From Clostridia bacterium (GTDB taxonomy: Bacteria > Bacillota > Clostridia > UMGS1840 > HGM11507): a stretch of DNA of 64,000 bases. The position numbers were made by a program, and so were the translations under genes. The stretch's first letter is position 1, and each line of letters begins with the position of its first letter. Where the stretch lies: the NCBI GenBank assembly GCA_017414505.1, contig JAFQLQ010000003.1, positions 23,994 to 87,993 on the forward strand, given 5' to 3'. The notes under the pieces were generated by a model. It had not been told where the DNA came from. It made no database searches and saw nothing but the letters and a program-made list of their open reading frames with translations. This document shows positions 1 through 64,000 of this stretch, in pieces.

Positions 1-582
1 GTTACCGGTGGTGTAAACGCTTTTGCTATGGGTATTAAATCTGTAAATCCTGATGCTGTTGTTTATGTTAAAGTAACAAATTCCTGGTTCGATCCTACTG
101 CTGAACAGCAGGCTGCAGAAGCTTTGCTAAGCATGGGATGTGACGTTATTGGTCAGCATTGTGATACAACTGCTCCTCAGCTTGCAGCAGAAGCTAAAGG
201 TGTTTGGGGTTGCGGTTACAACTCAGATATGACAAAAGACGCTCCCAAAGCTCACTTAACAGCTCCTATCTGGAACTGGGGTGTATATTATACAAAAGCA
301 ACAAAAGCTGCTATGGAAGGCACTTGGAAAGCTGAAAACTACTTTGGCGGTATGGATGACGGTTTAGTTGACATTTCTCCTCTTTCCGAAAACTGTGCTG
401 AAGGTACCCAGGAAGCTATCGACGCTGTAAGAGAAAAAATCAAGAGTGGCGAATTCAAAGTATTCCAGGATGAAATCAAAGATAACAAAGGCAATATCGT
501 ATGTAAAGCCGGAGAAGTTATTTCTGATGCAGATATCACAGGAAATATGACTTGGTATTTTGAAAATATTGAAGTAAAATAA
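1..582 (+). CDS. BMP-family (PnrA/Med-like) ABC substrate-binding protein, C-terminal part; 5' end lies outside the window
   Basis: The frame of ORF 28..582 stays open back to base 1. The sequence is BMP/basic-membrane-protein-like. It is followed by a two-domain ATPase and two permeases, the nucleoside-uptake (NupNOPQ-like) gene order. Confidence 0.8.
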   Translation, partial: VTGGVNAFAMGIKSVNPDAVVYVKVTNSWFDPTAEQQAAEALLSMGCDVIGQHCDTTAPQLAAEAKGVWGCGYNSDMTKDAPKAHLTAPIWNWGVYYTKATKAAMEGTWKAENYFGGMDDGLVDISPLSENCAEGTQEAIDAVREKIKSGEFKVFQDEIKDNKGNIVCKAGEVISDADITGNMTWYFENIEVK

Positions 583-597
583 TATAAGTTAACTTAA

Positions 598-638
598 GGG
601 GCGTCCCTGAATTATATAATTTAGGGACACCCTTTTTT
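598..638 (+). terminator. Rho-independent terminator/attenuator between the binding-protein gene and the ATPase gene
   Basis: GGGGCGTCCCT (598-608) pairs with AGGGACACCC (623-632) with one mismatch. It is followed by TTTTTT (633-638). Confidence 0.6.
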
Positions 639-660
639 GTATAAAAGGCAGGTGTCAGCT

Positions 661-2184
661 ATGAATAATACGGCAATTGAGTTAAGCGGAATCAGAAAAA
701 CTTTTGGTACGGTAATTGCCAATAACAACGTAAATTTATCTGTAAATAAAGGTGAGATTCTTGCTTTGCTTGGAGAAAACGGTTCGGGAAAAACAACTCT
801 TATGAATATTCTTGCCGGCATTTATCTTCCGGATGAAGGTACAATTAAAGTAGATGGAAAAGAGGTTCATATAAATTCTCCCGAGGATGCAAATAAGCTG
901 GGTATAGGAATGATTCATCAGCATTTTAAGCTTATTGAAGTTCATTCTGCGGCGGATAACATAATTCTCGGAAGCAAAGATAATCCTTTTTTCCTAACTA
1001 AAAAACGTTCTCAGAAAATTCATGAAATAAGTGAAAGTTTTGGTCTTGAAATTGATCCTGATAAAAAGATTTACAATATGTCTGTCAGCGAAAAACAAAC
1101 AGTAGAAATTTTAAAGGTGTTGTATAAAGGTGCAAAAATACTTATTCTTGATGAACCAACTGCGGTACTTACACCGCAGGAAACAAAAAAACTGTTTGCA
1201 ATTTTAAGAAAAATGAAAGAAAAAGGCTGTGCTGTTATTATAATCACTCATAAGCTAAATGAAGTTCTTGAAATAAGTGACAGAGTTACCATTTTAAGAA
1301 AAGGAGAAAGTATAACAACCGTAAATACTGCCGAAACAAATGCTAATGAATTAACTGAGCTTATGGTTGGTAAAGCAGTAGAGCTTTCAATCGACAGACC
1401 TGAAACTGAATATAATGAAAATGTTTTGGAAATTCATCGTCTGACTGTTCAGAACGAAGAAGGTATGGATGCATTAAAAGATGTCAGCTTTTCGCTGAAA
1501 AAAGGCGAAATTCTTGGTGTTGCAGGTATTGCCGGAAGCGGTCAGAAAGAGCTTTGCGAAGCAATAGCAGGCCTCCTTAAAGCAAAAGAAGGTGCTATTT
1601 TGCATCACAAACAGAATTTAGTTGGCAAAACTCCTGCAGAAATTATTAATCTTGGAGTTTCTATGAGCTTTATCCCGGAGGACAGACTTGGAATGGGGCT
1701 TGTGGCTTCTATGGGAATGGTTGAAAATATGCTTCTTAAAACCTATTCACAGGGAAAAACACCTTTTGTTGAAAAGAAAGAAGCAAGAGAACTTTCAGAA
1801 AAAATTATTGAAAAACTAGAAATTTCAACTCCCGGAATTGACACCCCGGTTAGAAGACTTTCCGGCGGTAATGTTCAAAAGGTTTTACTTGGCAGAGAAA
1901 TAGAAAATAATCCAAACGTTCTTATTACAGCCTATGCAGTAAGAGGTCTTGATATAAATTCTTCCTATACAGTTTATGATGCTTTAAATGAGCAGAAACA
2001 AAAAGGTGTTGCTATTCTGTTTATAGGTGAAGACCTTGATGTTATGCTCGAACTTTGTGACCGTATAATGGTACTTTGTCATGGTGAAATTACAGGTATT
2101 GTTAATGCCGGGGAAACAACCAAAGAAGAACTTGGACTGCTGATGACAGGTGCTATAAACAAGGGGGTGAGTGCTAATGCTTAA
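661..2184 (+). CDS. ABC transporter ATP-binding protein with two fused ATPase domains
   Basis: Walker A GENGSGKTT and Walker B ILILDEPT. The second domain has GIAGSGQKEL and signature LSGGNVQK. ATG 661 is preferred over TTG 637, which lies in the terminator T-tract. Confidence 0.9.
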   Translation: MNNTAIELSGIRKTFGTVIANNNVNLSVNKGEILALLGENGSGKTTLMNILAGIYLPDEGTIKVDGKEVHINSPEDANKLGIGMIHQHFKLIEVHSAADNIILGSKDNPFFLTKKRSQKIHEISESFGLEIDPDKKIYNMSVSEKQTVEILKVLYKGAKILILDEPTAVLTPQETKKLFAILRKMKEKGCAVIIITHKLNEVLEISDRVTILRKGESITTVNTAETNANELTELMVGKAVELSIDRPETEYNENVLEIHRLTVQNEEGMDALKDVSFSLKKGEILGVAGIAGSGQKELCEAIAGLLKAKEGAILHHKQNLVGKTPAEIINLGVSMSFIPEDRLGMGLVASMGMVENMLLKTYSQGKTPFVEKKEARELSEKIIEKLEISTPGIDTPVRRLSGGNVQKVLLGREIENNPNVLITAYAVRGLDINSSYTVYDALNEQKQKGVAILFIGEDLDVMLELCDRIMVLCHGEITGIVNAGETTKEELGLLMTGAINKGVSANA

Positions 2185-3256
2185 ATCTGGCGAACCATTT
2201 GTAAGAATAGTAAAAAACGATATTTCTGACAGGAAAGCAGCCTTGCTTTCTGTGTATGCAGTAATATTTGCTATTATAATGGGCGGAATTTTTATTTTAT
2301 GTCTTGGTATTAATCCGTTTAATGCTTACGCAAGCATTTTAAAAGGAGCACTCGCAACAAAAATGGCAATTCAGGCAACTGTTAAAATTGCTATTCCACT
2401 TTTGATTTCTGCACTTGGTATTACACTTGCATTTAAAATGAAGTTCTGGAATATAGGTGCCGAAGGTCAGATAATTGTCGGTGGAATTTTTGCTACTTAT
2501 TTTGCACTGTTCCATCATAACCTTCCTCACTTTGTTCTTATTCTTGTAATGCTTATTGCCGGAATGATTGGCGGTGGATTGTGGGCACTTATCCCGGCAT
2601 ATTTTAAGTGTAAATTTGATACCAACGAAACACTTTTCACTCTTATGCTTAACTATATTGCTTTGTATTTTATAAAGTTCTTTGTAGAAGGCCCCTGGCG
2701 TGATCCGGAATCCTCCGGGTTCCCAAAAATAGCAATGTTTGAGCAAAATGCCAGACTAGACAAGGTTTTTGGCGTTCACGCAGGCTGGATTATTGCACTG
2801 GTACTCGTTGTTTTTATTTTCATTTATCTTAAATATACAAAGCAGGGCTACGAAATCAGCGTAGTCGGAGAAAGTCAGAATACTGCAAGATATGCAGGTA
2901 TGAATGTTAAAAAGATTGTTTTAAGAACAATGTTTTTAAGTGGTGCTGTTTGTGGTCTTGCCGGAATGGCACAGGTTAGCGGTGCGGCATTCACTTTGTC
3001 GGATGGTGTTGCAGGCGGTGTAGGATTTGATGCAATTATTGTTGCATGGCTTGCAAGGCTTAATCCGTTTGTGTGTGTTGTTGTTACACTTCTTTTAAGC
3101 ATACTGGAAAAAGGCTGTTCTGTTATGCAGAGTACATTCGGACTTTCAACAGCGGTTTCGGATATTCTGCAGGGAATTATACTTTTCTGTATTCTTGGAT
3201 TTGATTTCTTTGCACAGTATAAACCTGTATTCAGAAATGGAGGTGCCGCAAAATGA
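2177..3256 (+). CDS. ABC transporter permease
   Basis: Multi-TM hydrophobic ORF that overlaps the ATPase stop codon. ATG 2177 lies about 8 nt after a GGGGG SD-like run; GTG 2171 is the alternative start. Confidence 0.85.
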   Translation: MLKSGEPFVRIVKNDISDRKAALLSVYAVIFAIIMGGIFILCLGINPFNAYASILKGALATKMAIQATVKIAIPLLISALGITLAFKMKFWNIGAEGQIIVGGIFATYFALFHHNLPHFVLILVMLIAGMIGGGLWALIPAYFKCKFDTNETLFTLMLNYIALYFIKFFVEGPWRDPESSGFPKIAMFEQNARLDKVFGVHAGWIIALVLVVFIFIYLKYTKQGYEISVVGESQNTARYAGMNVKKIVLRTMFLSGAVCGLAGMAQVSGAAFTLSDGVAGGVGFDAIIVAWLARLNPFVCVVVTLLLSILEKGCSVMQSTFGLSTAVSDILQGIILFCILGFDFFAQYKPVFRNGGAAK

Positions 3257-4209
3257 TGAGATTTATTGACTTTTTATATGCAGCCATTAAAGCCGGCACA
3301 CCGCTTCTTTTCGGCACAACAGGCGAAATTATCACAGAAAAAACAGGTAACCTTAATCTTGGTGTTGAGGGTATGATGTATATGGGAGCTTTTGCAGGCT
3401 TCTTTGTTGGTTATCATACATCAAACCTGGCACTGGCGCTTATAGCCGCTTTTGTTATCGGAGCTTTTGGCGCGCTTATTTACGCTTTTCTTACTGTTAC
3501 ATTGAGAGCAAACCAGACTGTTACCGGACTTGCGCTTACTATTTTCGGAACGGGTTTTGCAAACTTTTTTGGTCAGCTTATGATTAAGCATGCTCCTAAT
3601 GGTACACCAAAACTTTCCGAAACATTTATGGATGCGGTTTCTGCAAAAGGTATTCCGCTTCTTTCATCAATACCCTATGTAGGAAAACTATTGTTTTCTC
3701 ACAATGTTTTGGTGTATATTGCTATTATAGTTGCTATAATTTGCGGAATTTACTTAAAATATACAAGAGCCGGACTTAATATGCGTTCTGTTGGTGAAAA
3801 TCCGGCAGCAGCTGATGCGGCAGGACTTAATATTACATTTATAAAGTATTTCAATATTACTCTTGGCGGTGGAATCTGCGGACTTGGCGGAGCTTATATT
3901 TCACTTATAAACGGTGGCGGCGTGTGGAATAACGGATGTGTTAACGGTCAGGGATGGATTGCGGTTGCACTTGTTATTTTCGCAAGCTGGAGTCCTGTTA
4001 AAGCACTTTTTGGTTCACTGGTATTTGGTGCAACAACGGTTCTTCAGTATTACGTACCTAAGGATATTATTGAAATTCCGAATGCATTTTATGTTATGTT
4101 GCCTTTCGTTATAACGGCAATTGTGCTTGTTATAACATCAATCAAACAAACAAAAGAAGGCGCTCAGCCGTTGGGATGCAGTAATAATTATTTCAGAGAA
4201 GAAAGATAA
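3253..4209 (+). CDS. ABC transporter permease
   Basis: ATGA start/stop overlap with the upstream permease, and a GGAGGTG SD 7 nt upstream. Multi-TM protein. Confidence 0.85.
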   Translation: MMRFIDFLYAAIKAGTPLLFGTTGEIITEKTGNLNLGVEGMMYMGAFAGFFVGYHTSNLALALIAAFVIGAFGALIYAFLTVTLRANQTVTGLALTIFGTGFANFFGQLMIKHAPNGTPKLSETFMDAVSAKGIPLLSSIPYVGKLLFSHNVLVYIAIIVAIICGIYLKYTRAGLNMRSVGENPAAADAAGLNITFIKYFNITLGGGICGLGGAYISLINGGGVWNNGCVNGQGWIAVALVIFASWSPVKALFGSLVFGATTVLQYYVPKDIIEIPNAFYVMLPFVITAIVLVITSIKQTKEGAQPLGCSNNYFREER

Positions 4210-4216
4210 TAATAAA

Positions 4217-4266
4217 GGGGCTAAAGCAAACCTGATTTAAAAAATCGTTTTGCTGCAGCCCCTTTT
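4217..4266 (+). terminator. Rho-independent terminator of the ABC importer operon
   Basis: GGGGCT..AGCAAA (4217-4230) pairs with TTTGCT..AGCCCC (4249-4262) around a 2-nt internal mismatch, then TTTT. Confidence 0.6.
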
Positions 4267-4273
4267 AAATTGC

Positions 4274-4300
4274 ACTAATTTAAACTATCCACATATTATA
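4274..4300 (+). promoter_or_regulatory. Candidate sigma-K-type sporulation promoter upstream of dpaA
   Basis: AC (4274-4275), a 16-nt spacer, then CATATTATA (4292-4300). This matches the B. subtilis sigma-K consensus AC-N16/17-CATAnnnTA, about 39 nt upstream of the dpaA ATG. Confidence 0.4.
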
Positions 4301-4338
4301 TATTAGAGTAAAAACTCTATATAGTGGAGGTATAAATA

Positions 4339-5208
4339 ATGCTTGCAAATGTTTTAATACTTGGCGGCGATTTACGTCAGATTCGTGTAGGGGAGGAGTT
4401 TTTTTCAGATTCTTACAACGTAAGCTTTTGCGGATTTGACAGGGAGTTTATTAATTCTGAGTTTGAATTATATGATAATTTGTTTGATGCACTTAACGAA
4501 AACGATATAATTATTATGGGACTTCCGGTATCAAAAGACGCAGTTAAGTTAAATACCCCTTTGTATAAAGGTGAAATACTGCTTGATGATATTGTTAAAT
4601 GTGCAAAATGTCAGACTGTATTTTTAGGCGGTATTCCGGACGAAATATTTATTAAAAAACTTAAGAGAAAGACAGAAAACGTTTTTGACTATTACTCACG
4701 AGAGGAACTTATAATAAAAAATATTATTCCTACTGTGGAGGGCGCAATTTCCATTGCCATAGAAGAAACGCCGTTTACTCTCTATGGAAGCAATGTGCTT
4801 GTTACGGGATTTGGAAGAATCAGCAAACTTCTGGCACGGTATCTTGATGCGCTGGGAGCAAATGTAACAGTAAGCGCAAGGAAATTACATGATCTGGCAT
4901 GGATTGAAACCTTGTCATACAAAAATATCAGAACTTCTGAAATTTGCAAAACAATAGGGGAATACGACATAATTTTTAATACTGTTCCGGCAACTGTAAT
5001 TGATAAAAATTGTATTGATAATGTGAAACCGGATGTACTTATAATAGACCTTGCCTCAAAGCCGGGCGGAGTCGATTTTAACTATGCCAGGGAAAAAGGT
5101 ATAAAAACAATATGGGCGCTTTCACTTCCGGGAAAGGTTGCACCTCTTAGTGCAGGAAAAATAATAAAAGAAACAATTAAAAATATTCTGGATGAACTGG
5201 GGGGATAG
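4339..5208 (+). CDS. dpaA: Dipicolinate synthase subunit A (SpoVFA-like)
   Basis: N-terminal LILGGDLRQ, a Rossmann-type VTGFGRISK, and overall SpoVFA-like length. The flavoprotein-type B subunit follows after a 3-nt gap. SD is GGAGG. Confidence 0.85.
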   Translation: MLANVLILGGDLRQIRVGEEFFSDSYNVSFCGFDREFINSEFELYDNLFDALNENDIIIMGLPVSKDAVKLNTPLYKGEILLDDIVKCAKCQTVFLGGIPDEIFIKKLKRKTENVFDYYSREELIIKNIIPTVEGAISIAIEETPFTLYGSNVLVTGFGRISKLLARYLDALGANVTVSARKLHDLAWIETLSYKNIRTSEICKTIGEYDIIFNTVPATVIDKNCIDNVKPDVLIIDLASKPGGVDFNYAREKGIKTIWALSLPGKVAPLSAGKIIKETIKNILDELGG

Positions 5209-5211
5209 ATT

Positions 5212-5784
5212 ATGGATGAAATAACAGTCGGTTTTGCAATGACCGGTTCGTATTGCACTTTTGCGCAGGTTTTTCCGCAACTTGAAAAACTGTGCGAAAA
5301 CGGATATAAGGTGTATCCTATTATGTCGGAAAATGTGCAGAAAACTGATACAAGATTCGGAAAAGCTGCAGATTTTATAAAAAGAGCAGAGGAAATAACA
5401 GGAAACAGATTGCTAAAATCAATACCTGATGTTGAGCCTATCGGGCCTAAAAAATTAACTGATGCACTTATTGTTGCACCGTGTACGGGAAACACACTTG
5501 CAAAGCTTGCAAACGGAATAACGGATACAACCGTAACAATGGCAGTAAAATCAACCCTTCGTAATAATAAGCCGATTATTATTGCAGTTTCAACAAACGA
5601 CGGACTCGCTAACTCTGCCAAAAATATTGGTCATTTACTTAATTATAAAAATATATATTTTGTTCCGTTTAAACAGGATGATCCATATTGTAAAGAGCGC
5701 TCTTTAGTAGCGGATATGGATAAAATTAACGAAACATTAATAAATGCTCTTTCGGGTAAGCAGGAAGAGCCGATAATAAAATAA
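5212..5784 (+). CDS. dpaB: Dipicolinate synthase subunit B (SpoVFB-like flavoprotein)
   Basis: MTGSYCTF..APCTGNTLAKLANGITD flavoprotein-family blocks. Adjacent to dpaA. Confidence 0.85.
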   Translation: MDEITVGFAMTGSYCTFAQVFPQLEKLCENGYKVYPIMSENVQKTDTRFGKAADFIKRAEEITGNRLLKSIPDVEPIGPKKLTDALIVAPCTGNTLAKLANGITDTTVTMAVKSTLRNNKPIIIAVSTNDGLANSAKNIGHLLNYKNIYFVPFKQDDPYCKERSLVADMDKINETLINALSGKQEEPIIK

Positions 5785-5810
5785 AGGAGCAACCGCTCCT
5801 TTATTTTATT
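5783..5810. terminator. Bidirectional terminator between convergent dpaB and the ABC exporter gene
   Basis: AAAGGAGC (5783-5790), loop AACC, GCTCCTTT (5795-5802). It is flanked by A-run and T-run sequence on both strands. Confidence 0.6.
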
Positions 5811-7614
5811 CAAACTGTGAATTGTAAAGTGTACTGTAAAATCCGCCTTTTTTCATAAGCTCATCATGATTTCCGGATTCGGTTATTTTACCGTTTTGGA
5901 GAACAATAATTTTATCTGCATTTTGTATTGTGGACAATCTGTGTGCAATAATAAAACAGGTTCTGCCCTTCATAAGCTCGTTCATCGCTTCCTGAATTTT
6001 TATTTCTGTTCTTGAATCTACATTGGATGTTGCTTCGTCAAGAATAAGTATCTGTGAATTGGAAATCATTGCTCTTGCAATTGTTATAAGCTGTTTCTGA
6101 CCTTTTGAAATGTTAATCCCGTCATCGGTTAGTATGGTGTTATATCCGTCGGGCAGGCTTTCAATATAACTGTCAATTTTAGCAGCTTTTGCCGCCGCCT
6201 TTACTTCTTCAAAGGTTGCATTTTCTCTTCCGTATGCAATGTTATCATAAATAGTTCCGCAAAAAAGCCATGTATCCTGTAAAACCATCGTGTAGGTCTT
6301 GCGAAGAGATTTTCTTGTAATATTTCTTATATCGTTGCCGTCTAATGTAACCGAACCGTCTGAAACATCATAAAAACGCATAAGAAGATTGATTATTGTT
6401 GTTTTTCCGGCTCCGGTAGGTCCTACAATTGCTATGGTTTTTCCGGGTGAGGCAGTAAGTGAAATTCCGTGAAGAATGGTTTTATCCGGAGAGTATCCGA
6501 AAACAACGTTATTAAAATCAACTTTTCCATCTGTTTTTTCAAGCTTTAATGCACCAAAAGAATCCTCTGTTTCCGGCTCTTCATCAAGAACCTTGAAAAT
6601 TCTTTCAGCAGCAGAAAGAGCTGATTGAAATTCTGTAATTATGTTTGCAAATTCGTTTATCGGTCCTGCAAATTTTCTTGAATACTGAACAAACTGTGCC
6701 ACACCGCCAAGTGTTATGAAAAACAGTGTACCCTGAGGAGTTGTACCGTTTTGAGAATACATATAAAGTATTCCGCCTAAAATCATAATAAGCGAAATGG
6801 AAAGATTGTTTATAAAGCCAACAGATGGGCCCATTGTGCCTCCGTAATAGTCAGCCTCATAATAAGCATTCATAGAGTCGTTGTTTCGTTTGTTAAAACG
6901 ATTTCCTATTTCTTCTTCCCGGGAATATGCCTGAATTGTACGAAGTCCGGATAACATTTCCTCAGCGTAACCGTTGAGCTCGCCTAATTTTCTTGAACGC
7001 TTCCTAAAAAGCGGACGAACTTTTTTTGAACGGTATCTTGTAAAAATAATTGCAGTTGGAACCGTTATTACAAAAACAAGAATAAGCGGCTTTGAAATAT
7101 TCCACATAAATACCAGTGAACCCACAACTGTGTAAATACTGGTCATCACCTGAACAAGGTCATGGGAGAGTGTGCTGTTCAAAGTATCAATATCGTAAGA
7201 AATTCTGCTTATTATATCTCCTGTAGGATGGGTATCAAAATATCCTACAGGTAAGGAAAGAAGCTTTTCGAAAAGCTGACAACGCATAGTATATACAATT
7301 TTCTGACTTATGTAAATCATAAGAACTGCCAGAAGATATGATAAAACCGCTGAAAAAATATAGCATATAAGCATCAGTATAATATTTTTCTGAACAGCAG
7401 TAAAATCAACTCCGCTGATATTTGCTATGGCATCTATCGCTTCTCCGGAATATTTCGGTCCCAAAAGAGAAAGCTGGTTGGAAAACAATGTCATAACTAT
7501 TGACGGAATAAAAAGATACCAGTATTTCATTACATAGCCTAATATTCTTATAAGTATATTGCGGGCGGTTTTTCTGTCGATTTTTTTCTTTTCAGGTCTA
7601 TTCAACAAAAGCAC
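5806..7614 (-). CDS. ABC exporter permease/ATPase half-transporter (canonical catalytic Walker B, deviant signature)
   Basis: N-terminal 6-TM domain plus an NBD. Walker A GPTGAGKTT, Walker B ILILDEATS, signature ISKGQKQ in place of LSGGQ. Confidence 0.9.
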   Translation of the reverse strand: MLLLNRPEKKKIDRKTARNILIRILGYVMKYWYLFIPSIVMTLFSNQLSLLGPKYSGEAIDAIANISGVDFTAVQKNIILMLICYIFSAVLSYLLAVLMIYISQKIVYTMRCQLFEKLLSLPVGYFDTHPTGDIISRISYDIDTLNSTLSHDLVQVMTSIYTVVGSLVFMWNISKPLILVFVITVPTAIIFTRYRSKKVRPLFRKRSRKLGELNGYAEEMLSGLRTIQAYSREEEIGNRFNKRNNDSMNAYYEADYYGGTMGPSVGFINNLSISLIMILGGILYMYSQNGTTPQGTLFFITLGGVAQFVQYSRKFAGPINEFANIITEFQSALSAAERIFKVLDEEPETEDSFGALKLEKTDGKVDFNNVVFGYSPDKTILHGISLTASPGKTIAIVGPTGAGKTTIINLLMRFYDVSDGSVTLDGNDIRNITRKSLRKTYTMVLQDTWLFCGTIYDNIAYGRENATFEEVKAAAKAAKIDSYIESLPDGYNTILTDDGINISKGQKQLITIARAMISNSQILILDEATSNVDSRTEIKIQEAMNELMKGRTCFIIAHRLSTIQNADKIIVLQNGKITESGNHDELMKKGGFYSTLYNSQFE

Positions 7615-9319
7615 CTCCCATCTGAGAATCGCTTATTTCACGGTATTCATTGCAGGATTCAAGCAAGCTTTCGTGAGTTCCGCATCCTATTATTTTTCCG
7701 TTATCCATAACCAGTATCAGATTACAGTCCTTTACAGAGCTTACACGCTGTGCAACGGTGATAAATGTTGTATTTTTGGCACTTTCGTTAAGAGCCGCAC
7801 GTAAAGCCGCGTCAGTTTTATAGTCCAGTGCAGAAGAACTGTCGTCTAAAATTAATATTTCGGGATTTGCCGCAAGTGCTCTTGTGATTAACAAACGTTG
7901 CTTCTGACCGCCTGAAATGTTGGTTCCGTGTTGTGATAGAAGGTGATTGTATCCATCGGAAAATGATGTTATAAAATCGTGAGCTTGAGCAGTTTTTGCT
8001 GCTTTTACAATTTGTTCAAAGGAGATATCTCTGCCGAATTTTATGTTTTCTTCTATTGTGTCGGCATACAGAAAATCGTATTGCTGAGCAGAACCAAACA
8101 TAGTGTACAGCCTGTTTTTTTCTATTGTTCTTATATCTTCTCCGTTTATGTAAATTCCGCCCTTATCAATATCATAAAAACGCATAAGATGCTTTATTAT
8201 TGTGGATTTTCCGGAGCCTGTCGCACCAATAATACCCAGCGAATCGCCTTTTTTCAGCTTGAAACTGATGTTTTCAAGATTATTTCTTTTTTTGTTGTAG
8301 GAAAATGTAACTTTGTCAAAAACAATGTGAAAATCCTTTGAAATATCCGGATATTCTTTTTCAGATTTTACTTTTATGTCTTCCTTTGTATTAAGAACTT
8401 CGGCAATTCTTTTTGCTGATGCGGCACATTTTGTATACATAACAAAAATTCTTGTAACTGCCATCATCGACATGGAAATATGTGTAAAATACTGCATAAA
8501 TGCTATTACTGTTTCGGGCGAGGATAACCCGTTTGCAACACGTCCGCTGCTTAATGCAATAACCGCAACGCTTCCTATGTTCATAAACATAGTCATAACA
8601 GGGTTAACACTTCCCATTATAACACCTGCAGTTGTTTCATTTTTAACAAGTTCACGGTTAACTTCATCATAACGGCGTTGTTCGTAGTCGGTTTTGGAAA
8701 GTGCTTTTATAACTCTTATACCCTGAGAATCCTCGCGGACAACTCTTACCATACGGTCGACCGATTTTTGAACCTTTGTGTAAAGCGGAACACCCTTTTT
8801 TGAAATGAAATATACAGTAGTAAAAATAAAAGGGAGAATTGCAATCATAACAAGAGAAAGTGCCGCATCCATAAATAGTGTTATGGATATACCTCCGATT
8901 AACATAATCGGTGCACGAACACCCATTCTCTGAATCATATTTATGAAATGATGAACGTTGTAGGTATCAGTGGTTATTCTGGATTCAAGGGAAGGAATTG
9001 TAAATTTATCGGTCTGTGCCGCCGATAAAAGGAGTGTTTTTCTGAATAAATCTTTTCTTACATCCTCAGCAAAATTCTTTGATACCAAAGCCGCCATACG
9101 GTTTGCAATAATATTAAGTGCGCACGATATAAACGAGCATATCAGCATTAATACTCCCCAGAAAACAATGTTGTTAACAGATTTTCCCATAACATTGGTT
9201 AAAATGTGAGTTAAAATGTAGGGGAGCATAAGCTCTGCCATTGTGCCTACGGTTTTAATAAAAAAACCGCAGGACATTTTTCTAGAATATTTTTTTAAAT
9301 ACAATAAAACTGTTTTCAT
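7598..9319 (-). CDS. ABC exporter permease/ATPase half-transporter (degenerate Walker B)
   Basis: Walker A GATGSGKST and signature ISGGQKQ. Walker B is ILILDDSSS, with the catalytic Glu replaced by Asp. Overlaps the partner gene by 17 nt. Confidence 0.9.
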   Translation of the reverse strand: MKTVLLYLKKYSRKMSCGFFIKTVGTMAELMLPYILTHILTNVMGKSVNNIVFWGVLMLICSFISCALNIIANRMAALVSKNFAEDVRKDLFRKTLLLSAAQTDKFTIPSLESRITTDTYNVHHFINMIQRMGVRAPIMLIGGISITLFMDAALSLVMIAILPFIFTTVYFISKKGVPLYTKVQKSVDRMVRVVREDSQGIRVIKALSKTDYEQRRYDEVNRELVKNETTAGVIMGSVNPVMTMFMNIGSVAVIALSSGRVANGLSSPETVIAFMQYFTHISMSMMAVTRIFVMYTKCAASAKRIAEVLNTKEDIKVKSEKEYPDISKDFHIVFDKVTFSYNKKRNNLENISFKLKKGDSLGIIGATGSGKSTIIKHLMRFYDIDKGGIYINGEDIRTIEKNRLYTMFGSAQQYDFLYADTIEENIKFGRDISFEQIVKAAKTAQAHDFITSFSDGYNHLLSQHGTNISGGQKQRLLITRALAANPEILILDDSSSALDYKTDAALRAALNESAKNTTFITVAQRVSSVKDCNLILVMDNGKIIGCGTHESLLESCNEYREISDSQMGGAFVE

Positions 9320-10245
9320 CTTTTTATCTCCGGCAAGTTATTTACCGCGGTAACTATATCCATAACTTTCGAAGCCTTTTTTACCGCTTTTAAAATTTTC
9401 TTCTCTTCCGGGAAATTCAGCATCATAAGAAGCCATATTTCCTTTATTTTATTTAAAACATAGTGTTCTGATACAAGAACCTTTGTGTAATTTTCTATAA
9501 GAATATCAGAGAATTCAATAAGTTCCGAAGTTGTTAAGGGCGCACCTCCCTTAATTTCTCTGAAAATGGCAGGATTTGCAATGGCGCCTCTGCCTATCAT
9601 CACGCCTTCAAGCATAGGAAATTCTTCTGAAATCTGTATGTAATCGTCTCTAGAAAAAATATTTCCGTTGTAGCATAGCTTGTTTTTTGAAATTTCGTAT
9701 GCTCTTTTAAATGCATCGTTGTCCGGTTCGCCTTTGTAATAATCTTCTCTTGAACGGGGATGAATAATTAAAGGAACGGAAGGATATTTGTTGTAAATTT
9801 CAATTAAATTGTCGAGCTCTGAAGTGTTAAAAAATCCTGCTCTGGTTTTTATGGTTATTTTTATATCATTTTCAGAATATACCTCGTATAAAAATCTGTC
9901 AAGTTCTTCCGGAGTGCGTAAAAAGCCTGAACCTCTGTTCTTTTTTACTACTGTTCCGGAGGGACAGCCAAGATTAATATTTACTTCGTTGTATCCTATT
10001 GATTTAACTTTTTCGGCAAATTTTTTAAAAGATTCCGATTGACAGGTTAACACCTGAACTTTTAAATCAATACCCTGATTTTTTTCCGGCATAACATCTC
10101 TTAAGCTTTTTATGCTAAAACGTTCTATGTCACTTGGCGTAATAAAAGGCGCATAGTAAGCTTCGCATCCACCAAAAATTTTAGCGTGTGTTGTTCTGTA
10201 TGTGCAAGAGGTAACACCCTCAAGCGGTGCAAAATATAAATTCAT
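9316..10245 (-). CDS. tRNA-dihydrouridine synthase family protein
   Basis: Dus-type TIM barrel blocks (FAPLEGVT, NINLGCPS, MIGRGAIANP). The start codon abuts the stop of the upstream gene. Confidence 0.8.
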   Translation of the reverse strand: MNLYFAPLEGVTSCTYRTTHAKIFGGCEAYYAPFITPSDIERFSIKSLRDVMPEKNQGIDLKVQVLTCQSESFKKFAEKVKSIGYNEVNINLGCPSGTVVKKNRGSGFLRTPEELDRFLYEVYSENDIKITIKTRAGFFNTSELDNLIEIYNKYPSVPLIIHPRSREDYYKGEPDNDAFKRAYEISKNKLCYNGNIFSRDDYIQISEEFPMLEGVMIGRGAIANPAIFREIKGGAPLTTSELIEFSDILIENYTKVLVSEHYVLNKIKEIWLLMMLNFPEEKKILKAVKKASKVMDIVTAVNNLPEIKR

Positions 10246-12855
10246 CTAACCCTCCAGCTCTTCAAGCTTATCCCATATTGTTTTAAAAAATCCTGAATTT
10301 TCAACCTCTAAATTATGTCTGTAAATCATATCTCTTACAAGGTCTTCAACACGTTCTACTTCTTCCAGCAATATTCTTGCAGGCATTCTTAAAGCACCGC
10401 TTCCGAAAATTATCATTTGTTCAAGACCGTCTGATGTGGCAACAGTAACCTTGTAGTTTTTGCTTAATTCTGTAGCAGTTTTTTCAATATATGAATCAGC
10501 GGTTTGAGCTTCTTTTGTGTAAACAACCGTAATTCCGTCAATTCTCTCGGTTTCTCCACGGTTTCCTTTTACCTTGTATGCATCAAAAACAATTATTATT
10601 TCATATTTCTTGAAAATTTTATATGCCGCAATACGGTCAATAAGCTTGTTACGTGCAGCTTCAAGGCTTTCTTTTGAAAGAGCTTTTAACTCCTCCCATG
10701 CAAAAATTATATTATATCCGTCAATTAAAAGATATTCCTTGTCATATGTTTTCTTTTGTTTTTTTACGTATTTTTCGGGAATAGGCTGTTTTTCTGTCTT
10801 TAAAGTGTAGTTGGGGTTCTTTCTTTCAATTTTTCCGTAAGTACGTTCAAATATTTTTATTAAATCCTCATCACTTGCTGTTTTTCGTTCGGAGCGAACA
10901 ACCGTAGGTGCTTCTGAAGTTTTTTTAGGCTTCAGAATGCTTTCAAGATGCATATATTCCGTAACTTCGTCCCATTTTACGGTAAATCCTGCACCGTGTG
11001 AACAAAAAACAGAATCTGCAGTATTTTCAACATCGGAATCTGCATTGTATCCGATTTGTTCAATAACTGTTTCAGGATTTCTGCAAGGGCCGTAACCGCT
11101 GAATTTACAGCTTAATTTTCCTTTTCCGTGTGTATAGCCTATTATTTCTCTTTGATAATTTCTTATTGCATCCGCCGCAACGTTACCTGAAATTTTAGTC
11201 ATATCGCCACGTGTAACAGGAAGAGAAAATTCTGCTCCCATTCTGTCTAAATCAGTCATAGCCTTGCCAATACAATCGGAAGGAACTTCCAGAGAAAAAT
11301 CATAGTATGGCTCAAGTAAAACACTTTTTGCCATACGTAACGCGTGTCGTACTGCTCTGTAAGTTGCCTGACGGAAATCACCACCCTCAGTATGTTTTAA
11401 ATGTGCCTTTCCGGATTTTAATGTTATTTTAATGTCTGTTATAGGAGAGCCGGTAAGAACACCAATGTGCTGTTTTTCCATAAGATGCGTCATAATTAAG
11501 CGTTGCCAGTTTTTATCCAGTAAATCCTCATCGCAATCACATTCAAACTGCATTCCCGAACCTGCACTAAGCGGTTCTAAAAGCAAATGAACCTCGGAAT
11601 AATGGCGTAGAGGCTCATAGTGTCCTACTCCCTCAACTTTGTTTTCAATGGTTTCCTTGTAAACAATTCTGCCTTCTTCAAATTCAACATTCATATCAAA
11701 GCGTTTGCTTATCTGCTGCTTTAATACTTCAAGCTGAATCTCGCCCATAAGACGAAGCTGAATTTCCTTTAAATGCTCATTCCATACCACATTTAACTGT
11801 GTTTCTTCCTGCTCAAGCTGTTTTAATTTTTCAATTGCGGTTGCCGAATCGGTTCCGGAGGGAAGAATAACACGGTAATTAAAAATGGGCTCTGCAGTAA
11901 GCTTTTCAGAATTTTTTTCAAATCCCAATCCTTGTCCTGCATAAGTTTTCTTAAGACCGGTTACTGCACATACCACACCGCTTGGAGCCTCATCAAGAGC
12001 CTGATATTTGTCGCCGGAATATATTCTTATTTCGTTTATTTTTTCACTTTCTTCGCCTGTGTCAATAAGAGCTTTAACCCTGACTGTGCCACCGGTTATT
12101 TTCATATGAGTAAGTCTCTGACCGCGCTCATCGGTTTCTATTTTAAAAACCTTTGCTCCGAAATCTGAAAGTGGCTCGTTTTGTTTTGTTAAATATGCAA
12201 AAGCTTTTAAAAATGTTTCCACACCCTCTAATCTGAGCGCAGAACCGCTGAAACAAGGAAATAAGGAACGTTGCTTAATTGCGGAAATAACTGCTTTTTC
12301 GTCTGTTTTTCCGCTTTCCAAATATTCCTGCATTATACCTTCATCGCAAACAGCAAGATTTTCGCTTAAACGTTCTTTATCTTCATCAAGAAAATCAACA
12401 AAATCAGCATTGAAATCTTCTTTTAATTCTTCTATAACACGAGTTTTATCAGCACCGTTTAAATCCAGTTTGTTTATAAAAATAAAAGTGGGAATATTGT
12501 GTTTTTTAAGAAGCTCCCAAAGAGTTTTTGTATGACTTTGAATACCGTCAGTTCCGCTTATTACAAGAACAGCATAATCAAGAACCTGAAGGGTTCTTTC
12601 GGCTTCGGCAGAAAAATCAATATGTCCGGGCGTGTCAAGCAGAGTTATAACCGTATCTTCAAGCTTAATAACAGCTTGTTTTGAAAATATGGTTATACCT
12701 CGTTTTTTTTCGATTTCATCAGTATCAAGAAATGTATTCTGACTGTCAACTCTGCCAAGATTACGTATTTCACCTGCACAGTATAAAAGACCTTCGGAAA
12801 GGGTTGTTTTGCCTGCATCAACGTGTGCAAGAATTCCTGCGGCAATTCTTTTCAT
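10246..12855 (-). CDS. EF-G/Tet(M)-like translational GTPase fused to a C-terminal Rae1/YacP-type NYN ribonuclease domain
   Basis: G1 AHVDAGKTT, G3 DTPGH, G4 NKLD and EF-G-like domains II-V are present. The last 164 aa (nt 10249-10740) match B. subtilis YacP/Rae1 block for block. ATG 12855 lies 10 nt after AAGGAG; the track's GTG 12885 would overlap adh. Confidence 0.85.
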   Translation of the reverse strand: MKRIAAGILAHVDAGKTTLSEGLLYCAGEIRNLGRVDSQNTFLDTDEIEKKRGITIFSKQAVIKLEDTVITLLDTPGHIDFSAEAERTLQVLDYAVLVISGTDGIQSHTKTLWELLKKHNIPTFIFINKLDLNGADKTRVIEELKEDFNADFVDFLDEDKERLSENLAVCDEGIMQEYLESGKTDEKAVISAIKQRSLFPCFSGSALRLEGVETFLKAFAYLTKQNEPLSDFGAKVFKIETDERGQRLTHMKITGGTVRVKALIDTGEESEKINEIRIYSGDKYQALDEAPSGVVCAVTGLKKTYAGQGLGFEKNSEKLTAEPIFNYRVILPSGTDSATAIEKLKQLEQEETQLNVVWNEHLKEIQLRLMGEIQLEVLKQQISKRFDMNVEFEEGRIVYKETIENKVEGVGHYEPLRHYSEVHLLLEPLSAGSGMQFECDCDEDLLDKNWQRLIMTHLMEKQHIGVLTGSPITDIKITLKSGKAHLKHTEGGDFRQATYRAVRHALRMAKSVLLEPYYDFSLEVPSDCIGKAMTDLDRMGAEFSLPVTRGDMTKISGNVAADAIRNYQREIIGYTHGKGKLSCKFSGYGPCRNPETVIEQIGYNADSDVENTADSVFCSHGAGFTVKWDEVTEYMHLESILKPKKTSEAPTVVRSERKTASDEDLIKIFERTYGKIERKNPNYTLKTEKQPIPEKYVKKQKKTYDKEYLLIDGYNIIFAWEELKALSKESLEAARNKLIDRIAAYKIFKKYEIIIVFDAYKVKGNRGETERIDGITVVYTKEAQTADSYIEKTATELSKNYKVTVATSDGLEQMIIFGSGALRMPARILLEEVERVEDLVRDMIYRHNLEVENSGFFKTIWDKLEELEG

Positions 12856-12872
12856 ATGATAAAAACTCCTTA

Positions 12873-13979
12873 TCAGATCAAACACTTATTAAATATCTCA
12901 ATTTCATCTTCTCTTGTAACCTCAAAAGGACAGATGGGAACATTTTTTGCCTGAATGGTAGTGGCAGTCCAATCCTCAAACTCTTCTTTGGTAAATTTAA
13001 TATCGCAGGGAAGAATTTTTAAAAGATATTCTTTAAAATCAATCAGTTTATCAAATCCAAGCATTATTAGTGCATTTTTTACTTTTTCGGGAAGAACTGT
13101 GGCTGTTCTTTCAAGATATTCGCCAAGCAACAATCCGTTTGCCATTCCGTGTGGAATATCCTTGTAATAGGTTAAAGGGTATCCCATAGAATGAACAATG
13201 GTTGTTCCTGTCTGGGAAATAACTATTCCTCCAAGAGTTGCCGCCCACAGAAGCTCGGTGCATTTTTCTGTATCAAAATCACCGTTTATTATTGTTTCAA
13301 GATGTTTGCCGAAAATTCTTAAGCCTTCAAGGGCGATGTAGTCGGAAGCAGGGGAGGAACGCTTGTTGGTAAACCCTTCCAGTAAATGACACATTGCATC
13401 AACTGCGGTATTTCGTGCAATCTGCAGCGGAAGATTAAGAGTGTATCTGCCGTCTAAAAAAGCAACCTTGTAAAAAACATCCGGGGAAGCAAAGCTTCTC
13501 TTGTTCTTTTCCTTATGCAAAGTCAAAATAGAATACGGAGTTGTTTCCGATCCTGTTCCGGCAGTTGTTGGAATAGCAACCATTGGAAGAGGCTTATTTT
13601 TGAATTTCAAATCAAAAATATCATACATATCAAAATCGGTACCGGTTTCGTTAACTGCATAAACAGCTATAGCTTTTGTTGCATCAAGAGGTGAACCTCC
13701 GCCGATTCCAATAAGGAAATCTGCACCAAAATTTTTAGCTTGTTTACCGCCTTCTAAAGTTTCTTCAATGGTGGGATTGTTTCCTATTTTATCATATACC
13801 AGATAAGGAATATTGTTTTCTTCAAGAACTTTTATAACATCAGAAAGAGCGCCCGATTTTGCACCTGATGTTTTTCCGGTTACTATCATTGCTTTTGTAC
13901 CGTAAATTAAATCTTTACTGTTGTTTAAAACTGAAAATTCGCCCGTAATTATTTTTGTTGGCATTAAAAAATTAAACAT
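12873..13979 (-). CDS. Iron-containing alcohol dehydrogenase family protein
   Basis: GGGSPLDATKA motif and His-rich metal-site region (HLLEGF, VHSMGYP), typical of Fe-ADH. Confidence 0.85.
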   Translation of the reverse strand: MFNFLMPTKIITGEFSVLNNSKDLIYGTKAMIVTGKTSGAKSGALSDVIKVLEENNIPYLVYDKIGNNPTIEETLEGGKQAKNFGADFLIGIGGGSPLDATKAIAVYAVNETGTDFDMYDIFDLKFKNKPLPMVAIPTTAGTGSETTPYSILTLHKEKNKRSFASPDVFYKVAFLDGRYTLNLPLQIARNTAVDAMCHLLEGFTNKRSSPASDYIALEGLRIFGKHLETIINGDFDTEKCTELLWAATLGGIVISQTGTTIVHSMGYPLTYYKDIPHGMANGLLLGEYLERTATVLPEKVKNALIMLGFDKLIDFKEYLLKILPCDIKFTKEEFEDWTATTIQAKNVPICPFEVTREDEIEIFNKCLI

Positions 13980-13991
13980 ATTAAAATCTCC

Positions 13992-14837
13992 TTAATGTAT
14001 ATCGTATAAAATTTCACTTGCAACAGCATTTTTTCTGTATTGCGACGGTGAAATTCCGTATTTTCTGGAAAACAGTTTGGAAAAAGCAAGCTTATCTTCA
14101 TACCCGACAAAAGCGGCGATTTCTCCTATTGAGTATTCTTTTCCCGAAAGTAATTTTTTAGCTTTTTCAAGCTTGTACTGAATAATATAATCGTAGGGTG
14201 AAATTCCTTCTTTGTTTTTAAACAATCTGTAAAGATAAGAATGCTCAAGTCCCACATAACGGCAAAGTTCTTCTACCGTTAAACGTCTGTAATAGTTTAC
14301 CTGAACATAATTTTTGCACATAGTTATGTATTCTTCGACGGTTTTTCTTACAATTTGAGATTCTTTGTGATTATATTTTATCATATCGCCCAGTAAAGTA
14401 AGCATTGCGCCGGAAACAAGAAAATCGTTGTTTTCATCCTTTGTGTCTACTAAAGCTTCAAAATGTTTTTCAATTATGTCTGGGCGTTTGGTTTTATAAA
14501 TGGGATTTTCTTCCGAAAGACCGACACTTTTTATAAAATTGCTTGCCATAGAGCCTGAAATATTAATCCATATGTAATACCACGGATTCACCATATCGGC
14601 TTCGTAGTAAACTTCGTTTTTACCATATATAAGAAAAGCGTTACCTTTTGAAAGATGATATGTTTTTCCGTTATATACCGCTTTTCCTTTTCCGCTTACA
14701 ACATAATGAATAAGATATCTGTCATCATAGCTTACAGCATAGCTGTGCCCGGGAGGACAATGCTGACTTCCGATACAAAAAAGCGACATATTTTCGCAAA
14801 CAAGATTTGTTGCTAAAAAATCCATTTTATCAGTCAC
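13992..14837 (-). CDS. AraC-family transcriptional regulator (cupin N-domain + HTH)
   Basis: C-terminal dual-HTH AraC signature (LCRYVGLEHSYLYRLFK..., IAAFVGYEDKLAFSKLFSRKYGISPSQYR). Confidence 0.85.
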   Translation of the reverse strand: MTDKMDFLATNLVCENMSLFCIGSQHCPPGHSYAVSYDDRYLIHYVVSGKGKAVYNGKTYHLSKGNAFLIYGKNEVYYEADMVNPWYYIWINISGSMASNFIKSVGLSEENPIYKTKRPDIIEKHFEALVDTKDENNDFLVSGAMLTLLGDMIKYNHKESQIVRKTVEEYITMCKNYVQVNYYRRLTVEELCRYVGLEHSYLYRLFKNKEGISPYDYIIQYKLEKAKKLLSGKEYSIGEIAAFVGYEDKLAFSKLFSRKYGISPSQYRKNAVASEILYDIH

Positions 14838-14887
14838 CCTTAAAAAAGATTATTGTCCTTATTATATAGCATTTTATTTAAAAAAGC

Positions 14888-14930
14888 AATATTTTTGCAT
14901 TTCTTTGTGTAATATTGTTGCAAAAATATT
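14888..14930. promoter_or_regulatory. 12-bp perfect inverted repeat (candidate operator) in the araC / surface-protein divergent region
   Basis: AATATTTTTGCA (14888-14899) and TGCAAAAATATT (14919-14930). The right arm overlaps a TTGCAA -35-like hexamer (14918-14923), followed 16 nt later by TATATT. Confidence 0.35.
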
Positions 14931-14974
14931 TATTTGTGTTATATTTAAAGAAAAATAAAAAAGGGGTAATACCA

Positions 14975-16210
14975 ATGAAAAAGAAAATTTTAAGTATCAT
15001 TACCGTATTCTGCATTCTTGCAGGTATGACAGCATTTGTTCCTGCGTATGCACTTGAAAAAAGCGGAGACTTTGAGTATCAGGTAACAGATAACAAAGTA
15101 ATTATCCGTGGCTATTCAGACACAGGTTCAGGCGTAGTAGAAGTTCCTGCAACAATTGCAGGTATGCCGGTTGTGGAAATTGGTCAGCAGGCGTTCTACA
15201 ATAACAAAAATATAACAGGTGTTACGGTTCCTGAGGGTGTTGTAAACATAGGTCATTCTGCGTTTTGTAAAAGTGTCAATCTGACTACTGTTAATCTTCC
15301 GGAAACATTGAAGACAATAGGTGAGAATGCTTTTAAGGATTGTACAAACCTTTTAAATATCAAAATTCCAGAAAATGTAGAAACTATAGGAGAGTCGGCT
15401 TTTAGCGATTGTGAGTCTCTTACCTCAATAGTTATTCCCGATGGAGTACTGAGCATTGGAGATAAAGCTTTTTATAATTGCGACAATCTTAACAGCATAG
15501 TTCTTCCAAAAAGTCTTTCAACAATCGGAAAAGAGGCTTTTGATAAATCAAATAATTTAAAAACTGTTTATTATAAGGGCAGTGAAGCTGACTGGAATAA
15601 TGTTGTAATTGGTGAAGACAACGCTCCTCTTGCAAAAGCTACAATTATATTTAATTACACAGGTGAAGAAGATTCCGCATCTACTCCAAGCTCCTGGGCT
15701 GAGGAAGGTGTTAATGCCGCAAAAGCAATCGGTATTATTATAAAAAGTGTAATGGAAAATTATCAGGCAAATATCACAAGAGAGCAGTTCTGCGAAATGG
15801 TTGTAAAAGCCTACGAATACATAAGCGGAAAAACTGCAGATGCAGGAGATGTAAAATTCTCTGATACAGATAACGACCAGATTAAAAAAGCCGCAAATCT
15901 TGGTATAGTTTCCGGTTACGGTGACGGTATTTTTGCACCCAATGATCTGGTTACAAGAGAACAGATTGCCGCAATGCTGGTTCGTATGATAAGTAAAGCA
16001 GTTGATAATATTGATGTAAATGTATACAACGATAATGTGTTTTCTGATAAAGCTGATATCAGCGACTGGGCACTTGCTTCCATAAACTTTGCATATGATA
16101 ACGGAATTATGCAGGGTGTTGGTGAAAACCGCATAGATTCAAAATCCAATACTACTTGCGAGCAGGCAGTATTACTTGTTTACAGAACAGTTCAGAAATA
16201 TTCCAAATAA
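14975..16210 (+). CDS. Secreted leucine-rich-repeat (BspA-type) protein with C-terminal SLH cell-wall anchoring domains
   Basis: Signal peptide MKKKILSIITVFCILAGMTAFVPAYA. Repeated ~23-aa LRR units (L..I.IPE.V..IGE.AF..C..L). SLH-like FSDTD...GIVSGYGDGIFAPNDLVTREQ. ATG 14975 follows an AAGGGG SD. Confidence 0.8.
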   Translation: MKKKILSIITVFCILAGMTAFVPAYALEKSGDFEYQVTDNKVIIRGYSDTGSGVVEVPATIAGMPVVEIGQQAFYNNKNITGVTVPEGVVNIGHSAFCKSVNLTTVNLPETLKTIGENAFKDCTNLLNIKIPENVETIGESAFSDCESLTSIVIPDGVLSIGDKAFYNCDNLNSIVLPKSLSTIGKEAFDKSNNLKTVYYKGSEADWNNVVIGEDNAPLAKATIIFNYTGEEDSASTPSSWAEEGVNAAKAIGIIIKSVMENYQANITREQFCEMVVKAYEYISGKTADAGDVKFSDTDNDQIKKAANLGIVSGYGDGIFAPNDLVTREQIAAMLVRMISKAVDNIDVNVYNDNVFSDKADISDWALASINFAYDNGIMQGVGENRIDSKSNTTCEQAVLLVYRTVQKYSK

Positions 16211-16214
16211 AAAA

Positions 16215-16244
16215 ATGAGGGCGAAATTTTCGTCCTCATTTTAA
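16215..16244. terminator. Bidirectional terminator between convergent genes
   Basis: ATGAGGGCGAAAA (16215-16227) pairs with TTTTCGTCCTCAT (16228-16240), with T-runs on both sides. Confidence 0.6.
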
Positions 16245-16664
16245 TTTGAATACAATCACTCCTGCAAGCATAAGTGCAAGACCAATGTATTTGGAAAGTC
16301 CGAATGCAATTTTTTCGGTGTCAAAAAGTCCAAATGCGTCAATTAAAGCTGCAACAGTAAGCTGTGAAATCAGGATGACGGAAATAGAAACAACCGGACT
16401 TAAATCTTTTATTCCGAGCATTACAGTTACTGTAATAATCATTCCGAGAACACCGCCCAGCCAGTAAAGCTTATTGGTTTCGGTAAGAAGCTTTATATTT
16501 CCTTTGCCGAAAATAAGCATAACAATAAGAGAAATTATAAAAGCTGTTCCCTGAACAAAAGTGTTTGATTCGTATAAACCGATTTTTTCACTTAACCGAG
16601 TGTTAAAAACGCCCTGAATACTCATTGCAGCTCCTGCAATTATGCTCATTATAAATCCAATCAT
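16236..16664 (-). CDS. Small DMT-superfamily membrane protein (YdcZ/DUF606-like)
   Basis: 142 aa, almost entirely hydrophobic, with about 4-5 TM helices. Confidence 0.65.
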   Translation of the reverse strand: MIGFIMSIIAGAAMSIQGVFNTRLSEKIGLYESNTFVQGTAFIISLIVMLIFGKGNIKLLTETNKLYWLGGVLGMIITVTVMLGIKDLSPVVSISVILISQLTVAALIDAFGLFDTEKIAFGLSKYIGLALMLAGVIVFKLK

Positions 16665-16734
16665 AGGATAATCCTCCTATAAAATTTCATTTTTACTATT
16701 ATTTTCATAAGTTAAAAAAATAATTCAAAAATCA

Positions 16735-16763
16735 TTGCCAAAATAAATTAATTGTGGTATACT
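16735..16763 (+). promoter_or_regulatory. Sigma-A-type promoter for fhs
   Basis: TTGCCA (16735-16740), a 17-nt spacer, then TATACT (16758-16763) preceded by TGg (extended -10). Confidence 0.45.
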
Positions 16764-16800
16764 TATAATATTAAATTCATAATAGGGGGAGATTGTTATT

Positions 16801-18474
16801 ATGAAAACAGATATTGAAATAGCACAGCAAGCGGAAAAACTGCATATTGGCAAGGTTGCAGAACAGCTTGGTATCGAAAATGATGATTTGGAATTTTACG
16901 GAAAATACAAAGCAAAATTATCATTTGATTTAATTGAACGTGTAAAAAATAATAAAGACGGAAAGCTTATTTTGGTTACAGCTATCAATCCTACTCCGGC
17001 AGGAGAAGGTAAAACCACTATGACTGTTGGTTTGGGGCAGGCATTTTCCAAAATCGGCAAAAAAGCTCTTATCGCTCTTCGTGAACCGTCACTTGGTCCC
17101 ACTTTCGGTGTAAAAGGCGGAGCGGCAGGCGGCGGATATTCTCAGGTTGTTCCCATGGAGGACATTAATCTGCATTTTACCGGAGATATGCACGCCATTA
17201 CTTCTGCCAACAACCTTCTTTGTGCAATGGTAGATAACCATCTTCAGCAGGGAAACGAACTTCAGATTGATCCTAAAAGAATTATGGTAAAAAGAGTTCT
17301 TGATATAAATGACAGAGCTTTAAGAAATGTCGTAATCGGCCTTGGCGAAAAGGTTGACGGCGTTGTTCGTCAGGATAGCTTTATGATTACCGTTGCTTGT
17401 GAAATTATGGCTATTTTATGCCTTGCAAGCGACCTTGACGATTTGAAAGTAAGACTTTCAAAAATTATTGTAGGCTACAGTTATGACGGAAAAATTATAA
17501 CTGCGGCAGATTTAAAAGCACAGGGTGCTATGGCAGTACTTTTAAAAGATGCTATAAAACCCAATCTTGTTCAGACATTGGAGAATACCCCCTGCATTAT
17601 GCATGGCGGTCCATTTGCAAATATTGCTCACGGATGCAACAGTGTGATTGCTACCAAGCTTGCTTTAAAGCTTGCTGATTACACAATTACAGAAGCAGGC
17701 TTCGGTGCGGATTTGGGTGCTGAAAAATTCCTTGATATAAAATGCCGTTTTGCAGGTCTTAAACCTTCTATGGTTGTTCTTGTTGCAACCTGCCGTTCAC
17801 TTAAATATAACGGTGTAGTTAAAAAAGAAGAGCTTAAAACTGAAAATGTTGAAGCCCTGAAAAAAGGTATTGTAAACCTTGAAAAACATATTGAAAATCT
17901 TCAGCAGTATGGTATTCCGGTTGTAGTTACAATTAATCATTTCTATGCCGATACCGATGCGGAAATTCAGGCTATTATGGATTTCTGTGCAAAAAAAGGT
18001 GTTTCCTGCTGTGTTTCCAAAGCCTTTGAAAAGGGCGGAGAGGGAAGCATAGAGCTTGCCAAAAAGCTTGTTGAAATTGCTGAAACTGAAACAGAAAATA
18101 AATTTGCACCTCTTTACGGTGACGATTTATCAATCAAAGAAAAAATAGAAACAATAGTAAAGAAAATTTACGGTGGTTCAGGTGTTCATTACGAGCCTGC
18201 GGCTGAAAAAGCCATCAAGCTTCTTACAGATAACGGATTTGATAAAATGCCTGTTTGCTGTGCAAAAACGCAGTATTCGCTTTCAGATGATCCCACAAAG
18301 CTTGGCAGACCTGAAAACTTTACTCTTACTGTTCGTGACCTTTATGTTAACGCCGGTGCAGGCTTTATAACTGTTCTTACCGGAAAAATAATGACAATGC
18401 CCGGTTTGCCGAAAGTTCCTGCTGCTGAAAAGGTTGATATTTTGTCTGATGGTACTATCGAAGGATTGTTTTAA
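16801..18474 (+). CDS. fhs: Formate--tetrahydrofolate ligase
   Basis: Full-length match to the FTHFS family, including the [10 protein letters not shown] nucleotide loop. Confidence 0.95.
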
Positions 18475-18477
18475 AAT

Positions 18478-18906
18478 ATGGAAACTTATATTTCAAAATC
18501 GGCAGAAGAAACTTTTCAGATTGCAAGAAAATTTGCTGAAAATTTAAAATCCGGTGATATTGTGGCCTTTAACGGGGATTTAGGTGTTGGTAAAACCGTT
18601 TTTGTTAAAGGTATATGCGATTATCTCGGCGTTACAGAATATGTAAACAGCCCTACTTACACCTTGGTTAACGAATATCACGGCAAGGAGCATACGATCT
18701 ATCATATGGATATTTACCGTATTGAAGATGAGGACGAGCTGTTTAATATCGGATTTTTTGAATTTCTGTCCGAAGGCGGCATAGTCCTTATGGAATGGGC
18801 AGAAAACGCCGAAGAATCTCTTTCTGATTATAATGTTATTATGGTGGAAATTAACCGGGATGGAGAAAACAGAGAAATTAAAATTTCAAACAGGGTGAAA
18901 CAATGA
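18478..18906 (+). CDS. tsaE: tRNA t6A37 biosynthesis ATPase TsaE
   Basis: P-loop GDLGVGKT, about 140 aa, directly upstream of tsaB. Confidence 0.85.
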   Translation: METYISKSAEETFQIARKFAENLKSGDIVAFNGDLGVGKTVFVKGICDYLGVTEYVNSPTYTLVNEYHGKEHTIYHMDIYRIEDEDELFNIGFFEFLSEGGIVLMEWAENAEESLSDYNVIMVEINRDGENREIKISNRVKQ

Positions 18907-19571
18907 TAATTTTAGGTGTTGATTCTTCTGCAACTCTTGCCTCTGTTGCAATTGCGGAGGATGAAAAAACTATTGTAAACATAAATCTAAATCATAAAAG
19001 AACACATTCCGAAAAGCTTCTTGATATGATAAATCAGGCGTTGAGGCTGGCACAGCTAACCATAAATGATATTGATGTTTTTATGGTTAACAAAGGTCCC
19101 GGTTCTTTTACCGGGCTAAGAATAGGCATTGCAACCGTAAAAGGCCTTTGCCACGCAGTAAATAAGCCTGCGGTTCCTGTTTCTACGCTGGATAGCTTTT
19201 ATTATTCAACCTCGGGCTATGAAACGGTGTGTCCCATAATGGATGCAAGACGTGGCGAGGTTTATGCGGCAGTTTATCATAAAGGTGAAAAAGTAATGGA
19301 GGATACTCCGATTGCTCTTTCGGAGCTTCTTAAAAAGCTTGATTACGAAAAAATTCTGTTTTTAGGTGACGGGGTTCCAGTACACAGAGAATTAATAGAA
19401 AAAGAACTGGGAAATCGTGCTGAATTTGAATGCGAACATAATAATTTCGGTTCTGCAGCTGCTGTAATAAAAGCCGGATTAAATGAAATTAAGAAAAACG
19501 GAACTGTTGATTATAATAATTTGAATCCTGTTTATTTAAGGGTATCACAAGCGGAAAGGTTGAAAAAGTAA
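18903..19571 (+). CDS. tsaB: tRNA t6A37 biosynthesis protein TsaB
   Basis: YeaZ/TsaB-type N-terminus ILGVDSS...GPGSFTGLRIG. Overlaps tsaE by 4 nt. Confidence 0.85.
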   Translation: MIILGVDSSATLASVAIAEDEKTIVNINLNHKRTHSEKLLDMINQALRLAQLTINDIDVFMVNKGPGSFTGLRIGIATVKGLCHAVNKPAVPVSTLDSFYYSTSGYETVCPIMDARRGEVYAAVYHKGEKVMEDTPIALSELLKKLDYEKILFLGDGVPVHRELIEKELGNRAEFECEHNNFGSAAAVIKAGLNEIKKNGTVDYNNLNPVYLRVSQAERLKK

Positions 19572-19572
19572 A

Positions 19573-20007
19573 ATGAAAATTGCTATTGGCTCCGATCACG
19601 GAGGAGTGGAGTTGAAAGAAACTCTTAAAATTTATCTTACAGAACTTGGTCATACATATGACGATTGCGGAACAAATTCTCACGACAGTGTGGATTATCC
19701 CGATATTGCTAAAGAGGTTTGTTCAAAAATTGTAAATAAGGATTGCGATTTTGGTATTCTTGTTTGCGGAACAGGCATCGGAATGTCTATTGCGGCAAAT
19801 AAAATAGACGGCATACGTGCAGCTGTATGCTCAGATGAGTTTTCAGCAAGAATGACAAAAAGTCATAATAATTCCAATGTTATTTGTTTTGGTCAGCGTG
19901 TTATTGGCGATGAGCTTGCAAAATCTGTTCTTACCGCTTATATGGAAGCAGAATTTATGGGCGGACGTCATCAAGTGAGGGTTGACAAAATAACTTCATT
20001 GGAGTAA
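19573..20007 (+). CDS. rpiB: Ribose-5-phosphate isomerase B (RpiB/LacAB family)
   Basis: IAIGSDHGG and VCGTGIGMSIAANK motifs. Confidence 0.85.
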   Translation: MKIAIGSDHGGVELKETLKIYLTELGHTYDDCGTNSHDSVDYPDIAKEVCSKIVNKDCDFGILVCGTGIGMSIAANKIDGIRAAVCSDEFSARMTKSHNNSNVICFGQRVIGDELAKSVLTAYMEAEFMGGRHQVRVDKITSLE

Positions 20008-20042
20008 AATAAAAATATAAAAACAAAGGAGCGATTATTACT

Positions 20043-20675
20043 ATGAGTAAAGTTACAATCATGGATCATCCTCTTATTATTCATAAAATTTCCTTAATAA
20101 GAGATAAAAAAACAGGCAGTAAAGAATTCAGAGAGCTGGTAAAAGAAATTGCTATGCTTATGTGTTATGAAGCAACAAGAGATTTACCTCTAAAAGAAAT
20201 AGAAATAGAAACACCTATCTGTTCCACAAAAACAAAGGTAGTTTCCGGCAAAACTCTTGCTCTTATTCCAATTTTAAGAGCAGGTCTCGGAATGGTAGAC
20301 GGTATGCTTAGTCTTATCCCATCGGCAAAAGTTGGTCACATCGGTCTTTACAGAGATCCTGAAACCTTTAAAGCAGTTAAATATTTCTGCAAACTGCCAA
20401 AGGATATAGAAAAAAGAGATATAATTGTGCTTGATCCGATGCTTGCTACCGGTTCTTCCGCAATTTCTGCAATTACTTTCTTAAAAGAAGAAGGCTGTGC
20501 AGGTTCAATTAAGCTTATGTGTTTGTGCGCAGCTCCCGAAGGTGTTAAAGCTATGCAGGAAGCTCATCCTGATGTTGACATTTTCGTAGGTGCGCTTGAC
20601 GAAAAGCTTAATGACCATAAATATATTGTTCCCGGTCTTGGTGATGCAGGCGACAGAATTTTCGGAACAAAATAA
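20043..20675 (+). CDS. upp: Uracil phosphoribosyltransferase
   Basis: Upp-type sequence with the PRPP loop [11 protein letters not shown] and C-terminal [12 protein letters not shown]. Confidence 0.95.
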
Positions 20676-20688
20676 TAGTTTTAAACAT

Positions 20689-20717
20689 AAAAAATCCCTC
20701 TACAAGAGGGATTTTTC
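20689..20717. terminator. Bidirectional terminator
   Basis: AAAAATCCCTC, loop TACAA, GAGGGATTTTT. Confidence 0.7.
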
Positions 20718-20718
20718 T

Positions 20719-21969
20719 TTATATGTGTCCAATGTCAACTATTTCGGATTTTTCTTTGTCATCAGGTACTAAAGCATCGTCAAAGTGAATTATTACATTT
20801 TCTTTTTCCAGTTTATTCTGAAGAACAGAAACATCAATATTGTAAATTGGTTTGTTGGAATCTATTGCCTGGGCACAAGCCGCACCGGCAACCTGGCCTG
20901 TAATGATAGCAGGGGGAATAACTCTTAAAACATCCCACGCATAGCCTTCACCGGAGGTAACTCTTCCTGCGGCAATAACATTATCAAATCCGGTTTTTAT
21001 CATTGTTCTGTAAGGCATTTCAAATAAGAAATCTTTTCTTTCAAAATCGCAGATAGCACCAATTGAATCGTCAAAATGTTTGTAAGCATCTTCTGTTTTC
21101 AGGGTGTAATCACCGTCAATTCTTCTTGTAGTGCGGAATTGCGGCATGATAGGAAGAAGTGTGATATCTCTTTTTGTTCTGTCTTCATCTTTTATGTTAT
21201 TTAAGAGTTTCAACTGATTGCTTTTTAAGTATTCACTTACATCATCTCCGTTTGTACCATCCCAAAGAGGCATTCCTTCCGGATGTCCTTTTCCGTAAAG
21301 GTCAGCACCTCCTCCGCAAGATTTACCTACAAGCTTTGATATATCTTTGCTTTCAAGAGCACTTTCACAATGTCCAATATTAGTATAAAAAGCAATATAT
21401 GTATCGAAATTTCCACCGGTAACAGTGGGTACGCCTGCAAGATGCAGAACATCTGCATCGCCGGATGCATCAACAATCATATCAGCCTCGTAATATTCAT
21501 AACCGCTCTTGTTATAAACCGTAATGCCGTTAATATGACCGTCTGTTACATCAGCACCGGTAATTACTGTATCAAATTTTATATCAACATTGTTTTCTGT
21601 TAAAATTTCTGTAAGAGCAAGGGAAAATATAGGTGCAGAGTAACGTGTAACATATCTCTGTTCAGTTTTACCAAAACCTGGTTCTCCGTTTTTCCAGTCA
21701 ATCGGGATGGTATCAAAGCCGTATTTTATAGATAAACGTAAGAATTCTTCTGCCATACCTTTAATAATTTGCACACCTCGTCCGTTACACATAGGAACAA
21801 AAAGGTTAATAAGACCTATTGTCGCAAGACCTCCAAGTTGAGTGGATTTTTCAATAAGCACAACTTTTTTTCCTGATCTTGAGGCTTCAAGTGCTGCAGC
21901 AGCACCGGCAACTCCGCCGCCTGCAACTAAAATATCGTATTTACCTTTTTTATTAATATTGATACACAT
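20719..21969 (-). CDS. FAD-dependent oxidoreductase
   Basis: N-terminal dinucleotide fold DILVAGGGVAGAAAALEASR..VVLIEK. Specific function not assignable. Confidence 0.75.
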   Translation of the reverse strand: MCININKKGKYDILVAGGGVAGAAAALEASRSGKKVVLIEKSTQLGGLATIGLINLFVPMCNGRGVQIIKGMAEEFLRLSIKYGFDTIPIDWKNGEPGFGKTEQRYVTRYSAPIFSLALTEILTENNVDIKFDTVITGADVTDGHINGITVYNKSGYEYYEADMIVDASGDADVLHLAGVPTVTGGNFDTYIAFYTNIGHCESALESKDISKLVGKSCGGGADLYGKGHPEGMPLWDGTNGDDVSEYLKSNQLKLLNNIKDEDRTKRDITLLPIMPQFRTTRRIDGDYTLKTEDAYKHFDDSIGAICDFERKDFLFEMPYRTMIKTGFDNVIAAGRVTSGEGYAWDVLRVIPPAIITGQVAGAACAQAIDSNKPIYNIDVSVLQNKLEKENVIIHFDDALVPDDKEKSEIVDIGHI

Positions 21970-22090
21970 TTTTTAACCTTCTTTAAAAAATTATTATATA
22001 TAGTATACCATAAAAAATTAAAAAATTCAACCCTGATATAGTAGAATTAAAAAATAAGTATTATGTGAGAAAATGAATATTCAAATACGA

Positions 22091-22119
22091 TTGACAGTAG
22101 AAGATTTTAATGATAAAAT
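22091..22119 (+). promoter_or_regulatory. Sigma-A-type promoter for fucU
   Basis: TTGACA (22091-22096), a 17-nt spacer, then TAAAAT (22114-22119) preceded by TGa. Confidence 0.45.
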
Positions 22120-22148
22120 TATAGTATAATTTATTAGGAGGAATAACT

Positions 22149-22571
22149 ATGTTAAAAGGAATACCAAGTATAATTTCACCGGAACTGCTTAAAATTCTTA
22201 TGGAAATGGGACACGGTGACGAAATTGTAATAGGTGACGGCAATTTCCCGGGAGCAAGTGTAAACGAAAGATGTGTGCGCCTGGACGGACACGATGCTCC
22301 AACTGTGCTTAAAGCAATATTAAAGCTTTTCCCCTTAGATACTTATCAGAAACCTGTATATCTTATGGAAAAAGTAAAAGGTGATACAGTTGAAACACCG
22401 ATCTGGGATGAATATGCCGAAATTATTAAACCGCACACTAACGAAAAAGCAGAACATATTGAAAGATTTGCATTTTATGAAAGAGCAAAGAAAGCGTATG
22501 CCGTTGTAATGACAGGCGAAAGTGCTCTTTATGCAAATGTTATTCTTAAAAAAGGCGTTGTAGTAGAATAG
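22149..22571 (+). CDS. fucU: L-fucose mutarotase (RbsD/FucU family)
   Basis: Close block matches to E. coli FucU (SPELLK.L.EMGHGDEIV, RFAFYERAKKA, LKKGV). Confidence 0.8.
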   Translation: MLKGIPSIISPELLKILMEMGHGDEIVIGDGNFPGASVNERCVRLDGHDAPTVLKAILKLFPLDTYQKPVYLMEKVKGDTVETPIWDEYAEIIKPHTNEKAEHIERFAFYERAKKAYAVVMTGESALYANVILKKGVVVE

Positions 22572-22599
22572 AAAAAATCCCGATTTTTCGGGATTTTTT
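22572..22599. terminator. Bidirectional terminator
   Basis: AAAAAATCCCG, loop ATTTTT, CGGGATTTTTT. Confidence 0.75.
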
Positions 22600-22600
22600 A

Positions 22601-23296
22601 CTATTCTATAATCTCTCCGCTTGTGGAAATAGTAACAACTCTCCAGGGAATAAATTTTCCGCTTGTTTTTAAGGCATTTACTGTTGCATTTTCAATACCG
22701 CCGCAGCAGGGAACTTCCATACGAACTACTGTTACACTTTTAATATTATTATTGGAAATAATAGCCGTAAGCTTTTCTGTGTAATCTCCTTCATCAAGCT
22801 TGGGACAACCTATAAGAGTAATGTGCTTACGGATAAATTCATTATGGAAATTTCCGTAAGCATAAGCTGTACAATCCGCCGCAATAAGAAGATTTGCGTT
22901 GTCAAAATACGGAGCATTTACAGGTACGAGTTTAATCTGTACCGGCCATTGTGAAAGCTGACTTTCAGAAGCCATATTAACAGGAGCTTTTGATTCATCT
23001 CTTTTAATAGTTTTTGAATTTGTTCCGGGACATCCGCAGGGAAGCGGTGCAGAATCTTTTTTCTGTTTTGCGGCAAGAACTGCAGCTTCATCATAAGCGG
23101 GAGCCTCACGCTCTTCAAAAGTTATTGCATCAACAGGGCAGGCAGGTAAGCAGTCGCCCAGTCCGTCGCAGTAATCTTCACGGGTTAGTTTTGCTTTGCC
23201 GTTTATCATTTCTATTGCACCTTCGTGACATGCCAATGCGCAAGCTCCGCATCCGTTACATTTTTCTTCATTGATTTTTATAATTTTTCTTATCAT
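22601..23296 (-). CDS. 4Fe-4S dicluster ferredoxin-domain protein with a Cys-rich C-terminal domain
   Basis: CNGCGACALACHEG and CDGLGDCLPACP cluster motifs, with additional CGCPG and VPCCGG. Confidence 0.7.
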   Translation of the reverse strand: MIRKIIKINEEKCNGCGACALACHEGAIEMINGKAKLTREDYCDGLGDCLPACPVDAITFEEREAPAYDEAAVLAAKQKKDSAPLPCGCPGTNSKTIKRDESKAPVNMASESQLSQWPVQIKLVPVNAPYFDNANLLIAADCTAYAYGNFHNEFIRKHITLIGCPKLDEGDYTEKLTAIISNNNIKSVTVVRMEVPCCGGIENATVNALKTSGKFIPWRVVTISTSGEIIE

Positions 23297-23385
23297 ATAT
23301 AAATTCTCCTCTCGTTTATTATAATTAAATTATAATACTTTATCTAAGAAAATTCTGTTGTTTTTACAACGAAAATAAAAAAAGA

Positions 23386-23414
23386 TTGATTTTTTTAACA
23401 GGATATTATATAAT
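23386..23414 (+). promoter_or_regulatory. Sigma-A-type promoter for ferritin
   Basis: TTGATT (23386-23391), a 17-nt spacer, then TATAAT (23409-23414). Confidence 0.45.
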
Positions 23415-23440
23415 ATATAAAAAGAAAGGAGTGCAAAGTT

Positions 23441-23953
23441 ATGTTAAATGAAAAAGTAGCACAGTTATTAAATCAGCAAATTATAAAGGAGTTTTATTCT
23501 GCATATCTGTATCTTGATTTTTCAGTTTTTTATGAAGCTCAGGGACTTGACGGATTTGCAAACTGGTATATGATTCAGGCTCAGGAGGAAAGAGATCACG
23601 CAATGCTTTTCTTAAAATACCTGCAAAATAATGGCGAAAAAGTTAGTCTTGATACCATTGATAAGCCGGATAAAGAGCTTACAACTTTAATGGATCCTTT
23701 AAAATTTGGTTTTGAACACGAACAGTATGTAACAAGCCTTATTAACGATATATATGCAGCAGCGTATGATGTTAAGGATTTCAGAACAATGCAGTTTTTA
23801 GACTGGTTTGTAAAAGAACAGCTGGAAGAAGAGAAAAATGCCGATGATATGATTAAGAAAATGGAGCTTTTCGGCAATGATTCCAAAGGTTTATATTCTC
23901 TTGATTCTGAGTATGCGGCAAGAATTTATACTGCACCGTCACTTGTTTTATAA
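23441..23953 (+). CDS. ftnA: Non-haem ferritin
   Basis: Ftn-type four-helix protein with ferroxidase-site pattern (EFYSAYLY, QAQEERDHA, EHEQ). Confidence 0.85.
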   Translation: MLNEKVAQLLNQQIIKEFYSAYLYLDFSVFYEAQGLDGFANWYMIQAQEERDHAMLFLKYLQNNGEKVSLDTIDKPDKELTTLMDPLKFGFEHEQYVTSLINDIYAAAYDVKDFRTMQFLDWFVKEQLEEEKNADDMIKKMELFGNDSKGLYSLDSEYAARIYTAPSLVL

Positions 23954-23964
23954 TTTATAAAATT

Positions 23965-23995
23965 AAAACCGGCTCTTTTTATGAGAGTCGGTTTT
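23965..23995 (+). terminator. Terminator after ferritin
   Basis: AAAACCGGCTCT pairs with GAGAGTCGGTTTT (one G-U pair). Confidence 0.65.
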
Positions 23996-24006
23996 AACAT
24001 ATAACG

Positions 24007-24027
24007 AAAAGTCATTTTACGACTTTT
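24007..24027 (-). terminator. Weak hairpin after mazF
   Basis: AAAAGTC, loop ATTTTAC, GACTTTT. Short stem and short U-run. Confidence 0.3.
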
Positions 24028-24041
24028 AAAATATAACCTTA

Positions 24042-24386
24042 TTAAATAAGACCAAAACTTACATTTAAAGCATCGTTTACCTTAATTAAGGTAGAATTGT
24101 TTAAATGTCCGATTTTTTCTTTCAGCCTTTTTTTATCAATGGTTCTGATTTGTTCCATTAAAATTACCGAATCCTTTGGCATACCAAATTCTTCAGCGTT
24201 AATTTCAATGTGAGTAGGAAGTTTTGCCTTGTTTATTTTACTTGTTATTGCGGCGGCAATAACAGTAGGGCTGTGTTTGTTTCCAATATCATTCTGAACA
24301 ATCACAACAGGGCGAATTCCACCTTGCTCGGATCCTACAACGGGGCTTAGATCCGCATAGTATATATCTCCGCGTTTGATTTGCAC
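24042..24386 (-). CDS. mazF: MazF/EndoA-type mRNA interferase toxin
   Basis: [29 protein letters not shown] is nearly identical to B. subtilis NdoA/EndoA. Confidence 0.9.
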
Positions 24387-24388
24387 AT

Positions 24389-24646
24389 TTATTCACTCTC
24401 CGTTAAATAGAGCTCCCCGATATCGAGAGCCTCATTGTCTGACTGAATGCCTAAGTTTGCAAGCCCCAAATTAATCATGCCCATTTCCTGATAGCCATTT
24501 ATCATTTCTTCTTCTTTTTTCTTCTTATTATTGATATAATCATTTAAAATATCATTTATAACCTTATTTACATCCTCGTTTTCTTCGCTTAGATAATCAA
24601 AAACAGATGCGGGAATTTCAATTTCCAATTTTTTAGTTGTATCCAA
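24389..24646 (-). CDS. mazE: MazE/EndoAI-type antitoxin
   Basis: Acidic 85-aa ORF ending 2 nt before mazF. TTG 24646 lies 7 nt after [17 protein letters not shown] resembles EndoAI GYMEMAKINL. The track's ATG 24700 has no SD. Confidence 0.7.
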
Positions 24647-24723
24647 GGTTATGCCCCCTCTTGCGGAAAATATAAATACTATGGTACAACCATTATACAA
24701 CTAAATTAAAAAATAGTCAAATA

Positions 24724-25860
24724 TCAAAATTTGTCATAAATTGAAATTCTGGGAATTCTTTCGGAAAAACTGCAGGTAATTTCATAGCTGATGGTATGAA
24801 GGGCATTTGCCATATCATCAACAGAAATCATCTCGTTTTTGTCTTTTCCGATTAATGTAACAACATCTCCGGCTTTAACGCCGTCTATACCGGTAATATC
24901 AACCATAAGCTGATCCATGCATACTCTTCCGGTAATTTTGGCTCTTTTTCCGTTTACAAGAACATCAAATTTATTCGAAAGAGCACGGCTGTATCCGTCA
25001 GCATAACCTATAGGGAGAACAGCAAGAGTCATTTTTTGAGAGCTTGTGTAAGTTCTTCCATAGCTTACAGAGATGTTTTTTTCTATTTCCCGAATCAAGG
25101 AAATTCTTGCTTTAAGCTCCAAAGCAGGTTTTAACCCGGGAAAAGTATTTTCGAGCTCGGGGTTGGGATAATATCCGTAAATTATAATACCGCAACGTAC
25201 CATATCAAGATGCATTTCAGGGTTTGCAATTGTAGCCGCACTGTTGCAAATGTGCTTTAACCCTACGTTTATTCCACTGTTTTCAAGAGCTTTTATAACA
25301 GCTTGAAATTTATTATATTGCATCTTTGTATATTCTTTCTGGGAAAATTCATCCGAAACTGAAAAATGGCTGAATATACCATCAATTTCTATGTTTTCAA
25401 GCTCACTTATTTTTTTTATTTCAGAAACGGTAGTTTCAATATCATCCGAAGAAAATCCAAGACGTGTCATACCGGTATCAATTTTAAGGTGAACTTTTAT
25501 TTTTTTCCCGTAAGAATTAAGTTCTTTTGCGGTGTTGTAATCCGAAACAGCCGGAATAACCCCATTATTAATATATTCTCCGCATAAAAAAGTGTTTACA
25601 CCGGATAAAAGTAATAACGGTAAAGTAATTCCGTTTTTTCTGAGCTTAATTGCTTCATCTATGCAGGCTACTGCAAGATATGAATATCCGCATTTTTCTG
25701 CAAGCTTTGCAACTTCAACTGCTCCGTGACCGTAACCGTTTGCTTTAATAACGGCTACAGCCTTTACTTTATCGCTTAAGTGCGATTTTATAATTTTCAG
25801 ATTATTTTCTATGTTTGAAAGGTTGATTTCTGCCCACGCGCGGCTTGTTTCGATTGTCAT
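24724..25860 (-). CDS. alr: Alanine racemase
   Basis: PLP-lysine motif AVIKANGYGHG and overall Alr length. Conserved alr-endoAI-endoA gene order. Confidence 0.9.
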   Translation of the reverse strand: MTIETSRAWAEINLSNIENNLKIIKSHLSDKVKAVAVIKANGYGHGAVEVAKLAEKCGYSYLAVACIDEAIKLRKNGITLPLLLLSGVNTFLCGEYINNGVIPAVSDYNTAKELNSYGKKIKVHLKIDTGMTRLGFSSDDIETTVSEIKKISELENIEIDGIFSHFSVSDEFSQKEYTKMQYNKFQAVIKALENSGINVGLKHICNSAATIANPEMHLDMVRCGIIIYGYYPNPELENTFPGLKPALELKARISLIREIEKNISVSYGRTYTSSQKMTLAVLPIGYADGYSRALSNKFDVLVNGKRAKITGRVCMDQLMVDITGIDGVKAGDVVTLIGKDKNEMISVDDMANALHTISYEITCSFSERIPRISIYDKF

Positions 25861-25904
25861 TTCAAATACCTCTCGATTATTATTTTTTCATATTTTGAAA
25901 AATT

Positions 25905-27389
25905 TTATACATTGATAATATTTTTTATTGCTTTTGGCAGATAATTTATTAAATCGGAAGCTGTAATACAATATTCTGTTAAATCTTCTTTAGCCAGATC
26001 TCCGCTTAAACCGTGAAGATATGCACCAAGTGCAGGTGCAACAAATTCATCATTTATCTGCGATAAAAGTGAAGCAATAATTCCTGAAAGAACGTCTCCG
26101 CTGCCGGCAGTTGCCATTCCGGAGTTGCCGGAAGAGTTAATTATAATGCGGTTGCTATCATCCGTAATAACAGTTGCCGCACCTTTAAGTAAAATTGTGG
26201 AATTAAATTCTTTTGCATATTTCTGAGCGTGTAAAATTTTGTTGTCGTTTATATTGTTTAGCGTAAGCTTTGTAAGACGTGAAAATTCAACCATATGCGG
26301 AGTGAGAACAGTTTTGCATTTCTTTTTGGAAAGAAGCTTGGTGTCTGTTGCAAGAATATTTATTGCATCCGCATCTATAACCACGTTTCCTGTGAATTTC
26401 TGCAGAACAGTTTTTAAAATATTTTTCGCTTTGGGGTTGTTCTGGTGTCCCATTCCTATCGCAATGGAAGTAAGCTTATCAAGATAATTTTCAATCTGGG
26501 ATTCCTTTAGTACAATTACTTCTGTAAGCTTTATTGAAACTGTGTTTATTATATCGTCGGGAACAAATACATACACCAAGCCTGCACCGGCTTTTAGTGC
26601 GGCAGTAGCGGCTAAACATACAGAACCGCTCATTCCCTGGGATCCGCCGATAATGCCAATCTTTCCGTAATCGCCTTTGTGAGAATCAGGCTTTCTTTTT
26701 GGCAGTGTTTCGGTTGCAAAATCCTTATCGGCAAGAACGCAGGTAATATTAAGCTGTTTTTCTGCGTTTTTAGGAATACCTATATCAAGAAGCTTTTTTT
26801 CACCGCATATTTCTTTTCCGGGGTATAAATTTAAACCAATCTTTTCCATTGCAAGAGTGTATGTAGCAACGGGATGTATAACAGAACCATAATATTTTCC
26901 GTTATCCGCATTAAGTCCGCTTGGTATATCAACGGAAATAACCTTGTTGGGATAAAGGTTTATAATATCTATTGCAGTTTTTATATCACCTTCGGGTGCT
27001 CCTGAAATGCCTATTCCAAGTAAAGCATCAATTATAATGGCATCTTTTTCCACCGATTCTCTGAAACCGGAAACCTCAATATTCATTTCTCTTGCTTTTT
27101 CAAGTCCTTTTTTTGTAAGGGGATGAAGCTTTTCTTCATCGTCACAACAAAGGTATATTTTTGCTTTGCCGCCCATTTTTACAACATTGCAGGCAAAAAA
27201 CATACCGTCTCCACCGTTTTTTCCTTTTCCGCAAAAAACAGCATAGGGATTTTTCATAGAAAAATCCCTTGTAATATTTTCATATAATGCCCATGCGGCA
27301 TTTTCCATAAGTTGTTCATCACTCATTCCGAAATCGGATACAGCAAGGCTATCCAATTTGCGAATCTGAGCAGAGGTTGCTAATTTCAT
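25905..27389 (-). CDS. nnr: Bifunctional NAD(P)H-hydrate repair enzyme (epimerase + ADP-dependent dehydratase)
   Basis: YjeF_N domain (FCGKGKNGGDG) plus a C-terminal kinase-fold dehydratase (GSGDVLSG). ATG 27389 lies 9 nt after AAAGAG and is preferred over TTG 27398. Confidence 0.85.
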   Translation of the reverse strand: MKLATSAQIRKLDSLAVSDFGMSDEQLMENAAWALYENITRDFSMKNPYAVFCGKGKNGGDGMFFACNVVKMGGKAKIYLCCDDEEKLHPLTKKGLEKAREMNIEVSGFRESVEKDAIIIDALLGIGISGAPEGDIKTAIDIINLYPNKVISVDIPSGLNADNGKYYGSVIHPVATYTLAMEKIGLNLYPGKEICGEKKLLDIGIPKNAEKQLNITCVLADKDFATETLPKRKPDSHKGDYGKIGIIGGSQGMSGSVCLAATAALKAGAGLVYVFVPDDIINTVSIKLTEVIVLKESQIENYLDKLTSIAIGMGHQNNPKAKNILKTVLQKFTGNVVIDADAINILATDTKLLSKKKCKTVLTPHMVEFSRLTKLTLNNINDNKILHAQKYAKEFNSTILLKGAATVITDDSNRIIINSSGNSGMATAGSGDVLSGIIASLLSQINDEFVAPALGAYLHGLSGDLAKEDLTEYCITASDLINYLPKAIKNIINV

Positions 27390-27405
27390 AATATTCAACT
27401 CTTTT

Positions 27406-27948
27406 TTAAATGTTAATTTTAAACGGATTTGTGCGTTTCATTTCTTCCAGCATTTTTGTTGTAGGAGTAAAAATAAGAATCATTCGCTGACCGTCTTTGT
27501 TATTGAAAACTGCATAATAATCCTTAAAATGTGTTGTAGCTCCTGCAGCGTTTAAGCGAACTCTGATGTTGGGATCTTTGTAAGCACGTTCAAAATCCGG
27601 GCCTTCTGCAAGCCCCATCTGATCGAAATTGTTTATGGAAACTGTAAGCATTCTTTTTCTGGTACGTCTTGCAACAATTCTGTCAACATCAAGCTCACCG
27701 TTGGTATAAATGTATTCGTATTCAACAGCAACGTAGTTACTAAGCCACCACGCACCTATAAATGCACCTACTGTAAGTGCAAAAGTAAACTGACCTAGAT
27801 ACTGACCAATCTGAGGCGAAGCAAAGGTAATAATCATTAGTAAAAGACTTACCAAAGCTGCCGCAACATATAAGCCTATGATTTTCAAAACACCGATTGC
27901 ATCAAGTTTTTTCTTGACCATATACTCCATATAAACATCGTTATTCAT
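27406..27948 (-). CDS. Conserved hypothetical protein: two TM helices plus a soluble C-terminal domain
   Basis: Hydrophobic segments IIGLYVAAALVSLLLMIITF and FTFALTVGAFIGAWWL, then YIYTNGELDVDRIV. No recognisable catalytic motif. Confidence 0.6.
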   Translation of the reverse strand: MNNDVYMEYMVKKKLDAIGVLKIIGLYVAAALVSLLLMIITFASPQIGQYLGQFTFALTVGAFIGAWWLSNYVAVEYEYIYTNGELDVDRIVARRTRKRMLTVSINNFDQMGLAEGPDFERAYKDPNIRVRLNAAGATTHFKDYYAVFNNKDGQRMILIFTPTTKMLEEMKRTNPFKINI

Positions 27949-27963
27949 TGTAAAACACTCCTT

Positions 27964-30108
27964 TTATATACCTTTTAATGTTAATGCAATTCTGCCTTTC
28001 TGGACATCAACTTCCAGAACTTTTACTTTTAATATATCGCCAACGGAAAGCATTTCCGAAGGATGCTTAATGTATTTGTCGCAAATCTGGGAAATGTGAA
28101 CAAGTCCGTCGTGATGAACACCCAAATCTACAAAAGCACCGAAATCTGTAACATTTCTTACTGTTCCTGTAAGAATCATATCGGGTTTTAAATCCTTTAT
28201 ATCAAGCAAATCGCTTCTTAGTTCCGGCTTCGGAGCAGAATCTCTGATGTCTCTTCCGGGTTTTAAAAGCTCACTCATAATATCGGTAAGAGTAGGCACA
28301 CCAATTTCCAGCTCTTCTGCAAGCTTTGTTTTGCCTATTTTTTCCACTTTTTCGTTAAGACCGCTTAAATTACCTATGTCATTTTCTGTAAAATCTGTCT
28401 TTTCAAGAAGTTTTAAAGCAGCTCCGTAGCTTTCGGGATGAACTGCTGTGTTATCCAGAATATTTTTTCCTCCGGGAATTCTTAAGAAACCTGCACACTG
28501 AGTATAAGCTTTTTCACCGAGCTTGGAAACCTTTAAAAGCTCTTTTCTTGTTTTGAATGCACCGTTTTCTTCTCTGTATTTAAGAATATTTTTTGCAACT
28601 GTGGAATTTATTCCCGAAACAAATGATAACAGCGATGGGGAAGCAGTATTAACATCAACACCAACCGAGTTAACACAAGCTTCTACAACTCCTTCTAAAG
28701 CTTCGCTTAAACGTTTCTGGTTCATATCGTGCTGATACTGACCTACACCAATAGCCTTCGGATCAATTTTAACAAGCTCAGCAAGCGGATCCTGAATTCT
28801 TCTTGCGATGGAAACTGCACTTCTTAGCGCAACATCGTAATCCGGAAATTCTTCCGCACCAAGCTTTGAAGCCGAGTATACAGAAGCACCTGCTTCGGAA
28901 ACCACACTGTAATAAACCTCTGTATCAATTTCCTTTATCATTTCCGAAACGAAAATTTCAGATTCCTTGGAAGCTGTTCCGTTTCCGATTGAAATAAGCT
29001 CAACATTGTATTTTTTTATAAGTGCTTTAAGAGTTTTCTTTGCTTCTTCTGTTTTGTTCTGAGGGGGAGTGGGGTATACAACAGTTGTGTGAAGAACTTT
29101 TCCTGTTTCGTCAATAACTGCAATTTTACATCCTGTTCTGTAAGCCGGATCCAGCCCTAAAACAACCTTATCTTTAAACGGAGGGGTTAAAAGCAGATTT
29201 TTGAGATTAACTGCAAAAACCTTAATTGCATCCTCCTGCGCTTTGTCTGTAAGATAATTTCTTATTTCACGCTCAACAGAAGGGAATATCAGACGTTTAA
29301 AAGCATCAATTCCTGCCTCTTTAACAAGTTCCTTGGTGATGGAAGGGGCATCAAGAACAGTATGCTTGAAAATTATTTCGTTCGCTCTTTCTTCGTCAAT
29401 TACAACTTTTACAGTAAGAAAATCTTCCTTTTCGCCTCTGTCTAACGCAAGAACACGATGGTTTGCAATTCGTAAAACCGGTTCGCTGTATTCGTAATAC
29501 ATTCTGTAAACAGAATCTTCGTCTTTGGAATTTTTGGATTCCACAACACCGAAACGCATAATGAAAGCTCTTAAATCTTTTCTTATATCCGCATCGTCGG
29601 AAATATTTTCTGCAATAATGTGAAGTGCTCCTTCAATTGCTTCTTCGGCAGAGTTAACTTCTTTTTCTTCGTCTATGTACTCGGCGGCAATTTCTTCTAT
29701 ATTGCCGTCTTTTAACTGCTGAAGATAAATAACTGTTGCCAGCGGTTCAAGACCTTTTTCTCTTGCAATTGTTGCTTTTGTTCTTTTCTTTTTCTTATAA
29801 GGACGGTAAATATCCTCAATTTCGGTTAAGGTTTTCGCCGCCGCAATAGCAACAGTAAGCTCATCTGTAAGCTTGCCCTGTTCATCAATTAAGCGGATAA
29901 CCTCTTCTTTTCTTTCTTCAAGATTTCTTAAATAAGTAAGTCTGTCAAACAGTTCTCTTAGCAGCTGATCGTCTAAAGAACCTGTTTTTTCCTTTCTGTA
30001 TCGGGCAATAAACGGAATGGTACAGCCCTCATCTATAAGAGCAATGGTGTTGTCCACCTGCCATTTGTTTATGTTAAATTCTTTTGCCAGAACTTCATTT
30101 ATGTCCAT
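27964..30108 (-). CDS. tex: Tex-like transcription accessory protein (S1 RNA-binding)
   Basis: Full Tex architecture: N-terminal IPFIARYRKE, a YqgF-like core, and a C-terminal S1 domain GTVRNVTDFGAFVDLG. Confidence 0.9.
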   Translation of the reverse strand: MDINEVLAKEFNINKWQVDNTIALIDEGCTIPFIARYRKEKTGSLDDQLLRELFDRLTYLRNLEERKEEVIRLIDEQGKLTDELTVAIAAAKTLTEIEDIYRPYKKKKRTKATIAREKGLEPLATVIYLQQLKDGNIEEIAAEYIDEEKEVNSAEEAIEGALHIIAENISDDADIRKDLRAFIMRFGVVESKNSKDEDSVYRMYYEYSEPVLRIANHRVLALDRGEKEDFLTVKVVIDEERANEIIFKHTVLDAPSITKELVKEAGIDAFKRLIFPSVEREIRNYLTDKAQEDAIKVFAVNLKNLLLTPPFKDKVVLGLDPAYRTGCKIAVIDETGKVLHTTVVYPTPPQNKTEEAKKTLKALIKKYNVELISIGNGTASKESEIFVSEMIKEIDTEVYYSVVSEAGASVYSASKLGAEEFPDYDVALRSAVSIARRIQDPLAELVKIDPKAIGVGQYQHDMNQKRLSEALEGVVEACVNSVGVDVNTASPSLLSFVSGINSTVAKNILKYREENGAFKTRKELLKVSKLGEKAYTQCAGFLRIPGGKNILDNTAVHPESYGAALKLLEKTDFTENDIGNLSGLNEKVEKIGKTKLAEELEIGVPTLTDIMSELLKPGRDIRDSAPKPELRSDLLDIKDLKPDMILTGTVRNVTDFGAFVDLGVHHDGLVHISQICDKYIKHPSEMLSVGDILKVKVLEVDVQKGRIALTLKGI

Positions 30109-30806
30109 AATAATTCCAACTCCTCATCTGTTATTTCACGGTACTGCCCGGGTTCGAGATTTTCATCGAGAGGCAGAGAGCCGATAATTGTTCTTTTTAA
30201 ATATATTACTTTATTGGAAACCGCTGCAAACATTCTTTTTACCTGATGAAATTTTCCTTCCCATAAATCAAGGTAGCAGGAATGTCCGTTGATGATTTCC
30301 ATTTTCGCAGGTTTGGTAAGATATCCGTCGTCCAGAGTAACGCCGTTTTCAAGCCTGTCCTTTTGTTCTTCTGATAATGGCTTTTCAAGCTCAACATAAT
30401 ATCTTTTTCTTACATGTCCTTTTGGACCGGTGATTTTATGATTAAGAGGTCCGTCATCCGTTAAAAAAACAAAACCTTCGGTATCAATATCAAGTCTGCC
30501 TGCAGGGGATACTCTTTTTCTCAGAAGCTCATCATCAATAAGTTCAAGAACTGTGGGATTTACGTTATCCTTAGTTGCAGTAACATAACCCTGCGGTTTG
30601 TTAAGCATAATATAAAAATACTGTTTGTATTTTATTTTTTCTCCCATACATATAATATCAGCTGATTCCTGAACTTTTGTATCAGGAGCCTTAATAATTT
30701 CTCCGTTTACCGAAACCGAACCGCTTCTTATATATTTGGTAACTTCTTTCCTTGAGCCTGCGCCCATTTCGGAAAGTAATTTGTCAAGTCTAATCATATC
30801 TATCAT
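30099..30806 (-). CDS. RsuA/RluB-family rRNA pseudouridine synthase
   Basis: S4 domain (RLDKLLSEMG.GSRKE) and catalytic motif GRLDIDTEG. Confidence 0.85.
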   Translation of the reverse strand: MIDMIRLDKLLSEMGAGSRKEVTKYIRSGSVSVNGEIIKAPDTKVQESADIICMGEKIKYKQYFYIMLNKPQGYVTATKDNVNPTVLELIDDELLRKRVSPAGRLDIDTEGFVFLTDDGPLNHKITGPKGHVRKRYYVELEKPLSEEQKDRLENGVTLDDGYLTKPAKMEIINGHSCYLDLWEGKFHQVKRMFAAVSNKVIYLKRTIIGSLPLDENLEPGQYREITDEELELLWT

Positions 30807-30952
30807 ACCTCATTTTATATAATACCAAAAAAATATATAAATGTCAATTAAACATTATTTTAAAAAATTGTAAATTTATTAAAAACCTCTTTTCTTTTTT
30901 ATATTTATGGTTTATAATGTAGGTGTAATATAATATTGTGAGGTAGTTTAGC

Positions 30953-31828
30953 TTGTTTGGCTATGTAAATGTTTATAAGGATGAACTGAAAATTAAAGAC
31001 TATAATACTTTCAGAGGATTTTACTGCGGACTTTGTAAAATTTTGGGGAACGAATTTTCACAAAGTGTAAGGATGGGACTTAACTATGATTTTGCATTTC
31101 TTGCACTTGTGCTTTCATCACTTTCAAAAACGCAGGAAATAAAGCAGGAAAAATGTATTATTCATCCCATTAACAAAAGACCTGTTGTAAAAAACGATGA
31201 AATACTTGTTTACAGTGCGTATATGAGTGTTATAACAACATATTTCAAACTGGCGGACGACTGTTCTGATAAAAAGAATTTAAAAAGCCTTATTGCATTA
31301 CTGTTTTACAAAAGGCATCTTAAAAAAGCAAAAAAAAGATATCCCGAGGAGTATAAATGTATTAACGAGCAGTTAAAAAGACTTAAAAATCTTGAAAAAG
31401 CAAATTCCTGCGATACAGACGAAACTGCCGACTGTTTTGCAAAAATTCTTGAAAAGCTTTTTAGTCCGCAAAACCTTGAAACGGATGATATATCAAAAAA
31501 AGCTCTGGCAAATTTTGGATATAATCTCGGAAGATTTATTTATCTTATTGATGCTTATGATGATATAGGTGAGGATATCAAAAACAAAAATTATAACCCA
31601 GTTGTAAATTATTACAGATATAATGGGGAAGATATAAATAATTTTACCGAAAAAATTAAAGATAAGGTGGATTTTGGCTTGATGCTTACTCTGGACAGTG
31701 TTGCAAAAGCCTTTGAACTTATCGAATTCAAAAAAAACAGAGAACTGATTTCAAATATTGTATATTTGGGACTTAGAAATAAAAAAGATTCGGTGCTTAC
31801 TGCCGATAAAGATAAGGAGACAAAATAA
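30953..31828 (+). CDS. DUF5685-like protein of unknown function
   Basis: TTG start 8 nt after GAGGT. The N-terminus MFGYVNVYKDEL...YCGLCK is the pattern I associate with DUF5685. Helical, with two Asp-rich motifs. Confidence 0.7.
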   Translation: MFGYVNVYKDELKIKDYNTFRGFYCGLCKILGNEFSQSVRMGLNYDFAFLALVLSSLSKTQEIKQEKCIIHPINKRPVVKNDEILVYSAYMSVITTYFKLADDCSDKKNLKSLIALLFYKRHLKKAKKRYPEEYKCINEQLKRLKNLEKANSCDTDETADCFAKILEKLFSPQNLETDDISKKALANFGYNLGRFIYLIDAYDDIGEDIKNKNYNPVVNYYRYNGEDINNFTEKIKDKVDFGLMLTLDSVAKAFELIEFKKNRELISNIVYLGLRNKKDSVLTADKDKETK

Positions 31829-32418
31829 TGAACCCATATGAAGTGCTGGGAATCCCGGAAGGTTCCGATCAGGAAACAATAAAAAATGCATACAGAGAGC
31901 TTGCAAAAAAATATCATCCGGATCGTTATGCAGATAATCCGTTAAAGGAACTGGCGGAAGAAAAGCTTAAGGAAATAAATAAGGCTTATGATATGTTAAC
32001 CGGAAAAGCCGGCGGAAATAATTCTGCAAGACAGCAAAATACCTACAGCGGAGGAAACGGCTCTTTTGCTCAGATAAGAGTTATGATTCAGACCGGAAGA
32101 GTTACAGAAGCAGACGCTATGCTTGACGGTATGAGCAGCAGAACTGCAGAGTGGTTTTATTTAAAAGGACTTGTTGCTCTGCACAGAGGCTGGTATGACA
32201 GAGCGCTAAGTTTTCTTAATACAGCCTGCTCAATGGAGCCAAATAATATGGAATACCGTTCAACTCTTAATAATTTAAGAAACAGAACCGCCTCCTACAC
32301 AATGTATGGAAACAATCAGGGCTATAACAACGATTGCGGCGGAGATTGCTGTACAAAATTATGTATTGCAGACTGTTGTTGTGAAATGATGGGCGGTGAC
32401 CTGATATCATGCTGTTAA
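31828..32418 (+). CDS. J-domain protein with a TPR-like middle region and a C-terminal cysteine string
   Basis: J domain with HPD (NPYEVLGI..KKYHPDRY). TAATG overlap with the upstream gene. 9 Cys in the final 28 residues. Confidence 0.85.
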   Translation: MNPYEVLGIPEGSDQETIKNAYRELAKKYHPDRYADNPLKELAEEKLKEINKAYDMLTGKAGGNNSARQQNTYSGGNGSFAQIRVMIQTGRVTEADAMLDGMSSRTAEWFYLKGLVALHRGWYDRALSFLNTACSMEPNNMEYRSTLNNLRNRTASYTMYGNNQGYNNDCGGDCCTKLCIADCCCEMMGGDLISCC

Positions 32419-32903
32419 ACAATCTGAAATTAACCAATGGCGGAATACTTGCGGCTCTTGCACTTATTTCGCTGATGCTTGCATCATTTCTTCAAAATAT
32501 GACTCTGGCATTTTTATTTATTTCGTCTGTTATTATGTATCTGTTACTTATAAGATGCGGAAAGAAAACTTTTTTTCTTTCGTATCTGGCAGTTGCTTTG
32601 CTGGGAATTATTATGGTGGGCGATAAAAAGGTCATAATTTATTATATACTTGGTTTTGGATATTATCCTTATCTGCATGAAGTGTTTTCGAAAAAAAACA
32701 ACATTTTGTCCTATGGAATAAGGGGAATATATTTTGCTGTAATGCTTGTAATACTTTATTTTGTGTTAAAAGCATTTATTCCTGCGGCGCTTGATACAAA
32801 GCTGCCTCTTGGGGCTATGGGCGTTGCTGGAATTGTGGTGCTTTATTTATATGATTATTTTTTATCGTATGCAAAGCCGCATCTTATGAGATTTAAAATG
32901 TAA
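32409..32903 (+). CDS. Polytopic membrane protein, unknown function
   Basis: 10-nt overlap with the J-protein gene. About 5 hydrophobic helices. No recognisable family. Confidence 0.65.
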   Translation: MLLNNLKLTNGGILAALALISLMLASFLQNMTLAFLFISSVIMYLLLIRCGKKTFFLSYLAVALLGIIMVGDKKVIIYYILGFGYYPYLHEVFSKKNNILSYGIRGIYFAVMLVILYFVLKAFIPAALDTKLPLGAMGVAGIVVLYLYDYFLSYAKPHLMRFKM

Positions 32904-32917
32904 AAAGGGTTTTTATT

Positions 32918-35900
32918 ATGAATTTAAAGGTTATATACGGGAGAAAGAAAAGCGGAAAAACAACAGCGTTGTTAAATGAAATGATAAGGAAAGATAAAGT
33001 TCTTTATATTGTTCCCGAGCAGAATGTTTTCAATGCCGAAAAGCTTATTTTATCAGAGCTTGGAGAAGAAAAAGCATTTCTTATGGAAACTTTGAGTTTT
33101 AAAAAGCTTGCTCTGAATGTCCTTAAAAAACGTGATGATTACAGTACAATCAGGTTTATTGATAACGACACTAAAAATCTGCTTTTAAATAAGGTTATAT
33201 CTGAAAGAAGGCAGGAACTTGAAATATTTAAAAACGGTGCTTCAAGACCTGAATTTGCCGAGTCTGTAGCTTCTCAGATAAGCGAATTTAAAAGATATAT
33301 GATTGGAACAGATGCCCTTTTGGAGGCGGCGTCAAATTCCGAGCTTCCGGAGTCTTTACGAAAAAAAATCAGGGATATAAAAACTATTTATGCGGCGTAT
33401 GAATCTGAAATAGAAAATACATTTAAAGACTACGACGACCTGCTTCTTATGGCTGCAAAGGAAATTGCTGAAAATAATTATTTTTGCGGTTCAAATGTGT
33501 TTGTGGATTGTTTTACAGGATTTACCGAGCAGGAGCTTAATATTATAAAAGTTCTTATAAATAATAAATGTAACGTAACCGTTTCTCTGCTTTGCGATAA
33601 AGGGCACAACAGTGCAGGAGATTTGTTTTATACAACGGGAATCACAAAAGACAAGCTGAGAAAAGCGGCTGACGAAACCGGTGCGGAATACAGCGAAGAA
33701 TTCTTTGAAAAAAGTTTTTACAAAAATGAAGAATGCGGTTTCCTTGAAAAGAACTTTTATAATCATACATATCAGTCCTGCAATAAAAAAGCCGAAAGCT
33801 TAAAAATATATTCGTTGAAAAACAGCTACGAAGAATGTGAAAATGCCATCAACGAAATGATTCGTATAATAGGCGAGGATAATGCAAAATTCGGTGATTT
33901 TGTTTTTGTTCTTTGTTCTATGGATGATTATAAAAAAGACGTGGAAACCTTATTTGCCGAATACGGAATTTCCTATTATATAGACGAAAAAACTTCTGTT
34001 GCAGATTTATCTGCGGCAGGTTTTGTTACGCTTGTTTCAGATATTGCACAGTATCCCGGAAACCGTGAATATCTGATGTCTTATCTTAAATCCGGATATG
34101 TTATTAAAAATTTCAGAGATGAAGTTTTTAATTTTGAAAATTTTGTTCGTGAAGCCGGCGTAAAAAATTATGAGCTTTTTTCCGGAAAAAGCATAGAGGA
34201 AACACTTGAAACAAAATCAAAATACGGATTTTTGCCATCATCGGAAAATGCAGTAAAATTTGTGTACGAAAAAGCCATTTTACCGCTTAAAATTTTTATT
34301 TCCCGTGTAAAAGGCAAACACACAGCTGAAGAATTCGGTGAATTTATAATAGATTTTCTTGAAAATATCTGCTATAAGGAAACAATTGAAGAATACATAA
34401 ATGAATTTAACCGTAATGGTGATCTTATTAAAGGAATGCAGTTTGCTCAGGTTTATAATACAGTTACCGAAGCAATACGAAGAACAAGCCTTATTATGGA
34501 CAATAAGGTAATTGATTTCAAAACCTTTGCAGATTTACTTAAAATGGCATATGAAAGTCACTCTATATCCACCATTCCGTTATCTATGGACAGTGTTCAT
34601 GTTACGGGGATGAACGGAACAGGAAACGGAAAATTCAAATATATGTTTGTTCTTGGAATGACAGAAGGGGTTATTCCCGGGGGATTTGCATCGGAATCTC
34701 TTATAAATGAAATAGACAGAGCTTATCTTAACGAAATAGGAATAGGTCTTTCTATGAGTAAACAATTAAAACTTTCAGAAGAACAGCTTCTTATTTATAA
34801 TGCAGTTTGTTCGGATGTAGATGAGCTTGTTATGTCTTATCCGAAAACCAATTTTTCTCTTGATAAATTAAGCCCCTCGGAGGTTTTGGTATCAATCAGA
34901 AATATTTTCCCCGAAAACCCGGTTTTTACGGGAAAATCCGATAATAAAGTAACCTCTAAAAGACTTCTTTTTGAACGTGTGATAAACGATATAAAAAAGG
35001 GTTATGATGACGAAGAAACAGTAAATACCTTTAAATATTTTCTTAATGATGATGAATATAAATATACTGCTCAAAGGGTTTATAAAAATATTATTTTCAA
35101 AACATCAAAGCAGAATATAAAGATAGATAAAAATCTTGTTTCAAAGCGCTTTGACAATGAACTTGAAACTGCCGTTACAGGATTGGAAAAATACCGTTCC
35201 TGCGCATTTTCCTACTACTTAAGATATGTTTTAAAATGCAGAGAAAAAAAGGAATTTACAGTTAATGTGGCAGATGCGGGAAGTTTAAGCCATAAGATTA
35301 TAGAAGATTTTTCAAAAATGATAGCAGAAAAAAATATTTCATTTGAAGAGCTTACTGATACATTTATAGAAGAAAATATAGAAAACATTGCAGAAGAAGT
35401 TGTTCAGAATGAATACGGCGGACTTTTTGTATCCGATGCAAAAAGCAAATATCTCGTTAAAAAGCTTAAACGAATATCAAGAAGAGTTATAAATCTTATA
35501 AAACTTCACTTTCAGAAGGGGAATTTTGTACCTCTTGGATACGAAATGTATTTTTCAGAAAAAAACGGTATGCTTGATGGAATACGTTTTGATCTGGAGG
35601 ACGACAGACGTGTTCTTTTAAAAGGTGTTATTGACAGAGTTGATAAGTTAACTTCAGATAATACGGATTATATTCGTGTTGTTGATTACAAGTCTTCGCA
35701 GAAATCCATAGATTTAAGTGATGTGTATAACGGAATAAATTTACAGCTTTCCTTTTATCTGCTTGTTATGCTTAAACAGAAGATATTTGAAAATGTAAAA
35801 CCCGGTGCAATGCTTTATCTTACGCTTGATGAACCGCTTATTAAGCTTAATAATCCAGCCGGGGATGACAAAGTGGAATTTGAAATAAAAAAAGAGCTTA

Positions 35901-36280
35901 AAATGAGTGGTGTTATTCTGGATAATGAAGAGCTTATTTGTAATATGGACAGCGATTATGAAGAAAAACATTCATCTGATATAATATCCGGAGTACGTAT
36001 TTTAAAGAAAACAGGTAATTATGAGAGTGAAAATGTTCTTAGTGAGGAAGAATTCCTTGCAATTCTGGAACATACAAAAAAGACCGTTGAAAATTTAAGT
36101 AAAGGCATTTTCGATGGTGATTTTGGTATTTATCCTCTTAAAAACGGCGATAAAACAGGATGTGATTACTGTCCTTACGGTTCGGTTTGCGGTTTTGATA
36201 ACACTACCTGCAAATTTGATGTGCCTGATAAGCTTAAAAAAGTAGAAATTATGGAGCGTGTAATTGATGAGCAGTGTTAA
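32918..36280 (+). CDS. addB: Helicase-nuclease AddAB subunit B
   Basis: N-terminal GRKKSGKTT. C-terminal RecB-type nuclease (DRVD...VVDYKS) with Fe-S cysteines (CAFSYY; CDYCPYGSVC). Confidence 0.9.
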   Translation: MNLKVIYGRKKSGKTTALLNEMIRKDKVLYIVPEQNVFNAEKLILSELGEEKAFLMETLSFKKLALNVLKKRDDYSTIRFIDNDTKNLLLNKVISERRQELEIFKNGASRPEFAESVASQISEFKRYMIGTDALLEAASNSELPESLRKKIRDIKTIYAAYESEIENTFKDYDDLLLMAAKEIAENNYFCGSNVFVDCFTGFTEQELNIIKVLINNKCNVTVSLLCDKGHNSAGDLFYTTGITKDKLRKAADETGAEYSEEFFEKSFYKNEECGFLEKNFYNHTYQSCNKKAESLKIYSLKNSYEECENAINEMIRIIGEDNAKFGDFVFVLCSMDDYKKDVETLFAEYGISYYIDEKTSVADLSAAGFVTLVSDIAQYPGNREYLMSYLKSGYVIKNFRDEVFNFENFVREAGVKNYELFSGKSIEETLETKSKYGFLPSSENAVKFVYEKAILPLKIFISRVKGKHTAEEFGEFIIDFLENICYKETIEEYINEFNRNGDLIKGMQFAQVYNTVTEAIRRTSLIMDNKVIDFKTFADLLKMAYESHSISTIPLSMDSVHVTGMNGTGNGKFKYMFVLGMTEGVIPGGFASESLINEIDRAYLNEIGIGLSMSKQLKLSEEQLLIYNAVCSDVDELVMSYPKTNFSLDKLSPSEVLVSIRNIFPENPVFTGKSDNKVTSKRLLFERVINDIKKGYDDEETVNTFKYFLNDDEYKYTAQRVYKNIIFKTSKQNIKIDKNLVSKRFDNELETAVTGLEKYRSCAFSYYLRYVLKCREKKEFTVNVADAGSLSHKIIEDFSKMIAEKNISFEELTDTFIEENIENIAEEVVQNEYGGLFVSDAKSKYLVKKLKRISRRVINLIKLHFQKGNFVPLGYEMYFSEKNGMLDGIRFDLEDDRRVLLKGVIDRVDKLTSDNTDYIRVVDYKSSQKSIDLSDVYNGINLQLSFYLLVMLKQKIFENVKPGAMLYLTLDEPLIKLNNPAGDDKVEFEIKKELKMSGVILDNEELICNMDSDYEEKHSSDIISGVRILKKTGNYESENVLSEEEFLAILEHTKKTVENLSKGIFDGDFGIYPLKNGDKTGCDYCPYGSVCGFDNTTCKFDVPDKLKKVEIMERVIDEQC

Positions 36281-39200
36281 ATTTTCTCAGGAGCAATTAT
36301 CGGTAATTGAGAATAAAAACGGTTCGGTACTGGTTTCTGCGGCAGCAGGAAGCGGTAAGTCAACTGTGCTTGTAGAACGAATAATAAGAACTGTTTGTGA
36401 AGAAAATTGTGATATTGATAAGCTGCTGGTGGTTACATTCACAAAGGCTGCCGCAAACGGAATGAAAGAAAAAATTTCAAAAGCCCTTAAGAAAAAAATT
36501 GCTGAAAATCCAAGTGATAGCAAGCTTAAGAAACAGTTGCTGCTCCTTAATGCCTGCAATATAAGCACCGTTCATTCTTTCTGTACAAAAATGCTTGAAA
36601 AATATTCATATTATCTTCCGGAAAATGTTCCGGTTAATTACAGTATTATTGATGAAACGGAAAATGCTCTTATGAGGCAGGAGGTTTTAGACGATTTACT
36701 CGATGAGCTATACGAAGCGGAAGACGACGATTTTGCAGGGCTTGTAGAGCGTTATGCGCCGGGAAGAGATGATAAATCCTTAAATAAGCTTGTTTTTGGA
36801 ATTTATAATAAAATAACAAGTGCCCCTTTTTATTTCAACTGGCTTGATAATGCAGAAAAACTGCTGCTTGAAAGCGGTGATTTTGAAAACAGCATTTACG
36901 GAGAATATATATGTAAATATATATCGGATTTGTTAAAAGGTTTTATAAAAAAATACGACTTTGCGCTGGAATATATCGCAAACACTGATGGAATAGAATC
37001 ATACGAATCCTTCTTTTTAAGAGAAAGAGCTTTAATGAAAGAGGTAGCTGAATTAAAAGGCTTTAATGAAATGAGAGCCGGAATTCAGAGCCTGAGAGCA
37101 TCTTTTGATAGATTACCAAATGTAAAAAAAGGTGCCGACGGAACTCCTGCAAAGGATATACGCAACTTTTTAAAGGATGAACTTACTAAAATAAATACAG
37201 CTTTTTTCGAAAGGGATGAAGATGCCGCCGGTTTTGAAGCGGATGCCTGTTATCCTGTAATTGCTAAATTATTTTCTGTAATAAAAGAATTTGATATAAG
37301 ATACAGAGAAAGAAAATACAGTAAAAATTATCTTGATTTCAACGACCTCGAACAGCTTACACTGGGGCTTCTTTGTGATAACCAAAACCTTGATACTCCC
37401 TCTCAGGCAGCAAGAGAAATAAGAGAAAGTTTTGCGGAAATTCTTGTTGATGAATATCAGGATACCAATGAAGTTCAGGAAGCAATTTTTAATCTTGTTT
37501 CAAGTAATGGCGAAAACCTTGTGATGGTTGGCGATGTAAAGCAGAGTATTTACCGTTTCCGCCAGGCAAATCCTGAACTTTTCCTGAAAAGAAGAAGCAG
37601 TTATTCAGAAGGAAATAACGGAACAAATATAAATCTTAACTGTAATTACCGTTCAAGAAAAAGTGTTCTTGATTTTGTAAACGGAATTTTTGATTATGTA
37701 ATGACAGAGTCTACATCAGGACTTTCCTATAAGGCTACAGAAAGATTAAAATATTTTGACGGAAATTACAGCGATGATACCGAAGGTAAATTTAACAGTG
37801 AAATACTGCTTGCAGTATCCGGTTATGATGAAAAAACGCTGGAAGAAAAAGGCGAAATTTTAGAAGCGAGAGCCATAGCCAAACGTATAAAAGACATTAT
37901 TGCGGACGATAATTTCAGATTAAGAGGTGACAACGGGCAGCTAAGAAGGGCAGAATACCGTGACATTGTTATACTTGTAAGAAGCTTTAATGCAAAAACT
38001 GCAAAATTTCTTGACGAATTGAAAAAACTTGGAATTCCTGTTTCGTATGATGAAAAAACCAGCTTTTTTGAAACGCCCGAAATAAAAATAGTTACAGCAC
38101 TTTTGAGAGTTGTGGACAATCCTTATGATGATATTTCTTTGCTTTCTGTGATGAAAAATGTATATTTCTTTACAGATGAAGAATTTCTTAAAATGCGCAA
38201 TGATTTTAATGATAAATCTTTTTATGAAATTCTTAAGAAAAAACAAAACGAGCCCAAAATCAGAAAGCTGTTAAGTTATCTGGACGAGCTCAGGGATTAT
38301 TCCATAACCAATGAGCTGTACAAGCTTATGGAGAAAATATATAAGGATACATATATAAGAGAATTACAGCTTGGATACATTAACGGCGATCAGAAAAATG
38401 AAAATCTTAAACTGCTTACCCAAATTGCCAAGAATTATGAAAAATCAGGCTATAAGGGTATAAGCTCTTTTATTGCATATGTAAACAAAATAATTGAAAG
38501 TGAACGTGAAATTAACGCCGCCGCTTTAATTGACGGAAACCGAAATACAGTAGATGTTATGACAATACATAAAAGTAAAGGTCTTGAATTTCCGATTGTT
38601 ATTCTTGCAGGATGCAATAAACCGTTTAATATAATGGATATGAGAGAGCGAATTTTAGTAGATAAGAGTATGGGTATCGGATGCGATTATTTTGATCTTG
38701 ATAAAAGATATAAATACCCAACTCTTGTAAAAAATGTGCTTAAAATAAAGGAAAAAACAGAAACCTTAAGAGAAGAACTGCGTATTTTGTATGTTGCCCT
38801 AACACGTGCGCAGGAAAAGCTTATTGTTTCGGGAGCGCTGGGAGTTTTTGATGAGGATATTGTTAAATTTTCCACCCGGGCGTATGGCGACAATGATGAA
38901 ATGTCCTGCTTTGATTTTCTTAAAGCAAAAAGTTATTTCGACTTTATTTTACCTGCTCTTATAAGACATAAGCAATTTTACGAAAATGGTATGTCGGGAT
39001 ATCTCGATGCTAAAAATTACGGTTTTAATATGGATTTAAGTATTGTAGTGCCGGAAGAGCTTGAGGTTATAGCAGAAGAAATAAGAGACGAAAATCTTCT
39101 TGAAAATTCAGAATTACCCGAAGAATTTGTAGAAAAAATAAACCGTTATACACAGTTTGAATATGAAACTGAGCTTACGGAAATTCCGCAGAAAATTTCT

Positions 39201-39803
39201 GTAAGTGATGCAAGAAAACTGTTTGACGTGGAAGCCGATAACGGAGTATATCTCAGAAATGTCGTTCTGAATGATATACGATACAGTGAGGGTGAAATAA
39301 AAAATTCTGCAATGACGGGAACAGTTCTCCATTACATATTTGAAAAAATAGATTTCGACGAAATCAGAAACAAAGGTGCAAATAAGGCTGTTTGCGATTT
39401 TTATGAAAGTAATGAATATGTAAAAGAAAATCTTACCATTGATGAAGCTAAAAAAGCGGCATTGCTTTTCGAATCAGATATAGGCAAAAAAATGCTTACA
39501 GCAGATAATATCTACCGTGAAAAGGATTTTCTTATAACGGTTCCTGCTAAAAAATTATATCCTGAAATCAAATCGGATGAAAGTATAATTCTTCAGGGTG
39601 TGATGGACTGTTATTTTGAATATGACGGAAAATTTATATTGCTGGATTATAAATATACAAAAAAAAGCTCGGATTATCTCAAAAAAACATATGAGCCGCA
39701 GCTTGAAATGTATAAGGAAGCTATAAAGAAAACCAAAGGCGTTACCGGTAAGATTGATGCATACATATGGAATATTGATAAATGTGAGCTTATAGAAGTT
39801 TAA
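36267..39803 (+). CDS. addA: Helicase-nuclease AddAB subunit A
   Basis: UvrD-type helicase motifs (AAAGSGKST, VDEYQDTN, GDVKQSIYRFR) and a C-terminal nuclease (GVMDCYF...LLDYKYTK). Overlaps the addB stop. Confidence 0.9.
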   Translation: MSSVKFSQEQLSVIENKNGSVLVSAAAGSGKSTVLVERIIRTVCEENCDIDKLLVVTFTKAAANGMKEKISKALKKKIAENPSDSKLKKQLLLLNACNISTVHSFCTKMLEKYSYYLPENVPVNYSIIDETENALMRQEVLDDLLDELYEAEDDDFAGLVERYAPGRDDKSLNKLVFGIYNKITSAPFYFNWLDNAEKLLLESGDFENSIYGEYICKYISDLLKGFIKKYDFALEYIANTDGIESYESFFLRERALMKEVAELKGFNEMRAGIQSLRASFDRLPNVKKGADGTPAKDIRNFLKDELTKINTAFFERDEDAAGFEADACYPVIAKLFSVIKEFDIRYRERKYSKNYLDFNDLEQLTLGLLCDNQNLDTPSQAAREIRESFAEILVDEYQDTNEVQEAIFNLVSSNGENLVMVGDVKQSIYRFRQANPELFLKRRSSYSEGNNGTNINLNCNYRSRKSVLDFVNGIFDYVMTESTSGLSYKATERLKYFDGNYSDDTEGKFNSEILLAVSGYDEKTLEEKGEILEARAIAKRIKDIIADDNFRLRGDNGQLRRAEYRDIVILVRSFNAKTAKFLDELKKLGIPVSYDEKTSFFETPEIKIVTALLRVVDNPYDDISLLSVMKNVYFFTDEEFLKMRNDFNDKSFYEILKKKQNEPKIRKLLSYLDELRDYSITNELYKLMEKIYKDTYIRELQLGYINGDQKNENLKLLTQIAKNYEKSGYKGISSFIAYVNKIIESEREINAAALIDGNRNTVDVMTIHKSKGLEFPIVILAGCNKPFNIMDMRERILVDKSMGIGCDYFDLDKRYKYPTLVKNVLKIKEKTETLREELRILYVALTRAQEKLIVSGALGVFDEDIVKFSTRAYGDNDEMSCFDFLKAKSYFDFILPALIRHKQFYENGMSGYLDAKNYGFNMDLSIVVPEELEVIAEEIRDENLLENSELPEEFVEKINRYTQFEYETELTEIPQKISVSDARKLFDVEADNGVYLRNVVLNDIRYSEGEIKNSAMTGTVLHYIFEKIDFDEIRNKGANKAVCDFYESNEYVKENLTIDEAKKAALLFESDIGKKMLTADNIYREKDFLITVPAKKLYPEIKSDESIILQGVMDCYFEYDGKFILLDYKYTKKSSDYLKKTYEPQLEMYKEAIKKTKGVTGKIDAYIWNIDKCELIEV

Positions 39804-39822
39804 CTACCTGGAGGGGATAAAA

Positions 39823-40563
39823 ATGGAAGAAAAATTTGAAGAAAAAAAAGAAGAAGTTATTTCTGCAAATGAAACTGCTTCAAAAAAGAAAAAACATAAA
39901 AAACACGGTAAATTTTTTAATAAAAAAATTGCAAAATCCTCTGTGATATTGGGAACTGCATTTTGTATATCCTTTTTGGCAACAGCAAATTTTTATATGA
40001 AATCAAAAAATCTTGTGTTTGCGGATGAACTGCAAAAGGTTGATGAACTGGTAAAAACAGTTAACGAACAGAAAAAGGATATTGCAACTCTGGAAAAAGA
40101 CGTGGATAAGTACAAAAAACTTTATGAAGAATATAAAGAAGCTTATGAAGATGAAAAGAAAAACGCAAAAAAAACAACTGTAAAAAGCACTGCAAAAACT
40201 AATTCTTCAACTACAAAGAAATCATCTTCTGCAGCTCCTAAAAATACTGCTCCAAAAACAACAGAAAAAAATAATACTGCGGATAAAAAAGAAGAAACAG
40301 ATACCAAGAATGAAGCAGAAAACACAAAGAAAGAAACTGCATCATCTGAAATATCCGTTGAAAATACTCCCTCGGTATCAAATGATAATGTTCCGTCACA
40401 AAATCCGGGTGTAGTGGTTAACGAGCCTTCTGCAGTGCCCGATTCAACCCCCAACACTCCTTCTTCGGGAAATTCTGATACCGGTATTCCTGCTGTTCAG
40501 CCATCTCAGCCTGCAAGTCCTGCAGCGCCGCAGATAAATGTCGGAGGCACAAATGCACAATAA
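39823..40563 (+). CDS. Membrane-anchored protein with a coiled-coil segment and a low-complexity S/T/P/N/K-rich tail
   Basis: Lys-rich N-terminus, one TM (SSVILGTAFCISFLATANFYM), a coiled-coil-like KDIATLEKDVDKYKKLYEEYKEAYE, then a compositionally biased tail. Confidence 0.55.
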   Translation: MEEKFEEKKEEVISANETASKKKKHKKHGKFFNKKIAKSSVILGTAFCISFLATANFYMKSKNLVFADELQKVDELVKTVNEQKKDIATLEKDVDKYKKLYEEYKEAYEDEKKNAKKTTVKSTAKTNSSTTKKSSSAAPKNTAPKTTEKNNTADKKEETDTKNEAENTKKETASSEISVENTPSVSNDNVPSQNPGVVVNEPSAVPDSTPNTPSSGNSDTGIPAVQPSQPASPAAPQINVGGTNAQ

Positions 40564-41581
40564 AAAAATAATTCTGTTAATTTTAGTTATTCTTTTGTTG
40601 TTGGTTTGCATAAAAGTAATTCCTTCTTTATCTGAAAACAACAATAAAACTGAAAAATACGGATTCCTTATGGATACTCAGGTAAGAATAGTTATATATG
40701 ATAAAGGAAATTTTGATAATGAGGCTCAAAAATGCTATGAACTGATTTCCGGAATTGATAAAATTATGAATACCTATAACGAGGATTCTGAACTTGCAAA
40801 ATTAAACAAAACAGGACATTCTTCGGTTTCGGATGATTTGTATGCGGTTATAAAAAAAGCTGTGGAGATTTCCGAGAAGACAGATGGAGCTTTTGATGTA
40901 ACCATAAAACCGCTTTCCGAGCTATGGAATTTCAAAAACGCAAAAGTTCCGTCAGAATCGGAGATTTTACAAGCTAAATCTGTTGTATCATACAGAAATA
41001 TTGAACTTAAAGAAAATAATATTGTAGCATTAAATAACGGTGTCGGAGTGGATCTTGGCGGAATTGCAAAGGGATATGCTGCGGATAAAGCTGTTGAATT
41101 CCTTAAAAAATCCGGAATAAAAAATGCCCTTGTAGATATTGGCGGAAATATAAAATTCACAGGAAATTCCGATAAAAGAAGCGAAGGATTTCTTGTAGGC
41201 ATTCAGGATCCCGGTGAAAAAAATGGAATAAGTCTTGGTGCAATAAGACTTAAGGATAAAACTCTTGTTACGGGCGGAATATATGAGAGGAATTTTACAT
41301 CAGACGGTAAGCTTTATAATCATATTCTTAATCCGTATACCGGATATCCCGTTGAAAACGAATTGCTTTCTGTAACTGTAATTTCCGAAAATTCTTCTGA
41401 GGCAGATGCCTATGCAACAGCTCTTATGATACTTGGTGAAGAAAAAGGCTTAAAACTTCTAAATTCCACAAACGGTATTGAATGCATTATGGTTAAAAAG
41501 AACAACGAAATTGTGCTTTCAGAAGGAATAAAAAAAGAGCAGTTTGAAATAAGAAACGATAAATACTTTATAAAGGAGTAG
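40553..41581 (+). CDS. apbE: FAD:protein FMN transferase (ApbE family) lipoprotein
   Basis: Lipobox-like LLLVC. ApbE blocks (AFDVTI, DLGGIAKGYAADKA, ILNPYTGYPV). ATG 40553 lies 5 nt after GGAGG. Confidence 0.85.
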   Translation: MHNKKIILLILVILLLLVCIKVIPSLSENNNKTEKYGFLMDTQVRIVIYDKGNFDNEAQKCYELISGIDKIMNTYNEDSELAKLNKTGHSSVSDDLYAVIKKAVEISEKTDGAFDVTIKPLSELWNFKNAKVPSESEILQAKSVVSYRNIELKENNIVALNNGVGVDLGGIAKGYAADKAVEFLKKSGIKNALVDIGGNIKFTGNSDKRSEGFLVGIQDPGEKNGISLGAIRLKDKTLVTGGIYERNFTSDGKLYNHILNPYTGYPVENELLSVTVISENSSEADAYATALMILGEEKGLKLLNSTNGIECIMVKKNNEIVLSEGIKKEQFEIRNDKYFIKE

Positions 41582-41587
41582 ATTTTT

Positions 41588-42493
41588 ATGATTTATGATG
41601 TTGCTGTAATTGGCGGAGGGCCGGCAGGCGTTACTGCGGCAGTTTACGCAAAAAGAGCGGGGCTTGAAACTGTTCTTTTTGAAGAAAAATATATAGGTGG
41701 ACAAATAGTAAATACTCATAATCTTGAAAATTTTACAGGTTTTACAACCATCAGCGGATATGAATTCGGTGAAAAATTAAGTGAACAGTTAAAATATCAC
41801 AAAATATCTCCCGTAATGGAAAAGGTTATAACCCTTGAGCTTGATTCGGAAATTAAAACAATATTTACATCAAAAAATGAGTATAAAGCAAAAAATGTTA
41901 TAATTGCAACGGGAGCATCGCCCAGAAAGCTTGGAATAAAAAATGAAGCAGAGCTTACCGGTATGGGAATATCATATTGTGCCACCTGCGACGGAGCTTT
42001 TTTCAGAAACCGTAAGGTTATGGTAGCCGGCGGAGGAAATACAGCTCTGGATGATGCCGTTTATCTTTCAAATATTTGTGAAACGGTGTATATTGTTCAC
42101 AGAAGAGATGAATTCAGAGGTAATAAATCTACCGTAGAAAAACTTAAAGCTATGAAAAATGTTGAATTTATTCTGAACAGCGAAGTAAAAGAGCTTGTGG
42201 CAGATGAGTTTTTAAAAAGTGTTAAAGTTTTTAATAAAATTGAAAATAAAATACACGAGATTGAGGTTTCAGCTTTGTTTGTAGCAATTGGAAATATTCC
42301 CAATACAGAGCTTGTAAAGGACAAGCTTAAGCTTGATGAAGCCGGATATATAGTGTGTAATTCCAATCAGGAAACCAATATAAACGGTGTTTTCGGAGCC
42401 GGAGATGTATGTAAAAAAACACTTCGTCAGGTTGTGACTGCGGCATCAGACGGAGCAAATGCCGTAAACACAATTCTTAATTTTGAAATCTAA
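41588..42493 (+). CDS. trxB: Thioredoxin-disulfide reductase
   Basis: FAD motif GGGPAG, redox-active CATCDG, NADPH motif GGGNTALDDA. Confidence 0.9.
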   Translation: MIYDVAVIGGGPAGVTAAVYAKRAGLETVLFEEKYIGGQIVNTHNLENFTGFTTISGYEFGEKLSEQLKYHKISPVMEKVITLELDSEIKTIFTSKNEYKAKNVIIATGASPRKLGIKNEAELTGMGISYCATCDGAFFRNRKVMVAGGGNTALDDAVYLSNICETVYIVHRRDEFRGNKSTVEKLKAMKNVEFILNSEVKELVADEFLKSVKVFNKIENKIHEIEVSALFVAIGNIPNTELVKDKLKLDEAGYIVCNSNQETNINGVFGAGDVCKKTLRQVVTAASDGANAVNTILNFEI

Positions 42494-42521
42494 GTGTAAT
42501 ACAAAAAACATATAAAAGTCA

Positions 42522-42550
42522 TTGAAAAACGTAAATTTTTGTTGTATAAT
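42522..42550 (+). promoter_or_regulatory. Sigma-A-type promoter
   Basis: TTGAAA (42522-42527), a 17-nt spacer, then TATAAT (42545-42550). Confidence 0.5.
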
Positions 42551-42589
42551 GTAAATACAAGTATATTCAGAAAGAAAAGAGGGCTTATT

Positions 42590-43129
42590 ATGAAAAAAAC
42601 TATGTGCCTTGCATTAATCATTTGTATTCTTTTCTCAACCTTTGTTTATTCTGTATCTGCACAGAATAATATGACTGACGCATGGGATATAATGGTAATG
42701 GTTAACGGAAAACGTGTTGTGCAGGATTCTAATGGAGTTGCTCTTGTTATAAAAACATCGTGGATAGGTCAGTCTGCAGTAAATCTCGCTCCTGTCAGAG
42801 CTATATGCGAAGCATTGGGCGCTAATATCAACTGGAATAACGAATCTCAGACAGTAACTGTGTACAACGACATTGCAGCTATTGCACTTCAGACAAACAA
42901 TAAGTTAATAACTATAGGAAGAAAAACTCTTGCAGGTGACTACAGTAATACTGTTACAGAACAGATTATGGCTGAGCCGGTTAATATAGGCGGAACTGTG
43001 TATATTCCTATTCGTGCGGTTGCAGAAGGTTTGGGAGCAACTGTTGAATGGGTTCAGGAAGAAAAGCTGATTAAAATTAACAGTGCTTCACAGCCACAAA
43101 CACCTAATACTGTTCCTGTTATGCACTAA
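42590..43129 (+). CDS. Secreted copper-amine-oxidase-N-terminal-like (stalk) domain protein
   Basis: Signal peptide MKKTMCLALIICILFSTFVYSVSA. Two halves: APVRAICEALGANINW and IPIRAVAEGLGATVEW. Confidence 0.7.
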   Translation: MKKTMCLALIICILFSTFVYSVSAQNNMTDAWDIMVMVNGKRVVQDSNGVALVIKTSWIGQSAVNLAPVRAICEALGANINWNNESQTVTVYNDIAAIALQTNNKLITIGRKTLAGDYSNTVTEQIMAEPVNIGGTVYIPIRAVAEGLGATVEWVQEEKLIKINSASQPQTPNTVPVMH

Positions 43130-43132
43130 TTT

Positions 43133-43159
43133 AAAGCGGCTTTATAAGCCGCTTTTTTT
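43133..43159 (+). terminator. Rho-independent terminator
   Basis: AAAGCGGCTT, loop TAT, AAGCCGCTTTTTTT. Confidence 0.75.
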
Positions 43160-43178
43160 ATAATTCGGAGGTAAAGTT

Positions 43179-44360
43179 ATGAAATTTGATGCGTTAAAAA
43201 GTTTTATGGATTATCTTACATCATGGCGAATTCCGGGAAATTCGGTAAGTGTATGTATTAATAACAATGAAGTATTTAATTACCAGTCAGGTTATGCAGA
43301 CCTTGAAAATCAGATAAAAATGACGTCCGATAAGTTGTTTAATATTTACTCCTGCTCTAAAGTAACTACTGTTACTGCGGCCTTGCAGCTTTATGAAAAA
43401 GGATATTTTCTGCTGGACGATCCGCTTTATGATTTTATTCCGGCTTTTAAGGAAATGTACATAAGAAATGAAGAAGGCGTTCGTGAAAAAGCGAAAAATC
43501 CTATTACATTACGTCATCTTTTTACCATGACTTCGGGACTTACCTACAATATGGAAACACTTGCCATTAAAGAAGCTGTAAAGAATGGTGATGGTAAAGC
43601 AGAAACACTTGACATAGTTAATGCTATTGCGAAAGCTTCGCTTTCTTTTGAACCGGGAACAGCGTGGCAGTACAGTCTTTCGCACGATGTCCTTGCCGGT
43701 GTTGTAGAAGTAATAAGCGGGAAAAAATTCCGTAACTATGTAAAGGAAAATATCTTTACACCTCTTGGTATGAATGAAAGCTATTATTCCAACGAACTTG
43801 TAAAAGGCAGAATGGCAGAACAGTATAAGTATATAAACGGTAAAGAAAGCGACCTTGTAAAACTGCAGTCGGAAACTAATAATAAGTCTGCCGGCAATAT
43901 AATAAATGTTGGTAAGGATGTTGAAAACCTTGTGTTAAGTACAGAACATGACAGTGGCGGTGCAGGTATCACTACATCAGTGGGCGATTATTCAAAACTG
44001 GCTTCCGCTCTTGCAAATTTCGGACTTGGCGCATCCGGCGAAAGAATACTTTCAAAAGGAACTGTTGAACTGTTAAGAACAAATCAGTTAAACAGTCCGG
44101 AACTTTCAAAAAATTTCAACTGGTCACAGTTAAAAGGCTATGGCTACGGACTTGGTGTAAGAACGCTTATAGATAAAGCAAAAAGCGGCAGTACAGGTAA
44201 TCTTGGTGAATTTGGCTGGGGTGGTGCGGCAGGTGCAACCGTTCTTGTGGATCCTGATATCGGTCTTTCGGTATTTTATACTCACCATATGCTTAACCCA
44301 CACGAGGAATATTATCAGCCAAGACTCAGAAATGTAGTGTATAACTGTATTTACAGTTAA
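43179..44360 (+). CDS. Beta-lactamase-fold serine hydrolase (class C / family VIII esterase-like)
   Basis: Nucleophile motif S-x-x-K (YSCSKV) and a second motif YSLSHD. No signal peptide. Confidence 0.8.
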   Translation: MKFDALKSFMDYLTSWRIPGNSVSVCINNNEVFNYQSGYADLENQIKMTSDKLFNIYSCSKVTTVTAALQLYEKGYFLLDDPLYDFIPAFKEMYIRNEEGVREKAKNPITLRHLFTMTSGLTYNMETLAIKEAVKNGDGKAETLDIVNAIAKASLSFEPGTAWQYSLSHDVLAGVVEVISGKKFRNYVKENIFTPLGMNESYYSNELVKGRMAEQYKYINGKESDLVKLQSETNNKSAGNIINVGKDVENLVLSTEHDSGGAGITTSVGDYSKLASALANFGLGASGERILSKGTVELLRTNQLNSPELSKNFNWSQLKGYGYGLGVRTLIDKAKSGSTGNLGEFGWGGAAGATVLVDPDIGLSVFYTHHMLNPHEEYYQPRLRNVVYNCIYS

Positions 44361-44424
44361 TTCATAATTTGTTTATTACAGGTTAAAAATAATAGTGTAT
44401 TCTCCTTTGAAAGGAGTTGACAAA

Positions 44425-44841
44425 ATGAGAAATTTTCTTCAGAATATGGCATATAGCCTGCAAAGGATGATGCAGGGCAGATACGGAGTGGATGAATTTT
44501 CAAGATTTCTGGATATTTCCGGGATAGTATTTTTTGTATTATCGCTTTTTAAACCACTGCGCTTTTTATATTTTGTTGCGGCAGCTTTGTTATTGTGGTC
44601 AATTTTTCGATGCTATTCAAAAAATATTCCTAAACGCTATTCAGAACTTAATAAATACCTGAAAATTAAAAATAAAATAATTCCTGAAATTCAAATTATC
44701 AAAAATCGTATTTCGGGCAGAAAAACTTACAGATATTTCAAGTGTTCCGGGTGTAAAACCCAACTGAAAGTTCCAAAGGGAAAAGGAAAAATTGAAATAT
44801 CCTGTCCTAAGTGTAAAACGGTAATGGTCAAAAAAACATAA
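44425..44841 (+). CDS. Small membrane protein with a C-terminal zinc ribbon
   Basis: Two hydrophobic helices, then CSGC...CPKC. ATG 44425 follows an AAAGGAG SD. Confidence 0.6.
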   Translation: MRNFLQNMAYSLQRMMQGRYGVDEFSRFLDISGIVFFVLSLFKPLRFLYFVAAALLLWSIFRCYSKNIPKRYSELNKYLKIKNKIIPEIQIIKNRISGRKTYRYFKCSGCKTQLKVPKGKGKIEISCPKCKTVMVKKT

Positions 44842-44848
44842 ACTTTTT

Positions 44849-44880
44849 AAAGGCGGTAAGCTGTGTGGCTTATCGCCTTT
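44849..44880 (+). terminator. Hairpin/terminator
   Basis: AAAGGCGGTAAGC pairs with GCTTATCGCCTTT. Short U-run. Confidence 0.5.
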
Positions 44881-44912
44881 AAAAATATTCATCTGTTATT
44901 TGATTTTGGCAC

Positions 44913-44941
44913 TTGACAAGCTTTTTTAAAAAATATATAAT
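44913..44941 (+). promoter_or_regulatory. Sigma-A-type promoter for the hydrolase / DUF2264 block
   Basis: TTGACA (44913-44918), a 17-nt spacer, then TATAAT (44936-44941). Confidence 0.5.
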
Positions 44942-44974
44942 TAAAACATAAAATTTATACCGGAAGTGATGGTT

Positions 44975-46087
44975 ATGAAATTTGAGAAATTACGCGTGTT
45001 TCTTGAGAGTTTGCAGCAAGATTACAGCATACCTTCCTGTGAGTGCAGAATTATAAAAAACAACGAAGTGATTTTTGACTGCAAAGAAGGGGATTATGAC
45101 GAAAATAAAAAATTTTATTTTATATATTCGATGACAAAAATAATCACTGCAGTATCAGCTATGAAGCTTGTTGAACAGGGGAAATTGTCCCTTTGCGATA
45201 ATGTAGAAAAATATCTTCCTCAGTTTTCCGAGCTTACGGTAAATAATGGTGAAAAGATATGGAAAGCAAAAAATAAGCTTACTGTGGAAAATTTACTTTC
45301 AATGCAGGGCGGATTTGACTATAATATAAATTCTGAGCAAATTAAAAACGCCATTAAAAATAACCCCAATGCCTCTACGCAGGAAATAGCTGTGGCAATA
45401 AGCAAAATGCCCCTTCTTTTTGAACCAGGTGAAAATTTTTCTTACAGTCTTTGCTATGATATTCTTGGCGCCATTATAGAAAAAGCTTCAGGAATGCGCT
45501 TTGGAGAATACTTGAAAAAAGAAATTTTTGAACCTCTTGAAATGAAAGATACAACGTTTGATATAAACGATGTTCCAACCGAAAAAATTGTTCCTCACTA
45601 CAGATATAATAATGATAAAGGTTGTGCGGAAGAACTGCCGAAAAGTAATGTATTTGTCTTTTCTCCCGTTTACGAAAGCGGAGGCGCAGGAATTATTTCC
45701 ACCTTTGATGATTATTGTAAATTTGTGTCAGCAATTTCAAGTGGCGGAGTTTCCGAAAACGGATACGTACTTCTGGAAAAAGAAAGTATTGATGAAATTA
45801 CAAAAATACGAATGAATGATAAAATTTTAAGCACCTATTTCAGATACCCTGCGTGGGGCTGTCATTACGGTTTTTCGGTAAGGGTTCTGTTTGATAAAAC
45901 CAAGTGTGAAACTCCTGCGCCGATTGGTTGCTTTGAGCTTACCGGTGCGGCAGGAAGTTATGCAGTATTTGATGTTGAAAATAATATTTCTATTGTCTAT
46001 TTTCAGCACATCAAGGATGTTGTGGATGTTCCTGAATTTGTACATCATAAAATAAGAGATTTAGCATATGAAGAATTACTAAAATAA
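44975..46087 (+). CDS. Beta-lactamase-fold serine hydrolase (paralogous type)
   Basis: S-x-x-K (YSMTKI) and YSLCYD. The start is uncertain (GTG 44966, ATG 44969 or ATG 44975). Confidence 0.8.
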   Translation: MKFEKLRVFLESLQQDYSIPSCECRIIKNNEVIFDCKEGDYDENKKFYFIYSMTKIITAVSAMKLVEQGKLSLCDNVEKYLPQFSELTVNNGEKIWKAKNKLTVENLLSMQGGFDYNINSEQIKNAIKNNPNASTQEIAVAISKMPLLFEPGENFSYSLCYDILGAIIEKASGMRFGEYLKKEIFEPLEMKDTTFDINDVPTEKIVPHYRYNNDKGCAEELPKSNVFVFSPVYESGGAGIISTFDDYCKFVSAISSGGVSENGYVLLEKESIDEITKIRMNDKILSTYFRYPAWGCHYGFSVRVLFDKTKCETPAPIGCFELTGAAGSYAVFDVENNISIVYFQHIKDVVDVPEFVHHKIRDLAYEELLK

Positions 46088-46100
46088 GGAGAAGAAAATT

Positions 46101-47102
46101 ATGGAAAAATTATTTGTAGCTATTCCGGAGGGGGCTGTTAAATCAACATTTGTTCCGGAAAATGTTCAGAAATTTGCAGAAGCAAATTTTGATGTTACCT
46201 ATGCAGAAAAACGTCTTTCAAAAGAGGAACTAAGACCTATTCTTATGAACTATGATGCAGTTCTTACCGGATGGGGAAACTGTATGCTTGATAAAGAAGT
46301 TTTAGAAGGTAACGACCGCCTGAAGCTTATTGTACATACCGGCGGAACCGTAGGTAATCTTGTGGACAGTTATGCTTACGACGCAGGCAAAACTGTTTTC
46401 AGCGGAAATATTATGTATGCGGAATCTGTAGCAGAGGGTGTACTTTCCTATATGCTTATGGCACAAAGAAGAATTCCCCAGTATATAGATGCCGTAAAAA
46501 AAGGTGAGTGGAGAACCGAAGCCGATTTGTGGGAAGGCTTGCTTGATAAAACAGTAGGTATTATTGGTCTTGGAACAATATCCAAATTACTTATTCCGCT
46601 TCTGAAACCCTTCAGAGTTAAAATAAAACTGTTTACACGTTATCTTCCCGATGAAGCATTTATGAAGGAATATAACATTTCCGGTGCATCTTTGGAAGAA
46701 ATTTTCTCTACCTGTGATATTGTTTCGGTTCATTCTGCATTAAATGCGGAAAACAGAGGACTTATTACAAAAGAGTATTTTGAAATGCTTAAGGATAATT
46801 CTCTTTTTATAAACACTTCAAGAGGTGAAGTAACAGACGAGGAAGCTCTGATTGAAGAATTGAAGAAAAACCGTTTCCGTGCAGTTCTTGATGTTTTCCA
46901 TAAAGAACCGCTTGATAAGGATAGTGAATTAAGAAAACTTGAAAATGTTTATTGTATTCCGCATATGGCAGGACCTACCCTGGACAGACGTGAAAAAATA
47001 ACAACAGCTCTTATAAAAGAAGCACGGAATTTCTTTGACGGTAAAAAGAATTCAGAATTTGAAATAGCTGCCGGAGTAGCAAAACGAATGACAAAAATGT
47101 AG
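46101..47102 (+). CDS. D-isomer-specific 2-hydroxyacid dehydrogenase family protein
   Basis: NAD fold GIIGLGTIS and a catalytic Arg/Glu/His pattern (NTSRG, KEPL, PHMAG). Confidence 0.8.
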   Translation: MEKLFVAIPEGAVKSTFVPENVQKFAEANFDVTYAEKRLSKEELRPILMNYDAVLTGWGNCMLDKEVLEGNDRLKLIVHTGGTVGNLVDSYAYDAGKTVFSGNIMYAESVAEGVLSYMLMAQRRIPQYIDAVKKGEWRTEADLWEGLLDKTVGIIGLGTISKLLIPLLKPFRVKIKLFTRYLPDEAFMKEYNISGASLEEIFSTCDIVSVHSALNAENRGLITKEYFEMLKDNSLFINTSRGEVTDEEALIEELKKNRFRAVLDVFHKEPLDKDSELRKLENVYCIPHMAGPTLDRREKITTALIKEARNFFDGKKNSEFEIAAGVAKRMTKM

Positions 47103-47118
47103 TTTGGGAGATTTAAGT

Positions 47119-49008
47119 ATGCTTTGCAAAAGAGATATAAAAGATTATGCAGTTAAAATTTGTGTTCCTCTTATGGAACGTAATATGAGAAGAATGCAAA
47201 ACGGTGACTGGGGATTCAAACCTGATCAGGTTGGCTATGTTCCCACATTCCTTGAAAATTTCTGCCGTCCTTTCTGGGGAATTGCTCCTGTTATTTCCGA
47301 TGGCGAGGACATAATTCTTGATGCAAACGGAGAAAAAATAACTGTTTTTGAATATATGAGACTGACTCTTAACAAAGGTCTTTCTCACGGTGAAAAGTAT
47401 TCGTGGGACACACATAAGGATATTATGAATATGAATCCTTATTGTTATGAAAATCAGAATATAACTGAGCTTGCAGGACTTATGGTTGGCATTTATTTTG
47501 CGAAGGATCAGCTTTGGGAGCCACTTTCTGAAGCAGAAAAAGAAATGTATGCAAAAGAACTGTACGAAATGGCTGAGATTGCATATGACAATTCCTGGCC
47601 TAACAACCATTATTGGTTTCCGTTATTTGTATTTACAGTTTTAAAACGTTTTGGATATAATTTTGAAAGACTTGACGAAATGATTGACGGAGGTCTTGCG
47701 TTTCTTAACGGACTGTATTTAAGCGACGGCTGGTTTGTTGACGGTGCTTTCGGAAGATTTGATTATTACGAAGCCTGGGCACTTCACATGTATCCTCTTT
47801 TATGGACTCTTATTGCAGATGAAAGTTTTAATAATTATGAAGAGCATAAGAAAAAATTTATTTCAAGAACCAACGAATTTATTGAATATTTTACCCATTG
47901 GTTTGATGCAAACGGTGCAAATGTAGCTTTCGGCCGTTCTCTTACATATCGTTTTGCGGCTTGTTCGCTGTTTCCGGTAGCTGTTCTTGCAGGGTGTGAT
48001 GTAAATCCCTCTCTTGCAGGCAGAATAACTGCAAAAAATATAGAATTTTTCAAAAACAACGTAAGAAATGAAGAATCAGATATTTTACCGGAAGGCTACT
48101 TGTATCACGCACCGGCTATAATTGAGGGCTACACATCAGACGGCGGTGCGTACTGGTGCTGTAAAGCTTTTTTTGCGCTTTTAATTGACGATGATCATCC
48201 TTTCTGGGATTATGACAAAGCCTTGCTTCCATCCGAAAAAGGGGATTTCCTTGTTGATGCAAAGCATAAAGATATAAATCTTATTTTTGAAGGTCATAAC
48301 GGAATTGTCAATTTGTTCAGCAACACTGCATATACTACCGGAAAAAGACCGTTCAGCTTTGGTAATGAGAGAAGCTGGTATTCAAAATTCGTATATAATT
48401 CCGCAGTGGGATTTGGTTGTTCTGTAATAGAAAAAATGTCAGTTGACAGTATGATTTCTCTTGTTACAGAAGACGAAACAATGTGTTCCCACCGTCTTGC
48501 TTTTGAAAATCTTGGTGTTGAAAACGGAATTTTACATTCCAGACATATTCCTTTTACAAATGATAAGGAAAGTACTGTTGAATCCTGGATTTTACCTATG
48601 GGCGAATACCACATTCGTATTCATAAGGTTAAGCTTTCCCAGGAATATTATGTAAAAGAAGGCGGATTTTCTGTTGGCAGCTGGGACGATTACAGACCTT
48701 CGAAATTTGGTGGAGATACTGCATCTGTTGAAAATTATGATTATATTTCAGTTATGAAAAGCGTTTCTACTGCAGAAATTGAAATGAATTATGAGGATAC
48801 ACAGGCAAACTTCCATTTGTATGCACCTCTTGCCGGTTATCCTATTTATAAAACCAAAGAAGCGTTAAAACCCGGTGAATACATTTTTGCATCAGCTTTT
48901 GCAGTAAAAAAAGTTGACGATAATATAATTCTGCCCGATATTGTAATTAAAGATGGCGGAGTTGAAATCATAGGAAAAGAAAAAAATATATTTGTAGAAA
49001 TAAAATAA
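47119..49008 (+). CDS. DUF2264-like protein, copy 1 (unknown function)
   Basis: About 630 aa with a helical N-terminal two-thirds and a beta-rich C-terminus. Blocks such as FGRSLTYRFAA are what I associate with DUF2264. ATG 47119 aligns with the start of the paralogue. Confidence 0.7.
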   Translation: MLCKRDIKDYAVKICVPLMERNMRRMQNGDWGFKPDQVGYVPTFLENFCRPFWGIAPVISDGEDIILDANGEKITVFEYMRLTLNKGLSHGEKYSWDTHKDIMNMNPYCYENQNITELAGLMVGIYFAKDQLWEPLSEAEKEMYAKELYEMAEIAYDNSWPNNHYWFPLFVFTVLKRFGYNFERLDEMIDGGLAFLNGLYLSDGWFVDGAFGRFDYYEAWALHMYPLLWTLIADESFNNYEEHKKKFISRTNEFIEYFTHWFDANGANVAFGRSLTYRFAACSLFPVAVLAGCDVNPSLAGRITAKNIEFFKNNVRNEESDILPEGYLYHAPAIIEGYTSDGGAYWCCKAFFALLIDDDHPFWDYDKALLPSEKGDFLVDAKHKDINLIFEGHNGIVNLFSNTAYTTGKRPFSFGNERSWYSKFVYNSAVGFGCSVIEKMSVDSMISLVTEDETMCSHRLAFENLGVENGILHSRHIPFTNDKESTVESWILPMGEYHIRIHKVKLSQEYYVKEGGFSVGSWDDYRPSKFGGDTASVENYDYISVMKSVSTAEIEMNYEDTQANFHLYAPLAGYPIYKTKEALKPGEYIFASAFAVKKVDDNIILPDIVIKDGGVEIIGKEKNIFVEIK

Positions 49009-49082
49009 TAAAAAAGCGGCGTAGCATATCACTGATGTGCGCCGCTTACTGCTTATGACTTAAAAACAGGAGGATTCATAAT

Positions 49083-50975
49083 ATGCTTAGCAGAAATGAA
49101 ATAAAAGAATATGCTTTAAAAATATGTATTCCGCTTATGGAACGCAATGCTCGCAGAGATGCAAAGGGAGATCTGGCTTTTAAGCCGGATCAGGTGGGTT
49201 ATGTTCCTGCATTTCTTGAAAATTTCTGTAGACCGTTCTGGGGAATTACACCAATACTTGCAGGCGGAGAAGAAATAAATATCAATGTTGACGGTAAAAA
49301 AATATCAATACTTGATTATCTTATAAATACCCTTAACAGAGGCTTATCCCACAACGAAGAATATTCGTGGGACAGATATAAAAAGGATTTTAATCCTTAT
49401 GCGTATGAAAATCAGAATATTACTGAGCTTGCAGGACTTATGCTTGGCTTGTTCTTTGCAAGAGAACGGCTTTGGGAGCCGCTTTCAAAGGACGAAAAAG
49501 ACCTTTATGCTAAGGAAATATATGAAATGGCAGAGGTCGCTTTTGACCATTCCTGGCCTAATAATCACTATTGGTTTCCACTGTTTACTTTTACCGTTTT
49601 AAAACGTTTCGGATATAATTTTGAAAGAATAGACGGGATGCTTGAATACGGTCTTGAATTTCTTGACAGTCTTTATATTGACGACGGTTGGTATAAGGAC
49701 GGTGCGTTTGGCAGATTTGATTATTACGAAGCGTGGTCACTTCATTTGTATCCTCTTTTGTGGACTCTTATTGCAGATGAAACCTTTAAGGATTACGAAA
49801 AATATAAAAATAAATATATTGAAAGAACCAATGCATTTATTGATTACTATACGCATTGGTTTGCGGCAGACGGTGCCAATGTTCCTTTTGGGCGTTCACT
49901 TTCATACCGTTTTGCGGCGTGTGCACTTTTTCCTGCGGCGGTTCTTGCAGGATGTGATATTAATCCGTCGCTTGCCGGCAGAATTACAGCAAAAAATATT
50001 GAATTTTTCAAAAATAATGTTAAAAACGAAGAATCTGACATTATCCCTGAGGGTTACCTGTATCAAAGCCCCTGTGTTATTGAGGGGTATACCTCTGATG
50101 GTGGTGCATATTGGTGCTGTAAAAGTTTCCTTGCTCTTTTGATGGATGAAAATCATCCTTTCTGGGATTATGACAAGGCGGAGCTTCCTTCTGAAAAAGG
50201 AGATTTCCTTGTGAATGCAAAACATAAGGATATAAACATACTTTTTGAAGGTCATAACGGAATTGTAAATATGTATAATAATACTGCGCAGTATTATTAT
50301 GATGGAAAAATGACTCACCGTTTCGGTAATGTGCGAAACTGGTATTCCAAATTTGTGTATAATTCGGCAACAGGCTTCGGATGTTCAGGAGTTGATAATA
50401 TATCAATTGACAGTATGATAGCGCTTGAAACAAAAGACCTTTCAATGACTTCGCACCGATTTGGATTTGAAGATATGGGGTATAACGACGGAGTTTTACA
50501 TTCAAAGCATATTCCGTTTGCAAATGATCAAAAAAGCACCATTGAAACCTGGCTTGTTCCGCTAAACGGATGTCATGTTCGTATTCACAAAGTAAAGCTT
50601 GATAATGAATATTTTGTAAAAGAAGGCGGATTTTCTGTAAGCAGCTGGGATGATTATAAGCCCGTTACAATTGACGGTAATTTCATTTCAATTGCCAATC
50701 ACGAATATGTGTCTCTTATGAAAACGGTTTCAGATGTTGAATTTGAGATGGCTGTTGATCCTACCCAGGCAAGCTATCATATGTATGCGCCATTGGCGGC
50801 TTATCCCGTGTTTACTACAAAAGAAGTGCTAAAGCCCGGCGAATACATTTTTGCATCAGCATTTGCAGTAAAAAAAGCAACAGATGGTGATTTTTACTTA
50901 CCTGAAATGAAAATAACAGATTCAGGTGTTGTAATTTTAAATAAAAGCGAAGAAAAAATTATTAAAATTGATTAA
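49083..50975 (+). CDS. DUF2264-like protein, copy 2 (tandem paralogue)
   Basis: Collinear with copy 1 along the whole length. By eye about three quarters of residues are identical in the N-terminal two-thirds (not computed). Confidence 0.7.
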   Translation: MLSRNEIKEYALKICIPLMERNARRDAKGDLAFKPDQVGYVPAFLENFCRPFWGITPILAGGEEININVDGKKISILDYLINTLNRGLSHNEEYSWDRYKKDFNPYAYENQNITELAGLMLGLFFARERLWEPLSKDEKDLYAKEIYEMAEVAFDHSWPNNHYWFPLFTFTVLKRFGYNFERIDGMLEYGLEFLDSLYIDDGWYKDGAFGRFDYYEAWSLHLYPLLWTLIADETFKDYEKYKNKYIERTNAFIDYYTHWFAADGANVPFGRSLSYRFAACALFPAAVLAGCDINPSLAGRITAKNIEFFKNNVKNEESDIIPEGYLYQSPCVIEGYTSDGGAYWCCKSFLALLMDENHPFWDYDKAELPSEKGDFLVNAKHKDINILFEGHNGIVNMYNNTAQYYYDGKMTHRFGNVRNWYSKFVYNSATGFGCSGVDNISIDSMIALETKDLSMTSHRFGFEDMGYNDGVLHSKHIPFANDQKSTIETWLVPLNGCHVRIHKVKLDNEYFVKEGGFSVSSWDDYKPVTIDGNFISIANHEYVSLMKTVSDVEFEMAVDPTQASYHMYAPLAAYPVFTTKEVLKPGEYIFASAFAVKKATDGDFYLPEMKITDSGVVILNKSEEKIIKID

Positions 50976-50994
50976 CATAAAAGGGGAGAAAAAT

Positions 50995-53040
50995 ATGAAA
51001 AGAGCCTTCAGCACGGTAGCGTGTATGGATTCTTCATATAAAGAAGTTGTTGAAAGTGCCGCAAAAGCGGGTATGAGTGCAGTTGAAATAAGACAGGACA
51101 ACGACGGTTCTCTGTTTGGATTAAACAAAGAACAAATTCCTGAAATGATGGATTACTTTAAAAAATTCGGAGTTGCAGTATCTGATCTTGGAACAGGTAT
51201 AACTGTTTTCGAATATGATGCCGAAAAGGTAAAACAGGCAGATAAAATGCTTGAGATTGCTTCTATGGCAGAGGCAAAGGGCATTCGTGTGTTTCTTGGA
51301 AAATTTGATTCAAAATTTTCCAATCCCGGAGAATTTTGTTACGATGGAATAGTAAAAACATTGAAAGAAATGTGCGCCTGCGCCGTAAAATACGGTGTTG
51401 AAATATGGGTGGAAACACATAATGCCTTTTCTACCGGAAAAGTTCTTAAAAAGCTTTGTGAGGATGTTGCCTGCGACAATATGAAAATTATATGGGATAT
51501 AATTCATTCAATTGAGCAGGATGAAACTCCGGAGGAAACAGTAAATTATATAGCAGATAAAATTGCCCATATACATATAAAGGACGGGGTTCATCCGGAT
51601 GATGATAACGAAATCAACTATGTATATACCCGTCTTGGCTACGGTGAATTACCTGTGGCGGAAATTATTTCATTGTTAAAAAGCATAAATTATAACGGAT
51701 ACCTTTCTCTTGAATGGGAAAAAGCCTGGCGTCCTGAAATTTACGATGCATATGAAAATCTTGATGAAATTCTTGCCGCTTACAACAGCTTTATGGATGG
51801 TATTGAGAATAATCTGTTACCTATGATAAGCAGCGATAAATGGGAAACTGTTGTTCCGAAAGTAAAAAAATTGGCACGTTTTTCAAAAGGAAAATATAAC
51901 GATACTCTTAATATTAACATTAACAGCAAAAGCTACGGAGTTGGAAAATGGGTTGCAACAGCTGATGTGGAAGAAGGCAAAACATACGATTTTTCCGTAA
52001 GTGCCAAAACAGAAGCTGACATTACGGATATTTACGTCATTTATACCACTTTCAGAAAAGACGGAAGTATGATTTTAAGAGACCATGCTCATTTTTCAGA
52101 GGTTGTGGATGGTTTTGTAAGATTCAGCGATAAAATTGAAGCTCTTCCCGACACAGTAAGTGTAAGAATTGAATTATGGCTGAAAGGCTATAAGGGCGAA
52201 GTTTTATGGTATGCACCTGTGTTGAGAGAAAGCGAAGAAAGAAAAGAGAGAAAGGCAAAAATTGCTATAGGCTATATCCCTCCCAAAGACGATGGAATAT
52301 ACACCATTGAAAGTAATGTTGAATCCATAATAAAAGTTATTGATAATTCTGCAAAAAAAGGTGCAGATTTAATAGTTCTTGGTGAATGTATGTATGAAAG
52401 AGGCGTTCCAAAAACATCGCTTGCCCAGTACGCTGAGAGGGATAACGGTTCTATGTGCACAATGATTTCCGGGAAAGCAAAAGAGTATAATGCTTACATA
52501 GTATATAATTTCCATGAGAATGAAAACGGAGAATACTATAATACTTCTGTGCTTTTTGACAGAAAAGGTAAAATTGTCGGTAAATACAGAAAAACACATC
52601 TTACCGTCACAGAATTTGATGAGGGTATGACTCCGGGGGACAGTTATCCTGTTTTTGAAACAGATTTCGGAAAAGTTGGTATGCTTATCTGCTTTGACCA
52701 TTATTTTTCTGATACTGCAGAAAAAATTGCGGCAAACGGTGCTGAAATTATATGCATTTCATCTGCAGGAGATGCGGCGGAAAAATGTATTGCAAGAGCA
52801 ATGGACACCGGAATTTATTTAGCTGTTTGCGGATGGAATCACGAAAATACTCACGATTGGGGTGCAGGAAGAATCGTTGCACCGGATGGAAGTATTTTAG
52901 CTGATACCGAAAGCCTTGACGAGCCTGCATTTGCTGAAATAGACCTTAATAAGCCCGTAAGAAGAGGATGGCTTTCTTTAGGTCCGGCAGATTCGGAATT
53001 TTACGGTGTATATAAATATGAAAAAAATGTTCATTGTTAG
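50995..53040 (+). CDS. Fusion protein: xylose-isomerase-like TIM barrel + beta-sandwich-like middle + carbon-nitrogen hydrolase (nitrilase superfamily)
   Basis: The N-terminal ~275 aa are of the sugar-phosphate isomerase/epimerase type (IWVETHN, HIHIKDG, SLEWE). The C-terminal domain has a Glu-Lys-Cys triad context (VLGE, YRKTHL, MLICFD). ATG 50995 follows GGGGAG. Confidence 0.75.
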   Translation: MKRAFSTVACMDSSYKEVVESAAKAGMSAVEIRQDNDGSLFGLNKEQIPEMMDYFKKFGVAVSDLGTGITVFEYDAEKVKQADKMLEIASMAEAKGIRVFLGKFDSKFSNPGEFCYDGIVKTLKEMCACAVKYGVEIWVETHNAFSTGKVLKKLCEDVACDNMKIIWDIIHSIEQDETPEETVNYIADKIAHIHIKDGVHPDDDNEINYVYTRLGYGELPVAEIISLLKSINYNGYLSLEWEKAWRPEIYDAYENLDEILAAYNSFMDGIENNLLPMISSDKWETVVPKVKKLARFSKGKYNDTLNININSKSYGVGKWVATADVEEGKTYDFSVSAKTEADITDIYVIYTTFRKDGSMILRDHAHFSEVVDGFVRFSDKIEALPDTVSVRIELWLKGYKGEVLWYAPVLRESEERKERKAKIAIGYIPPKDDGIYTIESNVESIIKVIDNSAKKGADLIVLGECMYERGVPKTSLAQYAERDNGSMCTMISGKAKEYNAYIVYNFHENENGEYYNTSVLFDRKGKIVGKYRKTHLTVTEFDEGMTPGDSYPVFETDFGKVGMLICFDHYFSDTAEKIAANGAEIICISSAGDAAEKCIARAMDTGIYLAVCGWNHENTHDWGAGRIVAPDGSILADTESLDEPAFAEIDLNKPVRRGWLSLGPADSEFYGVYKYEKNVHC

Positions 53041-53053
53041 AAATATTTAGTGG

Positions 53054-53082
53054 TTGAAAATCCTTATGATTTGATATAAAAT
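53054..53082 (+). promoter_or_regulatory. Sigma-A-type promoter for the AraC regulator/GH88 pair
   Basis: TTGAAA (53054-53059), a 17-nt spacer, then TAAAAT (53077-53082). Confidence 0.45.
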
Positions 53083-53112
53083 AGTTATATTATTTTAATT
53101 GAGGTATAATTA

Positions 53113-55371
53113 ATGAAACGTTTTTTAAAAACAAAAAGAACTGTTGCGGTTTTTTGGCTGATTTCATATGTGTTTTTACTTCTGATTCCTGTTTTCGGAA
53201 ACGCATATATACTTATGAATGTAAACCACGCGGTTAATCAGGAGGTTAATCTTAAATATTCATATTTCCTGGAGAGTATGGGTGCTGATATCGATATGTA
53301 TTTAAGAGAAATCAATTCGTTGTCGTATGCGATAAGAGATAACGAAGCGGTAAGAAAAATTGCTTCCTGTACAGAAAAAAACACACAGTTTTTATTTGAT
53401 TTGAAAATGACAGCAGAGGAAGTCGACAGATTAAAAAGTGAATTTAAAAATGAGCTTTCTGTTTATATTTATCTTCCTGCAACGGATATGGTAATATATA
53501 ACGGTGCGTATTCTACGTTAAACGAATTTATTGATTATAAATTAAACAGTGCGGTATATAATTTTGATGACTATATAAAACTGCTTGGAAGCGGAACAAC
53601 GGCATTCAGGGATATAACCGTAGATTCTTTGAAAAAATATACATTTTTGTTCCCGATTGTTACACAAGGTGCAAATAATGCAGTTTTAGGCGTGAGCATA
53701 CCGGAGAAATCATTGTTTGGAAAAGAAATTGATATGGAAAAGAACGATATTGTTATTCTTTCTAAAAACGATGATATTTATATCAGCAGTACCGATATAA
53801 GCGAAGAAGTGCTTAATAAAATAAACGAGCTTAATGAAACAGAAATCGGTTATGTAAGAATCAACAATGAATCGGCAGGCATTTCGTACATAAAATCCGA
53901 AAGTCTGAATTTCTATAAATATGTATTTATAGACCGTTCCGGAACCTTGCACAGCGCATCAAAAAAAGTTGTGGCTATTGGTATTGCTATAAGCATTGTA
54001 TCAATTTTGCTTATGCTTCTTGTGCTTTACAGGCTTTACGGCTGGAATTATCTTAACATTAAAGATATTATGAATACTTTGAGCGATTTTGATAATGATG
54101 AGCGTAATGTTGAGAATGAATTTGAGCTTATAAAGAGCAGAATTGAAGTTGCCAAAAACCGCCAGAGTGCAATGGAACGTGATGTTAATTCAAGATTAAA
54201 AGCTCTTAAAGAAGAATTTATAATTGATATGTTAACCGGCGCTGTAGGCAACGAAGAATACATAAATGAAGGCTTAAAAAAATACGATATCCGTTTTGAC
54301 GGTAACTTATTCTGTGTATCCGTGCTGCGTGTTAAGGAATACGGTGTTCTGGAAAACACAAATATTAAAAATATACACTATATAATTCAGAATATAATGA
54401 ACGATATTCTGAAAAACGAAAGCTATTGCAGCTGCGAATATAATGGACTTTTATTTTATATATTCTGCTTTAAAGAAGAAAAAGACATAAACGAAAGACT
54501 TTACAGTATTTTATCCGAAAGCTGTGAAGTTACAAAAATGGCAACTGAAATAGTGTTTACATCTTCCACAAGTGAGGCGGGTGAGGGAATCAGTTCGCTT
54601 CCCAAGCTTTATGAAAGTGCTTTGAGCGTTCTTAATTTAAGTGAATTTTACGGAATGGAAGAGCATATTTTCAAAAAAGATCTGGATGCACAGATGATGG
54701 ATAATACGCCTGTATATTCTGCAAATGTGGAAAATGAAATTATAGTAAGCATAAAATCAGGAGATAAAAAGCAATTTTTCGAAACAATAGATACATTGTT
54801 TAACGATTACGTGCTGGTTAATCACAAATGGGTGTTTATGGGACTTGCATATTCTGTACTTAACAGTATTTTAAAGGTTATAGATATGTCGGGTTCAGGT
54901 AAAACAGAAGAATCTTTTGATATGCTTAATTCCTTCAGAGATTACGACAATATTGAAAAAATCAAAGATTTTATAAAAAAATACGGTATTCACGCAATGG
55001 AGCTTTTCGACAGTGAAAAAGAAGAAAAATCGGAAATTTATGAAAAAGCAATAAAATACATCAATGAACATTATACCGAAAGTGACCTTAACGTTGCAAG
55101 GGTAAGTGAAAATATTGGTGTAACTGCTATTTACCTCGCTTATATCGTAAAACAGAATTCCGGAGTTAAACTAAGTGAATACATTGCAAAACTGCGTGTA
55201 GACAGAGCAAAAGTTCTTCTTGATGAGGACGTTGAAATGAAGGTTGAAGAGGTTGCAAAAATGTCAGGCTTCTGGCAGAACAGAACTTTTTATAACACCT
55301 TTAAAAAATACACAGGTCTTACACCTACACAATACAGAATGCTGAAAAACAATAATGAAAATCAACAATAG
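53113..55371 (+). CDS. Membrane-spanning AraC-family one-component regulator (2 TM, extracytoplasmic sensor-like domain, cytoplasmic HTH)
   Basis: TM1 VAVFWLISYVFLLLIPVF, then about 250 aa of loop, then TM2 VVAIGIAISIVSILLMLLVLY. C-terminal AraC dual HTH (VARVSENIGVTAIYLAYIVK..., VAKMSGFWQNRTFYNTFKKYTGLTPTQYR). Confidence 0.8.
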   Translation: MKRFLKTKRTVAVFWLISYVFLLLIPVFGNAYILMNVNHAVNQEVNLKYSYFLESMGADIDMYLREINSLSYAIRDNEAVRKIASCTEKNTQFLFDLKMTAEEVDRLKSEFKNELSVYIYLPATDMVIYNGAYSTLNEFIDYKLNSAVYNFDDYIKLLGSGTTAFRDITVDSLKKYTFLFPIVTQGANNAVLGVSIPEKSLFGKEIDMEKNDIVILSKNDDIYISSTDISEEVLNKINELNETEIGYVRINNESAGISYIKSESLNFYKYVFIDRSGTLHSASKKVVAIGIAISIVSILLMLLVLYRLYGWNYLNIKDIMNTLSDFDNDERNVENEFELIKSRIEVAKNRQSAMERDVNSRLKALKEEFIIDMLTGAVGNEEYINEGLKKYDIRFDGNLFCVSVLRVKEYGVLENTNIKNIHYIIQNIMNDILKNESYCSCEYNGLLFYIFCFKEEKDINERLYSILSESCEVTKMATEIVFTSSTSEAGEGISSLPKLYESALSVLNLSEFYGMEEHIFKKDLDAQMMDNTPVYSANVENEIIVSIKSGDKKQFFETIDTLFNDYVLVNHKWVFMGLAYSVLNSILKVIDMSGSGKTEESFDMLNSFRDYDNIEKIKDFIKKYGIHAMELFDSEKEEKSEIYEKAIKYINEHYTESDLNVARVSENIGVTAIYLAYIVKQNSGVKLSEYIAKLRVDRAKVLLDEDVEMKVEEVAKMSGFWQNRTFYNTFKKYTGLTPTQYRMLKNNNENQQ

Positions 55372-55385
55372 AAAGGATTAAAAAA

Positions 55386-56525
55386 ATGAATATTTTAACT
55401 AATGAAGAAAAAATTTGGGTAGATTCTCAATGGGAAAAGCTTGATAAAAAGCTCAGTAAAATTGCTGTACGCTCCAGAGAAAAAATACCTTTTCATTCCA
55501 CAGATTTTATGCACGATAACAGAGGCGGAGAATTAATCCATTTATGGACAAACGGTTTCTGGCCGGGACTTATGTGGTTAATGTATATCGGAACAAAGAA
55601 TGACGAATACAAAAAAACGGCGGAAACAACCGAAAAATGGTTGGATGAAGCAATGTCAACTCCTGAAAGACTTGGCCACGATGTTGGTTTTATGTGGCGT
55701 CTTGCTTCCGGACCGCATTATGAAATTGATAAAAATCAGGAATCCTGGAACCGTATGCGCAGAGCAGCCAACGTGCTTATGGCAAGATATAATCCTGCAG
55801 GCGGATTTATAAGAGCCTGGAACTGGGGCGCAACAAAGGGTGAAAAAGCAGGCTGGACAATTATTGATACTATGATGAATCTTCCTTTGTTATATTGGGC
55901 ATCTTTACAGGACGAGGATCCAAGATTTAAAATGGCGGCTATGAACCATACCGATAAAGCTATGACTTCTCATGTTCGTCCAGATGGAAGTGTAAGACAC
56001 GTTGTAAAGCACGATCCCTTTACAGGCGAGTTTATTGGAGAAGATGAAACTGCGTGCCAGGGATACGGCGTAGATTCTTCATGGTCGAGAGGTCAAGCTT
56101 GGGCACTTTACGGCTTTATTCTTGGATATATTCATACCGGTAAGCAGGAGTATCTTGATACTTCCAAGCGTGTAGCACATTATTTTATTGCAAATGTATG
56201 TAAAGACTGGCTTCCAAGAGCCGATTTCAGAAGTCCTGCAGAACCTGTTTATTACGATACAAGCGCAGCCGGTTGTGCAGCTTGCGGACTTATTGAAATA
56301 GCAAAAATTGTTCCTGAGTTTGAAAAAAGAATGTATCTTGATGCTGCGATAAGTATTCTTAAAGCGACAGAACAATTTGCAGACTGGACAACCGATACGG
56401 ATTATATTATCGGTATGGCTTCCGGAGCATACAATAACGAGCAAAATAGTAATTTTATATTTGCTGATTATTATTACGCAGAAGCTATATATAAGTTAAA
56501 AGGTTTTGAACCGCTTTTCTGGTAA
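55386..56525 (+). CDS. ugl: GH88 unsaturated glucuronyl hydrolase
   Basis: Block-by-block match to Bacillus sp. GL1 UGL, including both catalytic Asp contexts (GHDVGF, TIIDTMMNLPLL), plus SWSRGQAWALYGF and ADYYYAEA. Confidence 0.9.
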   Translation: MNILTNEEKIWVDSQWEKLDKKLSKIAVRSREKIPFHSTDFMHDNRGGELIHLWTNGFWPGLMWLMYIGTKNDEYKKTAETTEKWLDEAMSTPERLGHDVGFMWRLASGPHYEIDKNQESWNRMRRAANVLMARYNPAGGFIRAWNWGATKGEKAGWTIIDTMMNLPLLYWASLQDEDPRFKMAAMNHTDKAMTSHVRPDGSVRHVVKHDPFTGEFIGEDETACQGYGVDSSWSRGQAWALYGFILGYIHTGKQEYLDTSKRVAHYFIANVCKDWLPRADFRSPAEPVYYDTSAAGCAACGLIEIAKIVPEFEKRMYLDAAISILKATEQFADWTTDTDYIIGMASGAYNNEQNSNFIFADYYYAEAIYKLKGFEPLFW

Positions 56526-56536
56526 AACAATGTGTG

Positions 56537-56579
56537 GGTGTGAATAAGGAATGTTACCTATTCACACCTTATTTTATTT
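56537..56579 (+). terminator. Rho-independent terminator after GH88
   Basis: GGTGTGAATA (56537-56546) pairs with TATTCACACC (56559-56568), then TTATTTTATTT. Confidence 0.7.
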
Positions 56580-56723
56580 GAATGAGAAAGCTGTAATAAG
56601 ATGCATAGTTTTATTATATTAGTTTTTTTCATATTATATTATTTATTTACTCTTGTTTAAAAGGTTAAAAATGTTTTATAATTATAGCATGATAATGTAA
56701 AAAAATGAATGGAGGAATTTTTA

Positions 56724-58295
56724 ATGAACAAAAAATTAATGGCGGCAGTCGCTTTTATTGCGGCTACAGGCATGGTTTTAGGCGGATGCGGAAAAAAGGA
56801 AGAAAGTTCTGCACCTCAGGGTGAAATTATTCTGGCAGAAGACGGAACCATATATCCTATGTCTGCTTCGGAAGGAGAATTAAGTCTTTCTGTTTTCACA
56901 CCTATCGACAGTGAAACTGAAAAAATAAAATACTGGAGTGAAGCAACAGGTGTTAAGCTTGAATTTGCTTCTTCCAAAGCCAGTGAAGCTCTTTCTTTAA
57001 TGCTTGCTTCAAACGATTTATCCGATGTAATTATTGCAGACCTTGCTACACAGCCGGGTGGTGTACAAAAATATGCTGATGATGGCGTAATAGTTGATAT
57101 TACAGAGCATATTGATGAATACGCTCCAAATCTTAAGGCGTGGTTTGATAAGGATGAAACCATCAGAAAAATGGCTACAACAGATGACGGTAAGCATTAT
57201 TTCTTCCCCTGTATAAGAGCAGAAGCAGTTTTAAGATCCTACAGAGGATTTGTTGCAAGAAAAGATTTACTTGATAAATACGGTCTTACTGAGCCCGAAA
57301 CCATTGAAGAGTGGGAAAATGTTTTAAAAACCTTTAAAGATAACGGAATGTCAGCACCATTGTCATATGATATGACTGCTTTTGAGCCGGCTGGCGGATT
57401 TATGTCTGCATATGGTGTTATTCCTAATTTCTATCTGGAAAACGGTGAAGTTAAATACGGATACCTTGAAGACGGTATGAAGGAAGCGTTGAAAACACTT
57501 TCAAGATGGTATTCCGAAGGTTTGCTTGACAAAGATATTATAAATGCTTCAAGCAATCAGGATTTAAACCTTACAAATAACAAAACAGGTATGACATTCC
57601 TTACCTCCGGCGGCGGAATGGGTAAATATTTAAGACCTCACAACGGCGGCGATGAATCCTTTGACCTTGTTGGCTTAAAGCTTCCTGTTCTTAACAAAGG
57701 TGACAAGCCGAAATTCAGTTCATCAACATTCCCGATTACTACTGCAAACAACGGTTTTATAACTTCTCAGTGTGAAAATATTGAGCTTGCAATGCGTTTC
57801 CTTGATTTTGGTTATTCCGAAGAAGGAAATATGCTTATGAACTTCGGTAAGGAAGGCGTAAGTTATGAAATGGTAGACGGTTATCCCAAATATACCGAGC
57901 TTATTATGAACAATCCTGACGGAAAATCTGTTGGTGATACCATGACAGAATATTTCTTCTCAAACTGGGCAGGACCCTTCGCGCAGGATGTTCGTTACAT
58001 AGAGCAGTACAATCAGTTCCCGCGTCAGCAGGAAGCTTTAAAGCTTTGGGGTGAAATGATGACAATGGAATCCACAATGCCTCAGGTTACATTTACAACT
58101 GAAGAAACTGCAAAAATCAGTTCTATTATGAATAACATCAATACCTGTGCAAACGAAAATATGTTTAAATTTATTATGGGTATAAAATCAGTTGATGCTG
58201 ACTATGAAGCATTTGTTGCTGAACTTAAAGCTTTCGGAATTGACGAAGCTATAGAAATTTACAAAGCGGCTCTTACAAGATACAACAACCGTTAA
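56724..58295 (+). CDS. Extracellular solute-binding lipoprotein of a carbohydrate ABC importer (LplA-like)
   Basis: Lipobox LGGC after the signal peptide. About 520 aa of the large SBP type. Followed by LplB/LplC-type permeases. ATG 56724 follows GGAGGA. Confidence 0.85.
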   Translation: MNKKLMAAVAFIAATGMVLGGCGKKEESSAPQGEIILAEDGTIYPMSASEGELSLSVFTPIDSETEKIKYWSEATGVKLEFASSKASEALSLMLASNDLSDVIIADLATQPGGVQKYADDGVIVDITEHIDEYAPNLKAWFDKDETIRKMATTDDGKHYFFPCIRAEAVLRSYRGFVARKDLLDKYGLTEPETIEEWENVLKTFKDNGMSAPLSYDMTAFEPAGGFMSAYGVIPNFYLENGEVKYGYLEDGMKEALKTLSRWYSEGLLDKDIINASSNQDLNLTNNKTGMTFLTSGGGMGKYLRPHNGGDESFDLVGLKLPVLNKGDKPKFSSSTFPITTANNGFITSQCENIELAMRFLDFGYSEEGNMLMNFGKEGVSYEMVDGYPKYTELIMNNPDGKSVGDTMTEYFFSNWAGPFAQDVRYIEQYNQFPRQQEALKLWGEMMTMESTMPQVTFTTEETAKISSIMNNINTCANENMFKFIMGIKSVDADYEAFVAELKAFGIDEAIEIYKAALTRYNNR

Positions 58296-58313
58296 TTTAT
58301 TGGAGGAATACTA

Positions 58314-59285
58314 ATGGCAACCGATGTTAAAAACATCACAAAAAGGGAGAAGCGTAAGGCTTCTCCCGATAAAAAGCCCTGGATAGTACGGTTCGGCAGA
58401 GATATAAAAATGCACAAGGGTGCATATATGCTGGCATTGCCGGTAATCCTTTTTTATATTTTGTTTTGCTATAAGCCTATGGGCGGACTTATTATTGCAT
58501 TTAAAAATTATGCACCTATAAAGGGTATATGGGGAAGTTCGTGGGCAGGATTTTCTCATTTTGAGGATTTTCTAACAAATCCTTACTTCTGGCGATTAAT
58601 GAAAAATACGCTTACAATCAGTATAAGCAGTCTTATTTTTTCATTTCCTGCACCTATTATTCTTGCACTTTTACTTAACGAAGTCAGAAACAAACTGTTT
58701 TTAAGAGGCTCTCAGATGATAATGTATTTACCGCATTTTATCTCTTTGGTGGTCATCTGCGGTATGGTTATTCAGTTTACCGGTTCTGACGGAATTATAA
58801 ATGATTTCCTTGCTATATTCGGTGTTGAAAGAAAATCCTTCCTTAACTATCCTGAATATTTTGTACCTGTTTATATAATTTCTGATATTTGGGCAGGTAT
58901 CGGCTGGGGATCAATTATCTATATGGCAGCACTTACCGGAATTGACAGCTCACTTTACGAAGCAGCAGTAATTGACGGTGCCGGAAGATGGAAACAGACT
59001 ATTTATGTAACTCTTCCCGGCATACTTCCGACAATCATTGTTATGTTCCTTATGAGAGTTGGTCAGCTTTTATCGGTAGGCTATGAAAAAATAATTTTGC
59101 TTTATAACCCGCTTACATACGAAACTGCTGATATTATTTCCACTTACGTTTACCGTAAGGGTTTGCTTGAGCAGAGCTACAGCTTTTCTTCGGCGGTAGG
59201 TTTGTTTAATTCCATAATCAGCTTTATTCTTTTAACCTTTGCAAACGGTATGAGTAAACGCTTGGGTGAAGGTTCGTTATGGTAA
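58314..59285 (+). CDS. Carbohydrate ABC transporter permease (LplB-type)
   Basis: Multi-TM protein with EAA-loop-like AALTGIDSSLYEAAVIDGAGRW. Confidence 0.85.
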   Translation: MATDVKNITKREKRKASPDKKPWIVRFGRDIKMHKGAYMLALPVILFYILFCYKPMGGLIIAFKNYAPIKGIWGSSWAGFSHFEDFLTNPYFWRLMKNTLTISISSLIFSFPAPIILALLLNEVRNKLFLRGSQMIMYLPHFISLVVICGMVIQFTGSDGIINDFLAIFGVERKSFLNYPEYFVPVYIISDIWAGIGWGSIIYMAALTGIDSSLYEAAVIDGAGRWKQTIYVTLPGILPTIIVMFLMRVGQLLSVGYEKIILLYNPLTYETADIISTYVYRKGLLEQSYSFSSAVGLFNSIISFILLTFANGMSKRLGEGSLW

Positions 59286-59318
59286 AAAATAATATCAGAG
59301 TAAGGAAGTGGTAAAAAT

Positions 59319-60173
59319 ATGAAAATTACAACAGGTCAGCGGATATTTTCAGTATTTAATTACATATTTATAACATTTCTTGTAATTGTTACTCTTTATC
59401 CGTTCTGGCATATAGTTATGGCGTCTTTCAGTAATTCTTATGAACTTATGGCACATTCAGGATTGCTTTTAAAGCCTGTTGGCTTCAGCCTGCAATCCTA
59501 TAAGCTTGTTTTAAGCGATAACGCTGTTATAAGAGGCTTTATTAACACAGTTATTCTGCTTATAACAAAAAATACGCTTTCTATTTTGCTTACGCTTTTC
59601 GGAGCTTATGTTCTTTCAAGAAAGCTTATGATTACACCTGTTATGTCGTTTATGGTAGTTGTAACAATGTTCTTCAGCGGAGGTCTTATCCCTACATATC
59701 TTAATGTTCGTTCTCTGGGACTTGATAACTCCTTTGGAGCATTGATTTTTCCAACTGCTATAAGCACATTCAATCTTATTATTTTAAGAACTGCGTTTTA
59801 CGGCGTTCCCGACAGTCTTGAAGAAGCCGCACATCTGGACGGAGCGGGGGATTTAAGAATTCTTTTTGAAATTCTTGTTCCGCTTATTCTTCCGTCGATT
59901 ATGGTTGTTGCACTTTACTATATTGTTGGCGTGTGGAACTCGTGGTTCGAGGCAAGTATTTATTTAAGAGACCGAAAGTTGTTCCCGTTACAACTTATTC
60001 TGCGAGAAGTACTTGTTGAAAAACAAATAAATATGGACAGCGATTCGGAAACAACGGCAGAAAGCATTCAGTATGCAATTATGACGGTTTCAACTGTACC
60101 GGTTCTTATATTCTACCCGTTTATGCAGAAGTATTTTGTAAAAGGTGCAACTGTTGGTGCGGTAAAAGGTTAA
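59319..60173 (+). CDS. Carbohydrate ABC transporter permease (LplC-type)
   Basis: Multi-TM protein with EAA loop LEEAAHLDGAGDLRI. Confidence 0.85.
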   Translation: MKITTGQRIFSVFNYIFITFLVIVTLYPFWHIVMASFSNSYELMAHSGLLLKPVGFSLQSYKLVLSDNAVIRGFINTVILLITKNTLSILLTLFGAYVLSRKLMITPVMSFMVVVTMFFSGGLIPTYLNVRSLGLDNSFGALIFPTAISTFNLIILRTAFYGVPDSLEEAAHLDGAGDLRILFEILVPLILPSIMVVALYYIVGVWNSWFEASIYLRDRKLFPLQLILREVLVEKQINMDSDSETTAESIQYAIMTVSTVPVLIFYPFMQKYFVKGATVGAVKG

Positions 60174-60188
60174 ATAAAGGAGGCAAAT

Positions 60189-63100
60189 ATGAAAACAAAA
60201 AAAATTATTACTCTTCTTTTGACATTTGCAATAGCGATTGGCAGTTTTATAACAGTATTTGCAGCATTTGACCTTGACGACGGCGGCCCGGATGAAGCTG
60301 CGGCTGATGAAACGGTTTTTAATGTAATTGATTTTAATTCATTATCCGATATTACGAATGCCAAAGCTATTCCGTCTACAGAGCACACTGTAAGCGGAAA
60401 TAAATTTTCCGCATTGTGGGAGCACAGCTCTGCAGGAAGTCTTGATTTTAAAAACATTCCTAGAGACTGGTCGGATTATTATGTTATGAAATTTTCGGTT
60501 TATGGAGAAAATACAGCCGGTGCACAGTTCAAGCTTGTTTGCGTGTGCGATACAGGATATTTTTCTACAACGATTGAGATGAAAAACGGTCAGAATGATT
60601 TTGAATTAAGCTTCAGTGATATGGCCGCACAGTCAGGTTCGGACTGGAAAGAGATGAGCTATGTTCGTCTTAGTGCAACGGGCTGGGGAATGACACCCAC
60701 TTTTAATGCGAAATTCTATATCAACAATTTTTCTCTGGAAAAGCTGGCTGACGATATGCAGAGACTTTATAAAGGCTCTGTCATAGAAAATGTATATGAT
60801 TCGCTTGAAAACGGTGTTGCTGTATACGCAGAAAGCAATCAGATTTTAAAAGGCGAAAATCTTACACAGTTTGCAGGCACACAGTATAAAGATGAAATTT
60901 TAACTGTTCCGGCAACTGTGTTCAGTGAATATCTTGGTGCGCATTCAAGCGGAACTGAAAAAATTTCCATAAATACCGATAGTAATACCGTTGTTGTTAC
61001 TCCCGAAAGTACGGAATACACACATAACGGCAAAACCGGTAATTTTAAAACCAAGGTTTATAAAGACGGTGAAAATGTTTATGTTCCTGCAATGGAAGTT
61101 GCAGAATTACTTGAATATGAAACCAAGAAAGACAGAAAATTACTTTTAATAGGTGACGAAAAAATCAGAAACTTCGACTCCTATGAAAAACAGAACGATA
61201 TGCTGGAATTTGCAGGATATATGGTTTACCACATTGATGTGGATCCTGCAACAATTACAACGGAGGATTTTAAAGAACTTAAAGACCGCTGGAGATACAA
61301 TATTGTAGCCGACGAAAATATTGACTTAAATGATCCCGATTTTGCCAAAATTGCACAGCAGGTAGGTGCAGCAGGAAATGCTTCGTGGGCAATTTTCAAA
61401 AAGGATGCCCCCCATGGTTCGTTATTCTTTGATGCAAAGCCTACCGCATCGAGCGGAATGAGTTCAGAATATCAGCATATTCTGCGTATGGCAAAGGCGT
61501 GGGCTCAGTACGGTTCAGAAGTATATCATAACGAACAGCTTAAAAATGATATTCTTTATGCTTTGGAATGGATGTACGAAAACCGTTACGGTCTTGACGA
61601 AATTGCAAATAATGAAAATGCATGGCGTGACCATACCCTTACAAACTGGTATGACTGGCAGATTGCCTCACCTCAGTATTTAGTTGATATTCTTATGCTT
61701 ATGGAGGAACATCTTACTGCAGAACAGAAGGATAATTACTTAAAATTCTTCCGTTATTGGGTATACGAGCGTTGTTATCAGTCAATGTTTAAGGATGCAG
61801 GTATGAACGTACTTTATACTGCAGAAATCTGGATTGGTACAGAACTTTTAAGAGAGGATGCAACATCAGCCATTGAAGCTGTAAGCTCACTTCATAACAC
61901 ATTCTCCTGGGCGGATAACTTTAATACTCACGAAGGTTTCTTTACCGACGGTTCTTGTATTTTCCATTATAAGCATCCTATGACAGGACAGTACGGTATT
62001 GCTCAGTTTGAAGCATCGGGCGGAATTTTATCCGTTTTAGATGGAACAAAGCTTGAATTCAGAAATCCCAGAAAAGAAAACATATTTGACTGGGCAATTG
62101 ATGCTTATGAACCTCTTATTTTTGACGGTGCATTGTTCAGAATAGGCGGAAGAAATCATACTGCAAACAATCATTCACAAGGACGTCAATGGATAAAAGG
62201 TATGATTGATTTGCTTGATTTTGCAGATACAGATACATATAAACGTTTTGGCGGAATTATAAAATATATGGTAGCAACCGATAAATCTGTTAGCTGGAAC
62301 GATTCGTCCTTTACCATTCCTCAAATGGTAAGACTGAAAAAAGTTCTTGCAGATGATTCTATTGAAATAAGACCTAATTATTATATAGGTAAAGTTTATC
62401 ACAATATGGATAAGGTTGTAAATCAGCGTAAAAAATGGGCGGCATTCATTTCAATGTCCTCAACCAGAGTATACGATTACGAATCGTTACACTTTGAAAA
62501 TACCAAGGGATGGTATCTGGCAGACGGATTTACTCAGATTATGGTAGAAAATGACCCGACACAGTTTAATCCTGCATATTTCAGTACAGTTGATCCCTAT
62601 AAATATCCGGGAACAACCCTTGATACACAGGAAAGAGCGGCACACAGTATTGCAACCGGTAAAGCGTTTGTTAAGGACTTTGATGATGTCGGCGGTGTAG
62701 AGTTTGATAAAATGTATACAGTGGCTGCACAGCACCTTAATACCTTTCATCTTGCAGAACGTATTAAGCAGGGTGCACCGAGCAGCGAATACATCGAACC
62801 TCATAATTCTACTATGGTTGCAAGAAAATCCTGGTTCACATTTGATGATGAAATGGTATGTCTTGGTTCTGATATAAGTGCCAACGAAGGCTTTGAAGTA
62901 AGAACCATTGTTGAAAACAGAAGAAACAGCATTCAGGTTTCTGTTATTCCCGAAGAGGAAACTACTCCTGAATATGATGTTGTCGGAGTTGAAGCAAGTC
63001 AGACTCCTCAGAGTGAAAATACTCCCGAAAACACGCTTGACGGTGATTTTGGAACAAAATGGGCAGGCGATGGATTATCCCATATTATCTACGATTTAGG

Positions 63101-64000
63101 CGAAGTTAAAGAGCTTGGATTTGCCGGATTCTCATTTATGAGCGGTCATAAGAGAACTCAGAAAATTGATATTGAGCTATCTTCGGACGGAATTAACTGG
63201 AAACAGATGTTTGCAGGAAATTCCGGAGGAAAAACCGAAGGAATAGAACTTTTTGATATGAAAGGTGAAAAATGCAGATATATTAAGCTTGTAAGCTATG
63301 GCAACTCTGATGGTGGCGGTTGGATAAGCTTAACAGAAGCTCAGTTCTATCCTGTAAACAAATCCGGTAAAGGTGTAATAGCTCCTGTATATCTTGCAGG
63401 TGAAAAATTTATTGCAAACGGTACCGAACAGCCTGTTTTACCGGGCGAAAAGAAGATTGAAAATGTTTCCTATGCACATCTTGCAAACTTTGGCGGATAT
63501 TATTTCCCGGAAACTTCAACCATAACAACCAACAGAACAGAGGGTGCAACAAGCTTCTTTGAAATCTGGTTAAGTCACGGAATAAATCCGAAAGCAGGAA
63601 CATATTCTTATGTCCTTCTTCCTTCTATGTCCGCAGAAGATACTGCATCATACGCAGTAAATCCCGATATAGAAGTTCTTATCAATAATTCCAATGTTCA
63701 GTCGGTTTACGATAAGAGTACAGGCATTACCGGAATTGTATTCTGGAAAGAGGGTACATTCAACGGAATAAGCGTTAATCAGCCTATGGTTATGATGTAT
63801 CGGGAAAAAGACGGTAAGCTTGAGCTTTCAGTTGCTGATACAACTCATAAGCTTAACGAAGCAACAATTACCTTTAATAAAAAGCTTGTTGCGGATGAAA
63901 ATCTTGATTACCGTATGGGCCTTGACAGTACAGGCAAAAAGCTTAATATTATTTTTAACAGCTCAAGAGGAGCAAGTATTGCAAGCGATTTTACGGTTGA
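60189..64000 (+). CDS. Secreted multidomain polysaccharide lyase family 8 (hyaluronate / chondroitin AC / xanthan lyase type); 3' end lies outside the window
   Basis: Hand translation from ATG 60189 (AAGGAGG SD, signal peptide MKTKKIITLLLTFAIAIGSFITVFAA) stays open for 1270 codons to the window end. PL8 catalytic contexts TNWYDWQIASP (Asn) and FTDGSCIFHYKHPMTGQYG (His, Tyr), plus ENTKGWYLADG...STVDPYKYPGTT. Absent from the ORF track because it has no stop codon. Confidence 0.85.
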   Translation, partial: MKTKKIITLLLTFAIAIGSFITVFAAFDLDDGGPDEAAADETVFNVIDFNSLSDITNAKAIPSTEHTVSGNKFSALWEHSSAGSLDFKNIPRDWSDYYVMKFSVYGENTAGAQFKLVCVCDTGYFSTTIEMKNGQNDFELSFSDMAAQSGSDWKEMSYVRLSATGWGMTPTFNAKFYINNFSLEKLADDMQRLYKGSVIENVYDSLENGVAVYAESNQILKGENLTQFAGTQYKDEILTVPATVFSEYLGAHSSGTEKISINTDSNTVVVTPESTEYTHNGKTGNFKTKVYKDGENVYVPAMEVAELLEYETKKDRKLLLIGDEKIRNFDSYEKQNDMLEFAGYMVYHIDVDPATITTEDFKELKDRWRYNIVADENIDLNDPDFAKIAQQVGAAGNASWAIFKKDAPHGSLFFDAKPTASSGMSSEYQHILRMAKAWAQYGSEVYHNEQLKNDILYALEWMYENRYGLDEIANNENAWRDHTLTNWYDWQIASPQYLVDILMLMEEHLTAEQKDNYLKFFRYWVYERCYQSMFKDAGMNVLYTAEIWIGTELLREDATSAIEAVSSLHNTFSWADNFNTHEGFFTDGSCIFHYKHPMTGQYGIAQFEASGGILSVLDGTKLEFRNPRKENIFDWAIDAYEPLIFDGALFRIGGRNHTANNHSQGRQWIKGMIDLLDFADTDTYKRFGGIIKYMVATDKSVSWNDSSFTIPQMVRLKKVLADDSIEIRPNYYIGKVYHNMDKVVNQRKKWAAFISMSSTRVYDYESLHFENTKGWYLADGFTQIMVENDPTQFNPAYFSTVDPYKYPGTTLDTQERAAHSIATGKAFVKDFDDVGGVEFDKMYTVAAQHLNTFHLAERIKQGAPSSEYIEPHNSTMVARKSWFTFDDEMVCLGSDISANEGFEVRTIVENRRNSIQVSVIPEEETTPEYDVVGVEASQTPQSENTPENTLDGDFGTKWAGDGLSHIIYDLGEVKELGFAGFSFMSGHKRTQKIDIELSSDGINWKQMFAGNSGGKTEGIELFDMKGEKCRYIKLVSYGNSDGGGWISLTEAQFYPVNKSGKGVIAPVYLAGEKFIANGTEQPVLPGEKKIENVSYAHLANFGGYYFPETSTITTNRTEGATSFFEIWLSHGINPKAGTYSYVLLPSMSAEDTASYAVNPDIEVLINNSNVQSVYDKSTGITGIVFWKEGTFNGISVNQPMVMMYREKDGKLELSVADTTHKLNEATITFNKKLVADENLDYRMGLDSTGKKLNIIFNSSRGASIASDFTV

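Follow-up and report, generated by a model that had tools for sequence, protein, structure and literature searches.

A Tet/EF-G-like translational GTPase fused to a Rae1/YacP-type NYN endonuclease in Clostridia

The 64,000-nucleotide stretch of DNA analysed here (the window) carries on its minus strand a complete coding sequence for a Tet/EF-G-like GTPase-Rae1 fusion at 10246..12855, which specifies 869 amino acids and ends in a TAG stop codon at 10246-10248. All features described below lie on the same strand. The longest version of the open reading frame starts from a GTG codon and would encode 879 amino acids (10246..12885), while the ATG at 12855 gives 869 codons and has a Shine-Dalgarno sequence (AAGGAG, 12866-12871) 10 nt to its 5' side. 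A preceding sequence-only reading of this locus had described an uninterrupted frame of 869 codons, which is borne out from the ATG at 12855, and the GTPase motifs that it quoted (AHVDAGKTT, DTPGH and NKLD) as well as its other quoted motifs (LLEPYYDFSLEVP, HLKHTEGGDFRQ, LLIDGYNIIFAW, IIIVFDAYKVKG, VVYTKEAQTADSYIEK and VATSDGLEQMIIFGSGALRMPARILLEEVE) are all found in the translation. The idea that a sequencing error merged two neighbouring genes, for which we found no supporting point, is already refuted and we give it practically no credence: the identical 869-aa protein is encoded on four independent contigs, and the same architecture recurs in at least 120 homologue clusters (66-95% identity), the best 120 of which all have the same domain set in about 870 residues. 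Moreover, there are at least 75 full-length representatives at the 50%-identity level, drawn from NCBI, ENA, JGI and Logan assemblies, and the fusion is present in two cultured species with finished genomes, Agathobacter rectalis and Monoglobus pectinilyticus. The GTPase-nuclease fusion is confirmed as real and as one gene.

The N-terminal part has the hallmarks of a translational GTPase, namely AHVDAGKT, RGITI, DTPGH and NKLD together with a catalytic histidine and a domain II. The G domain (aa 1-220, 12196..12855; Pfam GTP_EFTU, aa 4-220, 2.7e-47) contains G1 (AHVDAGKTT, 12802-12828), G3 (DTPGH, 12622-12636, including the catalytic His78) and G4 (NKLD, 12463-12474), each of which, like RGITI, is near-invariant in our alignment of 76 diverse family members, which are 38-59% identical in their C-terminal part and on which all conservation counts given here are based. 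His78 itself is kept in 75 of the 76. There follow domain II (aa 233-307, 11935..12159; EF-G_D2, 7.5e-08), a beta-barrel in the AF2 model, domain III (aa 321-393, 11677..11895; EFG_III, 9.1e-07), domain IV (aa 395-510, 11326..11673; EFG_IV, 2.9e-16) and domain V (aa 512-593, 11077..11322; EFG_C, 1.6e-16). The presence of EF-G-type domains II-V thus agrees with the sequence-only reading, but they end at residue 593 and not near residue 650, where it had placed their limit. Every model in the profile searches that it had proposed (GTP_EFTU, EFG_IV, EFG_C and NYN_YacP) matched the product.

Among solved structures, the best matches to this part of the protein are Tet(O) (4v6v, 4.4e-74) and Tet(M) (3j9y, 4.2e-73), with EF-G ranking below them (about 1e-64), in keeping with the close alignment to the two Tet proteins that had been noted from the sequence. 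The AF2 model has the five-domain EF-G fold, with ribosome-bound EF-G as the top Foldseek matches (E about 1e-50). When the whole model was searched, only EF-G chains were returned, with low TM-scores; the arrangement between domains is uncertain (pTM 0.42), and at this pTM the position of the nuclease relative to the GTPase is not reliably placed. Despite sharing the fold of EF-G, the fusion scores only 272.5 on TIGR00484, against a cut-off of 659.4, and the other EF-G and EF-G2 models that we tried on it all stayed below their own cut-offs; it further differs from EF-G in carrying a nuclease. Given its intact motifs, the GTPase module looks catalytically competent.

The C-terminal module is a Rae1/YacP-type NYN endonuclease domain (aa 707-846, 10318..10737), which Pfam PF05991 (NYN_YacP) matches over aa 709-849 with 170.7 bits against a cut-off of 24.6 (E=3.6e-50). 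The C-terminal part also matches B. subtilis YacP/Rae1 (PDB 5mq8, 1.7e-28, residues 3-138), so that the assignment made from the sequence stands. Over 127 aligned residues the domain is 50% identical to B. subtilis Rae1, and it is 55% identical to the stand-alone YacP of C. difficile, whereas these two proteins share only 40% identity with each other; judged by its sequence, the module is a mainstream Rae1. Its acidic residues D712 (10720-10722), D758 (10582-10584), D787 (10495-10497) and D809 (10429-10431), which align with D7, D53, D81 and D104 of B. subtilis Rae1 and the loss of which would have counted against the earlier call, are retained in all 76 family members, as is N715. The nuclease module, too, looks catalytically competent. 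B. subtilis Rae1 (5MQ8/5MQ9) therefore has in common with the fusion the NYN_YacP fold, half of its residues and the four active-site aspartates, but it is a stand-alone protein of about 170 aa that is encoded in a gltX-cysS-mrnC-rlmB-yacP operon and reaches the ribosome by itself, whereas here the nuclease is carried at the C-terminus of an 869-aa GTPase encoded in an unrelated gene context. The stand-alone yacP of C. difficile sits in the same classic operon. A search of the window for a second NYN or EF-G paralogue and for tRNA genes returned none. Beyond the nuclease lies a poorly conserved C-terminal tail (aa 847-869, 10249..10317) with an AF2-predicted helix at 856-868.

Between the two modules, the family alignment delineates a family-specific, weakly modelled C-terminal extension of the GTPase (aa 594-640, 10936..11076), 47 aa long, with conserved S615, F617, C618, G621, W628 and H636 and no Pfam match. 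It is followed by a disordered, charged tether (aa 641-706, 10738..10935; AF2 pLDDT <50), which had been described as a Lys-rich linker of about 60 aa. This holds for the window protein, where 15 of the 66 residues are lysines, but across the family the tether is of mixed charge and disordered and contains a conserved short helix (DEDLIKIFERTYG, aa 662-674, 10834..10872; AF2 helix 662-673) with the motif (D/E)ELxxIFERTYG and a mean identity of 48% to the window protein. A tether is present in every family member, at 56-188 aa and about 13% sequence identity. Because it is always there, diverges in sequence and has pLDDT values <50, it bears the signature of a flexible leash, conserved in its existence and not in its sequence, and would not form a rigid fusion. 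The longest family members (960-1156 aa) were inspected for extra domains and contain only G-domain insertions and longer tethers.

These connecting elements bear on one alternative, in which 16S or 23S rRNA is the target: the GTPase would bind ribosomes that are immature, damaged or idle, and cleavage by the NYN domain would serve rRNA maturation or proofreading, or ribosome turnover. The conserved extension and the tether helix could direct the nuclease to such a target, YacP was first predicted to act in rRNA/tRNA processing owing to its operon with mrnC and rlmB, and there is an analogy in eukaryotes, where the PIN nuclease Nob1 acts with the GTPase eIF5B in 18S 3' end formation. However, experiments on the closely related Rae1 (50-55% identity) have defined no substrates other than mRNAs on translating ribosomes, and a long, poorly conserved leash fits a mobile substrate better than a single fixed site on rRNA. 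We therefore regard rRNA cleavage as unlikely, while granting it a real chance.

The fusion architecture is common to several hundred 50%-identity clusters, and relatives occur in Ructibacterium, Oscillospiraceae, Ruminococcus, Agathobacter and Monoglobus. The family alignment shows both active sites to be conserved in a manner indicative of family-wide purifying selection. The earlier suggestion of novelty goes too far: our literature search, too, found no functional study of a Tet-like/NYN_YacP fusion, but the fusion itself had been noted in ten species (Atkinson 2015, BMC Genomics 16:78; PMC4342817) and again by Matelska et al. (2017, NAR 45:6995; PMC5499597). These reports devote one or two sentences each to it and leave motifs, tether, domain IV tip and context unanalysed (PMC4342817; PMC5499597). 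The window protein is a member of the group that they describe, with identical architecture and taxon and no difference in kind. What the present sequence comparisons show in addition is the extent of the family, at several hundred 50%-identity clusters, and the conservation of both active sites.

The surroundings of the gene are those of a housekeeping locus. Upstream, the TGA stop codon of an Fe-ADH gene (12873-12875) lies 17 nt from the fusion ATG, a gap too small for a leader peptide or attenuator. Downstream, the ATG of a tRNA-dihydrouridine synthase gene (Dus, 9316..10245) abuts the fusion TAG (TAGATG); since this adjacency is limited to the window and one 74%-identical relative, Dus is probably genomic context rather than a functional partner. 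A conserved operon partner was in fact rejected altogether, as neighbourhoods vary between relatives, with Dtd, alpha-amylase, an RNase J-like beta-CASP enzyme, M20 peptidase, MetAP and aminotransferase among the other neighbours; the context varies, and tRNA/RNA genes (Dus, Dtd, the RNase J-like beta-CASP enzyme and MetAP) are frequent in it. Downstream there is also a pair of ABC transporter genes, which we considered as a link to B. subtilis BmrCD, from a Rae1 target operon, and rejected: it encodes a generic TM287/288-type heterodimeric exporter, is not conserved beside the fusion in relatives, and its proximity to a Rae1-type fusion is treated as coincidence. Promoter and terminator scans gave counts that do not differ from those in shuffled sequence and are therefore uninformative. 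No mobile-element or tet-regulatory genes were found near the fusion and its relatives. A plasmid or mobile origin was likewise discarded, as the matches in the plasmid database are large, non-mobilizable, housekeeping-rich records and the NYN matches on C. difficile 'plasmids' turned out to belong to the usual yacP operon of the chromosome. Among gut Clostridia the fusion is a common gene, chromosomal and vertically inherited, and probably encodes a translation factor.

This setting also speaks to the notion that the protein cuts ribosome-bound RNA to shut off translation, as a toxin or as an effector of abortive infection against phages. Some toxins do resemble the combination of a ribosome-targeting module with a nuclease, and a BrnT/BrnA pair adjoins the A. 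rectalis copy, but a PADLOC search for defence systems gave no match, there is no conserved adjacent immunity or partner gene, and the gene is single-copy and core-like, resides on ordinary chromosomes and has spread vertically across Clostridia. Such a role is highly improbable.

Conservation across the family is highest in domain IV (mean identity of 61% to the window protein), the tip of which is distinctive. According to Tet/EF-G alignments, tip loop III (KAHLKHTEGGDFR, aa 483-495, 11371..11409) has the same length as loop III of Tet(M) and Tet(O), and its residues are strongly conserved (H485 in 69, K487 in 71, H488 in 74, T489 in 72 and D493 in 75 of the 76 members). In the printed alignment, His485 corresponds to the tip histidine of EF-G (H573 in T. 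thermophilus), which we take to be H583 in E. coli. The GKAH motif around this histidine is identical in M. smegmatis EF-G2, while the remainder of the loop (KHTEGGDF) is family-specific and sets the fusion apart from EF-G. The family-specific tip, together with the high conservation of the domain, argues that contacts with the decoding centre may be central to function.

The same loop is informative about a possible role in tetracycline protection. Tet(M) Y506-Y507-S508-P509-V510 align with A484-H485-L486-K487-H488 of the fusion, so that lysine takes the place of Pro509, the contact to C1054 at the tetracycline site (PMC8161019), and Ala-His that of the two tyrosines, with S508 and V510 replaced as well; an SP[VI]S motif, searched for anywhere in the protein, occurs in only 2 of 75 family members. 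The fusion could nonetheless be a ribosomal protection protein against tetracycline or another A-site antibiotic with the nuclease as an acquired accessory, as the work of Atkinson suggested (2015; PMC4342817). Public records indeed name family members 'TetM/TetW/TetO/TetS family tetracycline resistance ribosomal protection protein', and Tet(O) and Tet(M) are the closest characterised relatives: they are five-domain EF-G-like GTPases that align end to end with the GTPase module (E about 1e-74), their G domain is alignable throughout with that of the fusion, and their loop III is equally long. The best NCBIfam model is tet_protect (NF012153), also aligned end to end, and B. subtilis Rae1 has been linked to antibiotic-responsive operons (bmrBXCD). 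Yet every Tet cut-off is missed, with 425.7 against 775 for tet_protect, 304.4 against 900 for the Otr(A) model, 290.9 against 1100 for the M/W family model, 266.7 against 1425 for Tet(Q) and 249 against 1420 for Tet(M). Unlike Tet(M) and Tet(O), moreover, the fusion has 276 extra C-terminal residues including the nuclease, is chromosomal and leaderless, and has no transposon, ICE or plasmid genes nearby. In view of the missed cut-offs, the replaced loop III and the chromosomal, non-mobile context, we concur with the sequence-only reading that this is not a plain tetracycline-protection protein, and a protective role with an accessory nuclease seems improbable to us. Under the Tet product names, which the scores and loop residues given here do not bear out, a housekeeping gene that is widespread in commensal Clostridia may be entering gut-resistome surveys as an antibiotic-resistance gene. 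The family also bears on how ribosomal protection proteins arose, being large, chromosomal and Tet-like and having a domain IV tip that resembles that of EF-G.

With regard to the nuclease, experiments have established that Rae1 is a translation-dependent mRNA endonuclease that feeds trans-translation (PMC12407103). The sequence-only reading had taken Rae1 to act in the A site and, from this premise, proposed a GTPase-controlled delivery of the nuclease to that site, which would entail a RelE-like cut in the A-site codon. The two modules are fused, EF-G/Tet factors reach the A site, and the tether has the length needed to fold back; furthermore, by the account given in PMC12407103 of its authors' earlier work, the Rae1 crystal structure could be docked into the A site. 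The premise has since been revised by the same laboratory, which in 2025 located the cut at the tail of the stalled ribosome, 12 nt upstream of the A-site codon, abandoned the A-site model and described the A-site idea as based mainly on docking (PMC12407103). In addition, domain IV fills the 30S A site in complexes of EF-G and of Tet(M)/Tet(O) (PMC8161019). Since the fusion's own domain IV would take up the A site during binding, the nuclease at the other end of the factor is unlikely to be there simultaneously, an argument on tether reach and A-site exclusion that draws on general knowledge of EF-G and Tet(M) complexes. Entry of the nuclease once domain IV withdraws after GTP hydrolysis would be a possible route. 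On this evidence, we see only a slim chance that the nuclease is delivered to the A site.

We tentatively favour the view, with a likelihood that we judge to be not quite even, that mRNA is cut next to a stalled or collided ribosome by a Rae1 that is tethered and docked through the GTPase. By homology, the GTPase module would dock at the ribosomal factor-binding site with domain IV in the 30S A site, and would recognise a stalled ribosome, either one whose A site is empty, the state recognised by Tet proteins, or one that has collided and is blocked in translocation. Docking may thereby raise the local concentration of the nuclease, which would cut the mRNA away from the A site filled by domain IV, most probably where the mRNA enters the ribosome or between two ribosomes that have collided. 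GTP hydrolysis would then free the factor, and the cut mRNA would pass to rescue and decay pathways. In this proposal, ribosome binding, the mRNA substrate, the position of the cut and the ribosome state that is sensed are all argued from homology. We consider it possible, with rather less confidence, that this amounts to a Clostridia-wide ribosome-rescue or no-go-decay route, in which the GTPase serves as a stall or collision sensor, a leashed Rae1 makes a boundary cut and GTP provides control.

The proposed logic, a nuclease at a stalled or collided ribosome and a boundary cut in the mRNA, is all that the fusion would have in common with SmrB in E. coli and Cue2/NONU-1 in eukaryotes. A further parallel is Ski7, a translational-GTPase-like protein that bridges a nuclease complex, the exosome, to the ribosome. 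The nuclease folds of these systems (SMR, exosome) are unrelated to that of the fusion, and the SmrB, Cue2 and Ski7 systems recruit through separate domains or partners, whereas in the fusion an EF-G-type GTPase is covalently tethered to the nuclease. If the rescue route is true, the fusion would be a natural 'Rosetta stone', and tetracycline protection proteins would then seem to have evolved from a housekeeping factor that senses stalled ribosomes. Structural work on how bacterial Rae1 reaches stalled ribosomes is stated to be in progress (PMC12407103). Fusion to a factor with a known ribosomal site constrains the geometry of Rae1 and gives an experimental handle, and A. rectalis and M. pectinilyticus are cultured hosts that carry it.

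The fusion gene occupies a single open frame on the minus strand (window 10246..12885 in the six-frame listing), in which the ATG at 12855 gives 869 codons; an AAGGAG stands 10 nt upstream of this ATG and the gap to the TGA of its upstream neighbour is only 17 nt. The sequence-only reading had described one uninterrupted ORF that joins an EF-G/Tet(M)-like GTPase to a Rae1/YacP-type NYN ribonuclease, and both the ORF and every peptide motif it quoted were recovered in the translation. Profile searches confirmed the composite architecture, with all Pfam matches above their gathering scores: GTP_EFTU (aa 4-220, E=2.7e-47), EF-G_D2 (aa 233-307), EFG_III (aa 321-393), EFG_IV (aa 395-510), EFG_C (aa 512-593) and NYN_YacP (aa 709-849, E=3.6e-50). 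Among solved structures, the N-terminal 695 aa matched Tet(O) (4.4e-74) and Tet(M) (4.2e-73), then EF-G (~1e-64), and the last 174 aa matched residues 3-138 of B. subtilis YacP/Rae1 (5MQ8, 1.7e-28). In an AlphaFold2 model of the protein (mean pLDDT 73.9), which Foldseek matched to ribosome-bound EF-G structures (E ~1e-50), domains I-V (residues 1-593) and the NYN domain (707-846) are confidently predicted. Between them, a weakly modelled conserved extension (594-640) leads into two disordered segments (641-661 and 674-706, pLDDT <50) that flank a stretch modelled as a short helix (662-673), and the tail (847-869, with a helix at 856-868) is of low confidence.

The chance that an assembly or annotation artefact has joined two genes is negligible, given that the identical protein occurs on four contigs assembled independently, that the same architecture recurs in at least 120 clusters and that the fusion is present in finished records of the cultured species Agathobacter rectalis (933 aa) and Monoglobus pectinilyticus. 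The best 120 clusters in a collection of 5.8 billion proteins share 66-95% identity with the window protein, have lengths of ~865-930 aa and show the same set of Pfam domains. Fusions of this kind are also numerous, as a wider survey with residues 594-869 against 1.84 billion 50%-identity representatives returned 429 matches at E<=1e-30; almost all of the best 150 span the query as a single stretch, and these include 75 full-length proteins of 822-1156 aa. The named relatives (Ructibacterium, Oscillospiraceae, Ruminococcus, Lachnospiraceae and Monoglobus) are all Clostridia.

The architecture had been published before (Atkinson, 2015, PMC4342817; Matelska et al., 2017, PMC5499597) and will not surprise anyone familiar with NYN_YacP architectures. 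The earlier statement that no characterised example is known holds for the full-text literature, whose coverage excludes most subscription-journal papers and which yielded no functional study of the fusion. The family to which this new member belongs has been described but not characterised, and what we add is its size and conservation pattern, the leash, the EF-G-like tip histidine, the departure from the features that define Tet proteins and a likely mis-annotation as a resistance gene.

We aligned the window protein with the 75 full-length representatives (76 sequences). Motifs G1 to G4 hardly vary and 75/76 members have the catalytic His78, while the nuclease residues D712, N715, D758, D787 and D809 are each present in all 76. 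Four of these, D712, D758, D787 and D809, occupy the positions of Rae1 D7, D53, D81 and D104, so that the acidic residues whose loss had been named as evidence against a nuclease are retained throughout. Both enzymatic modules look competent, judged by their sequences, and the NYN module is by the same measure a typical Rae1-type domain. It shares 55% identity with the stand-alone YacP of C. difficile, encoded in the classic gltX-cysS-mrnC-thyX-rlmB-yacP operon, and 50% over 127 aligned residues with B. subtilis Rae1, two proteins that are only 40% identical to each other. Mean identity to the window protein is highest in domain IV (61%), followed by the G domain and the NYN domain (50% each), domain V (39%) and domain III (37%). 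The tether is present in 76/76 sequences, with a length of 56-188 residues and only ~13% identity, except for a helix motif, (D/E)ELxxIFERTYG (window 10834-10872, minus strand; aa 662-674), which is 48% identical and resembles a docking motif. Between domain V and the tether, residues 594-640 (window 10936-11076, minus strand) form a module without a Pfam match but with strongly conserved positions (S615, F617 and G621 in 76/76, C618 in 74/76, W628 in 72/76, H636 in 70/76, and, listed with them, C591 in 66/76), which may bind a metal or contact the ribosome. From this pattern we infer selection for a functional GTPase, a functional nuclease, a specific domain IV tip and, between the two enzymes, a flexible leash.

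Tet(O) and Tet(M) are the closest characterised relatives of the fusion, and Atkinson's classification placed the fusion proteins in the Tet subfamily (PMC4342817), which would favour a genuine antibiotic-protection protein that has an accessory nuclease. We consider this improbable, because scores against the NCBIfam Tet models are all far below the cut-offs (tet_protect 425.7 vs 775, Tet(M) 249 vs 1420), the functional residues of loop III are replaced, and the gene has an ordinary chromosomal setting (TsaD/TsaE, FTHFS, Tex, AddAB, alanine racemase, DpaA and sugar-utilisation genes) in which transposon, ICE and plasmid genes are absent, and no room for a leader or attenuator in the 17-nt gap. 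In Tet(M), loop III of domain IV displaces the drug. Its residues L505-Y506-Y507-S508-P509-V510 align with K483-A484-H485-L486-K487-H488 of the fusion, and Pro509, which is reported to lie in the tetracycline site and contact C1054 (PMC8161019), is replaced by a lysine (K487) that 71/76 family members share. His485 (69/76) aligns with the conserved tip histidine of EF-G, and the local motif, GKAH, also occurs at the domain IV tip of M. smegmatis EF-G2, whereas T. thermophilus EF-G has GSYH. The defining Tet features testable here are thus absent, in line with the earlier view that this is not a plain tetracycline-protection protein. Some members are nevertheless publicly named 'TetM/TetW/TetO/TetS family tetracycline resistance ribosomal protection protein', namely the NCBI records behind relatives P0008, P0026, P0044, P0062, P0239 and P0271 and A. 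rectalis WP_306784676.1 (locus L017, 5099-7900); the names given to others are 'NYN domain-containing protein', 'GTP-binding protein' or 'translation factor GTPase family protein'. The resistance naming is likely a mis-annotation, and resistome surveys risk false resistance-gene calls from it.

When EF-G and Tet proteins are bound to the ribosome, domain IV occupies the 30S A site. With domain IV there and the nuclease at the other end of the same polypeptide, the nuclease would not easily be in the A site at the same time. The delivery of the nuclease into the A site under GTPase control, as first envisaged, also relied on A-site cleavage by Rae1, a premise that the Rae1 laboratory itself revised in 2025 in favour of a cut 12 nt upstream of the A-site codon, at the tail of a stalled ribosome, for which collided ribosomes may be required (PMC12407103). 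For both reasons we do not favour this model, and the same two points make A-site cleavage after withdrawal of domain IV quite doubtful; the fusion fits the revised Rae1 model better. We tentatively propose, at a little short of an even chance for the scheme as a whole, that the GTPase module would dock on a stalled ribosome, either one whose A site is vacant, the state that Tet proteins recognise, or one that has collided and is translocation-ready but blocked, that the leashed Rae1 domain would cut mRNA nearby and that GTP hydrolysis would release the factor. We estimate that a disordered chain of 56-188 residues would let the nuclease sweep a radius of ~50-100 Å, which would take in the side where mRNA enters the bound ribosome and, in a collided pair, the mRNA that leaves the tail of the leading ribosome, the cut site of free Rae1. 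Atkinson proposed testing the fusion proteins for rRNA RNase ability (PMC4342817), and a factor directed at rRNA maturation or turnover is an unlikely alternative to this leashed mRNA cleavage. We believe that the fusion offers a good experimental route into ribosome quality control and the mechanism of Rae1.

A Dus gene (window 9316-10245, minus strand) abuts the fusion stop (TAGATG), an arrangement shared only with a 74%-identical relative (L011 8629-9555, L012 3016-3942) and absent in more distant ones, whose neighbours include Dtd, an RNase J-like beta-CASP enzyme, MetAP/GatB-YqeY, alpha-amylase and an M20 peptidase. RNA and translation genes near the fusion represent at most a loose tendency that should not be over-read, and no conserved partner gene emerged among the neighbourhoods compared. 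This, together with the lack of a PADLOC match for the fusion, makes a toxin or defence effector very improbable. In the branch of relative P0072, a beta-CASP/RMMBL metallo-beta-lactamase-fold protein with an RNase J-like domain set is encoded on the same strand and ends 46 nt upstream (L015 4344-5954; L016 2486-4096). Directly upstream in the window and in the same orientation come an AraC-family regulator and an iron-containing alcohol dehydrogenase (12873-14837, minus strand), with intergenic gaps of 12-17 nt; co-transcription of the fusion with metabolic genes is therefore possible in the source organism. Beyond Dus, also on the same strand, two ABC half-transporter genes with overlapping ends (window 5806-9319, minus strand) most closely resemble, among bacterial structures, the heterodimeric exporter TM287/TM288. 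In B. subtilis, one transporter mRNA of this class (bmrBXCD) is a Rae1 target, but the fusion does not keep such a pair as its neighbour in other relatives.

Elsewhere in the window, a PemK-family toxin gene (about 24042-24646, minus strand; L018 3090-3694), with a probable antitoxin in the small ORF upstream, adjoins the alanine racemase gene, and a DpaA_N (dipicolinate synthase subunit A) gene (about 4339-5208, plus strand; L010 17648-18517) suggests a spore-forming source organism within the Clostridia. Lastly, records classed as plasmids of C. difficile (96-150 kb, non-mobilizable; PLSDB hits H3-H14; L020, NZ_CP033217.1 49109-57465) carry the core gltX-cysS-mrnC-thyX-rlmB-yacP...secE-nusG region and look like chromosome fragments labelled as plasmids, and the same doubt applies to the plasmid label of the fusion-bearing A. 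rectalis (251 kb) and Monoglobus (517 kb) records (PLSDB H1/H2).

Follow-up and report, generated by a model that had tools for sequence, protein, structure and literature searches.

Locus organization

The window analyzed here, a 64,000 nt stretch of contig JAFQLQ010000003.1 from a Clostridia bacterium, carries three adjoining genes for a DUF5685 protein (ORF1), a J domain protein with a cysteine string (ORF2), and a membrane protein (ORF3). Their positions in the window are as follows:

30807..30952, forward strand: upstream intergenic region, 146 nt, AT-rich (17.8% GC), the module's own promoter region
30940-30943, forward strand: GAGG ribosome-binding site, 9 nt 5′ of the ORF1 start
30953..31828, forward strand: ORF1, DUF5685 protein, 291 aa, TTG start
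31828..32418, forward strand: ORF2, J domain/TPR-like/Cys-string protein, 196 aa
32409..32903, forward strand: ORF3, membrane protein, 164 aa

The stop codon of ORF1 and the start codon of ORF2 overlap as TAATG at 31826-31830. ORF2 and ORF3 share 10 nt (ATGCTGTTAA, 32409-32418), and a 14 nt gap separates ORF3 from addB, which starts at 32918. An initial annotation of the window had given the same coordinates and overlaps for the three ORFs, together with the AT-rich gap upstream and the gap to addB, and all of these were confirmed. The TTG start of ORF1 is confirmed by the conservation of its MFGYV N-terminus across 121 homologous loci.

The best sigma-A-like match upstream of ORF1 is only TTTTCT-17-TATAAT, located ~63 nt 5′ of the start. 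Sporulation-specific expression, which the initial annotation had proposed to examine, is without support; the upstream regions carry promoters of the sigma-A type, which in relatives are enriched 5′ of DUF5685 (a score of 10/12 or higher in 38% of 115 regions, vs. 5% of shuffles).

Conservation of the three-gene module

Two samples were compared. The forward sample consists of 80 species-level genomes retrieved via DUF5685, and the reverse sample of metagenome loci retrieved via the J/Cys protein. The J/Cys gene lies directly 3′ of DUF5685 in 76/80 genomes of the forward sample, and the membrane gene is present in 59/80. In the reverse sample, DUF5685 lies directly 5′ of the J/Cys gene at 59 of the 61 loci with room upstream, and the membrane gene is found at 51 of the 60 with room downstream. 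The order DUF5685, J/Cys protein, membrane protein holds at almost every one of 160 independent loci. Both the DUF5685 stop and the J start could be placed in 79 loci, and in 54 of these they overlap. The linkage of the three genes is not due to chance; they are a conserved, translationally coupled operon. Gene order and overlaps alike support the translationally coupled triad of the initial annotation, and the co-occurrence of DUF5685 with J domain genes that it had proposed to look for in other genomes is conserved. One whole clade is without the membrane gene yet keeps DUF5685 and the J/Cys gene.

The triad had also been described as lying directly upstream of addBA. This is true of the window, but it carries no meaning for the module. 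addB is the next gene in only three of the 80 genomes (L002, L042, and L054), and an association with addBA was rejected. All-against-all clustering of the ORFs from the 80 loci gave no conserved gene besides the three. An ABC ATPase gene is located near the module in 14 loci, and a membrane-protein gene, which we take to be spoVAC-like, lies upstream of it in 11. A role as a defense system was rejected, as PADLOC returned no match to any of the three proteins.

The DUF5685 protein

ORF1 matches the Pfam DUF5685 profile (PF18937) with 303.7 bits (gathering score 26.7, E = 1.6e-90), and the alignment joins residues 1-278 to profile positions 1-270 of 272. Given this full-length match, ORF1 is a true member of the family; the "DUF5685-like" of the initial annotation named the right family and understated the relationship. 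The family comprises 5,804 clusters at 50% identity. These ~5,800 clusters across Clostridia, which include gut commensals and relatives of pathogens, have no assigned function. In the searchable literature DUF5685 appears once, within a domain list for C. difficile hypothetical proteins, and we found no functional description of the gene set there, as the initial annotation had said.

The AlphaFold2 model of ORF1 is confident (pLDDT 91.8, pTM 0.89). Its best 50 Foldseek matches in the PDB all belong to the isoprenoid-synthase superfamily (probability 0.92-1.00); Ord1 and MoeN5, two prenyltransferases of the non-elongating kind, are among them. The fold similarity is moderate, with TM scores of 0.5-0.63 (0.30-0.63 over the 50 matches) and E-values of 1e-3 to 4e-2. 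In this model the protein has the all-alpha fold of the class I isoprenoid/terpenoid synthase superfamily (IPR008949). ORF1 had been described as a helical protein with no known function. The helices stand, as does the lack of a published function in our search, but the model predicts an enzyme with an isoprenoid-synthase fold.

Searches at the sequence level for remote homologs, also suggested in the initial annotation, gave no link to known families or structures. A Pfam scan of 21 DUF5685 members with E-values up to 10 gave no polyprenyl_synt, SQS_PSY, terpene synthase, or other isoprenoid family, and hhalign of DUF5685 against an IspA-like polyprenyl synthase from L024 returned a probability of 0.3%. 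Searches of the PDB with phmmer and with a profile yielded nothing relevant. In a search for distant relatives, the best 150 representative matches are all full-length members, with no bridge to known families, and ten unusually long DUF5685 proteins hold no other domain. A thioredoxin-like match in NCBIfam was rejected as noise (E = 0.006, 16 bits vs. a cutoff of 350).

Conservation was counted over 81 DUF5685 sequences, in all of which D102, E148, D156, D200, A201, D204, D208, N215, C25, C28, and C68 are invariant. Most of these residues fall within three features:

31025..31156, forward strand: Cys triad, C25/C28 (YCGLC, helix 14-34) and C68 (loop, beta-hairpin 62-80), 100% in 81 sequences
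31256..31270, forward strand: first Asp motif, D102-D103-x-x-D106 (KLxDDxxD), C-terminal end of helix 83-107
31550..31597, forward strand: second acidic motif, D200-A-x-x-D204-x-x-x-D208...Y214-N215 (IDAxxDIxxDxxxxNYN), end of helix 179-203

In the first motif, D106 is found in 80/81 sequences, and at position 103, 63 sequences have D and 13 have N. Class I isoprenoid synthases hold the Mg2+-diphosphate of the prenyl diphosphate at motifs on helices D and H. The helix-H motif is DDxxD in trans-IDS, the NSE/DTE metal triad in cyclases, and DxxxD in squalene/phytoene synthases. In the ORF1 model the two acidic motifs are separated by three helices, the same number that parts helix D from helix H in this fold, and by this helix order the DDxxD would occupy the helix-D position and the second motif the helix-H position. 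The i/i+4/i+8 spacing of the second motif is like that of NSE/DTE, and it is identical to no canonical motif. The Cys triad is presumed to bind a metal and to leave one ligand position variable or open; H71 occurs in 49/81 sequences. We consider that ORF1 is very probably a class I isoprenoid-synthase-fold enzyme with invariant Asp-rich, predicted metal-binding motifs, and on the model DUF5685 looks like a prenyl-diphosphate-using enzyme.

The J domain protein and its cysteine string

From its N-terminus, ORF2 comprises the J domain, a linker, and the TPR-like unit, followed by a low-complexity linker and, at the C-terminus, the cysteine string:

31831..32001, forward strand: J domain, residues 2-58 (Pfam DnaJ, E = 5.1e-18, 65.4 bits, cutoff 27.8)
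31915-31923, forward strand: HPD of the J domain, residues 30-32
32077..32268, forward strand: TPR-like unit, residues ~84-147 (AEWxYLxG...GWYDxA...PxNxEYR), weak TPR_2 match (E = 7.6e-4)
32335..32415, forward strand: Cys string, residues 170-196, CGGDCCTKLCIADCCCEMMGGDLISCC, 9 Cys in 27 residues, ending in CC

ORF2 is a J-domain protein (Hsp40 class C), with a DnaJ match above the gathering score and the HPD between helices II and III. The initial annotation's intact J domain with HPD is thus borne out in the window and in most relatives, and so is its Cys string, which holds nine of the ten cysteines of the protein. Its TPR-like helices fared less evenly. The helical unit is conserved, with W109, L112, G121, A133, P138, N140, and Y143 invariant in the alignment, but the TPR_2 match (19.9 bits) is under the Pfam cutoff of 27, and we refer to it as a TPR-like helical hairpin.

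The family consensus of the tail is C..C..L.CADCCCECMGGDLI.CC. Acidic residues lie between the cysteines in ORF2 (CADCCCECMGGD), and no conserved Trp was found in the tails of the family. Other clades have Cys-rich tails with different spacing and 6-18 Cys, while DUF5685 stays conserved there. The J domain is more variable. Most homologs keep the HPD, but it is replaced by SED or STD in L046 and L059, and the Paraclostridium homolog (L072) is missing the J domain entirely. The TPR-like unit and the Cys string persist in all three, as they do throughout the family.

These losses bear on the interpretation offered in the initial annotation, namely that the genes form a membrane-associated DnaK-recruiting unit. 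Spelled out, DUF5685 would be a non-catalytic adaptor or a dedicated client, and the Cys string would serve for interaction or redox sensing only. The J domain with its HPD in most members and the presence of a membrane protein in the operon agree with this, and translational coupling suggests a stoichiometric complex. Nevertheless, we judge this account improbable. Because the HPD is lost in two lineages and the J domain in a third, recruitment of DnaK is not the invariant core of the module, and the clade without the membrane gene keeps the other two. A passive adaptor would also not be expected to keep Asp motifs invariant where an enzyme of this fold has its catalytic residues. Given the predicted fold of DUF5685, the center of the system is no longer chaperone recruitment but an enzyme with a Cys-rich partner. 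The best explanation of the module is a self-contained, housekeeping-type operon, widespread in Clostridia and centered on that pair. With a predicted isoprenoid fold, intact motifs, and an obligate Cys-string J partner, an anonymous domain becomes a concrete biochemical question.

The membrane protein

ORF3 had been described as having about five transmembrane helices. It is a polytopic membrane protein, but the AlphaFold2 model (pLDDT 84.5) has six helices. ORF3 itself has no match in Pfam, NCBIfam, or PADLOC. The top six Foldseek matches are all S-components (ThiT, RibU, and 4hzu_S) and have probabilities of 0.21-0.95, TM scores of 0.38-0.58, and E-values of 0.16-2.5. Among 28 members of the ORF3 family, Pfam gave a weak ECF-ribofla_trS match in one (5.6e-5) and DUF2232 in two, none above the gathering score. 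On the model, ORF3 is weakly and distantly like the S-components of ECF transporters. It resembles RibU and ThiT in size (~165-190 aa) and in its six-helix bundle, and these are its best structural matches, but none of these matches reaches significance (lowest Foldseek E 0.16) and no EcfA/A'/T genes occur in the neighborhoods of 160 loci. Shared ECF modules can be encoded away from S-component genes. A CaaX protease or ICMT identity was rejected; a Rce1-like match (E = 0.039) in 1/28 members is noise, and there was no ICMT or PEMT match.

The conserved motifs of ORF3 are LPTN, ExG, PxK, FFGxYPxxKxxIE, and YD. By the positive-inside rule, FFGxYPxxKxxIE and YD appear to face the cytoplasm, which suggests protein docking rather than substrate capture. 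Presence of the membrane gene tracks the canonical ...CADCCCECMGGDLISCC tail of ORF2. Both are present in 53 cases, neither in 13, the tail only in 10, and the membrane gene only in one, a correlation that is confounded by phylogeny.

Candidate functions of the cysteine string

The pairing of an isoprenoid-fold enzyme with a Cys-string J protein suggests, by analogy, that bacteria may lipid-anchor a chaperone cofactor as is done in neurons. We tentatively favor, at somewhat short of an even chance, a model in which DUF5685 S-prenylates the Cys string of ORF2 and thereby tethers the J protein at the membrane beside ORF3, where it would recruit DnaK. DUF5685 would bind a prenyl diphosphate (C10-C20, or longer), dock on the TPR-like unit of ORF2, and move prenyl groups onto the thiols of the string, with its Cys3 site holding a thiolate-activating Zn2+ as in protein farnesyltransferase. 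Through its lipidated tail the J protein would be held on the cytoplasmic side of the membrane, adjoining or bound by ORF3, and the J domain would there stimulate DnaK on membrane-proximal clients. The outcome would be a bacterial analog of the eukaryotic cysteine-string protein.

We count in favor of prenylation that the Cys string is the feature of the partner that is retained after loss of the HPD or of the J domain. Also in its favor are the tight linkage of the DUF5685 and J/Cys genes, the fold matches with Ord1 and MoeN5 among them, the invariant residues of catalytic type, the frequent CC ends of the tails, and the co-occurrence of the canonical tail with the membrane gene. Counted against it are the lack of sequence similarity between DUF5685 and isoprenoid enzymes, a fold match that is moderate, and a motif register taken from helix order. 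The characterized enzymes of this kind target Trp rather than Cys, and no prenyl-diphosphate synthase is conserved beside the module (a polyprenyl synthase occurs in 1/160 loci). Cys-rich tails are, in addition, characteristic of metal-thiolate binding.

The last point leads to the main rival, in which the string is a metal-thiolate tail (Zn, Fe-S, or Cu, metallothionein-like) and the J/TPR protein and DnaK load the Cys3 site of DUF5685. ORF2 would be a maturation factor or metallochaperone, much as HscB/HscA serve IscU; DUF5685 would make or modify a membrane isoprenoid, and ORF3 would serve either to import the metal or to bind the lipid product. DUF5685 has three invariant Cys and a fourth ligand that varies, an arrangement that could be that of an open-site [4Fe-4S] cluster or of a Zn site, and the acidic residues among the tail Cys suit metal binding. 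Some proteins of the ECF S-component type carry metals, and ORF3 resembles S-components. The J domain is weakly HscB-like in NCBIfam (E ~1e-6), but the likeness does not extend beyond the generic J domain and scores far under the family cutoff, and in some lineages the domain is dispensable. Neither an ECF energizing module nor an Fe-S assembly gene was found in the module neighborhoods. The number and spacing of the tail Cys vary between clades, which is unusual for a defined cluster site. With DUF5685 conserved throughout, a multiply modified string fits this variation better, and we regard the metal account as rather unlikely. If it were true, the module would still represent a new kind of J-protein system, dedicated to the maturation of an isoprenoid enzyme.

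Comparison with known systems

The prenylation model can be set beside several known systems. The peptide prenyltransferases ComQ, PalQ, and ChrPC (P domain) have Ord1, one of the Foldseek matches, as their structural reference, and all characterized enzymes of this type modify Trp (PMC13290415). The DUF5685 model shares their isoprenoid-synthase alpha-fold. In ComQ/ComX of Bacillus and in PalQ the substrate gene comes right after the enzyme gene, often overlapping it, and DUF5685 and ORF2 have the same order; the modified residue is near the C-terminus of the substrate, as are the proposed targets in ORF2. The differences are considerable. There is no detectable sequence similarity, and DUF5685 has the added Cys3 element. 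In the trans-IDS-like Trp prenyltransferases, a Gln just before the second Asp motif recognizes the Trp (PMC13290415), whereas DUF5685 has I or L before D200 (consensus IYIIDA). The acceptor is Trp in the ComQ type and, as proposed here, Cys for DUF5685, and the substrate is a secreted peptide in the former and a ~200-aa cytosolic J protein in the latter.

The likeness to ComQ-ComX and PalQ in gene order also invites a RiPP-like interpretation, in which the modified tail is cleaved and released as a lipidated, ComX-like signal, with the TPR/J portion as leader and ORF3 for export or immunity. The low-complexity linker does part the conserved tail from the folded portion. However, the module has no conserved neighbor gene for a protease, an ABC exporter, or a receptor kinase, and the housekeeping-type promoters and near-universal presence in Clostridia fit a core function better than a strain-specific signal. 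A conserved leader of 170 residues with a functional J domain would, to our knowledge, be unprecedented. Such a signal is highly unlikely.

For S-prenylation of a retained J protein, a parallel in architecture is CSP-alpha/DNAJC5. Both proteins have an N-terminal J domain and a dense Cys string, although homology is confined to the J domain. The string of CSP is lipidated and anchors the co-chaperone to the membrane so that Hsp70 acts there. It is internal and S-palmitoylated by DHHC enzymes, whereas the ORF2 string, for which lipidation is proposed, is C-terminal, follows a TPR-like unit, and is paired with an isoprenoid-fold enzyme. We found no paper on bacterial cysteine-string J proteins in the searchable literature. 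Membrane-anchored bacterial J proteins such as E. coli DjlA, and also HscB, are specialized class C J proteins like ORF2, which would likewise localize the activity of DnaK/Hsp70; NCBIfam similarity of ORF2 to both is weak and in the J domain only. DjlA uses its own transmembrane helix as an anchor, and HscB binds IscU through a C-terminal helical domain; TPR-like unit, Cys string, and associated isoprenoid-fold enzyme are lacking in both.

In chemistry, the proposed reaction is that of FTase, GGTase-I, and RabGGTase, in which a thiolate is alkylated by a prenyl diphosphate at a Zn site with an open ligand position. Rab proteins end in CC/CXC motifs, and 58/77 proteins of the ORF2 family likewise have -CC as their C-terminal end. 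The eukaryotic enzymes have an alpha-alpha barrel beta subunit, whereas DUF5685 is predicted to be a class I alpha-bundle, and unlike eukaryotic prenylation the module has neither a CaaX box nor a Rce1 or ICMT homolog.

It is possible, if on the unlikely side, that DUF5685 is the first Cys-directed protein prenyltransferase of the isoprenoid-synthase fold, and that the module lipid-anchors a housekeeping J protein beside a dedicated S-component-like receptor. If true, bacteria would have their first endogenous system of protein S-prenylation, which would no longer be a trait of eukaryotes only. It would give a new acceptor specificity to an enzyme class that otherwise modifies Trp and a convergent counterpart to the neuronal cysteine-string protein, and a lipid switch would place DnaK at the membrane in Clostridia. 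More speculatively, prenylation by DUF5685 might bear on published reports of effects of farnesyltransferase inhibitors on Gram-positive bacteria (PMC8669142, PMC12412981). Among sequencing runs, the sequence was recovered in gut-metagenome DNA runs only.

Gene organization in the window

The initial annotation described a translationally coupled triad of open reading frames (ORFs), and all three ORFs, with their coordinates and overlaps, are exact in the window sequence. Together they are referred to here as the module.

30953-31828, + strand: ORF1, DUF5685 protein, TTG start, 291 aa
31828-32418, + strand: ORF2, J-domain/Cys-string partner (J/Cys), 196 aa, TAATG overlap with ORF1
32409-32903, + strand: ORF3, small membrane protein, 164 aa, 10-nt overlap with ORF2

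ORF1 follows a 146 nt intergenic region of 17.8% GC. A GAGG lies 9 nt 5′ of its TTG start, which falls at the same position as the conserved MFGYV N-terminus of homologues (start codons ATG, TTG, and GTG in 79, 26, and 14 loci, respectively). The family assignment of ORF1 was correct, but "DUF5685-like" understates it, as the protein is a true full-length member of the Pfam family (E = 1.6e-90). In Pfam searches ORF2 contains a DnaJ domain (E = 5e-18) in which residues 30-32 are HPD, and its TPR match falls below threshold; nine of its ten cysteines fall within the last 27 residues. ORF3 had no match in Pfam, NCBIfam, or PADLOC.

Housekeeping genes flank the module: Tex and a pseudouridine synthase precede it on the opposite strand, and addB, addA, ApbE, and a thioredoxin-reductase-like gene follow it. 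A DUF6106 protein gene (27406-27948, minus strand) adjoins Tex, and addA is separated from the ApbE gene by a 246-aa ORF (39823-40563, plus strand) with no Pfam match. Because only 14 nt (32904-32917) with no terminator-like structure separate ORF3 from the addB start at 32918, addBA may be co-transcribed with the module in this organism. Terminator-like matches at 32585 and 32819 are inside ORF3, and their number is not above chance expectation.

Linkage and conservation of the module

The DUF5685 alignment was scanned against one genome per species and matched at least 596 species, of which the 80 best loci (L001-L080) were analyzed. These include Oscillospirales-type MAGs, Petroclostridium, Tissierellales, Caloranaerobacter, Lachnospiraceae including Blautia, Clostridium sensu stricto, Paraclostridium, Christensenellales, and Desulfitobacteriaceae. 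At an E-value of up to 1e-3, the family comprises 5,804 clusters at 50% identity. The linkage was borne out from both sides. The J/Cys gene is directly 3′ of DUF5685 in 76/80 loci, and a reverse sampling of metagenome contigs with the J/Cys protein alignment placed DUF5685 directly 5′ in 59 of the 61 loci whose sequence extends 900 nt or more upstream. Three of the four loci with no adjoining J/Cys gene are contig ends. The fourth, L037 (6001-8400), is the only complete locus with DUF5685 not directly before a J/Cys gene; a Ldh/Mdh-like dehydrogenase gene comes next, DUF5685 has an apparent CTG start, and a partner gene may lie elsewhere in this genome. In L054 (6001-6862), DUF5685 is present as two overlapping ORFs (6001-6675 and 6581-6862), possibly a frameshift, pseudogene, or assembly error.

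The DUF5685 stop and J/Cys start overlap in 54/79 loci, 24 of them of the ATGA type. ORF clustering found the small membrane gene in 59/80 genome loci, and it is present in 51 of the 60 metagenome loci with room downstream. The copy in Lachnospiraceae is diverged and was overlooked by phmmer. All-against-all clustering of neighboring ORFs revealed no further conserved gene nearby. The position upstream of addBA is incidental, with addB directly after the module in only three of the 80 loci. Across loci L001-L160, the 150 nt 5′ of DUF5685 starts are enriched in sigma-A-type promoters (TTGAnA-17-TATAAT, in many cases TG-extended), a score of at least 10/12 being reached by 38% of 115 upstream regions vs. 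5% of shuffles. Given the two-way linkage, the lack of another conserved neighbor, and these promoters, the module is therefore an autonomous, housekeeping-type operon. The best such match in the window's own 30807-30952 (TTTTCT-17-TATAAT) is weaker. The same intergenic region has a predicted sigma-70-type promoter on the minus strand (30847-30819; 11/12, TTGACA-17-TATTAT with a TG extension) that would serve the divergent pseudouridine synthase/Tex genes.

The module is a real, widespread, uncharacterised three-gene system. DUF5685 occurs once in the searchable literature, within a list of domains, in agreement with the earlier statement that no functional description of the gene set was known, and bacterial cysteine-string J proteins were not found described there. 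What the analysis adds is the assignment of ORF1 to an enzyme fold, linkage shown from both directions, and the finding that the partner's invariant feature is its Cys string and not its J domain.

ORF1 has a predicted isoprenoid-synthase fold

The AlphaFold2 model of ORF1 (pLDDT 91.8, pTM 0.89) was compared to the PDB with Foldseek, and the 50 best matches were all in the class I isoprenoid-synthase superfamily (probability mostly 1.00, TM-score 0.5-0.63, E 1e-3 to 4e-2). Among these are octaprenyl, hexaprenyl, and solanesyl diphosphate synthases, FPPS, and GGPPS, together with MoeN5 and Ord1, two non-elongating prenyltransferases. Sequence and profile methods gave no link between DUF5685 and any isoprenoid family. 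In this fold, helices D and H carry two Mg2+-binding motifs. The ORF1 model has D102-D103-x-x-D106 at the C-terminal end of helix 83-107 and D200-x3-D204-x3-D208 at the end of helix 179-203, with exactly three helices between the motifs and two long helices after, so that the motifs are placed as on helices D and H in a register that we infer from helix order. In its i/i+4/i+8 spacing, the second motif matches the NSE/DTE triad of terpene cyclases. Every sequence of an 81-sequence alignment has D102, E148, D156, D200, A201, D204, D208, and N215; D106 is kept in 80, and 76 have D or N at position 103. Since this conservation agrees with the fold matches, ORF1 is probably an enzyme. A polyprenyl diphosphate synthase was rejected as a conserved neighbor, as it occurs near the module in one of 160 loci (L024:4421-5311, IspA-like with both PROSITE motifs, 0.7 kb 5′ of DUF5685).

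Relative to the fold, the first 80 residues are extra and comprise a helix with C25-x-x-C28 and a beta-hairpin with C68 in its loop. The three cysteines are invariant and nearby H71 is found in only 49/81 sequences, a pattern that fits a putative metal site at which one ligand is open or exchangeable.

The TPR-like unit and Cys string are the invariant part of ORF2

Across 77 ORF2 homologues, conservation covers the J domain, a TPR-like hairpin (AEWxYLxG...GWYDxA...PxNxEYR), and the tail. The tail consensus is C..C..L.CADCCCECMGGDLI.CC, with a -CC terminus in 58. HPD is replaced by SED or STD in L046 (1372-1977) and L059 (6838-7497) within an otherwise conserved J domain, which predicts loss of DnaK stimulation with the TPR-like unit and Cys tail kept. 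The Paraclostridium dentum partner (L072:6821-7276) has no J domain and keeps the TPR-like unit; a CCCCCCCDDCCCC run precedes its canonical tail, so that 18 of the last 45 residues are Cys. The partner in C. difficile relatives may be similar. A clade with Ornithomonoglobus-type MAGs among its members, and several metagenome loci, have clearly different Cys-rich tails, e.g., CPLPCLCLPC... and CCDCSDCCNCCTTWLCCNCMC, and DUF5685 is still there. Because DUF5685 persists despite differing tails and a lost HPD or J domain, it co-occurs with C-terminal Cys density, not Cys spacing, and the invariant part of ORF2 is the TPR-like unit plus Cys string. The J domain noted at first is intact in the window, with HPD present, but is not the invariant core. 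That the module serves purely to recruit DnaK, as first suggested, seems improbable to us and leaves unexplained both the lineages without a J domain and the invariant catalytic-type residues of ORF1.

Proposed function

The best-supported reading is that ORF1 would be a Mg2+-dependent, prenyl-diphosphate-using enzyme and ORF2 its obligate protein partner. More tentatively, and with all of the chemistry inferred, ORF1 may S-prenylate the Cys string and the tail may anchor ORF2 beside ORF3, a possibility to which we give less than even weight. The TPR-like unit would be the docking element, the Cys3 site (C25, C28, C68) would bind Zn2+ and activate the thiolate, and ORF1 would transfer the prenyl group onto the cysteines. 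The lipidated tail would then keep ORF2 at the membrane beside ORF3, where the J domain, if present, could activate DnaK. Such a module would pair an isoprenoid-fold transferase and adjoining substrate gene with a specialised J protein. The gene logic parallels ComQ/ComX and PalQ/peptide, and in architecture ORF2 resembles the eukaryotic cysteine-string protein DNAJC5. According to a 2026 review (PMC13290415), every characterised trans-IDS-like peptide prenyltransferase acts on Trp by means of a Gln conserved ahead of the second Asp motif. DUF5685 lacks that Gln and ORF2 lacks a conserved Trp, so we rejected membership in this family; DUF5685 may still work like these enzymes with a different acceptor. 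The main rival, which we consider rather unlikely, has the tail bind metal or an Fe-S cluster, and ORF1 would then be an isoprenoid-lipid enzyme whose Cys3 site ORF2 and DnaK bring to maturity.

ORF3 and lineage-specific neighbors

ORF3 is modeled as a six-helix bundle (pLDDT 84.5). Its six best PDB matches, all weak (E 0.16-2.5, TM 0.38-0.58), are ECF S-components (ThiT, RibU, 4hzu chain S), and among 28 family members one matches Pfam ECF-ribofla_trS at 5.6e-5 and two match DUF2232. We treat it as an S-component-like membrane protein and found no evidence for a CaaX protease or methyltransferase. With kinship ignored, the canonical tail and membrane gene are both present in 53 loci, both absent in 13, tail only in 10, and gene only in one; loci with non-canonical tails usually lack the gene. 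Pro/Cys-rich non-canonical tails and no small membrane gene are found in L009, L015, L017-L019, L021, L024, and L025, and likewise in L028, L029, L034, L041, and L057 of the same clade. The next gene in this clade encodes a ~325-aa protein starting ..EQHITSIGGQAVMEGVMMRGP, which we take to be DUF1385, followed by a methyltransferase-like gene, presumably PrmC-like. In 11 of the 80 genome loci, a small membrane-protein gene lies ~0.6 kb 5′ of DUF5685 on the opposite strand (MAKNMTQDEYKKIMERKTPASKLF...; e.g., L013:4684-5127). We take it to resemble spoVAC, which would tie the module loosely to sporulation genes, and then only in certain lineages.

Follow-up and report, generated by a model that had tools for sequence, protein, structure and literature searches.

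The open reading frame at 50995–53040 of the window analysed here, i.e. 64,000 nt of contig JAFQLQ010000003.1 of the Clostridia bacterium assembly GCA_017414505.1, is a genuine and conserved tri-domain gene with predicted catalytic activity, joining a xylose-isomerase-like TIM barrel, a CBM-like beta-sandwich and a carbon-nitrogen (CN) hydrolase of the nitrilase superfamily. As read from its genes, the operon around it serves to take up and degrade a polysaccharide that contains glucuronic acid and is xanthan-like as judged by the PL8 lyases, the polymer itself being putative (Table 1). The explanation we favour, with somewhat less than even confidence, is that the TIM barrel and a neighbouring D-isomer-specific 2-hydroxyacid dehydrogenase (HADH) would process 5-keto-4-deoxyuronate, the product of GH88, and that the sandwich and the CN hydrolase would form a separable carbohydrate-directed amidase.

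Table 1. Coordinates of the fusion gene, its domains and its neighbours in the window
Feature	Position	Strand	Basis or remark
Two serine beta-lactamase-fold proteins (esterase or D-aminopeptidase-like)	43179..46087	+	Head of gene run; profile matches
D-isomer-specific 2-hydroxyacid dehydrogenase (HADH)	46101..47102	+	Pfam; adjacency to TIM orthologues
DUF2264/GH154-type copy 1, putative beta-glucuronate dehydratase	47104..49008	+	PF10022, 3.4e-69
DUF2264/GH154-type copy 2, directly upstream of fusion	49083..50975	+	PF10022, 7.5e-71; PDB 9o4u
Shine-Dalgarno-like AGGGGAG	50982..50988	+	6 nt 5' of fusion ATG; read from sequence
Whole fusion ORF	50995..53040	+	681 aa, stop included in coordinates; TIM barrel, CBM-like beta-sandwich, CN hydrolase
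Xylose-isomerase-like TIM barrel, residues 1–272	50995..51810	+	Pfam, alignment, fold comparison
CBM-like beta-sandwich, residues 273–430	51811..52284	+	Separate model, fold comparison, conservation
Nitrilase-superfamily (CN) hydrolase, residues 431–681	52285..53037	+	E464, K533, E540, C566; Pfam, alignments, fold
AraC-family regulator, long (752 aa)	53113..55371	+	Pfam
GH88 unsaturated glucuronyl hydrolase	55386..56525	+	PDB 1vd5 (UGL), 2.9e-53; Pfam
ABC importer: solute-binding protein and two permeases	56709..60173	+	Pfam
PL8 lyase, xanthan lyases closest	60189..64000	+	Continues beyond window end

The frame runs without internal stop from an ATG at 50995 to the stop codon at 53038–53040. 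An alternative in-frame TTG at 50968 would lengthen the product by 9 residues, and the upstream gene stops at 50973–50975; the starts of the homologues coincide in the alignment with the MK(R/K)AFSTV position of the fusion and not with this TTG. No signal-peptide-like segment was seen at the N-terminus, suggesting that the protein is probably cytoplasmic. The first-pass annotation had proposed a single gene for a three-part fusion, with a structure prediction and a search for the same fusion elsewhere as checks, and both agree with it. The AlphaFold2 model is confident (pLDDT 93.7, pTM 0.87) and all-beta in the middle (residues 284–426), PF01261 and PF00795 are the sole families listed by the Pfam scan, and both of these domains, in proteins of about 680 aa, are found in 54 of the 120 homologue clusters listed, fused down to 36 % identity. 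The motifs on which that proposal relied are all present in the translation, i.e. IWVETHN (137–143), HIHIKDG (192–198) and SLEWE (238–242) in the barrel, and LIVLGE (459–464), KYRKTHL (530–536) and GMLICFD (562–568) in the CN domain.

In the TIM barrel, PF01261 matches residues 20–245 (1.8e-28; 100.3 bits against a cut-off of 31.1), and residues 1–273 share the fold of 8z1i (Z 28.5), 1i6n (Z 27.0) and 3dx5 (Z 26.6). Residues E140, D168, H194 and E240 are invariant in the alignment of 37 full-length homologues, as are H142, H171, E174, E177, H192, K196, D197 and E242. We take a Glu-Asp-His-Glu set to be the divalent-metal site of PF01261 barrels, so that the first four residues are candidate ligands. 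The domain reached none of the cut-offs of the NCBIfam equivalogs compared, i.e. IolO (5-keto-L-gluconate epimerase, 37 of 300 bits), hydroxypyruvate isomerase Hyi (32.5 of 465), FrlC (fructoselysine 3-epimerase, 31.8 of 305), D-psicose 3-epimerase (23.6 of 300) and IolE (19.9 of 290). Its fold is similarly close to isomerase, epimerase, dehydratase and hydratase relatives (Z 22–28 for all) and therefore does not discriminate the type of reaction. In the Pfam scan, the fusion protein showed no homology to the KduI/IolB (PF04962) cupins or to RpiB-like DhuI.

Residues 273–430 are covered by no Pfam family, and a fold search with the whole model barely covered residues 274–417, so the middle domain was modelled alone (pLDDT 96.5). 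This model matches 5w6h (Z 14.7), CBM70 (4d0q, Z 14.5) and members of CBM61, 16, 4 and 22 (Z 10.2–13.2), with Z 13.2 to both 2xom and 2zew and 12.6 to 4bj0 among individual CBM structures; Foldseek returned CBM-type matches at E values of about 1e-6. Across 50 sequences, R362 is invariant and W283, Y331, Y347, E393 and K397 are at least 90 % conserved. In its modelled fold the middle domain is thus CBM-like, with a putative role in holding carbohydrate, and it could alternatively be a mere oligomerisation or scaffold domain.

PF00795 covers residues 436–652 (2.7e-37; 128.9 bits against a cut-off of 23.2), and the CN domain has the alpha-beta-beta-alpha fold (6ypa, Z 30.6; 2w1v, Z 29.8; Foldseek E value 1.2e-19). 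The Glu-Lys-Cys triad claimed for it from motifs holds up on proper alignment: E464, K533 and C566 fall on the corresponding Glu, Lys and Cys of Nit2 (2w1v) and PH0642 (1j31), and these three and E540 are invariant in all 37 full-length homologues. As with the barrel, no NCBIfam equivalog cut-off was reached among five named amidase and nitrilase models, i.e. N-carbamoylputrescine amidase (80.7 of 410 bits), archaeal nitrilase (72.9 of 500), deaminated glutathione amidase (67 of 355), formamidase (45.8 of 406) and aliphatic amidase (32.1 of 427), and cluster names in an ESM Atlas look-up were only generic ('carbon-nitrogen hydrolase').

The carbohydrate context that the first-pass annotation supposed was evident in every close locus examined, the genes pointing to a uronate polymer. 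In the window, the second GH154-type protein matches solved beta-D-glucuronic acid dehydratases (9o4u, 1.1e-17; 9nwf, 8.4e-17); both copies are DUF2264 members with putative dehydratase activity, and the dehydratase reading of the first copy relies on the structure match of the second and on the available part of PMC12269599, according to which GH154 primes GlcA for GH88. On the contig beyond the window follow a second PL8 gene and one for a Lyase_N protein; xanthan lyases are the closest relatives of both PL8 enzymes (8.4e-75 and 2.6e-82), with chondroitin AC lyase at 1e-55 to 4e-59. A regulator of the same long AraC type also lies 3' of two other fused genes, i.e. that of locus L090 and a second full-length copy in the same genome (contig C14, 53 % identity). 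The first-pass annotation had noted neither the putative GH154 dehydratases nor the HADH partner, nor that the middle domain is CBM-like.

The pairing of this TIM orthologue with the HADH is near-obligate. An HADH gene is in the cluster at all eight distinct fused or split loci (the window, the C14 paralogue, L001, L002, L035, L089, L090 and L104). Among the 17 informative metagenome loci with a TIM identity of at least 33 %, it is directly adjacent on the same strand in 13; in three more it either comes immediately after the fused gene or is separated by a single GH154 gene, which makes 16 altogether; below 33 % identity, the pairing was found in 3 of 34 metagenome loci, and some TIM-only relatives (L005, L093, L094) have no adjacent HADH. 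The gene order is GH88-HADH-TIM in L112, L113 and L115 and TIM-HADH-GH88 in L110, and GH154 adjoins the TIM gene in L099, L100, L101 and L112. Solved relatives of the HADH are generic phosphoglycerate or glyoxylate reductases and give no hint of its substrate. A simple replacement of a missing KduI by the TIM barrel was also considered and rejected. KduI/IolB-family genes are present in all three TIM-HADH genomes inspected (G000, G091, G400), including a separate KduI-family gene elsewhere in the genome of the window, and TIM and HADH are therefore not a simple stand-in for a missing KduI; no such gene was found in the three genomes with sandwich-CN genes only (G323, G027, G065).

Sandwich and CN hydrolase also occur together without the barrel, and this pair is widespread, including in many Gram-negative glycan degraders. 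The tblastn matches to stand-alone homologues span about residues 275–663 of the fusion, and in these homologues the sandwich always precedes the CN domain. An N-terminus was taken as signal-peptide-like if, within the first ~60 residues, the mean hydropathy of its most hydrophobic 12-residue stretch exceeded 2.0, a threshold of our own setting. On this basis, 18 of the 21 stand-alone homologues listed from Gram-negative glycan degraders have such an N-terminus and are apparently exported; by the same criterion none of four stand-alone homologues from Clostridia does. The neighbourhoods of 28 distant loci (27–35 % identity; at most two ORFs to either side of the gene, of which 127 of 139 were scanned, the other 12 being large) are mixed: Amidohydro_2 proteins were found in five, GFO/IDH/MocA proteins in four, esterases in four and ThuA in two, beside many unrelated genes, and neither PF01261 nor any single conserved partner emerged from these neighbours. 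In L092, the gene lies amid those of hexuronate catabolism (altronate dehydratase, mannitol-dehydrogenase family, KDPG aldolase). GDSL or other esterases adjoin the gene in L002, L089, L090, L104 and the C9 locus. Esterases, like the proposed amidase, also strip decorations.

The fusion is rare but real, and it occurs among several variants, i.e. split, TIM-only, CN-only and TIM-lyase-like forms. In genome G091 (L089), the barrel has a gene of its own (287 aa), at the very end of which a sandwich-CN gene (413 aa) starts, the two overlapping at stop and start; the split lies at about residue 270 of the fusion, at the border of barrel and sandwich, and L098 has the same gene order. In P0079, a TIM orthologue (50 % identity over residues 1–271) is fused to a heparinase II/III-like domain, and in L001 a DUF4962/heparinase II/III protein is encoded directly upstream of the fusion. 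A quick tree search (midpoint root) grouped the fused forms in one clade (SH-aLRT support 99 %), within which TIM-only forms also fall, suggesting that the fusion may be ancestral within this clade; the order of fusion and fission is tentative. Three proteins (P0075, P0076, P0078) were listed as TIM barrel and sandwich only, which would make a third natural architecture. This was rejected for P0075, in which unrelated sequence follows straight after ELWLKGY, as in a frameshifted fusion, so that it is probably a frameshift artefact of the fusion.

That the fusion itself is an artefact, in which faulty assembly or sequencing joined two separate genes, has a negligible probability: evidence in its favour was sought and none found (probable frameshifts of the P0075 type run in the opposite direction), no frameshift or stop interrupts the frame, the 54 clusters with this architecture stem from several sources, the same-genome paralogue and the genes in L001, L002, L090 and L104 are likewise fused, and the inter-domain model is confident (pTM 0.87). 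In the model of the first-pass annotation, both catalytic domains would act consecutively on one amide- or N-acyl-bearing sugar (acid) and the fusion would channel the intermediate, the amidase for example stripping the amide or N-acyl group and the barrel then isomerising, and possibly deaminating, the product. We consider this unlikely. It would accord with the retention of the fusion in those 54 of 120 clusters down to 36 % identity, the overlapping genes in L089, the seemingly ancestral fusion in the quick tree, the adjacent and overlapping genes that contig C9 of the same genome has for a distant TIM barrel (29 % identity) and a CN hydrolase (31 %), and a CN hydrolase 1 kb from the TIM-HADH pair in L124. 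As stated, though, the channelled two-step reaction is not supported by the wider distribution: at 13 of the 17 informative loci of TIM orthologues, the flanking DNA examined (up to 8 kb to either side) gave no match to a CN hydrolase, and the constant, almost always adjacent partner of the barrel is the HADH rather than the amidase; sandwich and CN hydrolase mostly occur without the barrel (no PF01261 among the scanned neighbours of the 28 loci), about 6 of the best 150 sandwich-CN representatives at 50 % identity being full-length fusions; and the close orthologue in P0079 carries a lyase-like domain instead. Since CN hydrolases are missing from 13 of 17 TIM loci, the sandwich-CN pair stands alone and a fusion of TIM barrel and lyase-like domain exists, the two halves seem to be modules that serve a single pathway and can be separated.

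The remaining alternatives each reassign one half. The CN domain might be a Nit2/omega-amidase-like housekeeping or metabolite-repair enzyme acting on small keto-acid amides near reactive keto-uronates, and no carbohydrate-active enzyme, with the sandwich as a spacer. Its best matches would suggest as much, i.e. Nit2 (7e-21; Z 29.8), formamidase (Z 28.6) and, in a structure solved with glutaramide, the PH0642 amidase (Z 30.6); Nit proteins moreover occur in other fusions, such as NitFhit (1ems, Z 27.7). We judge this improbable, as the domain scores far below the equivalog cut-offs (67 against 355 bits for deaminated glutathione amidase), the CBM-like domain is kept with it across phyla, many homologues look exported, and the neighbours are esterases, lyases and sugar oxidoreductases. 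Likewise, barrel and HADH might act as a hydroxypyruvate-isomerase and glycerate/hydroxypyruvate-reductase pair on a C3 acid from a polymer substituent (pyruvate ketal, glycerate, lactate) and not on an unsaturated uronate. The barrel weakly matches hydroxypyruvate isomerase models (5.7e-8), and solved relatives of the HADH include glyoxylate/hydroxypyruvate reductases (9.6e-29); the PL8 enzymes resemble xanthan lyases, which release pyruvylated mannose (available part of bioRxiv 10.1101/2021.06.02.446819), and the available part of PMC12772297 describes a hydroxyacid dehydrogenase, a possible relative of this HADH, as conserved in two actinobacterial xanthan regions. This too seems a poor prospect, given that the isomerase match is far below its cut-off (32.5 against 465 bits), that 5-keto-L-gluconate epimerase scores slightly better (2.3e-9), that the TIM-HADH pair directly adjoins GH88 or GH154 in many loci and that in P0079 the barrel has a lyase-like fusion partner.

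In our preferred reading, of which we infer every functional step from neighbourhood and fold, the fusion would bring together two reactions of a single catabolic route and not form a strict channel. The barrel and the HADH would carry out a keto-sugar isomerisation or epimerisation and an NAD(P)H-dependent reduction, by a route non-homologous to KduI/KduD and DhuI/DhuD. A KduD-type step is atypical of HADH chemistry: what these enzymes normally reduce is the 2-oxo-acid group itself, and the intermediates of this route may for that reason differ. The amidase module, in which the CBM-like domain would hold the carbohydrate, is the more tentative part. There, Cys566 would hydrolyse an amide-type decoration, which may be an N-acyl group or a primary carboxamide, for example a uronamide or a carbamoyl group, and the residue freed of its amide would then become available to the carboxylate-dependent dehydratase, GH88 and TIM/HADH steps. 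Against it, we know of no amide-bearing sugar in xanthan, and the closest CN relatives (Nit2, PH0642, AmiF) act on small molecules and not on glycans. It is tempting to speculate, though we find it rather doubtful, that TIM and HADH constitute a third and non-homologous route for the unsaturated-uronate product DHU, next to KduI/KduD and DhuI/DhuD, and that the sandwich-CN proteins found a family of carbohydrate-active nitrilase-fold amidases. These amidases, which lack a signal peptide in Clostridia but are apparently exported in Verrucomicrobiota, Planctomycetota, Acidobacteriota and Bacteroidota, would strip uronamide, carbamoyl or N-acyl decorations from glycans and so clear the way for lyases, dehydratases and GH88.

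Each of the catalytic domains comes from a well-known superfamily; the way they are combined, the CBM-like connector and the fixed place in uronate-polysaccharide loci do not appear in the literature searched. In line with the earlier impression that the architecture belongs to no described pathway, literature searches yielded no publication describing it, and none for DUF2264, for a CN hydrolase combined with xylose isomerase-like and unsaturated or uronate terms, or for an unsaturated glucuronyl hydrolase together with a hydroxyacid dehydrogenase. The papers found on PL8, GH88 and GH154 do not mention a CN hydrolase or nitrilase, and matches tying CN hydrolases to polysaccharide utilization were unrelated by their titles and opening abstract lines. 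In the available main texts of the xanthan papers, PMC12772297 included, 'nitrilase' does not occur, nor do 'carbon-nitrogen' and 'TIM barrel' where sought; 'isomerase' is absent from the others, and PMC12772297, in its available part, mentions only a mannose-6-phosphate isomerase and a hydroxyacid dehydrogenase without assigned role.

The fusion points to an undescribed route for the sugar acid released by glucuronic-acid-polysaccharide clusters. If TIM and HADH process 5-keto-4-deoxyuronate, genome-based predictions of which gut, rumen and soil bacteria use glycosaminoglycans, xanthan or other glucuronate polymers, now based on KduI/DhuI and KduD/DhuD, would miss a pathway. If the sandwich-CN module is a glycan amidase, it would place a carbohydrate-modifying activity on the nitrilase fold, the known carbohydrate de-N-acylases being, to our knowledge, all of other folds, and would indicate amide-decorated polysaccharides as a nutrient class.

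Compared with known systems, the barrel shares PF01261 with xylose-isomerase-like proteins, its conserved acidic and His residues being candidates for the expected metal-site positions, and it has with the Art22 isomerase (8z1i), IolI (1i6n), IolE, AsbF, D-allulose 3-epimerases and YcjR a common fold over residues 1–273 (Z 24.5–28.5), whereas identity to these is 13–20 % and the barrel stays below every equivalog cut-off. The sandwich has the topology of the hyaluronan-binding CBM70 module of S. pneumoniae hyaluronate lyase (4d0q; Z 14.5, rmsd 2.9, with 138 residues aligned to a 161-residue chain); in contrast to CBM70 and CBM4/16/22/61, to which it has 8–16 % identity, it is internal and in a protein without a signal-peptide-like N-terminus. 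The GH154/BcGDH-GH88 cycle (PMC12269599) has its counterpart in the two DUF2264/GH154-type genes and GH88 in the operon of the fusion. The proteins here have 630 aa with an extra C-terminal domain, compared with about 400 aa in the solved enzymes, and the available part of that paper leaves TIM, HADH and CN hydrolase partners unmentioned. KduI/KduD and DhuI/DhuD are the proposed functional analogues of the TIM-HADH pair, each with adjacent isomerase-type and NAD(P)-dependent reductase-type genes beside GH88-type genes; here, however, the isomerase-type partner is a TIM barrel and not a protein of cupin or RpiB fold, the reductase-type partner is a D-2-hydroxyacid dehydrogenase and not an SDR, homology is lacking, and KduI-family genes coexist in TIM-HADH genomes. 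The CN domain shares the alpha-beta-beta-alpha fold of Nit2/omega-amidase and of Pyrococcus horikoshii PH0642 (Z 29.8 and 30.6) and their Glu, Lys and Cys, with E540 as a fourth residue invariant among the fusion homologues, but at 25–29 % identity it differs from both in its added N-terminal sandwich and TIM barrel and in its situation in a polysaccharide locus. Like NitFhit (1ems), a 'Rosetta stone' fusion, the protein joins a Nit-like domain to an unrelated enzyme encoded by separate genes elsewhere; unlike it, the partner is a TIM barrel with a sandwich instead of a HIT hydrolase, and the context is that of bacterial carbohydrate use.

A frame of 681 codons, uninterrupted up to its TAG stop, encodes the fusion (50995-53040), with a Shine-Dalgarno-like AGGGGAG 6 nt 5' of its ATG and the stop of the upstream gene 19 nt before that ATG. 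Pfam assigns residues 20-245 to a xylose-isomerase-like TIM barrel (100.3 bits, cut-off 31.1) and residues 436-652 to a carbon-nitrogen (CN) hydrolase domain (128.9 bits, cut-off 23.2). The AlphaFold2 model, which took an alignment of 37 homologues as input, was confident over the whole length (pLDDT 93.7, pTM 0.87) and all-beta at residues 284-426. The uninterrupted frame, the two Pfam domains and the all-beta segment between them thus bear out the three-part architecture proposed in the first-pass annotation, all six motifs of which were found in the translation (residues 137-143, 192-198, 238-242, 459-464, 530-536 and 562-568). Twelve residues of the TIM half (E140, H142, D168, H171, E174, E177, H192, H194, K196, D197, E240 and E242) and four of the CN half (E464, K533, E540 and C566) were invariant in 37 aligned full-length proteins. 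In alignments with mouse Nit2 and PH0642, E464, K533 and C566 also fall on the Glu, Lys and Cys of those proteins, which confirms the predicted catalytic triad. Read from the sequence, the N-terminus is the first barrel strand and shows no signal-like hydrophobic stretch; the fusion is a genuine enzyme of three domains, its predicted catalytic residues are intact, and it does not begin with a signal-peptide-like segment.

The TIM-barrel and nitrilase superfamilies are textbook families. Among solved structures, the CN domain (418-681) is closest to the amidase PH0642 (Z 30.6, rmsd 2.6, 242 residues aligned), followed by Nit2 (Z 29.8; Foldseek E 1.2e-19) and the formamidase AmiF (Z 28.6), and it approached no NCBIfam equivalog cut-off. 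Family members of different kinds fitted the TIM domain (1-273) about equally well, i.e. Art22 isomerase (Z 28.5), IolI (27.0), AsbF and IolE (26.6), allulose epimerases (~25.5) and YcjR (24.5), and its best NCBIfam scores (IolO 37, Hyi 32.5 and FrlC 31.8 bits) were far under the cut-offs; homology does not tell which reaction it catalyses. Modelled alone (residues 272-429; pLDDT 96.5), the middle domain is predicted to be a beta-sandwich of carbohydrate-binding-module (CBM) type, resembling the phage tailspike domain 5w6h (Z 14.7), the hyaluronan-binding CBM70 of pneumococcal hyaluronate lyase (Z 14.5, 138 residues aligned to a 161-residue chain) and CBM61, 16, 4 and 22 (Z 10.2-13.2); Foldseek agreed on the CBM-type matches. 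In 50 sequences, split forms included, R362 was invariant and W283, Y331, Y347, E393 and K397 were at least 90 % conserved, and these six residues may form a sugar-binding site.

In a collection of 5.8 billion proteins, 54 of the 120 listed clusters carried both Pfam domains, nearly all with ~680 aa and 36-62 % identity to the fusion. An exhaustive search returned 280 proteins at E <= 1e-30 (representatives at 50 % identity); among the best 150 representatives only ~6 were full-length fusions, the others being TIM-only (~270 aa) or sandwich+CN (~410 aa). The family is rare, since only 9 of 399 scored genomes of the same class matched at E <= 1e-40. The genome to which the window belongs (2.38 Mb in 53 contigs, 88 % complete) encodes a further full-length fusion (53 % identity) on contig C14. 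Existing labels are generic: two NCBI entries read 'TIM barrel protein', and the ESM Atlas cluster was named automatically.

The domains also occur in other arrangements. In genome G091 (L089), the end of a 287-aa TIM gene meets the start of a 413-aa sandwich+CN gene at about residue 270 of the fusion, and the metagenome locus L098 has the identical gene order. The 903-aa protein P0079 (seven member sequences, on contigs up to 83 kb) joins a TIM domain (50 % identity across residues 1-271) to a heparinase II/III-like C-terminal region in place of sandwich+CN. P0075, a candidate 'TIM+sandwich only' architecture, looks like a frameshifted fusion. In a TIM-domain tree (quick search, midpoint root, branching order tentative), the fused forms filled a clade with 99 % SH-aLRT support, within which split, TIM-only and P0079 forms were nested; the TIM-only forms of GH88-HADH-TIM loci fell outside.

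The constant partner of the TIM domain is a D-isomer-specific 2-hydroxyacid dehydrogenase (HADH), present in each of the eight separate loci where the gene is fused or split (see table). A metagenome scan with, in effect, TIM-specific patterns returned 80 loci, 24 of them with a TIM identity of at least 33 %, of which 17 were informative (flanked by 1.1 kb or more on each side, or containing an HADH). HADH was directly adjacent on the same strand in 13 of these 17; it follows the fused gene immediately in L104 and L117, and one GH154 gene intervenes in L101. In total 16 of 17 were paired, L121 being the exception, although kin are not independent and L098/L089 and L117/L001 are same-organism duplicates. 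Below 33 % identity (56 loci), HADH was adjacent in 3 of 34 informative loci. A CN hydrolase match occurred anywhere in the locus in only 4 of the 17 (L098, L104, L117 and L124). TIM-HADH is therefore a near-obligate gene pair. GH88-HADH-TIM order was seen in L112, L113 and L115, TIM-HADH-GH88 in L110 and PL8-HADH-TIM-AraC-ABC in L107; GH154 adjoins TIM in L099, L100, L101 and L112.

Coordinates and arrangement of the features described
Locus	Feature	Coordinates	Arrangement
Window	Two serine beta-lactamase-fold proteins	43179-44360 and 44966-46087	Before HADH gene
Window	HADH	46101-47102	Same strand as fusion, two genes upstream
Window	Two DUF2264 proteins	47104-50975	Same strand as fusion
Window	Fusion	50995-53040 (+)	
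Window	AraC regulator, 752 aa	53113-55371	Same strand, after fusion
L085 (C14:78001-97500)	Surface-protein pair	11608-14148	Upstream of HADH
L085	HADH	14170-15186	Adjacent, upstream of C14 paralogue
L085	Fusion paralogue	15203-17245	
L085	AraC regulator, 750 aa	17211-19460	Directly after paralogue
L088 (C14)	KduI/IolB-family gene	C14:40165-41070	
L087 (C9)	CN hydrolase and TIM genes	5788-9417 (minus)	Adjacent, overlapping
L001 (organism same as L117)	HADH		Adjacent, downstream
L002	HADH		Adjacent, downstream
L035	HADH		Adjacent, upstream
L089 (order same as L098)	HADH		Adjacent
L090	HADH		One gene off
L104	HADH		Adjacent, downstream
L089	Surface-protein pair	12992-17723	Upstream of HADH/TIM
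L090	Surface-protein pair	13612-18366	Upstream of HADH/TIM
L096	Surface-protein pair	3421-7836	Upstream of HADH/TIM
L098	Surface-protein pair	1484-6218	Upstream of HADH/TIM
L090	AraC regulator	5655-7895	
L107	AraC regulator	8868-11066	
L110	AraC regulator	12788-15043	
L092	URO-D-like genes	7827-11517	Flank CN hydrolase gene
L124	URO-D-like genes	2075-3211, 12208-13260	Flank CN hydrolase gene

In the window, two beta-lactamase-fold proteins (600 nt apart), HADH, two DUF2264 proteins, the fusion, AraC, GH88, an ABC importer and PL8 follow each other on one strand, and past the window end the contig encodes a second PL8, a Lyase_N protein and SLH-domain proteins. GH88 matches a Bacillus unsaturated glucuronyl hydrolase (2.9e-53), and the DUF2264 protein directly 5' of the fusion matches the solved 'beta-D-glucuronic acid dehydratase' 9o4u (1.1e-17). 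According to PMC12269599, enzymes of this family, once classed as GH154, remove water from terminal beta-glucuronate, and the 4,5-unsaturated product is then primed for GH88. Xanthan lyases (8.4e-75 and 2.6e-82) match both PL8s better than chondroitin AC or hyaluronate lyases do. Related loci contain GH94, GH130 and GDSL or other esterases, as do xanthan-type loci (bioRxiv 10.1101/2021.06.02.446819). The fusion belongs to a PL8/GH154/GH88 uronate-polymer operon, whose polymer may be xanthan-like.

The best NCBIfam match of the beta-lactamase-fold pair was the methyl acetate hydrolase AcmB, far below cut-off, then AmpH, PBP4B and D-aminopeptidase; the pair may act on polymer decorations, as esterases or as amidases. 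AraC regulators of ~750 aa recur beside TIM/HADH genes, with a long N-terminal region free of any Pfam match (L090 versus window, 37 % identity over the full length), and are probably sensors of a putative inducer. The paralogous locus L085 shares the same core of PL8 lyases, SLH-domain and unknown 850-950-aa proteins, HADH, fusion paralogue (53 % identity) and AraC, followed by GH127 on the opposite strand. Two large surface proteins form a conserved pair upstream of the HADH/TIM genes, one of ~850 aa (SLH match weak or absent, no other Pfam family) and one of ~725 aa (an MG2-like stretch and three SLH repeats); both may process or bind glycans at the cell surface, in a role not yet described.

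Outside the fusion, Verrucomicrobiota, Planctomycetota, Acidobacteriota and Bacteroidota commonly encode sandwich+CN proteins of ~400-490 aa, with tblastn matches covering fusion residues ~275-663 at 27-33 % identity; the CBM-like domain and CN hydrolase form a separable module. A signal-peptide-like hydrophobic N-terminus (strongest 12-residue hydropathy mean > 2.0 in the first ~60 residues, ORF starts set mechanically) was found in 18 of 21 Gram-negative proteins examined and in none of four from Clostridia. In L004, L009, L013, L016, L022, L027, L031, L037 and others, a recurring W-x(2-4)-PR-[DE]-E-I-x-P follows the signal-like segment, and L004 carries two such genes in tandem; judged by sequence, these seem to be an uncharacterised, apparently exported nitrilase-superfamily family with a CBM-like domain. 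The neighbourhoods of 28 such loci were mixed, with Amidohydro_2 in five, GFO/IDH/MocA in four, esterases in four and ThuA in two; a 3-keto-disaccharide hydrolase domain and a sulfatase were each seen once, among many genes unrelated to one another. In Clostridia genome G323 (L092), sandwich+CN lies amid hexuronate catabolism genes (altronate dehydratase, a mannitol-dehydrogenase-family enzyme and KDPG aldolase), 7.5 kb from HADH. URO-D (uroporphyrinogen decarboxylase-like) genes flank the CN hydrolase gene in L092 and L124, unrelated loci that both have HADH. Contig C9 of the same genome as the window encodes distant relatives of both halves (29-31 % identity) in neighbouring, overlapping genes, first a 331-aa CN hydrolase without sandwich, then a 284-aa TIM barrel; a GDSL esterase and GFO/IDH/MocA oxidoreductases flank the two. 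Here TIM and CN are paired a second time, independently, and the dehydrogenase type differs from HADH; a melibiase-like GH, an ABC importer, SLH proteins and NagA/NagB-like genes lie nearby.

The first-pass annotation had suggested a channelled two-step reaction on one amide- or N-acyl-bearing sugar acid. The fusion, its intact predicted catalytic residues and its uronate-polymer locus are in keeping with this, but TIM and sandwich+CN mostly occur apart, a modular distribution that speaks against such a channel and makes it a less likely reading. Two testable hypotheses follow from the fusion, i.e. a TIM/HADH route for 5-keto-4-deoxyuronate (DHU), the GH88 product, and a sandwich+CN glycan amidase. 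Because the TIM-HADH pair adjoins GH88, GH154 or lyase-like genes and TIM can even be joined to a lyase-like domain, DHU would be its most likely substrate. The CBM-like domain, the apparently exported homologues in glycan degraders and the esterase neighbours suggest that sandwich+CN would act as a carbohydrate-directed amidase. As terminal amide or carbamoyl groups are what the closest relatives of the CN domain cleave, its target would slightly more probably be a primary carboxamide or a carbamoyl group than an N-acyl decoration; xanthan is not known to carry an amide or carbamoyl decoration. The architecture, which had not been recognised from any described pathway, yielded no paper in our search of open-access article texts, nor did a TIM/HADH route for DHU or a CBM-linked nitrilase-fold amidase.

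HADH enzymes usually reduce a 2-oxo-acid group, and the route may therefore differ from KduI/KduD. A simple replacement of KduI by TIM-HADH was rejected, since all three pair-carrying genomes checked also contain KduI-family genes. The canonical KduI/IolB-family gene of the window's own genome (L088) lies beside a third, shorter PL8 (723 aa), a BNR/sialidase-like protein and a GH28-like protein, and is followed by a 286-aa gene without a Pfam match at 1e-5. According to PMC12772297, Paenarthrobacter ilicis and Microbacterium sp. XT11 have in common, in their xanthan utilisation regions, a 'hydroxyacid dehydrogenase' to which no role is assigned; these regions lack GH88. For the DHU step itself, passages of PMC12838403 name only KduI or DhuI together with KduD or DhuD.
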